Below the pieces are notes generated by a model. It worked only from the letters and a program-made list of their open reading frames with translations, had not been told where the DNA came from and ran no database searches. A stretch of 55,944 bases of DNA, filler included, from Sphacelaria rigidula (taxonomy: Eukaryota), in the NCBI GenBank assembly GCA_964200075.2. It is 6 parts of 6 records of this genome, joined end to end, with 100 filler letters (N's around TTAATTAATTAA, not from the genome) between each part and the next. Parts side by side here need not be neighbours in the genome. Positions count along the whole stretch, not along the records: positions 37,366 to 46,605 come from CAXNAA020008955.1; 5 more parts are not named here. One strand, 5' to 3'. The translations under genes were made by a program, and so were the position numbers. Positions 1 through 55,944 of this stretch are shown here, piece after piece. How positions within the stretch are numbered: position 1 is the stretch's first letter; every line of letters starts with the position of its first letter.

Positions 1-382
1 CGTGGTGTGTTCGGCGAGTCGCACGAAGGGTGAGCTGCATCTGGCTGAGATTGTTCGGCCCGAGGCCTACTGGTTATCTTGCATTTGGATGACAGCTTAC
101 GATGAGTTGCTTTATTATCTGGTATCGCCACTTCCAGAGACAGCCACGGCTTATACACTGCCTCCTGGGTGTCTCACCATGGACCTACGACGTAGTACGA
201 TCATCCCCATTGTGCGGAGTTGAGGTTTTCCCACGCCGCACAACATAATCTAGCTCGACTACCATCATGGTTACCGCCAAAAAAAATGCAAGCGCGCCGA
301 AAAACCCCGGTAACCTGGTTGCCTAGCTTACGCAGTGAGTGGCGTGTTTTACAGCGTTATCGCCAACTGACGACAACCCCAT
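1..382 (-). mobile_element. Family A retroposon (SINE-like), 5' part; cut by the contig start
   Basis: Clearly alignable to 36545-36925 and ends at the same boundary (GGGGTTG[G/T]CGTC.. on the minus strand). Confidence 0.8.
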
Positions 383-423
383 GAAGCGCAGTGGTGTGTT
401 CGGCGAGTCGCATGAAGGGTGAA

Positions 424-525
424 GGGGGGGGGGGGCTCATGATCTTGCATGCTGTGGTGATGTGACCGTTGACCTCGCATCCCTACAAGGCCGGGACAGA
501 GCACGCCGGCCCTTCGCTGGACAAG
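424..525 (-). mobile_element. Family A retroposon, 5'-truncated copy with poly(C) tail
   Basis: On the plus strand a G-run is followed by CTCATGATCTTGCATGC..GACCTCGCATCCCTACAA..GAGCACGCCGG, the reverse complement of the family A 3' end. Confidence 0.75.
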
Positions 526-1280
526 GGGTGCGTGTTGGGGGTGGGGGAGAGGGGGTTGTCCAACATGCTCGCGTGTTTTTTAGATGAAGCGAAGGCGCTT
601 TGTAGGGACGTGCATGTCGAATATATTCTCTTTTTCCACCTTGGTTCATCTTGTTCGTGAGTTGGGTAGCTAGCATACTATATTTACTAAATTCCATATG
701 TGTCGAGCATAGGCATTCCTGAAATGCCATTTGGCTCGGTAGTATGGCGAAGGAGTGAGGTTCTCCGGCGGCTGTGCTCGCACGTGCTTACTTATTGCAA
801 ATTCTTGAGAGCAGTTGCGGTTCCGAGGTTTGAATCGATCATGGTTCAGACTTCATTTTATTTCATCCGTCAAATGGGCCCTGGGGCACAAAAAACCGCA
901 CCCTTCACTTCTGCCATGTGCACGTACGTACTGTAATATTGCATCATGCTGTCGAAGCTATTGAAACGAGGCCACGTTTTCTGTAGTATCGTGGTCTGAA
1001 TTTGGAAAGGTATTGGGAGTAGTGAGTTTCTATATTCAACAGCTTTGTCCAATGGCGGGTACGCCCTGTACGCCCTCTTATGGTGAAACACTCAGGGTCT
1101 TTCCTGCAAGAATATATTATATAAGTTGGAGTCGAGGTACAATAATCGGGATCAGCGGTCATGGACTTGGAATGGATTTTTCGCAGGAAGATAGTCTTTG
1201 ACCGAACTCTTGATGATGTTTCACCAAGGGGGCTGTTTCTGTGTTCATTGGTGCGCCTTGCTTGTTGTCACGCATTGCAG

Positions 1281-4200
1281 GCAACCGTTGCAGAAATCGT
1301 GCGGTTTCCGGTCGACGACCACAGGGACACGCCCATGGCCGACACCACAAATCTGGCGGAGATATGTACGCAAACGTGCAAAGGAGAGGTAAATCGACCC
1401 CACGAGATCGGACTCGATTTTTTGCGTGGATCGTACTGGTTGGGGTTTCAGTTCTCGTTGTGTAAATTACTTTATTCCAGCACGAGCTTCATGTCGTCCG
1501 TTTGGAGTTTGATTTGATTGGAAATTTCAACATATGCCAGCTTTTAACCTCCCCCCCCCTCCCCGAGTCTGCTCGAAAGGGATGCGTGGTCAATGGTCAA
1601 ACGACTGAGGCAAACAACAAATGAGTACGCCCCCCCGAGTCTGCCATTTCCGGGGTAGGACAGAGGTACCGTCAGATCTTCACAGGTGATCGCCAACTCC
1701 TGTGCATGGGGTGTTGTAGGTGCGGTCTTGCTCTCTAATTAGAGTTGTTGCCGTTTAGTCGAAGGGAACTTTGCCGTGTGCGCCCCCTCGTACTTACTCC
1801 CCTCATCTCATTTGCATGACCCGTTCTGTGGGGCTTCCCCATCCCCCGCCCCCTCTTCCCCGTCCGTGCTGCGATTCGGTTTTCGTATAAATACAAGTGC
1901 ATGGAATAATTAGTATATTGTTCGATAGTCGCTCTGCGGCGTAAAAAATTGCAGAGTTGTGTCCTGTAGGGCACGGGTTTCTGTATACCCAGGTTATTAT
2001 GCCGAGTGTTTACCGTACCCGACAGCTCTGAGACTTCTGTTAGACTTTCATACCAGTACCCGACGGTTCTGTAATCTCTGCAAGACTTTCATGCCCTTGA
2101 CCGGGGGGCACAGGAACGCTCTTGATAAGATACCTAAGTGCGGGTACGGTTTTCTGTGCAACCTATACTCTACCTGACAGTTTCTGTGAGTTCTGTAAGC
2201 CTCCCATACCCTTACTCGACAGTTCTGTGAGTTCTGCACAAAACGTTTACCCGTACCCGGAGCGCGGGTATGGTCTTGAAGGGATACCGTTTGCCGGTAC
2301 CGGTTTTCTGTAAGCCTCGCATACCGTACCCGACAAGTTCTGTAATTTCTGTGAGACTTTCATCCAGTACCGATACCCGACAGTTCTGTGAGCTCTGTAA
2401 GCCTCCCACACCCCCACTCGGGGTTAGGGTATACCGTTATAGATAAACCCGATTGCAGGTATGAGCACAGGTATTTACCTCGGAGAAGGACAGGTAGACG
2501 TTCAATCCACACACAACCGCATGACCTGAACATGTACCTCCCATCGATCAACCAACCCAACTCCTTCATTCGAAACTGCACACCACCAGTACTTCATTGT
2601 TGAAAACTTCTTTAGTTTGGGATTTGACGGGATACGAGGCACCGCTAGGTGGAAACACGACGAAACATGAGCAGCCCTGCAGACCGTCGGGATGGATCAC
2701 CCCCAGACTCGAGTGGTGGCTCGAACGGGGGCGGTTCATCTGCGCCACCAGAGGATCAAGTATTATAGCAAGACGCACGTCATCGACGTAGATGGTGGTT
2801 GTATCGTGGTCATCAAACCCCAGGCCTTTAGTGACATATACAGCACGGAGTATGAGCTGCCACCGAAAGTCGTCAAGGCTGTCGGCGATTTCGTCGCGTC
2901 CCGAAGAGCTTCCAGAGAACGGGCAGCCGTGAATGCTCCCCCATGTTTTCTCTGGGAGTTGTACGTGAAGCCGATAGATGTTGACGATCCCGTGCACATG
3001 TACTACTGCGACTGTCTGTGTAGTGCGCATGTATTACTGCGATTGTTTGTGTAGTCTTCCTCTATTAACCCCGTGAAGGCGTTCAGATTTTTCGTGAACT
3101 GTCATATGTATTTCTCCACTGTTGTAGTTACGTATGTCCCACCACAGGGGTGATGATGATCCCAAGGCCGTGTTTTGTAGGGTACGGTTTGCTGTGTACG
3201 CAAGATATTTTGCCGAGGATTCACCGCATCCGATAGTTCTGTAAACTCTGTAAGACTTTCATGCAGGCTGGGCCGCCCAGGACGCGGACAGGGATGTGAA
3301 AAGCCGATTCAGCAGCTCAATTTTGAGTCGCTCTTTGTAAAATTCTGACACGATGTACAGCACGTAGGTATGAAGACTCCATCTTTTGCCCCCTTCTTTT
3401 TTTTGTTCGGGAGGTATTCACGATTTTTTTGCGAAATAAATCGTTCTGAAATGTTTGGTCGCCGATAACTCACGAAGAAAAGAAACAAAATTTAGGGGGC
3501 GGAAAATAGAGTCTTTGCACATACATCCTATACATGGTGTCGAAATTTTGTCGAAAATGACCCAAACCTGAGCCTAAATCGCGTGTTCGGGTCGACAAAC
3601 TGTTCCCACGTGGAGATGGATCAGCCACGAAAAAACGAAAGGCGGTTATTCTGTTCAATTTCAAGTATTTTCCCACGAGATTCTGACACAATGCGCGTGA
3701 GGTATGTTGTGAAGTCCCTGTTGTCCGCCCTATGACATTTTTTTTTCCATTAACCCTCTTGGGACCGGATTCCCAGAACATGGTGTTTGTACACAGGGGT
3801 CCTTTTTGTTACTCGGTATAATCTTCATTCGTTTTCAAGTCAAAATGATGCCGATTCACAGGAACGCCCTTGCGTGGAAACACCATGTTTCTGGGAGCCC
3901 GGTCCCAAAAGAGTTAAGTTATCGACGCTTTTGTATCAGGAAAACTGTTCCGAATTTTAGATCATCATTAACTCCCGAGGAAAAAATGAAATAAAAGAGG
4001 GGGAAGCGGAAGGGGCTTCACATATACCTAATGTGTATCGTGTCAAACTTTTATGGAAAGCGACTTGAAATCGCGTTTTTCCGTCGAGAACCGGCGCACT
4101 TGCTTTTAGAGTACAACAACCTCAGCCGGAACTTCGACGTTTTTCACGAGCCCGACGCCTTGGGACGCTGGAGATCTCGTCTGCGTGCCATCTCAGACCC

Positions 4201-7200
4201 TGCGCGCGTACAGTACGACATGCATTGTTGTACAACCGCAGTTAGTGCAGCACCATCACTTTGCGGCCGCGGCACAACCGACTGTAACCATAAACGCGAT
4301 TTTAACCGTTTGTTTCCCTAATTCTGCCGCACATGCCACCCTCAACTCTCTACATTTTGCAGCGGACTACAGTTTAGTATTTCATTTGATGGGAAGTTGT
4401 CGGATCGCAGTGCTACTTGAAGTGAAAGATGCGCGTTGATTTGCAGTTTACCACGATGTGTCGTAGTAGGCACAGCTCGCGATAGATGGTCAGTTAGAGC
4501 CGGCTGAAGGAAAGTCCGCTTCTTTGGCGGCCCAGCCTGTACCCGTACCCGATAGTTCTGTAGTCTCTGTAAGACCCCCGTACCGTTACCGGGGGGCACA
4601 GGTACGCTCTTGATAAAATACCTGATTGCGGGTACGGTTTTCTGTGCAACCTCCATACCCTACCCGACAGTTTCTGTGAGTTCTGTAAGCCTCCCATACC
4701 CCGACCCGACAGTTCTGTGAGTTCTGTACACAAACTGTACCCTAACCTGAGGGGCGGGTATGCCCTAGAAGAGTTACCCGATTGCCGGTACCGATTTTCT
4801 GTAAGCCTCGCATACCGTGCCCGGCAAGTTCTGTGATTTCTGTAAGACTTTCATACCGGTACCCGACAGTTCTGTAAACTCTGTAAGACTTTCATACCGG
4901 TACCCAATAGTCCTGGAAGTTCTGTAAGGAATATCATACCCTACAGAACGTACCCGTACCTTACACAACACAACCTTGAAAAATTGTTTTCACTCTGGGC
5001 ATGTCACATGACCCTTGGTTGTCTGTACCATGTAATATGAACGACTTTTCGTTTCTGTCCATGTCCAAGGGAGAACACGTATCTAATTCCTGATATATCC
5101 GGGGCGTTCGATGCTAGCGAACTGCCCCATATGTTTCTTCTGCTTTGTACACGATAATCGAGAAGCATTCCATGCATACACGGCAACTGAATGTCGCCGC
5201 CCTGCACACTAGTATGGGTGAGTCATGGAAGCAATCAAATAGTTGACGACACTGGGGGACTAACTAGGTAGTATGGCTCTTACTTCGCGTGTTTGACATG
5301 AGCAGAGCGGTCCTTTGGCGACCTACAGCACCCTCCTTACCGACATGTCTGGGCAGCGATCGCACGTGGTCAGCAAGGTGCTCGGGGTTTATCAAGACGC
5401 GGCTCAGCGAGGGCGCGCTAGAAGTACGTGACTGGGGATGTGTACAAACTAGTTCAGTACCGGTACAGTGTCGTATAAGATTATTCGAGCAGTTTGTTAT
5501 TTCTACAAGTTCCGGTGGCGAGGGCAGGCCAAACACTCGTGCCTCTACTGTATCGAGAAGGAGGGGGGGGGAGGGGCGTACTCATTTGTTGCTTGCCTTA
5601 GCCGTTTAACCATTGACCACGCATCCCTTTTGAGACGGAGCACTCGAGAAGGGGGGGGGGGGTAGTGATGAAGTACAGTACGGGGAACGCCGTAGGAGGA
5701 ACCGCAGTCGGAGCAAAACTTACTGAACGTTGTTTTGCAACGCTGTACTGGTGACCCTGATAATGTGTCGCGGGTGAGCTTTTCCTTTGAGTGTCATTTA
5801 TCCATGGTCAGCTGCTGTCTTGTAAGAGTTTATTTGCAGAAAAGCTACCAGGTATGTCAACCGCAGAGGGGTAAATAGTTTTGCGCACTGCGCGCTCTCT
5901 TTAGTTTCACGTGGTGCTTTCATCGCAGCATTTGTAATCCCCCCCCCTCCTCCGCCCCCCAGTGTTCAAATGTTGAGACACCCATGATGCAGTGTGAAGC
6001 CCGTGGCTGTCTCTTGAAGTGGCAATATCAGAAAATGAAGCAGCTCATTCGAGGCTGTCATCCATATGCACGATAATAACTACGCTCTGGGCCAAACCAT
6101 CTTCTCAGGATGTAGCTCACCCTTCAGACGACTCGCGAAGCACATCACGGCGCTCCGCGCTTGGTGATTGATTGCGAGCCTGGTCCGTCGAAAGCTTGGC
6201 GCGCTCCGCCCTGGCTTTGTGGGGATTCGAGGACAATGGTCACATGACTGTGGCATGCATGATCATGAGTACACCCCCCATGTCCGCGCGCGTGTACCCC
6301 ATAACATTCGCAGTTCTTACCACGCTCACCGGGCCAAGCGACGCGGCGCAGGCACCCACCTGTGCGGCAGGCGAGCTGACGGCTAGAGTGGTGCTGGTGT
6401 TGGCCAGGCATCCGTTTACGGCGGCTTTCGCATCAGCTTGCGAGCACATCGCTGAGTTGATACTGGAAGAGGTGAGTCGTCCCCGAATTCTTCCGCCTCA
6501 TTTTGTTGTTGAATTCATGTGCCTAAGTGTATCCCAATGTGAGGGACTGCAGCTGCATGTGTCCAAAGATGTCGTTATCCATAGCAACAAGCAAGGTATT
6601 GGCTGTGCTGTCGTGCGTAGAGTGTTGCGGTTGGGGTTGGTGCTGGTGTCAGTATTTTTGTTGTTACAGAAAAAAGATATGTGCATGCCCTTTGTGATCA
6701 CAGCTTTTTCGGACATGATACCATGCCGTTTCTTGTCATGCTGATATTCCCGCCTGTGTTGTTGTTGTTGTTATTGTTGTTGTTGTTGTCTTTTGGAATA
6801 TCAGGCTCCTAAATGGGGATCTCTTGACATGTGGCCACTGGATCTGAACGAAGAGCGACGCAACGCGCAGATCAAGTTCGCGATGGAGTACTACGCCACG
6901 GAAATGCCGTTACCGCTGCCGTCTAGAGAGGCCAGAATCGAGTGAGCTTTAAGTCGTCTAGGATTTCACCGCGAAGATTTTGGGATGTTTTTCTGCACCA
7001 CGAGAAAACTACGCGCAGTATGATCATGCAGCAAAAGCTCTTGTGAACTCGCGTTGACTACTTCGCAGTCAAGGGATTGAGATTTCGAAAGGTTCTCAGC
7101 GATGCCCGTAAGAGATTTCGAGTCGTTGCCTCGTTGCTTGGCCCAAGTGTTGTGTTTTCAGCAACACTTTTGGGGGTTATGATGAATAAATATTTATAAT

Positions 7201-8578
7201 TTCCGTTTTTTTCGAAAGTATGGGGTTTGGCAGACTGTCCTGCGGTGATTATCACTGAGTAGAAGTGCTCGTTGTATTCGCTCCACTGACTCAATATTAC
7301 CACAGATGGACTCTAGGGTGAACCACGTGAGATACGTTAAAAATAACCAATTGAGTCAAGCACTACATTGAGGTCAAGGGTCGGGGACGGCGGAATACAT
7401 GGTATGTGGCCAGTAGGAATGGATTTGGCAAACAATGAGGAAGAAGGAGGCGATAGCGTCGCTGTTCCGCTGTTGAGATACTAGCCGTCAGTGCTGTTGC
7501 TAAATGCGGTACAACACCCAAGGGGTTGGGGACGTCGTGTGTTTTATCGATCCATCACCATGCTTACTGTTGGAAATCGTCTCAGGGTCTTGATTTTTTT
7601 CCCATCCACTCAGAGGGCGATGTCACTGGTGGGCGCCTTGTATGCCGTACGGCTCTACCCCCAGTACAGGGTGGTCAGGTACGAGAACAGTGAAGCGAAC
7701 CAAGGTTCAAGTCGTCGTCTCGCCCCCCACCACTCCCGGAATTCTAACTGTGATGGTGCTGCCGCTACGGGTACCAAATAAATCAGGGTGCTGGGGCGAA
7801 CTCTTCGTTATGGTGATGCTCACGCGGCGCACTCCAGCTTCCCGCACCTGGAAACCGCCGACGTGAAGCGGCTAACGTCTAGGCTTGGCCCTGACGTAAT
7901 CCTCACGGCGTTGGCCTGCTTGCTTCAGGTCGGGTAACATGCACCACAACATGACTGAGAGCGTTCTCGTTAATAGCATGCTCGTTTGAAACATGATCAG
8001 TTACGGTGGCTATCCTCTGCCCCGCTGTATTGCAGCCGTGAGGTACAATGCGGGGATGTCGAACGCTCACCACCCCAGCAACGTATGGAAATTGAGGCGC
8101 TGCAACATAACTGGTTGGGAACTCCTCTGCGAGGACAAGTTTAAGATGCACCCTTGTGCCTTCCGAGAAAATGACGTTACTCAATGCGATCCGTCAGTGA
8201 CATGTCAGCACCCCAGCACCATACGCTGACGAATGGTGTATCAACAACCAGCTAATTTAATGACAAGATGGTTGGAAGAGGATAGTGAAACGTACTATTT
8301 GTTTTGGCGTGTTCTGCCGACGTCTACCTTACCCATCCTTTTTCCTCTAGGAGCAAAGCGTTCTCGTCTTGAGCGAGCACGTCGAGGACCTTGCGCCGGT
8401 GATGACAGCTTTCCTGGGCTTCCTCTTCCCCATGAGGTGGCCCCACACCGTGATACCCGTGCTTCCCGCCTCTCTGATCCACTACCTAGAGGCGCCCGTG
8501 CCTTTTCTGATGGGCATGCACGTGTCCGAGTTGGCCAGAGTATCGGCGGATCTATCTTGCATCACCATCGTCAATCTG
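1281..8578 (+). CDS. DENN-domain protein (putative Rab GEF), partial multi-exon gene
   Basis: Six phase-compatible GT-AG exons: 1281-1388 (ATVAEIVRFPVDDHRDTPMADTTNLAEIC..), 5306-5423 (..YSTLLTDMSGQRSHVVSK..), 6371-6471 (..VVLVLARHPFTAAF..), 6805-6941 (..YYATEMPLPLPSR..), 7787-7928 (..FPHLETADVKRLTSRLGPDVILTALACLLQ), 8351-8578 (EQSVLVLSEH..FLFPMRWPHTVIPVLPASLIHYLEAPVPFLMG..). The motif order matches uDENN then the DENN core. No start or stop located; a possible upstream exon at 584-656 is not phase-joined. Confidence 0.85.
1573..1636 (+). mobile_element. Family B retroposon 3' end with poly(C) tail and TSD
   Basis: TCGAAAGGGATGCGTGGTCAATGGTC..ATGAGTACG-C7, flanked by the direct repeat CCCCGAGTCTGC (1561-1572, 1633-1644). 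Confidence 0.8.
1952..2435. repeat. Truncated copy of a TIR element with internal tandem (TACCCGACAGTTCTGTGAGTTCTGTAAG)-type units
   Basis: Starts with a degenerate terminus (CAGAGTTGTGTCCTGTAGGGCACGG); internal units align with 4540-4978. Confidence 0.7.
3264..4539. mobile_element. Non-autonomous DNA transposon, probable TA target (Tc1/mariner-like)
   Basis: TIRs CAGGCTGGGCCGCC (14 bp perfect, about 26 bp imperfect) at 3264 and ending at 4539. Flanks are TG and TA within the host unit GACTTTCA-TA-CCCGTACCC. Confidence 0.65.
3754..3913. mobile_element. piggyBac-like MITE
   Basis: TTAA on both sides (3750-3753, 3914-3917). About 35-bp imperfect TIRs CCCTCTTGGGACCGGATTCCCAGAACATGGTGTTT / AAACACCATGTTTCTGGGAGCCCGGTCCCAAAAGAG. 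Confidence 0.8.
5576..5643 (-). mobile_element. Family B retroposon 3' end with TSD
   Basis: On plus, a G-run then GCGTACTCATTTGTTGCTTGCC..GAGACGGAGCAC; flanking direct repeat TCGAGAAGG (5553-5561, 5644-5652), each running into a G-tract. Confidence 0.8.
5961..6279 (+). mobile_element. Family A retroposon, 5'-truncated, poly(C) tail
   Basis: Starts right after a C-rich run (5939-5960), ends CATGAGTACACCCCCC; aligns to the reverse complement of 36413-36740. Confidence 0.8.
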
Positions 8579-9008
8579 GTGAGTGCAATGGAGGCATGTT
8601 CCGCGTGAGGCGCGTTTTCGAAATGCGGTTCAGGTCGCAGCGTTGTTATTTTTTTTCTTATGCTCCCTGAATAGGCGAGTGATCCGTGTGGACACGTAAG
8701 CTTGAAAGCTGCTACCCTTGGAACGTTTCCAGCGTGTGCCGTACCGTACTCGTTTGCCATTTTCACTGTGTGCATGTTGCTGATAGTGTGCTCTTCTACT
8801 TTCAGAGGTGAAAGTGACAGCCCCCCCCCCCCCCAAAGAAAGAAGTGGGGGATGATGCAAAAAAGGAAAAACAGTTTCAAAGTGCAAAGAATGCAGACGG
8901 GGGAAAGNNNNNNNNNNCCGTTCTCCTTTTCCATTTTTCCTTTTGGGCTTTTTGGTATAGGTGTCCTTTTTACTTTTAAGGGGGAAAGGGAAAACCCCCC
9001 CCCCCCCC

Positions 9009-9242
9009 GAAAGAAAGATGTGGGGAATGATGAAGAAGATGACAGAATGTGCCAAAGTGCCATGATGCTAGACGGGGAAATGTCGAAATATTTCGATATC
9101 TTACAAGGAGTTGCATGAGGATGTACGTTATCACCCACTTCGTTTAAGGTATTTATGAATCACTTGATAATAGCAATAGAAGCAGCAAAGCAGGGGGTTC
9201 AGGTGGGTGAAGATATGGTATCAGGATTGATGTTCGCGGATG
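9009..9242 (+). pseudogene. Non-LTR retrotransposon (LINE) reverse transcriptase fragment
   Basis: Translates as ..MMLDGEMSKYFDILQGVA*GCTLSPTSFKVFMNHLIIAIEAAKQGVQVGEDMVSGLMFAD, giving the RT motifs GVxQGxxLSP (Q mutated to stop) and FAD(D), cut by the contig end. It begins immediately after a C14 run. Confidence 0.85.
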
Positions 9243-9342
9243 NNNNNNNNNNNNNNNNNNNNNNNNNNNNNNNNNNNNNNNNNNNNTTAATTAATTAANN
9301 NNNNNNNNNNNNNNNNNNNNNNNNNNNNNNNNNNNNNNNNNN
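9243..9342. other. Artificial contig spacer
   Basis: N44-TTAATTAATTAA-N44 (stops in all six frames). Confidence 0.97.
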
Positions 9343-9381
9343 CTGTGACCACGGGTTCGAGAGATCGAGCTAATGTGATGG

Positions 9382-9416
<35 letters not shown>

Positions 9417-9418
9417 TT
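9343..9418 (+). mobile_element. (TAA)n-tailed interspersed repeat end (LINE/SINE-like)
   Basis: CTGTGACCACGGGTTCGAGAGATCGAGCTAATGTGATGGATA+(TAA)n, identical to 18826-18880 on another contig. Confidence 0.65.
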
Positions 9419-10233
9419 AAACGCCCATCGTGTGACCACGGCTGGGCCTCTGGGGGATCACGCAAGACAACCAATCTAATCCATCACTCAATACCACAAC
9501 AACGATCATGACCGCCTCTGGCATTCCTACTACTGGGAGTAAGTTTCATCACACCAAAAGGCATCCACGCCGCTATTACAGTAATTTGTCTCTCGCAGTG
9601 AAACGGAACCACCCTCAAGTGGAGCACTTCACAACCAATCCAAAACAAAATGCAACCGCCAAAACAGACGAAACTGTTAAAAAATAAGAGCAGGAAACGC
9701 CGACTGCTCCAGGAGAGCCGTTCATCTCAACCGATCCATGGCTTTCAACAAGCATCGACCTCGCGCACCTCATCAAACCCTGCTCCTTGGCCCAAGTCGT
9801 GCGGTCCAGGCATCTGAGCTGGAGGAGGCTTGTACTCGGGCAGCGAGCCAACCGGCCACGGAAATATTCCTTTACACCTGGCGAGATATCCCAGTGCAGA
9901 GTGCGTGTGGTGTGTCAACGCATGTCGCCTCAATGTAGGTGCCTCCAAGGTACCCCGTCCCATGCCCACACACCCCTGTTTTTTCTTTTCGCCATCGCGT
10001 GTGTAAACGCCTTTTTATTACTCCTTTTACGTTCCTCATGATGAGTCAGCGTTGAGTGCCGCACCCATCTTTTCCCCGGCGCAATGAAAAGTTTCGCACA
10101 TGATCACCGAGCATTTGATCTGTACTCCTACAGCGCCATGCGTTTTCTGTACCGGTATTCGCCACCCTGCCTCTTTCACTCTTTCAGCCGACGGAAACCA
10201 GCACAACGATCCAATTTTTCTGGTTCAAAACTA

Positions 10234-10769
10234 CGGTAGTGGGCGGTCTATTTGGGGATGTTTGGGGCATCTCCTCGCGTACTACTCTTCGATAGGACTC
10301 GAAATTGCGGGCGTGGGTAGATTTTGGGACGATACATTGAAACACTGTGCCCATATCAGCGTCAGTTGGTGTTATGGGGCGAAACAAATACATACCCCGT
10401 CTATCAGGAGGGTGTTATTGACCGCGAAATTCAGCTTTCCGGCCCTAGTGCAACGAGTGGGCAGGGTTTCTAAAAAATAAAACTGTACATTTCTTCACAA
10501 ATGTGATCGGGACAGGCTCGATCGACCGGAAATACAGAAGAGTGAGAATCTAGGCTGAAACGTGGCAGGGCCCCCAGTGACAGGTCAGCCGGTAAGTCAA
10601 CCAATATTGAGTACATATGTTTTGTTTTTTCTTGGAATGTAGAGCGGGTACAAATATCTTCAAATCCGCGATGTGATGAGCGGTGGCAAGCGAAAAGAGC
10701 CCAAGAAAATCGCCAATTACGAAAAAATCGCAAAAACCACAAAATGAATAGTTAGACCGCCCACTACTG
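10234..10769. mobile_element. Tc1/mariner-like MITE (about 540 bp)
   Basis: TA-C(G/A)GTAGTGGGCGGTCTA ... TAGACCGCCCACTACTG-TA. A second copy lies in the opposite orientation at about 50968-51519. Confidence 0.8.
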
Positions 10770-10774
10770 TACAA

Positions 10775-10900
10775 CGAACAGCGACCATAGCGACCACAAC
10801 AACGACCATAGCGACCACAACAACGACAACGATCGAAACACCGCCATCAACACCGCCAAAACCGCCACCAACAGACAACAGTCACAACAACGACCACTCA
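10775..10900. repeat. Degenerate (ACA/ACC/ACG)n microsatellite with a duplicated CGACCATAGCGACCACAACAA unit
   Basis: Directly visible. Confidence 0.6.
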
Positions 10901-12334
10901 CAGCACGCCGCTAGCATGGACCCCGTGACAGCGTGCGTACCCCTGGCCGGCGTCGAGAAAAAGCCTCGGGTTCATGTTCCCGCAGTACGGGCAGTGCATC
11001 AATTGGTGCGTCTGCGGTGGTGGCTGCTCAAAATGGCCATAATCACGTCATGTACCATACCACCGCATAGGCAGTGACGTCAATCACGAGAACGCAGAGG
11101 GTGCACAGCAACGCAGGCATGGACGGAGGGTGATTAGTGGAGGAAACAACAGGTGTGCGTAAACCGGGTCCATATGATGACGCTACTCGAGACCACGCCG
11201 GATCTTGGGGAGCGTTTGAGCAAACAGAAACCCGGCCTGGCGATATCTCTGACCTTGCTCGCGCACAGCAAAGAGTGCGCTAGCTGCTCAAATCTCGTAT
11301 CCTTTAGTAGTGTACCAACAGCCAATATTTGCCGCAAAAAATTACTTGCGAAACCCGTGTATATCTCACTACTCATACACGAATTTGAAAGCGGAGGGCA
11401 CAATTTACAGGAGATGTCGGTGTCGGTATCGACTGGGGAACAGGAATTGAATCTCGCTGTTAGCTTTGTACCACCCCCGCACCAGAAAATGACAGAGTAA
11501 ATTATTATGTTTGCGTTATCACCCCCCGTAATGTTCGGAACTCCACCAACAAATTCAGTCAGATAAGTTTCGATTCATGTTTTTCTTGCCAAATATGTCC
11601 AACTTTCCCATCAGCGATGCTTTCCCGGACATCGACTACGGCTGGATGCCTGGGGGGTCAGTTGAAGTACGACGATCAATAAAAAAAATCAAATGAATCA
11701 AGTGCCCCACACACATCCTCGAGAGCGACAATTAGAGCTGGGCCTTTTCCATAACGAACACTCTACTCTCTGAATATCACTCTTGGTCGACCAGGAGTTC
11801 GGAGGTAGCGTAGACCGCGGCCACGGGGCTGCTTATCATATCAAGGCAGGTGTCGAGAGACTTTCGGTGATCGACAGCCTCAGGTGGATGTTCGTCTCCT
11901 GTCCAGCTTGGCCTCCAACCAATGGAAACCTCAACACCCACCACTACACGACCGAGCAATGCTACGGTAGGGGTGCACTTTTTGCGCACAATTTTGTCTG
12001 GTTCAGGGGTTCCTAACGATGCATAAGAATATGGGTCAGGGCATCCCCGTTTGCTAGTTCATTCGGGATATTCCTAGCGCATTGGAGTAGTAATCCTGGC
12101 GTACTCTCGCATATTTTCACAAGTCGTGTTTTGGATGAGATGAGGGGCTTCTAACAATTTTAACCTCAGAAAATGTTTGTGCATCCCTACTACAGAAGGG
12201 GGGGGGGGGGGGGGGGGGGTTCTTTTTTCGCATGCGGTGGTGATAAGATTTGCGACNNNNNNNNNNTTCCTCCAAACACCATCAGGGACAATTCTGCGTC
12301 TTCCGGTACATAGGGGGGGGTGGGGTGGGTGGGA

Positions 12335-12750
12335 AAGGCTACTCTGATTTCGCATGCCGTAGTCATGAGACTATCGACCTGGCATCCCGACGAAGTCGAG
12401 AGACGGCGCCCGCCGTGTTTTCGCCTGACCAGTTCCACAATCAACAAGCGCGAAGTGCCGTCATGTGTTCGGCTAGTCGCATGAGGGGTGAGCTGCACCC
12501 TGCTAAGTTTGTTCGGTTCGAGGCGTACTAATCATCTTGAATGAACGGATGCCGACCTCAAATGAGTTGCTTCGTTTTCCGGTACCGCCACTTCCCGCGA
12601 CAGCCACAGATGACACTGCCTCATGGGTGTCTCATCGTCCAGACACTACGAACTACGATCATCCCCTTCTGCACGGAGATGAGGTTCACCACCCTGCACA
12701 ATATGATCCAACTCATCCCCGTAAGAGCTGGTTTCCTGCATGGGGCACCT
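12335..12750 (-). mobile_element. Family A retroposon, diverged copy
   Basis: Follows a G-rich tract at 12313-12332 and aligns to 36430-36800. Confidence 0.75.
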
Positions 12751-12899
12751 GATCTCTCTCACGTGTCTGGCTAATTAGAACGGGGGGAAAAAAAGCAGTG
12801 GGAGCAAGGAACGGCAGTCCAAGCCAGGCCAGCTTATTACACACGGGCCTTTACGTAAATCAATATTTAGCAGCTCCGTCCAGAAAGTTGCGTTTGAAA

Positions 12900-13540
12900 G
12901 ATCGGTATGAGGTATCGCAGGAGCATTACGAAGAAACCATTGTGGGTCATTTGATTTTGTTCATGAGTGAAGGGCAAGTAGAATATTCACAGAAAACCCC
13001 CCTCTCTCTAGAAATAAATAAATGAGTGAATCACAATGGTTGTTCCTGCACCCCTCCCGTGGTACCCCATACCAAATTTCACAGCGCAACTCTCAAAACT
13101 GGAGCGAGAAATCCGAATTTAGCGCATCTCCTGGGGATATCGCAACTACTATTTTGGGATCTAATGCACGCCCTACATATCTCTCGATAGATGACGAAGT
13201 AGGTGAAGGTGAGGGTATCGATCGCTTCCCTGCGCCATAAGCAATGTTCACATCAACAATGCTCGTCATCGTCTGATTATTTCGCGACAGGGTTTGCGTG
13301 TTGACTCTAGAACCGAAACATCATCGTGGGATTTACTCGACAAGGGCGTTCAATCAACGACAAAACATCTGACCGGAATGTCAAGTAGGTGGGCATCTTC
13401 CCGCTGGTTAGACGATTAGAAACATGTATGCGTGGACCGCCGCCCAATTCGTCTGCGTCGGTGACATGAGGCGGTGACAGTGTGAACCGATTTTTCAGGC
13501 AAGCCCAACTCGTGAGACGTTGGGGGGTCTCCCACGCGAA
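12900..13540 (+). pseudogene. Decayed coding relic of unknown family, homologous to 22160-22810
   Basis: Colinear peptide blocks [83 protein letters not shown]; contains stops and frameshifts. Confidence 0.45.
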
Positions 13541-14790
13541 GTGAATAAGCGTTTACTCCTCACACATCTATTTCTTTCACGTAGCTTACGGCTAGCTCAC
13601 TGTGGATCAGTCAGGGTGCCTACACCAGCGTCCCTTGCAAAACAAATTGCAGTAGCGACTTCGGAGAGGTGCGCTACATCCGAAGAGGATAATTCGGGAT
13701 CGGTACGCTGGTGGTTTGGAACGAAGAGCTAGCTTACTGTACGCTGCGTACAGGAGAGAGTTATTTGATGAATGAATATAAATGCTTTTTGCGGCTGGCA
13801 ATTAATTCAAGACTGCAAAAATCACAAAACAGAGTTGGCGGAGTTCGTTCAGAACTATAGAAAGCGGGTGGCAGAAACAAAAACAAAACGTGTAGCAAAA
13901 ACCACACCCACGGCAGCAAACAAAACCACCGATTCCAAATATACACACGGCAGTTAGTTGAAAGAAGGCAAAACAAAAGCAAAAGGCAAAACACACACGC
14001 GAACACACGTTGCGTCCAACGTTTGGACAGACCAGCGACACATCCAAGAGATTCTCATGAAAAAAAAAGGAAAAAAACGAGGGAAAAAAAGTACAAAAGA
14101 AATGATAATAATTATAATTAAAAACAACAACAAAAACAACAAAATGACAGATTTAAGTACAATAAAAATACCATTAAATAAAATACACTAAGTAGGAAAT
14201 AAAAAAGTACGAGGAAAAAATTGAAAATAATTGAAATGACCAACAAGCCGGCCCACTTACCCGACCAGCCTGACTACCGCCCGCACCATCTGCAGACAGG
14301 GCGTCGGCAGCCACGGTCTCGGCCTGCTGATTCAACAGCAACCCTCGTAACAGACCGGCGTTCACAATAGCTTGGATTTGGAGGTACGTTCGTGTACGGG
14401 ACTGAATTTTTCCCGACGGGGAAAACAACAACGAAAAATAGGCGCACAAATGCACCGAGCCAATTTCACAGTTCATTTGAGAGATTGAGAAACAGGGGGG
14501 GCAAGAAGGGCACAACAGGGGGGAGGGCTGAGTAACAGAAAGGGGGGGCTTACAAGCGTTGTTGAACGTTTGTTGAGATTGAGATGAGGCTGCTCCGATG
14601 AAAACGTACGAAGCAAGAGCTACAAACAATGACAAAACTAGAAATTTACAAGAACTCAAGTTGCAAGGCGCAGGCGCCATGAAGGCAAAAGAAAAAAAGA
14701 ATGAATGTTCGGTTGGTGCTGCTTGAAATTGAACATCATTCAAATTGAAGGGGCACGAGACCCGCTAGGAGAGAGCACAGGTACCGTTTC

Positions 14791-14979
14791 CACAGGCTGT
14801 ACAACGACAAAAGACATCGTTGACAAAAAGTGCACGGTGTAGGGTACAGTATCGAGTATGTTGTCTAATGCTACAATCAACAATGGACCTAGTGTCAAAT
14901 GCTACATTAGGCAATAGATTCGATACTGTACGCAATACACTTTCTGTCAACGTTGTCTACTGTCATTGTCCAGACTGTG
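14791..14979. mobile_element. MITE, CACA(C/G)(C/T)CTGGA(C/T)AATG-TIR family
   Basis: Left CACAGGCTGTACAACGACA, right TGTCATTGTCCAGACTGTG; the internal motif TTCGATACTGTACGCA is shared with other copies. Confidence 0.65.
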
Positions 14980-15187
14980 ACCTTTACCGTAGGGTAAACA
15001 TTATTTGTCCTCACATGTGCAACACGTGCAACCTAATAGGGCAAAGAGAACAAAATGATGTCTACAGTACAATGATCTGTACTGTGCGACAGCGTCTTGT
15101 TTTGCGTGGACGTGAGCATGGCGGGATAATAAAATAAAAAAAAGTGAAACGTTCAAGTATTCCCCCTACTCAGTCCACATCTTATTA

Positions 15188-15381
15188 AGGATACCTAAAC
15201 CTCGGCTCGCCATGTCCTGGTTTGTTTTGTTTTATTTTTTCACGTGAAAGTGATCGTGATTCATAGGAGGACCTGACCAGGCGGTGAAAAGGTCTCATCG
15301 TCTGATAAATCGCCATCACTTTCACTTGAAAAAAATAGAACAAGACAAACCAGGATACCAGGAGCCGAGTTCGAGATACCT
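15188..15381. mobile_element. Hairpin-type MITE with about 70-bp imperfect inverted arms
   Basis: CTCGGCTC..TCCTGGTTTGTTTTG..GTGAAAGTGAT versus ATCACTTTCAC..CAAGACAAACCAGGA..GAGCCGAG. Confidence 0.65.
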
Positions 15382-15599
15382 CTATTATGGGAACGAAACG
15401 TCTGTTTGTTTTTTGTCAAAAGCCCCTACTTCGATCCTTCGACAGCATTCTTGAGAGTACTTAGCGACAACAGACGGCAAGGCGGATGGATAGGACCACC
15501 CACTTCGAAATAAATGACCTACTGGGTGGTATCTGAGAAGAGTTCCACCGCCATTTTCACGCGATTTTTGGGGGTGCGCGCAGTCTTACGTTTGCTCAA

Positions 15600-15913
15600 C
15601 CCTTTCACTCCTCAGAGTAGGCGATCTGTTGAATCGGCATCATGAACCTTATTTTGGGGGTATAAATGATGCCGATTCAACATATCGCCTACTCTGGGGG
15701 CCAACGTTTTCAAAAACATAGACAAAAATCCACAAACGTTGCAGTTCCACCGAAGTGACAGGCTTGGGCCAAAAGGCTACAAGGTTTGTGCTATTTCTAT
15801 ATTTTCTGCCAAAAGTCGGACTGGGTGCACCAAAAATCACCGAAATGTGCTGGAATTCCCCTCCCTGCAGATAGCACAGCATGTCATTCACAAGAAGAAC
15901 AGCGTCAGAGGGT
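15600..15913. mobile_element. piggyBac-like non-autonomous element with an internal palindrome
   Basis: CCCT..AGGG ends with TCAA/TTGA flanks (degenerate TTAA). 31-bp inverted repeat at 15613-15643 / 15666-15696. Shares the motif ATGATGCCGATTCA with 3754-3913 and, nearly identical, with 17116-17236. Confidence 0.5.
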
Positions 15914-16038
15914 TGAAATAGGCACACCTTTGATTGGGAAAAAAAACGTTGCCGTTCCCACAAGAAGTAATTCCACACCGCTCATTATGGGAGATGTTCT
16001 AGGGGGTGGACAGAGGGGGGTGGGGGGGGTGGGGGGGG

Positions 16039-16098
16039 CGTTCTCATGTGCTGCTTACCTCAGTCGTCTGACCATTGACCACGCATCCCTTTCGAGAC
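16039..16098 (-). mobile_element. Family B retroposon 3' end with 16-bp TSD
   Basis: Direct repeat GGTGGACAGAGGGGGG at 16005-16020 and 16099-16114; the G-tract at 16021-16038 corresponds to the poly(C) tail. Confidence 0.8.
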
Positions 16099-16122
16099 GG
16101 TGGACAGAGGGGGGGGATATTG

Positions 16123-16279
16123 CACACCCTCCCTAGACGACGACGACGACACACAACATTGCCCAAAACTGTACCGCATACAGTATCGATTTTATTGTCT
16201 ACTGCCAGTGACAACAAATTCGATACTATACGCAGTACACTTTTTGCCAATGTTGTGCGTTGTCATTGTCCAGACTGTG
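16123..16279. mobile_element. MITE, CACACCCTGGACAATG-TIR family
   Basis: Right TIR TGTCATTGTCCAGACTGTG with a degenerate left TIR; aligns with 14791-14979. Confidence 0.6.
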
Positions 16280-17115
16280 CAAGGAAAGGTACATTTCACC
16301 GCATCTTATGGACCTAATCAAGGGATTATCGCCGCTATATATCGTCAACACCAAGCACTACCGCACCAAAGAATCTAGCCCACTTACCAAAATTCCAATT
16401 GCAAATGAGAAAAAAAAAAAGTGACAAGATGCTGTGCGAAAAAAAACCCGGCGACTTGCCAACTTTTTCACATCGTCTTCTACTTTATTTTTTTCCCTTG
16501 GCCATCTTCAGCTATATGTGTTCCTTGGCAATGGGCTATTCGGCAGCACCTCCACACCCTGGACAGCATGTGGTCTCGTCAAAAGTTTCACTAAAAAAAA
16601 AGTGTGTGTGTTGTTTTCGACTACAACTGATGACCATATACCGTCCAGAGCGTGAAAACCTTGAAGCAAGTCCAACTACACCATCACAGAGTGATGGCGA
16701 GCTAGACGATCCACTTCCAAGCGAGTTGATGCTTGGTGTCACCGACGCCACATCGCGACGAGAATTCCAGTTCAGGGTCAAAAAACGCCGTCAAAATGTA
16801 CACAATCTCCTATATCCAAATGAATGGCATCCCGTATCCACAAGAAGCAACCTTGAACAGATGATTCTCAGCAAGGGGAACGAAAATCCTGTAATCGAAT
16901 TAAAAGAAGGAAAAAAAGATGTTCGGAAATGTGGCAAATGGCACCCCTCGGAGGTACCTACGAGGGAAGGAAAACCCCAGCTATTGTGAGAGACATATAC
17001 TGCTAGTATGCTCGGAGTAAGAAATACTGTGACAGTAGATACCGCGGTCGGTCAGATAAAGATGTCACAGTTACATCTCACTACAAGCTCATTCACTCGA
17101 TTTTCCAACCTCAAA

Positions 17116-17236
17116 CCCTTTGGGAACCCAGTGGCGGGTTCTGTTTTTTGTGAATCGGCATCACTTTCAGTCATCTTCAAGTCAAAATGATGCCGATTTC
17201 ACACAAAACAAAATTCGTCAATGGTTTCCGAAAGGG
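17116..17236. mobile_element. piggyBac-like MITE
   Basis: CCCTTTGGGAACC ... GGTTTCCGAAAGGG-TTAA; internal TCAAGTCAAAATGATGCCGATT is shared with 3754-3913. Confidence 0.65.
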
Positions 17237-18495
17237 TTAAGGTGGAGGTCCCCGATAAATCGGTTCAACCTCCACTTTTCCTCAGAAGGTGCCTTCGAAG
17301 GCACCGTCGAGGGGTGTACCCTTTCGCACGATTCCGAACACGTTTTCATATAATTTTATTTCGATACAAAAATTCCGTTCCCGGTTGTCAGAATCCCTTG
17401 GTCTCAGCACGGCACAAGAATCTGAAAAAGCAGCAAATTCGTGTGAAACCAGATCGTATCCATTTCTATTCATATCCTGGACCATGACCATACATCCTAG
17501 TTTCCTGAATTTTAACCTGAAAGATGAACTGTTCTATTAATTCAGTCAACGCACCCTCAACACCTTTCTCGTGGGAACAATGCGTCATGCCACGTCGTTT
17601 TTTTCCAACGCGATTACATCCGGCCAGAGAGAGGTGAAGAGTTCCATTGAGTCTTCACGGTGGGCAAGTGAAGAAAAAAAAGGGGGGAGGGGTGGGGGTG
17701 GGGGTGGGGGGATGAGCACCGATCTCCGCCAATTGGACGGCTTCGAAGAGATTGCTGCAGCGTTACCGGATGTTGTTAGATCGGCGGATTAGACATGGAA
17801 TACTGTCCCCACGAATGAGGATGTCGACCTTCGTCCAGGGTGCGTTGATCTGAATCGTCCATGGTTCAGGTCAAAACTGCCGGATACTAACATGCATGAT
17901 CATGGTCCAGGATCTGGAAAAAAGCTCACGATCTGGTTTGCACAAAACGGGTAGATACTACTGCTCGGACATCGGGAACAAATCAATTGGAGGGTAAAAA
18001 CGAAAGACTTTTCTAGACCCAAACACGATCCAGACTCTGTCAAGCGTCGGGACCCCAAAAAGTCGGGTGAATCTTCATTGCAGTGACAAGAAAGGCGGGT
18101 GACGAGTTTGCAGGCGATCGTTCTTGGAGAAAGGAAGAAAAAAAACGAGAATATCAAATCCGTCCTCTTCTCGAAAATGTAATGGAGTTGAAATGCATCA
18201 ACAAGATTCTTTCAAGATACAACAAAACTCACCCAATTGGAGCACAGCAACCACGGCGTCACACATGAGGTTATTTCATCACCGACCTAACTTGGCCATT
18301 GCGGATGGACAATAAAGACCACGAGATGACGAACTACAGGATATCAAATGCAGGGAACGTATACCAGATTGAAAGGCGCTTCCTCATGTATCGGACGTTC
18401 AGTCAGAGTACAACATCATCCTTCGCTGTTGATGCCCATCATTCTACAAGCTCTCCAGTACCATGCTGTTCCGAGTTGTATCTTACGAGTACGAG

Positions 18496-18530
<35 letters not shown>

Positions 18531-18584
18531 ACACCGAACACACAAACAACACACCAAAACAAAATCAAATATACACACATCACA

Positions 18585-18684
18585 NNNNNNNNNNNNNNNN
18601 NNNNNNNNNNNNNNNNNNNNNNNNNNNNTTAATTAATTAANNNNNNNNNNNNNNNNNNNNNNNNNNNNNNNNNNNNNNNNNNNN
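18585..18684. other. Artificial contig spacer
   Basis: N44-TTAATTAATTAA-N44. Confidence 0.97.
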
Positions 18685-18882
18685 TGATTCCAGTACAAGT
18701 AGGTCTCCTGTAGTTCAATCGGTCCCATACGGATCTTTCGTGGTGCGGGTGCCCTTTTTTCGTGTAAAGGTTTGTTTCTTGCCTTCTTCTGCGGGCTGGG
18801 TATATTGGTGGTATGCTCCTTGCACTCTGTGACCACGGGTTCGAGAGATCGAGCTAATGTGATGGATATAATAATAATAATA
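18685..18882 (+). mobile_element. (TAA)n-tailed interspersed repeat end
   Basis: The terminal about 55 bp are identical to 9343-9397; the extent of the upstream part is assumed. Confidence 0.6.
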
Positions 18883-19007
18883 TATCTCATTTTGAAAACA
18901 ACACAAGAGAAACGCTGACAATTTTAATTTGTCAAGTGTGTCATTCCTGTTGCTCACGGCCACCCGCTGCTCCAGTTCAGTCGAAGCCAACAGCCGCGTG
19001 TGACATC

Positions 19008-22000
19008 ATGACGAAGGAGGCGACGGTGAGACGACGTGGAGTGAACAACGCTATATTCTCCACGAGATGGTTTGCATTTGATTCGCTGACGGGTCTTGTT
19101 CTTCGTGCCGCTGTATTCTGCTCATGGTTTCGCGTTCGCCGTGTGTGGTCGCCGATCACCTGTGCTGCCCCAGACACAGAACCAACGGTCGGGCGATTGC
19201 ATGACACCCCCTTTGCTCCTTGTAACCCTCTTGCCGACTGTCGACCTACAACATTGTCCGGAGTTACAGGTCCCAGCATCGAAGTGGTATGCGGCTGATG
19301 ATGTGAAAAAGAAGAAGGTGCCGCAGAAGCACAACCCTACGAAGCTTCGCAGTACCATCAAGCCAGGAACTGTGCTTATCCTCCTCTCTGGGCGCTTCCG
19401 CGGCAAGCGAGTAGTTTTCCTGAAGCAGCTTCCGTCCGGAACGCTGTTGGTGACCGGTGAGAGTCGAAAGCTGATCAGATATGCCTTGTTTACTGGTGCC
19501 GTGTAGCAAAGTTGCTTTCGCTGCTTTCATGTCACTTCCGATTGCGTCAGAGTATCACAGAGAATCACAACAGATGGCAGAGTTGTGCTCACCTTACCTC
19601 GTACCGTAGGTTACGATGTTTAACACCCCTCGGTGTAATGTTCAACTCTCTTTTTTTGTACGGGGGAGTCGACTGTACTACAAGTTTCTTTCAAATCAAG
19701 AATTGACAAGGCATGCGTGGGATAACCGTCGTCAATTCTCAATGGCGCCAACACAAATGAGACATGATCTCCTGGGTCTACAACTGTAACTTGGTGACGC
19801 GCACACACAACCGCACTGGTCGGCGCGGTAGTGTCTGCTGGTCGGAGTAACGTGTCGTCAGCAGGGAGACTCGGACCAGGGATGGCAGGAACAGTTTTTG
19901 AGCCCAATGACGTGACCGATGTGCGCGAGGAATGAGCTAGTGGTCGGTGTACTGTCTGCGTTTCCCGCATGCCTCAATGTGGGGGTGCCTGGTGGCGAGA
20001 GTGACGTAAGATCCTAGCAGTTGATCAGCCGATGAGTGCTAACCTGCTTATGAGAACTGGGGGTTTTGGAGAACTGTGCTTGTGTACGATGAAGCATCGT
20101 GTACGCGATGTGGTCTGGATGGTGGAGGTTTTGTCGCTCATTGCTCGCACGTGTCAACATACAACGCCGAGCTGTGGGCGAAGCGCAGGTGCCCCGTTTT
20201 GAGTCGAGAATTTCGGCTCAACATTGTAAGGAATGTAGAAGGAATTTCGTGAAGCCCAGCATCTTTGCCTCTCAGTGCCCGCTTGTGCCGCGAAACCGCG
20301 TGCCTCAAGTGCCTCAAGTGCTACACCATCAATTTTTGGGAATACCGAAAACCTGGCGGGATAGTTTTGCTTTGTGACGGTCACTCAGAATTGCCCCATT
20401 CCACATGGAAGCCACCTGGAGGGTAGTCGGGAACCCAGTGTGGGTGCGGTCTAATTTCACGGATAATGACACCTACTCTCTCGTTCCAACGCAGTACAGA
20501 TGGTGGTGGTACATTATCCTTGTACAAAGAACCACTTGAAGAGGATGCCGTAACAGCAGGCATGGCCTTGTCCGTTTGACAAACGACGAAACCACGCATA
20601 CACCGTGAAGTTTTCAACAGTGTGCATGTAGACGGCACTTGCGTGCCAAACATGATTATGGACAGGCACACACAACAGCAACATCGCAGCTCAGAGAATC
20701 CTGGCGGAGACGACACGGTCTTCTATCGGACTACACCAGTCTAGTGCAGCACGTGAAGAAGGACATGAAGTATACTGGAGTACAGTGAAATAGCACATAC
20801 CTCATGGCCTGCTCCAACTGATTTGGAACAGGTGCTTGACAAGCGGGTTCCGATTTCGAACCCAGGGTGATGTCGCATCTGTTCTGAACATTTGACAGCG
20901 ACACCCTCCGCAGGTGAACTGAGTCGGAATGTCAACGTTTATGGTTCAAAACGGCTCTTTTCTCGCCACCACTTCAGCACGAACGTGTAGATATGGCATG
21001 TGTATAAAAAAACCCCTCATAACCTGCCAGTTTGATCCTCCAGTCTATTGCCCGCAGGGTTGGTATGTACGAATGTGTGCCATGTCGTCACTCGATACAG
21101 CGGCAAAAAATAGCAAAGTAATGTCGCTCTCTGATCATCACTAATTACGACGTCCTAATGATGCCCTTGCCTGGCGTCGAACAACACCGCTGTGCGAAGC
21201 TATTTGCTGGCAACACATGAGGTGTCAGACGGGCGCCACAGACCTTGTCTAGAGTACAAGGCGAGAAACTTGACCTGTGAAATCATGCTTCAATTGCTAC
21301 GATCAAGATGAGAGATACCGGTAGACAACAACGTAGTCCACCTATCTTATAGGCTAACTACGTGATCATTTTGACAGCCGTGATTGGTCGGAATGGTCAT
21401 TCCGCCCCTCTTGAGCCTCCGTTCCGGCTCGAAATCTTCCGCAGACGGCTTTCGAACACACGTGGCAAACTTGGTTGAGGCGTTTCTTCACGCAGGCAAC
21501 TAATCTCGTTCCTGGAAAACGGGCGGCTTTTGATTGGTCGCTGCGATACCACCTCCGCCCCCAGAAAAGATATCCCCTTCCACCTGTATATAAGTCCTCT
21601 CGGAGAAGAAGGTTATCCAAAAGTGCAAGAACACTTGCTAGAATCCCCCTTTTCCCGATGGGATTGCTGTTCACCTCGAAAGGGAACACATACGTCCCGT
21701 TGACGAGGGCACATGCAAAGGCTTTACACACTACCCAACACAGTGACAACTGAACCTGAGGAAACTGGTGACCCCGCAGACCAAAAACGCACAACTCGGG
21801 CCGTTACCGCTCATGAGCTATGCATGATGTGCGTGACCTCCCTCAAATATGTCTGGTATTCACTGAGGAGATTTGTTCGGCTGTTCATGACACGCACGCG
21901 GCCGCCATTCGTCCAACACAGGACGCATTTCAGTCGAAGACTGCCACGTGCAGATGAGCCAGAGTTAGCATTGAACTAATGCGCGTGAGTGGTCCGTATC

Positions 22001-25000
22001 AATGTTCTTTCGGGGCTGTGTGTCGGTGCTGTGTTGCCCTAGAGCTTGATGTCTGCAGCATGACAAAGTGGGGATTCGTAGTTTACAGGCCCGTTGTACC
22101 GCCGAAACTTGAAGTTGGACCCTGAAATTTGGTGTAGACAAAAAATTGGGCATAATGGAAACAAATACCAGTGCACACCAGATTACATTCACCGATTTCT
22201 TCCACTCAGCATACCCCTGTGGTTCTCCATCCCGAGTTTCAAAACATGATTATACGAATGAAGCTTATGAATTGAAATGAGGGATGGAAGCAGTGTTGAT
22301 TTCTTCTCGAAATTGTCCCAAAAGGCCGAGAAAGTAAATGTGGCTGTGTTTTCAAGCTTCATAATGCATGACTCGGGGATTGAGACGCGATATCCAGGTT
22401 TACCTGATCTAGTGCATCTGCTCGAAATGTACTGATTGTAAGATAGAAATTCATGTGTGCTATATCTCGAGATGAAGGAGGAGTTGGATAAAGGTGACTT
22501 TGTATCGTCTCCTCATGCTCCAGGGGAAGTCCATATAAAAATTCGTCATCCGCTTGACTCATCGATTAGGGGTTTGAGAAAGATTATAGTATGGACACCA
22601 TGTCCCGTCAGGTATGGGAATTACTGGACATGAGATTTGATCACTGAGAAAAAATGAACACAAACCCCCGAGCAGATGGGCACCTTAATGTTCGTTATAG
22701 AAAACAGACTGCGGATCACGCCCCAACTCGTCCGTGTCGACGAGAAATTTCGTCGAGAGCTTGAATCCGTGTCTGGGCTGCCCCAGCTCCTACACCGGTC
22801 TTGGACATGCCTGGACTCATGACCACTTCCAAGTCCGCCGCATTTCTCAACCTACGTCCTACTATGAGTTCCGATCTGGACATGATTGCTTGTCGATGGC
22901 AGTCAGGACTGGTCGTTATGGGGCCAATCCCCCGTCATGAGGGTATGTTGGGAACGGGTATTTTCGTTTTCGTGAATTCTTGTAATCTACAACCCACGTC
23001 ACGTATCTGGAGGGATATCGGGTGCGATCCCGTATGCGCCTGGGATAGTCCAAATATCCGGATATGAAATTGTGCGAGACTGCAGATATTCACGAAGATT
23101 ATTCCACCCAACATATCCATATGATCTTGTAGCCGTTTTCAGACCCAATATCGAACTCTACTACCAAAAACTGTGTCGAACGGGTGTCTCTGTGGGGCAA
23201 GGAGGGACCGGCGGGCGGTGGTCGGAGATTCAACCCATTGCCTGTCGGCTCGATTCAGTCTTGGAGCCATCACGTGCTCCTCCTTGGGAAATAACACGCG
23301 AAACTGAGACGGTCAAGTCTGCCGGTCAAACGGATTTGAGTGTCAAGTCGACCCGGAATATAAACTCACTTCATGCGCTTCACCTTCTTTCTCGTCCTGC
23401 GGCCACAAGCGACAGCAACCGAGACGGTCACACTAGATGGTGATGCTGGATGATGGAAAAAGGGGCCAGCATAAGCAGCGTGCTGAACCATGAAGCTATG
23501 TTACAATGCGTAAGCTCAACCTCTTCTTCAAGGCACTCGAAATGTACTTTGTTCACGAGTGAAGACTCACGTTCAAATGTGTTTCCTCGACTTTGTTACG
23601 CCCACCTGTTATCCGTTTCTCGCTGCAGGCCCCTACAAGATCAATGGTGTCCCATTGAGGCGCGTGAACCAGGCGTACGTGATCGCGACGTCGATGGTGG
23701 TGGATATTTCTGGTGTCACCATTCCTGTTGCGGACGATGCTTACTTCGCGCGTGTCGCAGCGCCAAAAAAAGCCGCCGAAGATCAATTTTTCGAGCAGGC
23801 GTCCAAGGTGCGAAACAGGAGCAGTCTTGAAGCAAAACTATGACGTGACGGAACTAGAAAATTACTTGATCGTACCAGTTGGCCAGCGAAAGGATGGGTT
23901 GAAACTTTTGGCTACATACCGACACGATTGAATTGTGCTGTGATCTGCATATGATATCCGTCGTTTGATTCAGGAGGAGTTGCGCATCTGCCCAAGGATA
24001 CTGTTTTTTTTTCTCGTTGCATGAACACCTGACTAATGAATTCCTTCACGTACGGGGGAAGGTTCCTACTGCCGGTATATGGAACCTGGACGACATACAG
24101 CGGTCATGATCGGAAAGTTGGAGTGACCTGGACCTGTCGCAACAAGATGTTGCCATTCCCCCTCGAAACGAATCACTTGTTGCTTTATTCACGTTTTTCG
24201 GAGGTGCGCGCACGAGACTTTTTTAATGTATGAGCCTAAAGTTTCTAAACTCGAGCTGTGCGTGTAGCGTCTCGTGCAGCCCCGCAGCACGTCATTGTTC
24301 GAAGTAGGAAAGCCTCCATCTAGGGATTTTGTGAGTCGAATCCCGACACGACCATTTTTCTTACTCTATCTGCGGTTGACCCGGACCGTGCTGAAGGCAA
24401 ACCTGAGCTTTGGAATCAGTATACCATCGACACAGACGAGGTGGAGCCGTGGTTCACGTATCGTAGTTTTAGTCTGATCAAGGGGCAGGTACACATCTTC
24501 TCCAATGTCCGGGCCACTTCTTTCCCGTTCGATGAAATCCACGTCGCTACCACCACCGAAGTAGGAATACAAACATGAACCTGTTTGAATGTAACTTTTC
24601 TGCAATGTGTTGATGAGATCGCACTACCTTGAAAAATGCATCTTCGATTTGCGCCCGGCCCAATTTCCAGGTTGCTCCTCCCCGCATAATTTCAGGAAAA
24701 TGCCAACTCACGGAAAAAAAACTTTCCTTCCCGGTGTGATGATTTTTCACACCCTGTGCATCTATGCCAACAAACCACTTGGCTGGTTTTCGACCAACTG
24801 CCGGCCGGATGTGTTCGAACAACTAGTTGGGCACGAGTTAGAGTAGTAGTTGTTTCAAAACATTTCGCGCGTACGATACTTGAACAGCATTGTGTTCGAG
24901 AGCACCTAGATGCGCGCGAATTTCAAACAGGTGTCTGCTGGCCCAGGTGGTCGTCAACGTCGTGCAACGATTATCATAGGACTGTTGGCTGAAACAGAGC

Positions 25001-25650
25001 TGGCGCGTAAGCATGTCGACACCACACGCTCTCACACAAACACACACGAGGGTCCCCTCGAGGCGTGTCTTGCTCTCGCCCCGTATGGTGGATGCCCCGG
25101 CACGTACAACACCTCATCTGTCTTTTACTCCATTCAGCAGGTTGGCCTGATCTTTGAGGTCTACGCTCCTTGCATGTAATAATCGGCTTGGAGGTCATCT
25201 CCCATGAAGTTGCCAACGAGCTAATGTCACCTCGCAGGACCCACTCCACTTGTACGCGTCTTCGTACCTTTCAAAATTATCATACATGATTCCGCCGCGT
25301 TATTTCATGAGAAACAATCCGAACACGCCGACGCCATTGATCACGTACCCTGCACTCGATGCATAACGTCGCGTGTAAATCATGGGCACGCTCCCTCTCC
25401 GCACCACCGACCTGACGGTGCTCTAGGAGATGGGGCTTCATGAGTGAGGCTCTAATGTCGCTCCAACTGTTTCGTTTTCCCTGTGTGTCTCGTGCAGAGC
25501 TCAACGGTGTCCGATCAGCGCAAGGCTGATCAGAAGACGGTGGATGCGGGTATTCTGGCGGCCGTGACGAAGAACAAGCTCCTCAAGGCCTACTTGAATG
25601 CGAAGTTTTCTCTCAAGAACGGAGACCGTCCCCACGAGATGAAGTTCTAG
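19008..25650 (+). CDS. RPL6: 60S ribosomal protein L6 (eL6), complete, 4 coding exons, 178 aa
   Basis: Exons 19008-19025 (MTKEAT), 19270-19456 (..[38 protein letters not shown]), 23629-23807 ([22 protein letters not shown]..), 25498-25650 (..[32 protein letters not shown]). All splice sites are GT-AG, phases match, and the eL6 signatures are present. Confidence 0.96.
22160..22810 (+). pseudogene. Decayed coding relic inside RPL6 intron 2, homologous to 12900-13540
   Basis: See the partner feature; the longest clean stretch is [41 protein letters not shown]. Confidence 0.45.
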
Positions 25651-27852
25651 GCGAATCTGTACCGTAGCACTTGTTGCGATCTGGCCTGCCCTGTGGCAGT
25701 ACCGTTTGCGACGTTGCGTGATGGCTCTATAACATGGCTTTTCGACTGATGCATTTTTCGTGTAACGGCCACTGCGAGTGGAGCGATGGCCTTCACCTCG
25801 AGAATGATTCTGTGAACGGGGTCGCAAGACTTTTTCGTGCAATGGGTTGGATTTCATGGAGCACACCTCCAGCAAACCGTACCTTCCCCCGTTGACCCCC
25901 ACCAGTCACTCTCTGTTCCGGGGCTGTAGCCCTCGATGATGAGAGCAGCTCTATGTTGCACCAAAAATGACCTCCACAGTGGAACCATCATGTCGTACCC
26001 ATGGTATGATGCCGAAACGGGATCCGCGATCTCCGCGATCGGTCCGCTCCAGCTTTTTTCTCCGCTGCATTGGCGGTGTTCATCGGACGCCCAGGTGTTT
26101 TAACGATCTCCAACACAGGTGCCTCTCATACTCGCGGGCGCTGGAAACAAAGAATGATGTATCATCTGATGGAGCACTCCCACACGACTCTCATGCACGA
26201 AAATTATAGCTCCACGTGCGCACACCGCACAAGAATCTCACAAGCTGGGCTTCCCAACATTGAGTGGTTTTTCGCTCGGGCGACACACCACGATATTAAT
26301 AGTCGGTCCCTAAAATATTTGAAAGCTCACAAGTCATGGTGACACTTCAACCTGACACATCATGAGCCATAAGTTCGGATCATCGACCCCCACGTGGAAT
26401 TGAAATTTTTGATGTGGTTGATATAACGTGACGTGATCTGACGTGTGGTCCTTCGGATGAAACCAAATGTTTGTTACCCGTTCCAACTGTCATGATTTCT
26501 CTCCCTACTTTCATGAACTATGGTGTCACCACACAACTTCACCGACACAGAATCGCTTTGCATGTAAGATTATCAAGACACTTGTCCGAGGTCAACACGT
26601 GACCATACAGATGTCCCATCCCAACGAAATAATCCACATGATCATGTTCTAGTGATGTGTGTATGGTACATGACGTGCACAACCCTGAAACGTCGATGCA
26701 GATGAACCATCTCGAACTGTACAAATTTCACAGATACTGTCAGTTCCGTATTTTCATCGTAACGATCTCTGAGCAGCCGGAAGGACGGGTGGTAAAAAAT
26801 GCAGCACTGATCCCCTTTGCATGCCACGCCGCGGACCGCGTCGGGTCAAAGGTACAAGACCGTTCCCGTCGGCGGCTGATGGCGTGGGTTTCGAGTGCAA
26901 CGACATGCGGTTGGTCGTGGAGCGATCCCGTCTGCCGTCCCGGGGTTGTAACAGCCCATGTCTTCCTGACATCGGCTTAATTATTTCGTGAGGAAACTAC
27001 TCGTACTCTCACTGTACCGAGCTGTTCAGCGTGTTCTGCAGGATGAGACATGGGTTGACGCCTGTGTACCACGCTAGCAACTGTGTCACCACCATAGGTA
27101 CCTTTTTTCACTCCGCATGTCCACAGGTTTCTACAGGTGTTTGATCTCCTGACATTCCTATCAACTGGCGTGTTGATGTCGGGAACCTGGCTGGCGGGGG
27201 AGGTATGGGTAACCTCAGTGATGAATAACACCCCCGTAAGTTCAGATTGGATCTGTCTGTTATTGCCGCACTACCGTCCTTGCTGGCACATGTGCGTGAC
27301 AGGACAGAAGTAACGATGACGGGAACATTGCCCCATCAATATGTTTTTCAGCGCACAGAGGCACGTCCTGTCCAAGAATAGAGGCAAAAGAGAAATCAAT
27401 GTTCGCGTTGGCAACAGGCGAGAAGTTACACGGAATTTCTCCGCACGTCGATGCCCTGGCATATAGGAAATATCGCACATGCTGGTGGGATCAAGATCGC
27501 CATTCTCGAGCGTTTGGTAACTATCGAGCGGGAACGCACGAAGGGCACGAGCGAGGAGCTTTCTCTCTGTCGTTGCTTCTCTCTCTGGTGATATCGACAC
27601 CGACACGTGTGTACACCGCATTTCGTTGGGTGCACCAAGCCAGAGTTGCTTCACCCGTGGACCGCGGTGGCCGTAGTCTCTCTGGACCACGCGTGTACTT
27701 TTTCCAAGTGGATATTGACGTCGATTCAGCAGGTGATCTCTCGCGGTCCGACGGTCAAGTCCTCCTGCGGATTTTGGGGGGGAAAATACCTTCGCTCTGT
27801 TACTCTTTCGTATCTTCCCTGCAACAGACAAATGCGACTCCAGCCCCATTTT

Positions 27853-27925
27853 TGTGTTGTGTGTGTGTTGTCGTCCCATTTATTCTGGGCACCAGTCTAC
27901 ACCTTTCGGTGTATGTGGGTGCATC
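27853..27925 (-). mobile_element. (CA)n-tailed interspersed repeat 3' end
   Basis: Matches 31075-31145; the minus strand reads ..CCAGAATAAATGGGACG[A/G]CAACACACAC. Confidence 0.6.
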
Positions 27926-28025
27926 NNNNNNNNNNNNNNNNNNNNNNNNNNNNNNNNNNNNNNNNNNNNTTAATTAATTAANNNNNNNNNNNNNNNNNNN
28001 NNNNNNNNNNNNNNNNNNNNNNNNN
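27926..28025. other. Artificial contig spacer
   Basis: N44-TTAATTAATTAA-N44. Confidence 0.97.
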
Positions 28026-28049
28026 GGGGGGGGGTGGGGGGGGGGGGGG

Positions 28050-28227
28050 TGTATCGTAGAAAGTTTCGTATTTAGAAGGTTTTGAGTAATGTATGAAAGA
28101 AGGTTAGTGAGCACCCACATATTGGAGGTGTCTCTAGCAGGAGTGGGAACGGTGCTCCGTCTCGAAAGGGATGCGTGGTCAATGGTCAAATGACAAAGGC
28201 AAGCAACAAATGAGTACGCCCATCCCC
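28050..28227 (+). mobile_element. Family B retroposon, longest copy; probable LINE ORF C-terminus plus tail
   Basis: Ends ATGAGTACGCCCATCCCC; one frame reads VLSNV*KKVSEHPHIGGVSSRSGNGAPSRKGCVVNGQMTKASNK*. Confidence 0.6.
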
Positions 28228-28230
28228 TTG

Positions 28231-28475
28231 TTGAGGGCTGGCGTCGGTCGGCAACGACGCTGTGAAACAGGCCACTCTTTTTCCGGCCGAACATTTTCAG
28301 CAGGATGCAGTTCACCCTTCACGCGACTCGCCGAACACATCCCGGCGCTTCGTGCTTGGTGATTGATTTCGAGTCTGGCTCGGCGAAAATCCGGCGTGCT
28401 CCATCCCGGCTTTGTAGGGATGCGAGGTCAGTGGCCTTGTGAAGTCGACGTGCAAGACCATGAGGACACCCCCCA
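28231..28475 (+). mobile_element. Family A retroposon, internally deleted copy keeping both ends
   Basis: The 5' head GGGCTGGCGTCGGTCGGCAACGACGCTGTGAAACA is joined to the 3' about 190 bp, ending CATGAGGACACCCCCC. Confidence 0.75.
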
Positions 28476-28639
28476 TGATTTTCACGAATGAAATGGGCCC
28501 GAGGTTTTATACAAGCATTCCTGGGCAAAATGCAAGTATCGTGACATACCCAGGCACTATGCTAAGATCGTGGCTGCAACTGATATTTCGTAGTCAACGA
28601 ATCTCCCGTAGAGATATGGCGTCCGCAAGGAGGAAATAC

Positions 28640-28762
28640 ATCATAAGGCCATTGACCTCGCATCCCTACAAAGCCGGAACGGAGCACGCCGGGATTTCGT
28701 CGGACCAGGCTTGAAATCACTCACCGAGCGAGAAGCGCCGTGATGTGTTCGGCGGGTCGTTT
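28640..28762 (-). mobile_element. Family A fragment
   Basis: CCATTGACCTCGCATCCCTACAAAGCCGGAACGGAGCACGCCGG..GTGTTCGGCG on the plus strand. Confidence 0.7.
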
Positions 28763-30168
28763 CTAAGGAGGGGGTAAGGGGCGAGGGACGGGGGGCAAGT
28801 ACCCGGTGCATCCTTCAGTGCATTGCATACGCAATGATCGTGAGAGAAAGTATCAAGTCATTCGTGATCCATATTGACGGAGAAGTGTTCCGGGGAAGGT
28901 TTTCTCAAGTGTTTCTCTCTGCGACCAAGCTGCAGGCAACAGCGGTGTGAAGATGGTGAGCCTAAGCTCTCTGACGATGTGCTGCTATCCGTCGCCCCAG
29001 CGCATGGAGCGGTCAGGGCAAATGCAATAAACACGGGTACCACTTTCGCTGGTATAGGCCTCGTTGTTGGATCGCCGCTCCAGAACCAACGTTTTAAGCC
29101 AGTTTTTTTTAAATGTGTTGCAACAAGGAACCTGGACGATGGCGCACGATATGATTGTCCCAGATAATTGAAGAACGCCGCCGACAGAATTTGTTTCGCG
29201 TTGTGTTCTGTAGGGTTATAAATACTCCGAAGCGGGGAATTTTTGGTTGGCACACTAAAACCATACCGAAAACATATACCTAACATTCCTGTATGGTTTG
29301 CCAGAGTGTTGAGCCCTGTCATGTTCCAAACACAGGAGTATGACTCGGAACGGCATTTCCCGCTAAAATACCTCTTTTGCACACCTGTGAACACGCGAAT
29401 CAATTTCAGGCGATATACTTGACAGCAAACAACCTTAGGATAAATCGACGCCTGCAGATGCGGAGAAGGGGAGTTCGTATACTGCGGCGTCGCATGCTGA
29501 AAAAAGCACTGTACTGGACAGAAGTCGAGTCCCCAAGGGCATTATACTCACTCACTCGGCGATTTTAACGCCCTGAGCCCTGAGCCACGCGATTCACGTG
29601 CGCCATAGTATTCACGGTCAGCACGAATCAGAGTTCATACGAGTTGACTCCTCATGAAATGACAGGATTCAACCTGTCTCAATTGTTGGTCCCGCTGAGT
29701 CGAGGGTGGATAACACTTTGCAGTGCAGGCATCTTGCGCGCATTACAGATGGGAGAAAAGTACGCGTGATTCAGGACCCAAGTGACAGGATTCAACCTGT
29801 GTGAATTATTGGTCCCGCATTAACCCGAAGGTGGGAAAAATATACAGGCGCTCACCTCGAACGACTCGGTCAAGCCAGTTGTATATTCCGTTCATGCCTC
29901 ATGGTAAGAAGTGCGTGGCATGTACGATCGATTCATTCGAATTGCAGTACGGGGGATGAATATGTGCCCATAATATACCCCGTATTCACGGAAGGTAGGG
30001 AACAGGTACCTTTGACATGTACTGCACGACTCACGAGCTGAAAAGTTGAATAGATTTTAAATGATGTACGAATCGTATGATTTATTCGTGGGAATGATGA
30101 ATATGAGTTGAATCACGATTTGATTCGTCCTAACCGTGATAGTTTTGCGGAACGCATCGTGGACTCTG

Positions 30169-30323
30169 CACACTCTGGACAACGGGTTACACTGGCAAGA
30201 CGTGTACTGCGTCGAACGGTATCCAATCTTTAGTATATTGTAATATATACACTCTATACATTCGATACTGTACGCAGCACTCGTTTCGCGAATGTAATCT
30301 TTATCGCCATTATCCAGGGTGTA
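30169..30323. mobile_element. MITE, CACACCCTGGACAATG-TIR family
   Basis: CACACTCTGGACAACG ... CATTATCCAGGGTGTA. Confidence 0.65.
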
Positions 30324-30985
30324 GCAATCTTCCAAGGGCGTTTACCGCATGTTCTCAATATATATTGTTCCGAGAGTACTTTAAACCCAACGGCAGACAG
30401 GAAAATACCAAAGCTGACCTCGAAAGTGACATACGGCGAATGATTGAACCGTATGGTATACGACTGAGCCGTATGGCGTCGCGGCGGTACACGGTGCGGC
30501 ACGGGGAGACATTGTACTGTTCGAGACAATGTTTTCAGCTAAGATTCGCTCATTGCACACGACGGTAAAGGATTTGTTCAGTGATATATCACGCAATGTA
30601 TAATTGAATATATCACGCTAGCTTTGAAAAACCAAATGACAGGTGATCATAACGCACGGCAAGAGCACCAGTGGGGTACGGCGCAGCTAAATATACAGCA
30701 AACGCTCTTGTGGCAATGAAGATACACGCTACTCAATGATTGATTTCATGCGACCTGGGACTATTCATTGACTTGTTCTTCGGTACCCATATAGAGTCAT
30801 GCCATGCTAGGGGTGGTTGCACACTTGGGTCCAGCTGTTTCGCATTGAGCAGCTCCTCAAGTTGGTAGCTACACAAGAACATGGGCCAGGCAGGACATTC
30901 CCGTGTTCTAAAACTCATCCGAGGTCACCCTACTCATAGCCCATTCGAGTGCTGGTCGTAACGTGCTGTCACATATCTTATGGGA

Positions 30986-30988
<3 letters not shown>

Positions 30989-31052
<64 letters not shown>

Positions 31053-31310
31053 CCTCTGTGCGTGTGTGTGTGCGCGTGCGCGTGTGTTGCCGTCCCATTT
31101 ATTCTGGACGTCGGTCTACACCTTTCGGTTTATGTGGGCGCACCAGTCGGCGGTCACACAGGAGGAAGATCAGCACAGGAGATTTGTTTTTTTCTTTTAC
31201 TTCTCCACCTTCCTTCTGCGGTGCTTGCCTTTGTTTTTTCAATGCAAGGGGGGCTCAGCAGTCCCTTTCCCTCGTCGACCATTAAGTCGAATTTTTCTGG
31301 ATGAGATAAA
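30989..31310 (-). mobile_element. Interspersed repeat 3' end with an (AC)n/(AG)n microsatellite tail
   Basis: (TC)n at 30989-31045 and (TG/CG)n, then sequence shared with 27853-27925. Confidence 0.6.
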
Positions 31311-31720
31311 TGGCTCCTGACAGTTCAAACGTGAGGGACATTTTGTGCAACCCTACCGTGGTATGCATGGCTCCATAATGTACCTCAACAGGGCCATTTA
31401 CCGATATCTTGATATCGCTCGGTAGCGAGTATTCGAGAGTTTCCGTAACTGTGGTACGGTACGGCACGGGATGGCATGGCACGCGGCCTGACGACTGCGG
31501 CGTCCGCTGCGGAATCAATGAACTACCAGGATAATCGCCGCAATCGCCGCAATCACCATAGTCGCCGTAATCACCCTTACAATCATACCGTACGTACCAT
31601 ACGGGGTGAACCACCTGTAGCCCTGACGATAGCAGTCATGGGTAGCAGATGGAGGCTCAAAAGTAAAAAAATATTATTAAAGAAAAATTAGGCACAGTGA
31701 AAAAGACGAGAGAACTATTG

Positions 31721-32052
31721 CACACCCTGGATAATGACAATGTCGAACGAGACAATAAATTGCAATGTCAAACAATATACGACTACTACTGCGTACAGTG
31801 TGAAATCTTTTGTCTATTATTGCAACGGACGCAATGTTCCCATACTGTACGTAGTACACGTTTTGATTATGTAATCTCTGTCATTATCCAGGGTGTGGAC
31901 GATTCACATCCTGGATAATGACAATAGATTACATTGTCAAAATTTTTACTGCGTACAGTATGGGAACATTGCGTCCGTTGCAATAATAGACAACAGATCT
32001 CAGACTGTGCACAGTACATTTTTTGACAATGGAATCCATTGTCCAGGGTGTG
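31721..32052. mobile_element. Two tandem MITEs of the CACACCCTGGATAATGACA family (31721-31897, 31905-32052)
   Basis: The first copy has perfect 19-bp TIRs; both copies are followed by (G)GACGATT. Confidence 0.8.
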
Positions 32053-32696
32053 GGACGATTGCGCCACCCGTAATTTGCCGACGACGCAGTGAATCAATCC
32101 CGTGGTAGCGCAGAGCACACATCCAAGGTTGACTGTTGAGCTATGCATGTCGTGTTCCGTTGTCGGTGCATTGATCGGTCAATCCACTGATCAACTGTCG
32201 CGTATCACGGGAAGTGATCCATTACGAGAGCGCGGTCACGGTCGCAAAATAGACGTAACCAAAGGGATATATTGTACTCTGAAATACTCGCTTAAGAAAA
32301 AAAGTACTCTAGAAAAAAGGAAAGAATAGGTTAGAAGGAGCACAACAGCCGTTGAACTGAACTGAAGCTTTAGGTTGCGCGGAAATCATGGTACATACTT
32401 ACGACTGCGCGCGAGCGAAGGGACTCGAATGATGAACAATAGTTATCGTACAAAATCGAGTGCAACAAGCCAAGATATACGTTTCTTCCTTCGACACTAT
32501 TTCGATGCACGTGTTTTAATTGACTGTCGCAAATTCTAATTTAACAAAACAATTACACTTTCATCAAGTAGTAAATCTTGTAGCGCCACAAAATAAACCT
32601 GCGCCATTCGCTGCAAGCAAAATTAAAAAAAAAACGAAAAGCGGGCATGAATCGAACAAGAGAGACAAAAAAAAAAAAGGCGTGTGAACAAAACTC

Positions 32697-33250
32697 TCAC
32701 GTCAATCCCCGCTCGAATACACGCCCTTGTCCACAAGCCATCACCCTCATTATTCCTCCGAAGCGCACGCACCTAGCACGGACGATATCCCCCACGCACA
32801 GCTCCCGCGCCGTCTCCACCTTGTCCGCCGTTCTCCGCCAAGCCGGCAGCTCCGGAACGCCGCCCGACGATTCTCCTGGCACGTCCGGATCTGCCGTCGG
32901 CATGGCCGCATCTTCAATATTCCCGCCGTCTCCGCACGCACCACCATCCGTTCCGCCTCCGCGAAGTTCTGTGCAATTGCTTCCGACCTCTTGTTCCTGT
33001 TCTTGGGACGTGTCGTCGTCACTCGAGTCGTCGCACGTCGACGCCAGGTGTATGGACAAGCGGGTTTCAGTCTTCTGTGCTCCGATCTGTTCCCCGCTGG
33101 TGTTGTCGTGGCCGGCGTCGTTGGAACCCCGTCGTCCGCTCGAAGCGACAGCCTCCACTGCTGCCGCATTCATCCCTTCCACGGCGTGGGCTAGCGACGA
33201 TCGTCGGGGACTCGCGGCGGCGTTCCTCGCTGATTCTGGCCGGTGAATAC
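32697..33250 (-). other. GC-rich coding-like segment (acidic low-complexity stretch, then ELCVGDIVRARCVRFG); possibly a continuation of the transposon relic
   Basis: Open 215-codon frame with GC-rich composition; no family recognised. Confidence 0.3.
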
Positions 33251-34123
33251 ACATGCCGGATACCCGGAATGATTCCACGGGCGGACGGCGCCGGAGGAGA
33301 TAAGGGGAGGGAGTATCCATGACGGAGGGTGCATCTGGGCGCACAGTTCAGCACAGCTGGCGGGGGCAAGGAAAAGGCTCACGTATTGTGAGGGTACAAG
33401 GGCTTGAAATCGAAACGCACATGTTGGGTTCAAGAAGCGAGAAGCGATATTGTGACGGGGTTCCCGGCGCATGTGCTCAGGCAAGTGTTGAGCGCCTGAT
33501 TTGTCGCGGCGGCTTGACGTCGCATCGGACGCGGGGGGGGTGGAGGTAACTATTATACGTAAATTGGTGTGATTTTTGCGGGTAGTCTCGGAGATGCAGC
33601 AGAGTCCAGAAATGATTCGGTGGCAAAGCTCGATTCTTGTCTGCAAGGTGTTTTTATCCCAATACATATATATATATATATATATCACAAGGGAGCACAC
33701 TTCCCTTAACCCTCTTTCCGACGATAGATAGCTCCCGTAGGCGATGAAGTGTGGAGTCGTGCTTCTCGCAATAGAAAGTGCTCATCACCACGGGTGTTAT
33801 CCGCCGTCAGCTAGTCAAGGCACAACGATCGACGCCAGCCGGGGAAAAGTATAGGATGAAACTCACCACCTGGAGAAGCTCCGTCAGAGAGACGTGCTTT
33901 ACCTGTCACTTCGCCACCGCTTGCGCTCGCAACATTCTCTTTCTCCTCCCGTATGTCCAGCCACGCCTGTTTCTCCTCGGGGGCTAAGGCGTCCAAATCA
34001 CTCTCCGTGTATTGGTCTTTCAGTGTCTTGAGTATCCGTAGGGGCAACACATGGAGCAGCGTTGAGGTCGATGCACGCAAGATACCGTATAAAGAAAACA
34101 AATCGGATAAGTATAGTATATAT

Positions 34124-34475
34124 CACACCCTGGACAATTCAATATGTTTCCAATATATATTAGTCTATCATTTTGGAATTTTGCGATATATTGCCGGTGT
34201 AATATATATTGGTACCCTTAGACTGCACATGTATTGCGCGCCCAATATATATTGATGTCGTAGGACTGCAAACATATTGCCCGCCCAATATATATTGGTA
34301 CTATTGGGTTGAACACATATTGTCCCAGCAATNNNNNNNNNNAGCGTGGGCGACAACATATTGCACGACAAATATATATTAGGGTCGCATTGATGAGAAC
34401 ATATTGACCGGTCAAAATATATTGGGTCTGCGTGGGTGACAACGCATTGGCCGGTCAATATATATTAGATATTTC
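34124..34475. mobile_element. CACACCCTGGACAAT-TIR element arm with arrayed CAATATATATTG-type palindromes
   Basis: TIR at 34124; repeated AATATATATT motifs; contains a small assembly gap. Confidence 0.6.
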
Positions 34476-34816
34476 AAATATCGTGTACGCTTTAAGAGAG
34501 ATCCAGAGGTGATGGATGCCGGAGCCCGTGCAGATTGGGAAAAGCTTCAAAGGGAGCTGCAGAAGTTCGCGTGCATTACTACGGAAAGCTGTCGAATGCG
34601 TTTGATATATATATATATATACTGTTTAGAAAATATGGTGACAGAAGAGGCGACCCGGTATATATGCCTCCTGATACCCATCTGGCCACCGGTGCGGGGC
34701 CGCCCATTCCCTTTCTAGCATGTAATATAAACATCTTGGCTAAACATCACGACGACAGAAAACGCGGGTCGATATGCGCCTTTTGGTACCCCTGTGGTCA
34801 CCGGGGCTGTGTTGCT

Positions 34817-35688
34817 TATACCCTAGACAATATAGTATGTTCCAATATGATACCAATACTTTGTATTGGAGCCAGCGCAAATATTGTCATTTCAATATAT
34901 ATTGTGTTGAGATGTCCTCGGAGATATTGAAGCAACAACATATATTGCTCGTGTCATGATCATGAAGTAATATATGTCAATATATTTTGTGTATGCCGGC
35001 CGTTTATGTATTGAAGTGTTAATATATATATATATATATATTGAGTCGAGGCGATGCGTAGCATATTGTTACTATAATATATATTGAACGCAAACCATCC
35101 AGAAGTATTGTTTTTCCAATATATATTGCGCACACCGATCGGATAGCTATTGTGCAGCCAATATATATTGAACACGCTTGCGGAGGAATACATTGAGCAT
35201 TTTGGGCATGTAAAATACGTCTTTGAATGGCGCCCGCGAACAAAGAACTGCCCACAATACTAAGTCCAATACACTTTCCAATCTATATGTTGAAAATCAA
35301 TATATTTTGCTATATCAACATGTATTGTGACTGTCGGTTCCCTCGTGTATTGTCCACCCAATATATATTGGCGCTTCGGGTGTCGAGTATATTGAATCGT
35401 CAATATATATTGACCTCGGGTGGCAGCAAATATATTACTCGATAAATATATATATTGGTGCCTTCTCGCACTAACATATTACTCGGCCAATATATCTTGA
35501 GGTGGGGCGTGTCGTGATATATTGTTCGGTCGATATATATTGCATGTCGAGCCTTGATATATTGATGGCACAATATATTTTGACCCTCTCTCGTGTCATC
35601 ATATTGCTCGCCCAAAATATATTGACCACCCGACGCCTCGATATATTGAGCGGACAATATATATTACATATTGTATTGTCCAGGTGTG
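34817..35688. mobile_element. Foldback-like element with arrayed CAATATATATTG-type palindromes
   Basis: Degenerate left TIR TATACCCTAGACAAT, right TIR ATTGTCCAGGTGTG; many palindromic AT motifs separated by short, more GC-rich spacers. Confidence 0.65.
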
Positions 35689-36412
35689 GTATATATATAG
35701 AATATTCCGAACTCACGGGCGTGAAGCATACTTTGTAACGAGGCGACCACGAGATTCAATGCTGATTTTAGTGGGTAAGTTCCTCCGAACCCGCCCCGGG
35801 ATATGACTGTTCGGGCCAATGCAAATGTTAGGGGTCACGTTGGGGGATTCGCACTTTACTTTGTGCGGGTACACATGCGTTCGCGATCGTTCGAACGGAC
35901 GCGCGATCGCGGTGGTCCTGCAATGTTTCCGGCGGGTATGAACATTATTTCGAGAGAGGATATATTCTCACGAGGGCTTTCACGAGGGCTTGGCAAGGCA
36001 AGAATACCGGGACCCTCGAAAAAGACGGACGGGACCGGGGCGCAACCCCGGGTCCCGTGCGGCTTGTATATGTATATAATATAAATTGCATCTTCATGTC
36101 CATGAGACTCTGCTAATAAGATGACCTTGCAAAAAAAACTACCGCTGTAGCTTATCCAAAATTCCCTCGTCCCTTCGCTGACATCAGCTCGAAGAGGATC
36201 GCGACGAATCTTGTGGGGATGTATTTCGACGCTCACCATCAGCGCTACCATGTCGAGATTAACCATACCATTTGCCTGGGGACTCTGGATGGTCGCTAGC
36301 TTGGAAGGCACCCCAATGACCGCTACCGCAAATCGTCATTTGTTGTTGCCGTCCGTAGGCCAAATTCCGCTTGATACTTGCGTTCACTGTAGAGCCGGAG
36401 TGTGTTACGATA

Positions 36413-36925
36413 GGGGGGGGTGTACTCATGGTCATGCATGCCGTAGTCATCAGACCCTTGACCTCGCATCCCTTCAAAGCCGGAACGGAGCACGCCGGGG
36501 TTTCGCCGGACCACGCTCGCACTCAGTCACCAAGCGCGAAGCGTCGTGGTGTGTTCGGCGAGCCGCATGAAGGGTGAGCTGCATCCTGCTAAGATTGTTC
36601 GGCCTGAGGCCTACGGATTATCTTGCATTTGGCTGACAGCCGACAATGAGTTGCTTTATTTCCTGGTATCAACACTTCCAGAGACAGCCACAGCTAATAC
36701 ACTGCCTCATGGGCGTCTCGCCATTGAAACAGCACGTAGTACGACCATCTCCTTCGCGCGAAGTTGAGGTTCCCCTACCCCACAGAGTTTGATCAAGCTC
36801 GACCACCATTATGGCTACCGCAAAAAACATGCAAGGGCTCAAAACAAATCGGTAACCTTGTTGCCTTGCTTACCCAGTGAGTAGCGTGTTTTACAGCGTC
36901 ATCGCCAACCGACGCCAACCCCATC
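36413..36925 (-). mobile_element. Family A retroposon, apparently full length (about 510 bp)
   Basis: The minus strand runs from GGGGTTGGCGTCGGTTGGCGATGACGCTGTAAAAC to CATGAGTACA-C8; no long ORF. Confidence 0.85.
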
Positions 36926-37128
36926 GGGGGTCCGCCCCTACAAAGCCGGGACGGAGCACGCCGGTCGCCGGACCAGGGAGTCGGAGGGGGGTAAATTCCA
37001 CGAAAAACAGGGGTTCATGGGTGTGCCAGACGACCTACACACTCGCGATACGCATGAATATCGGTGAAAACGATGTCACGTAGTATGAAAGAGTAAGTCT
37101 TGCTGGTAACAAGTGCCTTTGAACAAAC

Positions 37129-37222
37129 GGTGCTCCATCCCGACTTTGTTGGGATCCGAGGTCAACGGTCACATGACTATGGCATGCAAGATCATGAGCC
37201 CCCCCCCCCCCCCCCACCCCCC
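37129..37222 (+). mobile_element. Family A 3' end with a long poly(C) tail
   Basis: GTGCTCCATCCCG..GCATGCAAGATCATGAG followed by a C-tract. Confidence 0.75.
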
Positions 37223-37265
37223 CCGGCGCGGGGTGTCATCGGAGCGCCGGCAGCCACAGCGGGGG

Positions 37266-37365
37266 NNNNNNNNNNNNNNNNNNNNNNNNNNNNNNNNNNN
37301 NNNNNNNNNTTAATTAATTAANNNNNNNNNNNNNNNNNNNNNNNNNNNNNNNNNNNNNNNNNNNN
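37266..37365. other. Artificial contig spacer
   Basis: N44-TTAATTAATTAA-N44. Confidence 0.97.
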
Positions 37366-37401
37366 GTGGCGAGGTTTGGTGGGTTGTGGGGGGTTGGGTG
37401 T

Positions 37402-37439
<38 letters not shown>

Positions 37440-37763
37440 GGCTGGTACCGCAACTGAGGGATATGCCGGCCCCAAGGGGTACACTTTTCAGTCCAATATA
37501 GATCATCTTGAGAGCGAGAGGATGGTGCACTCGGATCGTACTGCGTATTTACAAGTTCAGGGGAAAATGAAGAAAACAAAGAAAAAACAGTTGTATGTGT
37601 TCTCATTCCCCCCCCAAACACCTTGCACTGCTGTCCCCTACCGCCCGTTCTTCCCACGAAGGCCATAATGCTCACAGAGCTATGGTGGGGTATTTCTTGG
37701 TCCTGTGGGAACAGGAACGCGGACGGTGGATTTGCACTCTGCCTCTCTTCTCATCTCCGACAG

Positions 37764-40700
37764 CTGACTTGGGCTGTGGTCGGCTCTATCTTCGGCATCA
37801 ATTCCGTCAACCTCTTCACGCAGGTGACGGTCTCCATCGCCATGATGTTCTGAGGAGTAGCTCCAGGAATCTATCGCCCGTAGAGGGGTAATTCAAAACG
37901 ACACACCAAGTACTCTTCCTGGGACTCATGATCGCCTGCCTTGATCGAGGCCTGTATCTGTGGGATGTGAACATCAGCTTCTCTCTCGCCGAGTTGTGAT
38001 GTCAGGGACGCCGCCTCGACCATTTGGCACACATAGTAGGGGATGTTCTGGCAGCAACGACGGAGAACCTCCTAAGACGAAAATGTTTGTTCGACGGAAA
38101 ACTCCGCCTGAAAGCTCTGAGCGCACACTTCGCAAGCGTGCCATGTGTTTTTTTGTGTGTGTTATTTCTGCTTGTATCTCAAGCGGCCTGGATTCCAAAG
38201 CAGCCGGACGGAGCAGCGTGATGATTGTTTGGTCTTGGACGCACAATGCCTGCGCTAGATCGACGCCCGCCGGCTACGATGCTCATGAATCTCCTTGTGC
38301 TGCTTCCCAGCAGACCGTCGTTGTCGGCTAGTTGAATCGGTGCGACGTGCGACGTGTCGCCGATTTTCCTGCAATAGGAACCCCTCCCGTTTAACAGCCG
38401 CTCCTCTCACGCTGTGACCGTTCCCTTACCGTCCACACCGCCGCGGAGTGTAGGTTCACACGCTAACGCCGCTGAGGAAGCGGCTGGGGTACGTTTTGTT
38501 CTGGGTGCTCGTATTGGCGTCGAAGGTGAGCTGGCAATACATCGTGTTCGTAGGCACACGTCCAAAAATGTAACCGCTATCTATATTCCCGTCGCAAGTC
38601 TATGCTCGAATAGAACATGATGTCGACTCAATCCAAGTGTCGATAGGCACGTGTTGCAATATACACGGGCACCGACTTTGCAATGTTGTCAACAGGATGA
38701 CGAGTCAAATCCACGTGTCGACCTTCAGCAAGAACGTTGGTCTTCTCTTCTTCTCCTCCGCACGGTTGATAGGGCCGTTTTTTTCCACGGAGGAGGAGGA
38801 TCGGATAATCGCACAACCATCCTCGGGCGGGAGGGGGGGAGGGGGTTACAAGAACCATTCTCCGATCCAATGTTATTGGTGATGTGTGGGGCTGCGCCAA
38901 AATTGTCCCCATGTATCGCTATTCCTGAAGCAAAATTCTAATGAATCGAAAACAGATCTCGTTCAGCTATATCGCCGTGGTCAAGAAGCTCACCCTGGCG
39001 ACCTATGTTCTCTACAACTCGGATGGCACCGAATACGACTTCGGGATTTTCTCATTTGAGGACGCTAACAACATCGTGTACATCGCCGCCCTCTGGATCG
39101 GCAGCGGCCTCATATATTTCCTCGACATGCAGATTTGGTGGGTCGCTAGGGAGGGGAGGATGGGGGCCTATGGACGTCATTCGTTTGTTTTTTAACTGGT
39201 ATAGAGGAAGGAACGATAGAAGGCGTGCGTCCTGTGTCTTGCGCCGTTTCGCGCAATTTGTACAGGCGGCCTTGGTCCAATGTATTGGACTCGAGGTCAG
39301 GGACCGTTGTGGATGTAGTTGGCGAAATAATGACCGCGTTGCGCGCCATCCTGCAACCTGACGCGCTTCACAGGCTTACGCTGAATGTTCGACTCGTTCT
39401 AATACCGACATACTCTTGGCGCTCGAAACATTTTTTTTTTCAGGTTTGTCATCTGGGCCAACATTGCCGCCGCGGTAGAGGGGATTCGACGCCGGGTGGG
39501 AGAACTTAACGACTCGGATAAAGTTCGCCGTGCCTTCACGAAGATGCACCTAATGTTTTTCAGGTAGGTGATGTGCTTCCCAGGAAGCGTACACCGTCAC
39601 TGTGGAAACGAAGTATTCTCAAGCATCTGTGACATAACCACACTAACCACGAATACTAAATGTTTTATAGCTTCGCTGAGACACGTATCATTGCATTTAA
39701 GGGATTTTAGCAATATCCGTTTCGACTTATGACAGTGCTGATGATACCCGCAAGTCGGTATCTGCAGTATGCAGGAGCGCTAACTATGTTCACTACAGCG
39801 CCGACATAACCCATTGCCCCGCCCGCCCGCCCGCCCACCCCGCGACGCTTGTATATTTGTGGAACTTCGCCACTGCAGGTACGTGAAGTATGACATGCTG
39901 GAGTCTACGCAGCACACCCGGTTCGCGCACATCTGGAACGAAGTCGTGGACGCCATGCGCGAGGAAGATATCATCTCCAATTCGGAGAGGGACCAGGTGC
40001 GGTCTTCGTTGCCGTTTTTCATGCTTGAGCGGAGCACTCTTTGCTTTCACCCAAGATTGGTTAGCGCGGGCGCTGTGTCGGTGCTCTAGTTGTAGAGACT
40101 GCGTCCGTGGATATCGTTTGGATCATACACGGGTTGATGGTCCCAAAGATAGTGAGTTCAGACTTGAGGACCAAACAGCTAGAAAGCCGCTGGTCGTGTG
40201 AAATGACCACCGTCTATGTTGTCCAGGAGATCGGAATTACGGAACCCTAGGAACGTCACGAACGTGCTCTCCACTGTGCTCGTGTTTTCGCTGTTGCATG
40301 CGGAGTCAGTCTCGAGTATGTCACTGCTGATTGCTACAGTATGGGAGACCGGCTTCACTTATAACCCCCTCCCCCCGCTTCCATCAATCTCAATATTTTC
40401 CTTAACGCTCAACCCTATGGTCGTTTAATTCCTGCGTGGGTTGTCGCGCTCCCCTAGATATGTTGCGGCCTTGTTCCCCCCCGTCCGTCAGTGTGCTCCG
40501 TCTCGAAAGGGATGCGTGGTCAATGGTCAAATGACTAAGGCAAGCAACAAATGAGTACGCCCCCCCGTCCGTCAAGCGTGAGGTGACGACCAGTAACGCC
40601 CCCCGCGCCACGCCGTTCGCACCATATGTCGTCTTGGCAGCTTCGCTATTTCTTGATCAGTCTGCGGATGCCCGATTTATCGGTTGGCGGAGACGTGACG

Positions 40701-43700
40701 TTCAACCCGAAAGCCGAGGTACGTCTTTGTACTTTCTCCTGGGGCGACCCCTGCGTCTGCGCTACGCTACACTGTATTTTTAGTGTGGCCACGTCGCGGT
40801 ATCATTTGCTCTGCTTCGTTTGGTTGCGTTCGGGTTTTCTTGCGGCCTCTATTCTATATATAGTGCTTGCGTTTGTGCTCGAGGCAGGTTGTTGTTGGTG
40901 AGAAAAAGCTCATGCTTTGTGAATGCTCCGTGTCCCGGCTGTCAATCGATATAGTCAAAATAACTCTTGCCCACTTGCGTTGAATTCACACAGGACGTTG
41001 TCTGTTGCATTTGGCACCACGATATGTTCGTTTTTGATTGCATTCTTCACGCCGTCGCTTACGCTTAGGCACGCGAATGGGGGCCCCTGTTCACGCTCCT
41101 ACCCGAGTTTCTGATGTCGGGTGCGGTCCAGAGGGCCGTTCAGAGTGCCCAGGATTTCGGGTGAGCCCCAAACAACTCTCATTTTGGACTACTGCAGAGC
41201 ACAGAGACTCTTTCAACTCTGACCCTCTTTTCCTCTTCGACTTCATATCTACACACTTGGGGTAATTTTTAGCACCCACAACCGATTGTACGAGTTAGCA
41301 CATCAGTTGTCTATCTTCTCTTTCCTTTGCATGGCATTGGGAATCAGGCGCCTTCCCTCCCTCATTTGCGCGTCTCGCATGCTATCAGGGGTGTCCACGC
41401 CCCAGGTACTTCGCTCACCTATACGAGAGGCTCGAGATGAATGCCCTGGGGCCATCGTATGAGGTTTGTGTAGAAAAACAAGCTTCTGAGGCGTTATGCA
41501 CGTGCTTTGCGGAGATTTTTCGATGTCTCGGAGGTAAATTCAGTTCTCCAACAGGCACGGAAGGACTGTCACTGCTAAAGCTGTCCTTTGGCATTGGTGT
41601 AGCCGAACCACCTCCAAAATATTTTTTTTCAGGGGTTTGTACCGTCTGGTGCATGATGGATGATGCGGTGGATCATCGTAGCGACTTGATATCGCGTGCG
41701 TTGAGTTGCCACACGTCAATAATTGTAGTTGGTGGTTTTATTTGTGCGTGCCGATAGTACTCCTTCTTGACGGAGAGGTTGTCAAGCTGAGCCTGATACC
41801 CGTGGGTGAATTGCTCAGATCTCTCGTTCATATCTAGTCGTTGCATGTAGCAAGCAAAACCTTCCTTCTTCGGCAAGTCCAACCACGGCTACGGAATGCC
41901 TGGTCAAGTTGTCAAATAGCGATTTTTCCGCTGCAACCTGCATCGACAAGGACGGGTACTCCTGGTAACTTCTGTATTTTCGTGAACTTCAAGGTCAGAC
42001 TTCTCGAGACGCAGGAGCAGGACGGTTCGTAACCGTTTGGGGTGAAGAACAAAGTAGTGCTCGACTTCGAGTTTCTCGGCAATTACCAACCAACTCGATT
42101 TTGCGTTGTTTTCAGGGAGACAATCAAAGGGCTTGTGGAGGAGATCAAGACCGAGGAGCAGTTGGCCGAACCGGGGCAGCCGGAAAGGAACGGTGTAACG
42201 CAAGAAATGCGCAGAGACAGAGCCAACAGCCTTAAGAGAGACCTTGCATTGAAGCAGGCCAAGTTCTTGCAGAACTCTGGCGACGTGGAGGTATGAATGG
42301 TGGTCGATACTTTCATCAGACGGGAATGGTGCCGAGCCAATTTCTCCGTGCTCCGTGCGCGTGGTTACAACTTCTACGAAGGTCAATATACTAATGCCGA
42401 GATAGCCCCCCCTACAAAAAGTGCACCGGCTACCGTCCGACAAACCGGCTGCAATCCCACGATTGGGCTCGTTTGCGGCAATTTTGCCCACATGAGAGGC
42501 GTGTAGCAATCTGGAATAAGCTAAAACGCCCAAATGAGTCGCGTCATGCAGCACGAAACCAGCTCTAACGGCATTTATGATCATCGCCCCCGTGCACTTT
42601 TTTGGCCGGTTCTGGGGGGGGCTGTCTCGGCAGCAGTCAACATTCGATTCGGCCTGCTGTTTAATTTTGCTTGGAGGCCTCTATTATCCAGGTAGTTGTC
42701 GGGCCAGATTCGGGTACTGTACCTTGCTTGTGCCCTAACTTCGGTGGTACTCAAAGGGCGCCCGAATATGTCTGCATGGAAGGAAAAATAGCTTGCATCT
42801 TTCCGCGATGACATGTGGAGCGAACAAAAATCAGGGGCATAATGAACACAGGGCGGGATCTGGTGGGAAGCATGCCCCACCAGCTGATTACCAACGGTGG
42901 GAAACAGAGACAGGCCCCGTTGACCGTCCTTGGATTCCTGTTGTGCTTTCCTCAGGTTGGCATCTCCGGCATCTCGACTATGGCTTCACGCGGTGTGACC
43001 GACAGTGCATCTCATGCAATTTTGTCATCGTTTTTGTTTGTCTTGGTGAAACGTGTTCCCCCCTCCTCCCCCCCAACTGCGTACGCCCCCCGTCAGCGTA
43101 GTATCACACAAAGCAACTACCTATCGTCAGCAAATTCCAAGCAATCTTGGCAAAAGGGGGCGCTGCGTCCCCATTCTAATATGGTGAGGTTCGGCCGGGC
43201 TATTGCCTTGCACGTGTTTGATTTTCGCAAGGTGCGTGCAGTTTTCAGTAAATCATCAATCGTCGATCTGAACAGACGCCGCATGTACTACATTCTTCGC
43301 TGCACGTTGCAGACCTTCCGAAGTGTTGGGTCTCTTGGCAATACATGCACATATTGTTACTTGAACAATAGTGTTCTTGGTTCGTTGGGCACAGGCGACC
43401 AGTGAGATGGTGAGGCAGCTGTCGGCAACTATCCTGAGCATCATCAACGCCCTTTGCCGGAGCGATGAGCTTTCCCACTCTATGTGGAGCCTGCACCGCG
43501 CGCTCTTCGCGCGCGATGCCAATCGCCCGGGGCAGGGTCTCAAAAAGTGAGTGATATATCGTGATCTATCGTGAAGTGAGTGATATATCGTGAAGTGAGT
43601 GATCTATTGTGAGGCTCCATGCATCGTTAATCCTTCGACACCTAGCCTCGTCACGGACAACTTGTTCCATAGACAGTCCGGTGGGTGACGATAGGGACGA

Positions 43701-45738
43701 GCATACTTTTTTCAGGACGCAGAGCGCGTGCAAGAGCCCGTGGGACAGCCCAGGGAACGAGGTTTATCATATGACTTATCCACTCTACGAAGATTCTACC
43801 GTGCAAGTTGCCAATCCTCACCTATCTTACCCATATTGCAGCGAGGCCGTATGCTCCTATTTTCATGACCAGTTGGCAAATTCAAGCACACGAAATACGG
43901 ACTACTGTTGCGCAATCTCCACCGTGTCTCCCTGTCTCGCTGCAAAGAAACTGCATATGGTGAAGCACTGATTGTAACGAAGCAAAATATACTCAATCAT
44001 ACTTCGCAGTCGATTTCATTTTTCGAACCCGCATTAGCTAGTGAGAGCAAAACAATTACGATGTATTCGTCGATCATGTTCCCCGGTGTACTTTGCAGGG
44101 AGAAGGTGGCCGGGTTATTCGCGAAGAAGAAAGACAGGACGGCGATGAAAGTGTTGAGAAGCTTCAGCAAAGAGGGACTCCTCTTCAACGTACAAGAGTG
44201 AGCAACGGCAGCAATTTGTTTTGTCATTTGCCTTGGAAGAACCCATGTGGTTTATTGGCCATCCCAGGAGGAACAGCTGGGTTTTTGTGCGCCATACTGC
44301 CCACGAGAAGTGAATCCGCTCTGTTCCCCTCGAGCTCTCATGCTGATCGGCTCCTAACCCATGGTATGACCCAAAATGCCCGTGATATGACTTGTCCAAG
44401 CTGAAGTGTGACTACAGGCTGGTTCACGCTTGTCACCCCAAGCGTATCCATTCGCCAACCTCACGCTGGCTCTTGGAGCAAAACTGAATAATTGCACAAA
44501 TGTACTTTTGGTCACTGCAACACTTGATGAAGGCGTTTTTTTTTGCCGGTAATCAGGGGTCCCAGGGTTTCGGGGGATTTTGGGAGGATCACATGCCGTT
44601 TTGGGACCCCTGATAACCGGCGGGAGAAAACCATCCCCGAAAGGTTTTGTAATGACTCATAGTACGCGTGTGCATTTTTTCAGAGTCTAACTTCAACACT
44701 GGCGTGAGGTTTCGCGGATGATTGTGCTCAAGTGTATCGTGTGCCTGGTAGAACTCGTGGACTTTAGTTTAGAAACGCGTTTCTCGGGTACTTTTGACGA
44801 AAATAACCTCCTTGCATCAGATTTTTCAATTTTAGAACGAAGCTTCGTACAAATATTCCTTGGATATACCCTGGGACGGGCTCATTTTATTTTTCTGCTT
44901 TGAGCATTCTTTACCGACTTCCGCGGGTCTCGGCTGACCTGGTTTTTCCCGCTAGAACCTGGAACTGGCCGTCATCCTACGCTTTGAAGCATGTGGAGAT
45001 TGGGTAAAACTTCGTTGGAAATTTGTGTCTGTAATTTCAGAAGAATTCAAAGGCCGCTGATTGGTCTAGGTACCTTTTCGCCCTTAGCGCCACGCTTTTA
45101 CCCGAACAAAAAAAAATCGGCTATATCACCCTCGTCAGTTAGTTGTCCATGGCGTTCAGTATGATACCATGTATGCGAATATTAGGTAGGTACTGCGGAA
45201 GGGATTTGCTGATTAATGAAGTTTGGGTGATGAGCGTGAATCAATCTGTAGGGGCATTTTGCTTCCTATGATACGCCCCCGCTGTCAGGTATTGGGTTCA
45301 TGTGTGTAATTTCGGCAAACTCTCTTCTGAGCGAAAGCCATTTCGCCACAAGTTAACCTCGGAACTCTGGCGAGAATATTACAGGAGTTGTCGGGAATAT
45401 CTGCTGTACAACACGCGCGGTGGAAATTGGTTTGTACCATGTACCAGCGCGTGTTGACCCACCCTAGACTCCGGAGGAGCAGCTTCCAGTCCCAACAGAG
45501 GGAAACATTCCTCACAGCCCATGACCGTGACTCCGGTGCACGTGCCGTCTTCCCCACTATACGGTCGCGTAGGTTCCCCGGGCTGATCACTGCGATGAGC
45601 GGCCTGGTGAAGGCACTAAACGCGGACGATCTCCGGGAAGTCGGCGAGTATAAGGCCTTGGAGAGACTCAGCACGGTCGCTGCAACAGACGAGTGGAGTC
45701 TGAGGGTCGCGAAGGAGCTCGAGCCCGTTGTTGCGGCG
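37764..45738 (+). CDS. 1,3-beta-glucan synthase (callose synthase/FKS1-like, GT48), internal part of the gene
   Basis: Eleven phase-compatible exons: 37764-37823, 38454-38525 (GYVLFWVLVLASK), 38956-39137 (ISFSY..NNIVYIAALW..IYFLDMQIW), 39444-39563 (..RRVGEL..F), 39879-39996 (RFAHIWNEVVDAMREEDIISNSE), 40641-40718, 41069-41160 (LLPEFLMSG), 42116-42290, 43395-43546, 44099-44197, 45573-45738. The motifs YxxFW..K, DxQIW and FAxxWNE..REEDxIS are characteristic of the family. Confidence 0.9.
40491..40566 (+). mobile_element. Family B retroposon 3' end with a perfect 15-bp TSD
   Basis: CCCCCCCGTCCGTCA at 40476-40490 and 40560-40574. Confidence 0.85.
44446..44720. mobile_element. Hairpin-type MITE in a glucan synthase intron
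   Basis: AACCTCACGC..TGCACA..GCCGGTAATCAGGGGTCCCA versus TGGGACCCCTGATAACCGGC..TGTGCA..GCGTGAGGTT. Confidence 0.6.
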
Positions 45739-46605
45739 GTGAGGAAAAGGAGATCTTGATGACTCTACTGGGAGGCAGTCAGGGGCTACGCCACTGGAAT
45801 AGAAGTCGTCTTACACTTTCGAAATTTATTTTATTGTACAGTGTGACAGCCTATGCTTGTTTGTTACACTCGTAGCACGTATGGAACTATACTGTGTATT
45901 TGCGCAGCTCATGCTTGATGTTTGTTTTGTTTGTGCTGCTGTTGGTCGATTGTTTGCATATTGCGTGGCTAATACTTTCGTGATGCCTCACAATTAGTCA
46001 CCTTACTTATGCCTGAGTTCGTCTGTGATTATTTCAGCTACAGCTCTAGGTACAACGAACAACCTCCCTAAAAATAGTCACATGACTAGTCGAGACGGTG
46101 GAATACCTAGGATCACTGTAAACCTTTAAGGTATACCTGAAATTGTCCACTTTTGCCTGCGGCCTTTGCTTGCACCTCGATGAAAACCTGAAAATGTCAA
46201 GCAAGGCACTTGAAATGAAGCAGCGATATCTATGGGATTTCGCAGGACGACGGGAGAAAGAAACAGGGCGGGGCGCACATAGTCCATCACCGCAAGTACA
46301 GAGAACCACTTTTGCATCGACCCTTTTACTCCCACTCCGCGGAATCAAATGGTCGCATGTCTTGCCTCCTCCTTTCCATCTTGACCTCAGACGGTATCTA
46401 CCCGTTGAGAACAGGCGGCACTTGCGAAACCCTTTTGTTTGTGCTGCGCAAAGCGTGCACTTTTCACTTTCCTAGCAAAACGCCGGATCAAGAACGCACC
46501 AGCAACTACTGTAAGTACACACAAACGCTAAATAGTTTGTCCACCCGTTCCCACACCCTCGCATCCCCAACTCTCACGAGCCAAACGCCAAAAACGCGCA
46601 CATCC

Positions 46606-46705
46606 NNNNNNNNNNNNNNNNNNNNNNNNNNNNNNNNNNNNNNNNNNNNTTAATTAATTAANNNNNNNNNNNNNNNNNNNNNNNNNNNNNNNNNNNNNNN
46701 NNNNN
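46606..46705. other. Artificial contig spacer
   Basis: N44-TTAATTAATTAA-N44. Confidence 0.97.
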
Positions 46706-47400
46706 AAGCGATGGCCCAGGACAGGTACTTTCTGGGCCGACTGGTGGCCCAGATAAGGTACGGTTGAAAAATAATTCAAGAATTCCTGGATCAGATATTA
46801 TACCTGGCCGACATGTAGCCTAGAAAGGGGGAGTGGTTTCTGGAGGCGAGGCGTCCTTCTGCGCATGACCATATCTCGCGAGTAACATGTTTCTTTGTGG
46901 ATTTTTTTCGAGGCTCGGGTGGCGAGGAGCCCCCCGAGTGGTGTGTGTCAAAAACTCGGAGTGAACTCGGTGTAGATTGTGTGTTTCGCTGTTTTCTTCA
47001 CGTTTCCCGTAATTTTTTTGGACCTTTCTCAGGCAAAATACGAGAAGGTATCTACTTTTTCTGGGCCATTGCCTTTGTATTTATGAGACCATGCTCCGTG
47101 TCGAGTGCCTTGAGTATCGACCAGCCGCCCGGGCAAGTATGGCAAGGCGTGAGATAATATTGCTACTTTAACCTCAGGCTGTCGCTACTGTGCGCTCGTG
47201 TGGATACATGTGTATGAGCGTGGCCGCGGCATCCGAGGTCATATCAGGACAGAGTGTAAAGTGTCTCGAGTCTGATCGCGCCGTTTCCCCCCCCTCAACA
47301 TACATACAGAATCGGTCACAACATACAAAACCGATCAGTCACTTCATGCCAGCAAGAAAACAGAGGTAAGACAGCCGGCGGGGGCGGGGGGACCTGGGTC

Positions 47401-47547
47401 TCAATCGGGGGAAACTAAGCAGCAACGGAGATCTAAGAATGCTCGAGGTGCTCCTCTCCCCAACTCTCCGGTCCCCCACATCCATCCTCGATGATAGGCG
47501 AATTCCCGGACATGCTCCCTGGTCCATATCTCTTGGACCAGCTCGTA
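47401..47547 (-). CDS. Possible exon of an unidentified gene
   Basis: A good acceptor (CCCTGCAG) is followed by GTARYELVQEIWTREHVREFAYHRGW..; upstream exons not resolved. Confidence 0.25.
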   Translation of the reverse strand, partial: YELVQEIWTREHVREFAYHRGWMWGTGELGRGAPRAFLDLRCCLVSPD

Positions 47548-48693
47548 GCGTGCCGTTCCTGCAGGGTATATGACATGAATCCGAACGTTGAGCGCATGTA
47601 TGCGTATGTCTACCGTTTCATTACACAAGAATAATTTATATATGGCTTTGTTGACCCGACATGTGAGTACTACGGCGACATGCGCTGCTGGTACCTTCGA
47701 CCGCACAAGTGCCGAATGAACAAAAACAACCAGCTTCATGCATGCGCACGCACGAGACACTGTTGCACTGACTGTATCCAATTTAATGCCCTGCTGTTGT
47801 CCGCTCATGATCGAAATCTTAGATGTGATCGCCAAGTCATTACTGACACCACCTTTCTCTAGAGATGCATTCTTCTACAGTAACCTTACGTTTTCGTAGC
47901 ACCTCCTGCTACAGTACCACCACCCACCACCTACACAGCAGAACTTGCGCAAAAAAGTTCAATGTTTGCGTGATTTTCAAACCTCGATGGTTCACTGAGC
48001 ATAATAACCAAGCAAACACTCAGCGAAACCCACCCTCATCATAATATGCTCCGGATAGTTCACTTGTGTTCTCTAAACGACGACCGCTGGCCACCGGCAG
48101 CCGACGCGGACAGCAACGCCATCGCTCTGGGCCACTGTGCCTCCGTTGGACTATTATTACCACAGCATGTCTGAGGGGCTGATCATGTCTGCCTGCTGCC
48201 CAGAAACAAGAAAAATACCAATATCACACACCTCAACAGGACACATACGATAAGACGCGCAAGACTTTTACACGACGTAAATGGTTTGCACGAGGATGGA
48301 ACACCGCGCGCAGCAAGCATCTCGCAGAATCATCTCTCTAATTATCGTCAAGCGCTACGACAGGAAGGCCCTTCGAATTCATACACTGGTCAAAAGGAAA
48401 TTCTTCTTCTTCTCGTATTTCATGTCTTCACATCCTGCAAAAGTATGCACACACGCAACCCTTGCAGTCGAACGTGACCGAGGGCCAATGGGAGCGGAAA
48501 CATCCCTCACCACCTTCGAACTCCATGTATCCCCATATCCGACATGCCATTCGGCCACTTGAAAGACTTCACACCAGTCCCATAAACCACGGGTCGAACA
48601 CAAGAACCAGTAACTAACTATTCCTGCTTCGTGCAACGCACGCACCACCATTGAACCCCACTTTTAATTTGACGTTTGCTTGCTTGAATTCCG

Positions 48694-50424
48694 TCAAGCA
48701 GCCGCAGACTTTGCTTCTGGCATTGCCGGATCTACGGAAGGCGGGGTCCCCATAAGCGCCTTGATCCAGATCGCGCAGATCGACAACGTCCCGTAGCTCA
48801 GTCCCACCACCACGCCCGCATCCACGATGGATCTCCACGGGTAGGGCATGCGCTTCACCAACTGCACCAGGCACAGCACCCCCGTGGTCAATCCCCAGCT
48901 GACAGTCTTCCTTTTTTTGGTGGCGTGGAACAGTCCCATGCTGTAAGGTCCGGCCAACAGGACACGAAGCGGTCCCGGGCGGCCCGATGGAGTTGCGGGT
49001 GTGGTTTCTCTCGCGTCAAGCGTAAGAGCGCGCTTGACGACTAGGGGGGAGAACTTTTTCTGAAATCCCTTGAAGCCTTCTGCGTACGCCATTAGAAGGG
49101 AGAAGCCCCCGTACATCGCCCAGTGCATGTGTGTGAAGTCTCCCTGGCATGTATGCATCCCATCCGTGCATGAAAGCAGAGGGAAATTTTTCGTTGTCCA
49201 TAAAGTCGGTGGTTGACACGCGCGTAATGTATAGAAGTATTCAATGCATTTTTGCTGTTGCGGAGAGTAGCGATGATGATGACGACCCGTTCACTCTTGC
49301 GTATTTAGCCTAGTACTCATGGACGAAAACAACACTGAAACGTTCGATACTACTTTAGGTACCTTGTCCCCCACTCCCTTCCTCCCGTGCGGGGTGGGAG
49401 GACCTCAATTCCGCGTAAAGGGGATGATCGTACTACGTAGTGTTTGAATGGCGAGATACCCATGAGGCAATGTGGAACTCGAGGCTGTACCTGGAAGTAG
49501 CGATACCAGAAAATATAGCAACTCATTGGAGGCTGCCATTCACATGCAAGATAAAGATAATCAGTTCGCTTCGGGCCAAACAATCTTAGCAGGATGCAGT
49601 TCACCCTTAATGCGACTCGCCGAACACATTACGACGCTTCTCGCTTGGTGATCGATTGCGAGCCTGGTCCGGCGAAAACCCGACGTACTCTGTCGCGGCT
49701 TGTAGGGATGCGAGGCCAATGGTCCCATGACTACGGCATGCAAGATCATGAGTCCCCTTCCCTCTCGGCTTTGGAGGGATGCGGGGTCAATCGTCTTACG
49801 ACCACGGCTTGCAATATCATGAGTACCCTCCCCCCCCCTCTCCTCTCTCACCCTCGAGAACGGCTGAACAGCGATCGGCGCCAGCCGCGTGATCGCCTTC
49901 ATCAGGATATAAACTACAGACACCACCCCCCACGCGCTTCCGAATCCAAACCCCGACGGTCCACCCGCCACCGCCGCCGCCGTCGCGCCCCCCGACACTA
50001 GCAGTCCCTTGCCAGTACTCGGCGAAGATCCAGGTACCAGAGGCGAGGAGTCGTGGGCTTCGGCGGCTCTTTCCAGGTCTGGGGAGAAGGCCATTGCCAA
50101 TCTTTGCTTCCTCGGAGAGCAGATGAACCTCCGGCAGCGTGCTACACGGGTGCCTGTGTGGAGGGGCAAAATGGTGATGATCCAAGATGCGAGCCACAGT
50201 CAGTCGATGTTCTTGGAAGGCGGCAGAAGAGCATGGTACCAGCAAGTGTTAGAGCTAACGCACGTACGATATACCCGTTACAACTCAGAGTCACCTCGCG
50301 GGTCCTGTACACCGCAGGTGTCATGAAGTTGGCCTCCACAGACGCGGTATTTACGACCCGTGGAACGCCGAGAGTCGGGCGTCAATTCTGGAAACTTACA
50401 GAGCGATCCCGCCGCACAGGGCAT
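48694..50424 (-). CDS. Conserved hypothetical multi-pass membrane protein
   Basis: Exons 50400-50424 (tentative start MPCAAGSL), 49852-50153 (..AWGVVSVVYILMKAITRLAPIA..), 48694-49143 (..MAYAEGFKGFQKKFSPLVVKRA..MGLFHATKKR..PYPWRSIVDAGVVVGLSYG..*). Phases match; several hydrophobic segments. Confidence 0.8.
49395..49838 (+). mobile_element. Two tandem family A copies (about 49395-49760 and 49766-49838) in an intron
   Basis: Each ends CATGAGT(A)C plus a C-rich tract; the second, shorter copy starts right after the tail of the first. Confidence 0.8.
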
Positions 50425-50967
50425 CGCACCTCAGTCTGTGATGGTGACCCTCCTCAACGAGCTACGTGTGGGTAATGTACGGCAGTACTGCTGTAGCTGG
50501 GTGGAGGGAGGACGAGTTTTTCAACGAGTTCTACAGGCGGGTGTGGAAGGGGTCCGATTCAAGAGCAATCGAAGAAAAGTGGGTTCGATTCAAGAGCGGG
50601 GTGTGCCAAGCCATTTCGAATGCGCTCAAATAGGGTATTCTCTCATTCCGAGCGCTCTTGAATCGTAGCCCCCACTGTCTTAATACTGTAGAAATCAAAA
50701 CCGATATTGAAGTCTCGATTTTGACCTGGCAATGGATTTGGGCCCGGCACCCAAAATGCTTTAGAAATGGATGACATTGAGGATCACCGGGACCGACAAC
50801 TGATGAATAGCATTCGATCCAAGCGCTTCAAACGCTGAACGTCAGAGTTGCGCTGCCTCCCTCGCAGTGCTTCATAGCTCTCACGGTGGCTCACTGAAGA
50901 ATGAACACGATGCCAAAATAATTTTCAAGGGAGAGTGATGCCGATACACCCCAACTCCGACGAACGT

Positions 50968-51519
50968 GAAGAAGTGGGCGGTCTAACTACCAATTTTGTG
51001 GCATTTTGTGATTTTTTCGTAATTGACAATTTTCTCGGGCTCTTTTTTCTTGCCACCGCTCATCACGATGGGAATCTGAAGATTTTTGCATTCGCTCCAC
51101 ATTCCAAGAAAAAAAAAAAATCTGTGCTTAATATTGAGTGACTTACGGGCTCACCGGTCATCAGGGGTCCTGACACGTTTCAGCCCAGATTCCTACTCTT
51201 CGGTATTTTTGGTCGATCGGGCCCGTACCGATCACATTTGTGAAGAATTGTACAGTTTTATTTTTGAAATTCTACCTACTCATTGCATTGTAGCCGGAAA
51301 ACTATGTTCCACGGTCAACGACACCCTCCTGATAAACGGGGTATTTAGTCGTATCGCTCGATAACACCAACTAAATCTGACTTGGCACTGTGTTTCGAGG
51401 ATGATTTGTTTTTTGTACCAAAATCTACCCAAGCTAGCAACTTCGAGTTCTATCGAAGAGTAGCACGTACGCGAGGAAAACCCCGAAACTCCCCTAAATA
51501 GTTAGACCACCCACTACTG
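50968..51519. mobile_element. Tc1/mariner-like MITE, second copy
   Basis: AGTGGGCGGTCTAACTA ... TAGTTAGACCACCCACTACTG-TA; reverse-complement homologue of 10234-10769. Confidence 0.8.
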
Positions 51520-51847
51520 TAAATACGCATACCTTACATTCAGTTCAACCAGTGTCATCACGAAAAGAAACAAGGAACAGAAACAAGTTTTGACAAAAGG
51601 TGCCGTGGTGGTAAAAGTGTCATGATCACAACAGGGTGAAAAACAATTGTGCCACGGGAAGAGCAGCAGGGGTCCTTACAACATGTCTTTGTGCCGTACC
51701 TGCCTAAAGAGCTGCACGCTGCATTCAAGAGTTGTGGATCTCTCACCTTCTGCTGGCTGGCTGGACTCGCGAATCGGAACAACTATAGTTTTGTTCTTCT
51801 GCATATAAGAGTAATGCCACAATGACCCCTCCCCCCAAACCAGCCCC

Positions 51848-51977
51848 GCTTGATGTTTGATTGCGAGTCTGGTCCGGCGCTGGTCCGGCGAGAACACGGC
51901 GTGCTCTGTCCCGGCTTCATAGGGATGCGGGGTCGATGGTCTCATGACATGGGATGCAAGATCACGAGTACACCCCG
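51848..51977 (+). mobile_element. Family A retroposon, 5'-truncated, with TSD
   Basis: Direct repeat CCAAACCAGCCCC at 51835-51847 and 51978-51990, each preceded by Cs. Confidence 0.8.
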
Positions 51978-52326
51978 CCAAACCAGCCCCAAAACTGCCA
52001 CGAGTAAAATGGCCATTCAGCGCATAATAGTTGGTTTCGAACTGCATGAAAAGCCTCATGTGGGAAACATTGGCGAAACGATTCTAAGCGTGGGATTTCC
52101 TAGCTGCTTGGTATGCATTTTTATTGACATGTAGATTTTCTTTTCTAAAAACACGTCACTCTTCTGAGGAGGAGGGGGGGTGGGGGTTATCGCGGCATCA
52201 GTCTTCATATTTTTTACTTGAGTTCCGTGCCTTGCTGGCTGTCCATGAAGAAGGCAGTACAGATCCGTACCATACTGTCGTTTGTTGCACCACAAGTACC
52301 GTTTGTTTCGAAGTGTACACGAGTGT

Positions 52327-53886
52327 TTATATCCGTTCCATTTTCCCGCTCTCCACGCCCCAAACGATGCCGACGCGCTTTGAGTCGCCCATCCTCGGTA
52401 CTAACGTTCTCGGCAAGTACTTCGACTTGTGGAGAGCTGTTCGGTGAACTGTGTGCACGTCAACGTGCTCTTGAGGAGAGTGTTGCGTCTGTTGTGTTCC
52501 CGGGGCGCGAGTTCGAGTCGGCAGCGCAAGTAGCCATGAAAATAGAGTAAAATACTCTTTTCCCCTTGAAATTTTCCCGACGCAAGACAAACTCGGCATG
52601 CTTATCGGTGTATCGGAGGTACGAACCGCGCTACGTGCCGCCGGTAGCAAGAACTTTGTCTCAGAGTTGGCGCTAAAATTATATATTGAGGGTTTCAAAG
52701 CTCGGCCAAGAAGCCATCCCCGCGCGGGGGGGGGGGGGGGGGGGGGGGGTCCACAGGGAAAAAACCAGATCATGCTCGTACGACGAAAATAAATGCCATG
52801 CACGTTGCACCTTATACGGTATCTCAAATGCTCTCAACAGGAAGCCTGCACTGAATGGTCCAGTCGCCTTTTGGTGCGCTGCTTCGTACGCTACCGCACT
52901 GTACGGGCTGTCAGAGGCTACCCCCAGTTGTTGCCGTAATGCCCCTGTGATACTTCTTACCAGATTTCAAAGTGCATCTCTTAGACGTGATATACGAAAT
53001 TGCACATTACGTACAGATCCGTGTGTAGGCTGGCTTAGCCCGCACACACCGTCGTTTCCGGGACTGCACAGTCCCGAACCAGAGCAGAGCGATTGTAGCA
53101 GTAGGCACATATGATGCTGTGGTGGTCTGTTATTTCAGTCTAGCGTATAGGTGAAGGGCTATCGTTACTCTTTTGCCGCGGTATATGGTATTTCCCAGTA
53201 CTGTGAACGACGAACAGCGAGCGCGGACATGAGCATGCAAGAGGCTTCAGAGTTTGATGTAGCAAGCACAACCGAGTCACGGAAAAACTTTAGCTTTTTG
53301 ACACGGTCAACTCCCCGGGTTGAGCGAGGGTATTGCGCCTCAGCCTGCTGAAGGCGCCGCAGGCGAGGGACCAAAACACAGGAGAACACATTCAACACTC
53401 GGGTGGGCGGTATGTTTTCAGTGTTGTGACTGAGGGCGCCTAGGAAATGTCCAAGGACATCTTAGGAAAGACATCATAACAGGGACTGGGTTCTTGTTCC
53501 TGCCCCATCCTCACGGGAGTTGTCCATACCGTCCTCACGAAGAGCACAACCGCGTCGGTCGTCCTCAACTCCAACTTTTAAACCCTCCACACAGGTGATT
53601 GTAGAGAACAAGCGGACAGAAAAGGTGGGTGGGCTTGCACTGGTGGATTCGTAAAATCATCCCTGGAATGAGAAACTCCCAATATTGCACCATTGTGCCG
53701 CACTCTAATTGCTGCAGCAACGTACTCACTTGATGCTTCGGGCGTCGACACGGCAGTAGCGGTTGCGGCCCTCACAAACGCTGTCGGGATGCTACTTCTT
53801 CCTCCAGACGAAGCTACAGATGCCACCGACACGGACATAGCAAGGAAGAATACTCTGCTTACCGCCGCCGCAGACGATACGCGCAT
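52327..53886 (-). CDS. Putative multi-exon protein of unknown function with an N-terminal signal/transit-like peptide
   Basis: Exon 53704-53886 (MRVSSAAAVSRVFFLAMSVSVASVASS..PTAFVRAA..) and exon 53216-53347 (QAEAQYPRSTRG..DSVVLATSNSEASCMLMSALA) join in phase. Later exons (about 52811-53126 and 52327-52488) are tentative. Confidence 0.5.
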
Positions 53887-54554
53887 ATTCTATCAGTGAA
53901 GCACAGTCCTCTTCCTACAGCTTCCGTTTCGTTTCGAGGGTCTGAAGTGCGCCGAGCGGGTCGTGCGGGCTCGGGGAGTCTGGGGCTGTGCGGTGAGATA
54001 CGATTCCTTACTTTTTTATTTTGTTTATCACGTAGTGCGAACCCGCAGTCCAAAATAGAAGATATAGTCAAATCTCAAGGTACGTAGACCAGATACCGTG
54101 CATTCTATAGTCATGGATAATTTTTGACACTGGCTTACTCGAAACGCCGTCTCTTCCCGCAAAAGTAGAACGAAAGTAATACTACAGATATATGACCAAT
54201 ATTACTGGCCTTCCTCTGCAGATACGTCGGGAACTACGCTATGACCGAAACAAAACAAACTACGCGTTGGAAACGGTGTATAGCACCCCTGCTTCGACCA
54301 TCTTTTCAAGCATCGAAATTCAGGCAATCAATGCCTATGATCGGTGATCGATGATGATATAATGTTATTCTGAATTTTTGTACTTCATATAAAGTGCTAT
54401 ATCTGATCCGTTCAGAGTAAACGGAAGATGAAACGTTAACCTTATGACCGACGATCGAAGAGAGTGTTATTCAACGTGATATGGATTTCACTAAGTTTGA
54501 ACAGCAACAACATCATCGGACCCAGTAACTTTGTAAAGCTAAAGCACAACTACA

Positions 54555-54944
54555 ATGTCAGGAACGAAGCGCTCGTTCTTCTCCGCCCTCGGCGGAGACG
54601 AAAACAGTAGCAAAAGAATGAACATGAACTCCCATGCCGTGGCGCCAGCACCTGCCTTACCCGTGCCGGCCTCAATCATTACCGCCGATCCCGGTCTGCC
54701 CGCGCCCGCCGCGAACGGCGTCTACTTGGACACCAATGGGAAAGGCATGGCCGCGGCAGAACCATCTAACGAGGTAGCGGCGAACGGAGGGGCGGTAGCA
54801 TCGGTGGTAGAGCCTTCGGCGGAGATTCCAGAAATTGCGGAGCTAGTACCCAACAGACTGAAGCCCCAGGACCCTACCCTCCAAATTCGTGAGGTTACCA
54901 ACAACGGTGATCCCGCTAACATGGAGATGTTGGTCCATCTGAAG
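54555..54944 (+). CDS. GCN5: Histone acetyltransferase GCN5-like, first coding exon
   Basis: The ATG-initiated exon ends LQIREVTNNGDPANMEMLVHLK|GT, matching the start of the GCN5 HAT domain (..V.ND....M..L..LK, before NIFxKQLP). Downstream exons are not in the window. Confidence 0.7.
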
Positions 54945-55221
54945 GTGCATTAGTTACTGTTGTCTGTTGTTCGGAAACAGCCACATGTGTCTGCGTGTGG
55001 CGCTCCGTTCATGTTTTGACTATGTTTGACGCTCAGACATGCGGGAGGTGCAAACCTATTCCATGTCAAGAGCACGTCCCCATCGTGAGGGTGTTGCCGG
55101 TGTTGCCTCGTACACCACGATATGTGTACCAGTGACAAGGTAGAAGCAACATGTGATTCTCGCGGACTCAACGGAATGATGCATGTAGCAGGTTCGTATT
55201 GGCATTCTTGAGCACGGGCAC

Positions 55222-55712
55222 CGTAGGTGAGGTAGGTACCCGGTACCAGTATTTGGGACATCTCATACCGTACCGATACCGGTCCTATCAGATATTTTCA
55301 AATGTCATACCTACGATACCCACGATACCACGGTATTTCGAGATTTTAACGTTTACGGTACCCGCTCGATCGGGTATTTTCAAAACTCATACCTACGATA
55401 CCCACGATACCACAGTATTCCGAGATACCAGTACCCACCGGACCCGCCCAATCGGGTATATTTAAATGTCGTAACTGCGATACCTACGATGCCACGGTAT
55501 TTCGAGGTACCAATACCTAGCGTACCCGCTCGACCAGGTATTTTTCAAAACTCATACCTACGATAAACCTAAGATATCACGGTATCTCGAGATTTCAATA
55601 ACTACCGTACCCGCTCAATCCGGTGTTTTCGAAACTTATACCTACGATACCGACGCATACCACGGTATGGAATACTCCGGTAAATACTGGGGGTAAACCC
55701 AGTAATACCGGA
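55222..55712. repeat. Tandem-repeat element (CATACCTACGATACC / CACGGTATTTCGAGAT units) in GCN5 intron 1
   Basis: About six imperfect 60-90 bp units are directly visible. Confidence 0.7.
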
Positions 55713-55944
55713 CGCGATGGACTCCCCGCGGTGCAGCAGCTGGTCCCAACTTATTGGGCAAAGGCCAGAAGTTGTCGGAGCAGGTACGTTTTGTCTTTAC
55801 AAGTAATATATACCCAGACTCTCCCTGATTTGCGTGTTTGGATAAATTTGAATGAACTTCTTATTATTTAGGCCGCTTCCTATAGTGGACAAAAATAAAA
55901 ACCCGGAAAAATGTATTTTTGGAGCTTGTACGTCGTTTTACGCC

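Follow-up and report, generated by a model that had tools for sequence, protein, structure and literature searches.

We analysed a window of 55,944 nucleotides from the brown alga Sphacelaria rigidula (GCA_964200075.2), which is made up of six contigs of 9239-9242 nt separated by spacers of the form N44-TTAATTAATTAA-N44. On the plus strand at 40491..40559 lies a 69-bp insert, consisting of a full-length 67-bp unit (GTGCTCCG...ATGAGTACG) and 2 extra bases at its 5' end. Its flanks are identical, forming a perfect 15-bp target-site duplication (TSD), CCCCCCCGTCCGTCA, at 40476-40490 and 40560-40574, and the insert has no terminal inverted repeat. The insert belongs to a family that is among the commonest repeats of these contigs, with copies on five of the six. 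A sequence-only reading of this DNA had counted at least 15 copies in two related families on five contigs, and this count holds: 15 sites in the window match the core motif of the shared 3' module with at most one mismatch, against 0.28 expected, and none of 100 shuffles reached 15. A search of the window with the 3' module (nhmmer) gave 14 complete modules and one 3'-truncated copy at 28641-28759. Further pieces are the copy at 1-382, whose 3' end lies beyond the window, and fragments at 383-422, 36936-36980 and, weakly, 12216-12248. On the contig at 18685-27925 no copy was found.

There are two subfamilies, A of about 67 bp and B of 505 bp at full length, the latter non-coding. Common to both is a 3' module of about 68 bp, which terminates in ..ATGAGTAC(A/G) and is followed by C-rich sequence. 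The exact ATGAGTAC terminus is present in 7 of the 14 complete modules, and the remaining 7 carry one- or two-base variants. An eighth exact match to ATGAGTAC in the window, at 49320, is unrelated to the family. The 67-bp form is below the size caught by standard repeat finders; the genome project's assemblies were masked with an Ectocarpus repeat library, RepBase and TRF, as stated in the part of the preprint used here (bioRxiv 10.1101/2024.02.19.579948).

Besides the insert at 40491, two A copies are full length. One, at 28152..28218 on the plus strand, is 98.5% identical to the 40491 copy and forms a composite unit with the B copy directly downstream. The other, at 5577..5643 on the minus strand, has the TSD CCTTCTCGA at 5553-5561 and 5644-5652, which grows to 19 bp (5553-5571 and 5644-5662) if one mismatch is accepted. 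Two more A copies are 5'-truncated. The plus-strand copy at 1573..1629 has the TSD CCCCGAGTCTGC at 1561-1572 and 1633-1644, while the minus-strand copy at 16039..16098 has the TSD CCCCCCTCTGTCCACC at 16005-16020 and 16099-16114 and an extra tail of 18 nt (C8A C8A) at 16021-16038.

The full-length B copy that we use as reference (refB, 505 bp) is at 36421..36925 on the minus strand, with a C8 tail at 36413-36420, and is preceded by a fragment at 36936-36980 (refB ~404-456). Another minus-strand B copy, at 1..382, has its full-length 5' end at 382. Upstream of it and head-to-tail with it on the same strand is a piece at 383..527. This piece contains a B fragment at 383-422, corresponding to refB 349-388, then a C12 tail at 424-435 and, at 436-527, a 5'-truncated B copy. 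The B copy of the composite unit, at 28235..28468 on the plus strand, retains the full-length 5' head (refB 5-47) and, after an internal deletion, refB 319-505 with a C6 tail.

The remaining B copies are shorter at the 5' end. At 5963..6273 (plus; refB 195-505) the copy ends in a C6 tail and its sole flanking repeat is the 7-bp CCCCCCA. An old copy of 75% identity at 12338..12722 (minus) has a C-rich tail with interruptions and lacks a clear TSD. The short B-type copy at 37130..37224 (plus) starts at GTGCTCC (refB 433-438) and has a C17-A-C8 tail and no TSD. A head-to-tail pair occupies 49388..49827 (plus), where the C/T-rich tail of a B copy covering refB 142-502 (49388-49756) has received a second, short B copy (49766-49827). 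The 5'-truncated copy at 51848..51972 (plus) has the TSD CCAAACCAGCCCC at 51835-51847 and 51978-51990; allowing one mismatch lengthens it to 17 bp. Finally, the copy at 28641..28759 (minus; refB 361-479) lacks the last ~26 bp and has no C-run.

The two ends of the elements behave differently. The 3' end is constant in 14 of the 15 copies whose 3' region lies inside the window, the copy at 28641 being the sole exception. C-rich sequence follows immediately after all 14 complete modules, with a run of at least six Cs within 25 nt in 11 of them, which bears out the fixed 3' end plus C-run proposed from the sequence alone. The 5' ends, also correctly read there as variably truncated, fall at no fewer than ten different reference positions: refB 1-5 (3 copies), 126, 142, 195, 361, ~385, 404-406 (2) and 433-452 (7). 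They also cluster, with four copies starting at GTGCTCC and two at refB 404-406. Four head-to-tail units are present in the window, and each of the three copies whose 5' end is full length has a partial 3' piece ahead of it that is oriented the same way.

All five TSDs listed in the sequence-only reading (40476/40560, 1561/1633, 51835/51978, 16005/16099 and 5553/5644) were recovered in place. These are the cases, among 13 testable insertions, in which a duplication that starts in a C-run ends exactly at the 5' junction, and their lengths lie between 9 and 19 bp (15, 9-19, 12-15, 16 and 13-17 bp for the copies at 40476, 5553, 1561, 16005 and 51835, respectively). Each extends 7-11 bases beyond its leading C-run. 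As a control, the 5' flank of each unit was paired with the 3' flank of every other unit, with a threshold of 7 bases beyond the C-run. Only 4 of 156 such pairs reach 7, against 5 of 13 true pairs, so in the window the TSDs are commoner than chance; the other eight units have no TSD above this control. Every one of the five TSDs begins with at least two Cs, and in all five the base before the C-run is T or A. In all five TSD-bearing copies a run of at least six Cs is found in the 25 nt before the 5' junction, compared with 1.2% of random 25-nt windows. Since the leading C-run of the TSD is also in the upstream flank, it was present before insertion, and insertion at C/G tracts is therefore established for those five copies. 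Within the window no paralogous empty sites were found; the flanks are unique and have no paralogous matches.

The C-runs themselves were also surveyed. The window has 35 C/G runs of 7 or more, and 16 are linked to elements, as 11 tails and 5 target-side runs; a weak B-like 3' end before 12198-12219 would raise this to 17 of 35. For the ten runs of 12 or more the result is different: only 424-435 and 37199-37215 are element tails, 12198-12219 is so weakly, and 5651-5662 is target-side. No module precedes the runs at 18498, 37402, 52726, 28036, 8821 and 8995. A search for other repeat families in the sequence before the runs at 18498, 37402, 52726 and ~28026 showed none besides the known A and B copies near 28026. 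A poly-G sequencing artefact is an unlikely source of the runs at contig ends, because the outward-reading strand has C, not G, at 18498 and 37402. The elements are tied to about half of the runs of 7 or more, but most of the very long runs at which the assembly breaks have no link to them, and the suggestion that they account for the long C/G runs at contig breaks is not supported.

A Pfam search of 126 ORFs of at least 100 aa found no reverse transcriptase or endonuclease domain in the window, with Ribosomal_L6e the only match. A gene on the third contig, which has no element, ties that contig to Sphacelaria rigidula. The B copies contain no ORF, and stops occur throughout all three sense frames. 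A profile of the B-frame peptide, searched against 1.84 billion representatives, gave 76 matches at E<=1e-3. These are ORFs of 43-245 aa, save one spurious-looking 1089-aa tandem-repeat ORF; in public assemblies, relatives of B are present as short spurious ORFs. We rejected the idea that the B body is a decayed LINE ORF, because the ORFs of the relatives are short and an RT or EN domain was absent from all 16 that were tested. Where relatives read past the module end, Pro/Ser/Thr-rich residues come next in three of five, which implies C-rich DNA there.

Rfam gave no hits over the whole window at the gathering threshold and, at E<=10 on 36380-37000, two chance-level hits only, with no hammerhead or other ribozyme. 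The consensus fold of the 3' module is weak (-5.24 kcal/mol, with a compensatory change in 0 of 12 pairs), and its single-sequence folds are no better than shuffles (z-scores -0.86, +1.61, +0.01 and +1.98). A ribozyme or structured RNA in the 3' module was rejected on these grounds: no Rfam match above chance and a weak fold without covariation. ARAGORN found no tRNA-like head, and a T6-T8 run at refB 98-103 would presumably act as a Pol III terminator. A SINE in the strict sense was set aside on account of this T-run, the missing tRNA-like head and the chance-level Rfam hits.

A constant 3' end, staggered 5' ends and TSDs of 9-19 bp, with no terminal inverted repeats, are the signature of target-primed reverse transcription, and the 3' end, the 5' truncation and the variable TSDs uphold the retroposon assignment made from the sequence alone. 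We consider it highly likely that these brown-algal repeats are non-autonomous non-LTR retroposons, inserted at C/G tracts by a LINE that is most probably of RTE-X type. We infer an RNA intermediate, C:G pairing, a module that acts as recognition site and an RTE-X partner. A LINE-encoded reverse transcriptase most likely uses the ~68-nt 3' module as a handle to take up the RNA. The driver is most likely an RTE-X-type LINE resembling the Ectocarpus families annotated with '(C)n 3'' ends and 'C-rich' TSDs (Genome Biol 2025;26:320, PMC12477816). Since no reverse transcriptase lies within the window, this assignment is made purely by analogy. The features expected of RTE-X dependents are seen, namely C-rich sequence after 14 of 14 complete 3' ends and TSDs that start with C in five of five.

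We propose that the endonuclease of the LINE would nick the strand that carries the G-run (the element strand has the C-run). This would free a G-rich 3' end, which would then prime cDNA synthesis at the module end, probably aided by pairing with a few Cs after the module in the RNA, which may be read-through of the source copy's own C-run. The second strand would be cut 9-19 bp away, so that the insert would become flanked by a duplication starting with Cs. Reverse transcription would often stop early, giving rise to 5'-truncated copies. Because each new copy adjoins a C-run, the copies would in turn become targets, and head-to-tail clusters would result. Our literature search on poly(C)-tailed non-LTR elements and on target-primed reverse transcription with poly C returned nothing relevant, and no biochemical test of C:G-type priming was found.

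The pairing step is where the closest alternative enters. The insertions had been described as the C/G mirror image of L1. The part of that description which stands is that the TSDs start in pre-existing C-runs, in five of five cases. The pairing of a poly(C) tail is less secure, since the extra C-rich tail beyond the TSD, with one mismatch allowed, is 0, 0, 1, 5 and 18 nt in the five TSD copies. As little of the 3' C-run is left over once the TSD is taken off, the data point only weakly to a true poly(C) tail on the RNA, and its pairing with the target is plausible. The same retroposons could arise if the C-run were merely the preferred cut site of the endonuclease and the RNA had no C tail, with R2-type initiation that needs no annealing. 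An endonuclease preference for the tract would by itself fit the TSD data almost as well, given that in four of five copies hardly any of the 3' C-run lies beyond the TSD (extra 0, 0, 1 and 5 nt). However, the young copy at 16039..16098 has its 18-nt C8A-C8A tail outside the TSD, and old copies have tails up to C17-A-C8 with no matching run upstream. In addition, the Ectocarpus consensus is annotated '(C)n 3'' (PMC12477816), and in RTE-related retroposons, as the part of that study used here reports, the tail repeat correlates with the first TSD base (PMC6007223). We therefore regard this alternative as possible but somewhat unlikely.

A bolder proposal is that the 67-nt 3' module is in its own right a complete retroposon (subfamily A), which seeds its own landing sites and builds head-to-tail arrays through tandem promotion and G:C priming. 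In arrays, the downstream copy could be driven from a start site within the 3' module, near refB 404-438, in the manner of the 'promoting in tandem' of HeT-A. Such a start site would explain the clustering of 5' ends at GTGCTCC and at refB 404-406, as well as the composites in which a 3' piece and a C tail precede a full-length copy. With insertion adjoining a C-run and the C-run a preferred target, each copy would supply a landing site for others, and arrays would grow from this. Priming would be the true G:C counterpart of the T:A priming of L1. We hold this proposal to be unlikely.

Very unlikely, in our judgement, is that the repeats depend on a Penelope-like element of Chlamys type and not on a LINE, with the upstream partial copy being a pseudo-LTR generated by template jumping. 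All three copies with a full-length 5' end do have a partial 3' piece upstream in the same orientation, and Penelope-like elements also show variable TSDs and 5' truncation. PLE/Chlamys families are moreover known in Ectocarpus (PMC12477816). However, neither Rfam search gave a hammerhead or other family. In the catalogue entries used, the sole Ectocarpus Chlamys entry with an annotated 3' end has '(A)n 3'' and 'no pLTR', and it is RTE-X for which '(C)n' and C-rich TSDs are annotated instead (PMC12477816). That the repeats are no retroposons at all, and represent a DNA transposon or MITE, a Helitron remnant, a segmental duplication or a satellite that adjoins C-runs by chance, is almost certainly wrong: some copies are tandem or close together, but there are no terminal inverted repeats, the TSD length is not fixed, staggered 5' ends are set against a single 3' end, the flanks are unique and the copies are scattered over five contigs.

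The retroposons driven by a LINE, as we favor them, can be compared with several known systems. L1 and Alu copies are likewise constant at the 3' end and truncated at the 5' end, and their variable TSDs begin with the homopolymer base of the tail, since the strand that primes on the tail is the nicked homopolymer. The homopolymer is C:G here and A:T there. Beyond the TSD, the tail mostly measures 0-5 nt here, against tens of nucleotides there, and the tail here does not come from polyadenylation and is probably copied from the source locus. In LINEs that target microsatellites or other repeats, and in Penelope-like elements that attach to telomeres, the RNA is complementary at its 3' end to a target of simple sequence, which sets the start of priming. 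The targets of those elements are di- to hexanucleotide repeats or chromosome ends, whereas here they are interstitial C/G homopolymers, and TSDs are formed.

A further comparison is with RTE-related retroposons, for which the first TSD base is reported to correlate with the microsatellite-like tail at the 3' end, and in RTE-clade pairs the SINE has the 3' end of the LINE (Nishiyama and Ohshima 2018, PMC6007223). The pairs described in the part of that study used here have short microsatellites as tails, and a stretch of T lies some ten nucleotides upstream of their TSDs, whose first base is T (PMC6007223). In the window, by contrast, the TSD starts inside a C homopolymer. A family whose TSDs start in a C homopolymer is a clean natural test of the view that, in RTE-type elements, the 3' repeat of the template sets the site of nicking and priming.

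The closest match is in Ectocarpus. The sequence-only reading knew of no characterised element of this kind, yet RTE-X elements and their derivatives have already been catalogued there (PMC12477816). In the catalogue entries used here, the RTE-X LINEs RTEX-1_Ec32 and RTEX-2_Ec32 have '(C)n 3'' ends and 'C-rich' TSDs; RTEX-N1_Ec32 is a non-autonomous element of 607 bp with '5' head unknown', which 'can be present in tandem' and whose '60 bp 3' end' is '83%' identical to the RTEX LINEs; and RTEX-N2_Ec32 is a non-autonomous RTE-X derivative of 188 bp (PMC12477816). The Ectocarpus repeat Sower may be RTEX-N1_Ec32, as judged solely by matching coverage (~2.5 Mb and 2.48 Mb). The systems differ in species and order. 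Autonomous LINEs are present in Ectocarpus and there are none in the present window, and the short family here, at ~67 bp, is essentially the tail module alone. The C-rich features appear in the catalogue as annotation notes, with no discussion of mechanism in the passages used (PMC12477816). The likenesses, within those same entries, are brown-alga hosts, '(C)n 3'' ends, C-rich TSDs and tandem copies, an abundant non-autonomous family of 500-600 bp whose 5' head is of unknown origin, a shorter second family that has only the 3' tail in common, and about 60 bp of shared 3' sequence. On these annotation descriptions, by which the likeness is judged, the kind of element that we describe in Sphacelaria appears to be one already known from the Ectocarpus catalogue (PMC12477816).

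The sequence-only reading proposed that two related element families, here called A and B, insert by target-primed reverse transcription (TPRT). All hallmarks of TPRT are found here: one fixed 3' end, 5' ends at staggered positions, target-site duplications (TSDs) of variable length and no terminal inverted repeats. The retroposon nature of both families and their targeting of C/G tracts are supported. At 40476-40490 and 40560-40574, an identical 15 bases, CCCCCCCGTCCGTCA, bracket a 69-bp family A insert (40491-40559) in which no inverted repeat was found. A BLASTN search of the window with this insert gives about 15 related sites. The core of the module, i.e., the 3' part common to both families, has 15 matches at ≤1 mismatch (0.28 expected), a number that 0 of 100 shuffles reached. 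By profile search the window holds 14 modules with a complete 3' end and one copy truncated at the 3' side; as proposed, copies are spread over five of the six contigs. To these come a copy cut off by the start of the window (1-382), two fragments at 383-422 and 36936-36980, and a weak one at 12216-12248.

The unit of family A measures 67 bp, GTGCTCCG...ATGAGTACG, and by BLASTN its copies share 87-98.5% identity with the one at 40491. Three of five copies begin at the identical base and the other two are shorter by 6-10 bp. Family B is 505 bp at full length (reference copy 36925..36421, minus strand); the 5' end of the reference is matched within ~4 nt in three copies, and the remaining copies begin at reference positions 126, 142, 195, 361, ~385, 404-406 and 433-446. 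The two families overlap only in their last ~68 bp, at 73-81% identity. The module end is exactly ATGAGTAC in half of the complete modules (7/14), with one or two changes in the rest, and C-rich sequence follows directly in all 14, for example C7, C8, C12, C17-A-C8 or C8A-C8A-C6. The exception is the copy at 28641-28759, from which the last ~26 bp and the C-run are missing. Stops interrupt each of the three sense frames of family B, and neither a tRNA-like head nor an Rfam match was found for it; strictly speaking, these elements are not SINEs. A run of T6-T8 lies ~100 nt into family B, counted from the 5' end (36822-36828 and 276-284; reference positions ~98-103). Such a T-run would halt RNA polymerase III and so speaks against Pol III transcribing the entire element. 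At 51848-51900, the family B copy that ends at 51972 contains a 10-bp stretch duplicated in tandem, TGGTCCGGCG, at reference position 404; two other pieces, at 36980 and ~527, have their 5' ends at this position too.

Thirteen insertion units have both ends inside the window and could be scored for TSDs. The score is the longest repeat ending ≤3 nt from the 5' junction, and only bases after any leading C-run are counted, so that C-richness cannot inflate it. Five of the 13 units score 7-11 and the other eight 3-4, against 4 of 156 control pairs at ≥7 when each 5' flank is set against the 3' flanks of the other units. The duplications are therefore beyond chance, and the five that had been listed from sequence alone all lie where they were placed. 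With one mismatch permitted they measure 15, 19, 15, 16 and 17 bp. An uncorrected longest-common-substring test separates less cleanly because pure C-runs match one another. All five begin, as proposed, in a C-run: a run of 6-12 Cs stands in the upstream flank, at the 5' edge of the duplication, and this flank is not derived from the element. The base rate of C≥6 is 1.2% of random 25-nt windows. No clear TSD is seen in three composite or nested units, in both members of a tandem pair (imperfect C/T-rich repeats only), in the B copy at 5963..6273 (CCCCCCA only), or in the B copies at 12338..12722 and near 37130..37224, where nothing of the kind was seen. The window contains no paralogous empty site. 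The flank of the 16039 copy (16099-16298) shares a 52-68-bp repeat with 14905-14979 in both orientations; this is a separate small repeat family.

Since the TSD begins in a pre-existing C-run, the first nick would have to lie within the complementary G-run or at its edge, and the freed 3' end would prime cDNA synthesis at the module end. Less clear, though plausible, is that a poly(C) RNA tail pairs with this G-rich primer. The C-rich sequence beyond the TSD, one mismatch permitted, amounts to 0, 0, 1, 5 and 18 nt in the five copies, and older copies carry long interrupted tails with no counterpart upstream. In the simplest reading, the Cs 3' of the module would come from transcription through the C-run that flanks the source copy itself, and would supply a few base pairs with the primer. 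We infer that the module is the recognition site of the reverse transcriptase, only because it is the sole part common to A and B; consensus and single-sequence folding gave no supported RNA fold in it.

Four head-to-tail units are present in the window. These are a full A copy, its C-rich tail and B from its 5' end (28152-28468); a B 3' piece, C12, a 40-bp B fragment and B from its 5' end (527-1); a 50-bp module-region piece, 10 nt and a full B (36980-36421); and a long B with a short B within its tail (49388-49827). The junction of module start and B head also occurs in one public ORF (P0125). These units fit either of two routes, a new insertion within an earlier copy's C tail or template switching at the RNA 5' end.

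The window (55,944 bases, G+C ~50%) consists of six contigs of 9239-9242 nt each, separated by N44-TTAATTAATTAA-N44 spacers, and has three further 10-N gaps. It had been suggested that the elements could explain the many long C/G homopolymers at contig breaks. Of the 35 C/G runs of ≥7 in the window, 11 are element tails and 5 target-side runs; 12198-12219, which follows a weak B-like 3' end, may be one more tail. Among the 10 runs of ≥12, seven are no more than 78 nt away from a gap or a contig end; of these seven, 37199-37215 is the only clear element tail and 12198-12219 a weak one, and no module was found before the runs at 18498, 37402, 28036, 8821 and 8995. The elements are thus tied to many short C/G runs, but do not account for most of those that break the assembly. 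A C33 run within 18498-18584 and a G37 run within 37366-37438, each 37-55 nt from a contig end, are followed on the outward-reading strand by a similar A/C-only stretch (ACACC.AAC...CACCAAA); their upstream sequences are unrelated and neither has an A/B module. Two C14 runs 174 bp apart (8821-8834 and 8995-9008) share near-identical contexts (..GAAAG..ACAG/AAAA C14 [A/G]AAAGAAAGA.GTGGGG.ATGATG) and stand on the two sides of the 10-N gap at 8908-8917, apparently as a local tandem duplication that has nothing to do with the A/B elements. Neither an element module nor any repeat flanks the G24 run in mid contig 6 (52726-52749).

Among 126 stop-to-stop ORFs of ≥100 aa, a Ribosomal_L6e exon (23514-23840) is the sole protein domain recognisable at the Pfam cut-off, and no reverse transcriptase domain was found. 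The best named relative of the L6e ORF is 'unnamed protein product [Sphacelaria rigidula]' (95% identity), with other brown algae next, which places the source among the brown algae. Among public ORFs, a profile of B-frame peptides found only short ORFs without domains (16 tested), apart from a weak match (E 1.7e-7) to a 1089-aa ORF of 12 tandem repeats (P0142), which is probably unrelated and whose Pfam hits are repeat artefacts. A Penelope-like element could drive A and B instead of a LINE. We regard this as a minor alternative: an Rfam search gave no ribozyme, and the one Chlamys family of Ectocarpus whose 3' end is annotated terminates in (A)n (PMC12477816).

The sequence-only reading knew of no characterised element of this type but allowed for an earlier description, and our full-text literature search found no relevant description of a poly(C)-tailed non-LTR element; a 2025 Ectocarpus transposon paper nevertheless describes the same design (PMC12477816). 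In its supplement file 1, RTEX-1a_Ec32 is annotated 'single EN-RT ORF; (C)n 3'', with TSD 'C-rich', and RTEX-2_Ec32 '(C)n termini/TSD'. The dependent RTEX-N1 has >6000 copies (2.48 Mb); autonomous RTE-X LINEs share its conserved 3' end, whereas its 5' region is of unknown origin (PMC12477816). Its form RTEX-N1a (607 bp) 'can be present in tandem', with '60 bp 3' end 83% RTEX-1_Ec32/RTEX-2_Ec32' (PMC12477816, supplement file 1). 'Sower', an older name for the most abundant unclassified Ectocarpus repeat (~2.5 Mb; review PMC3145265), is probably RTEX-N1, an equation of our own based on coverage. In RTE-related retroposons generally, the first TSD base correlates with the microsatellite-like 3' tail (PMC6007223). 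The brown-algal genome project, which includes Sphacelaria, masked its assemblies with the Ectocarpus library and RepBase, and the relevant passages do not describe families A and B (bioRxiv 10.1101/2024.02.19.579948). Of note in A and B are the very small 67-bp form and the clean link of the TSDs to a homopolymer. Like the Ectocarpus RTE-X dependents, they have (C)n 3' ends, C-rich TSDs, a common 3' tail, tandem occurrence and a 5' head of unknown origin, a likeness in annotated features. Families A and B would thus add to an element class that is already catalogued in another brown alga.
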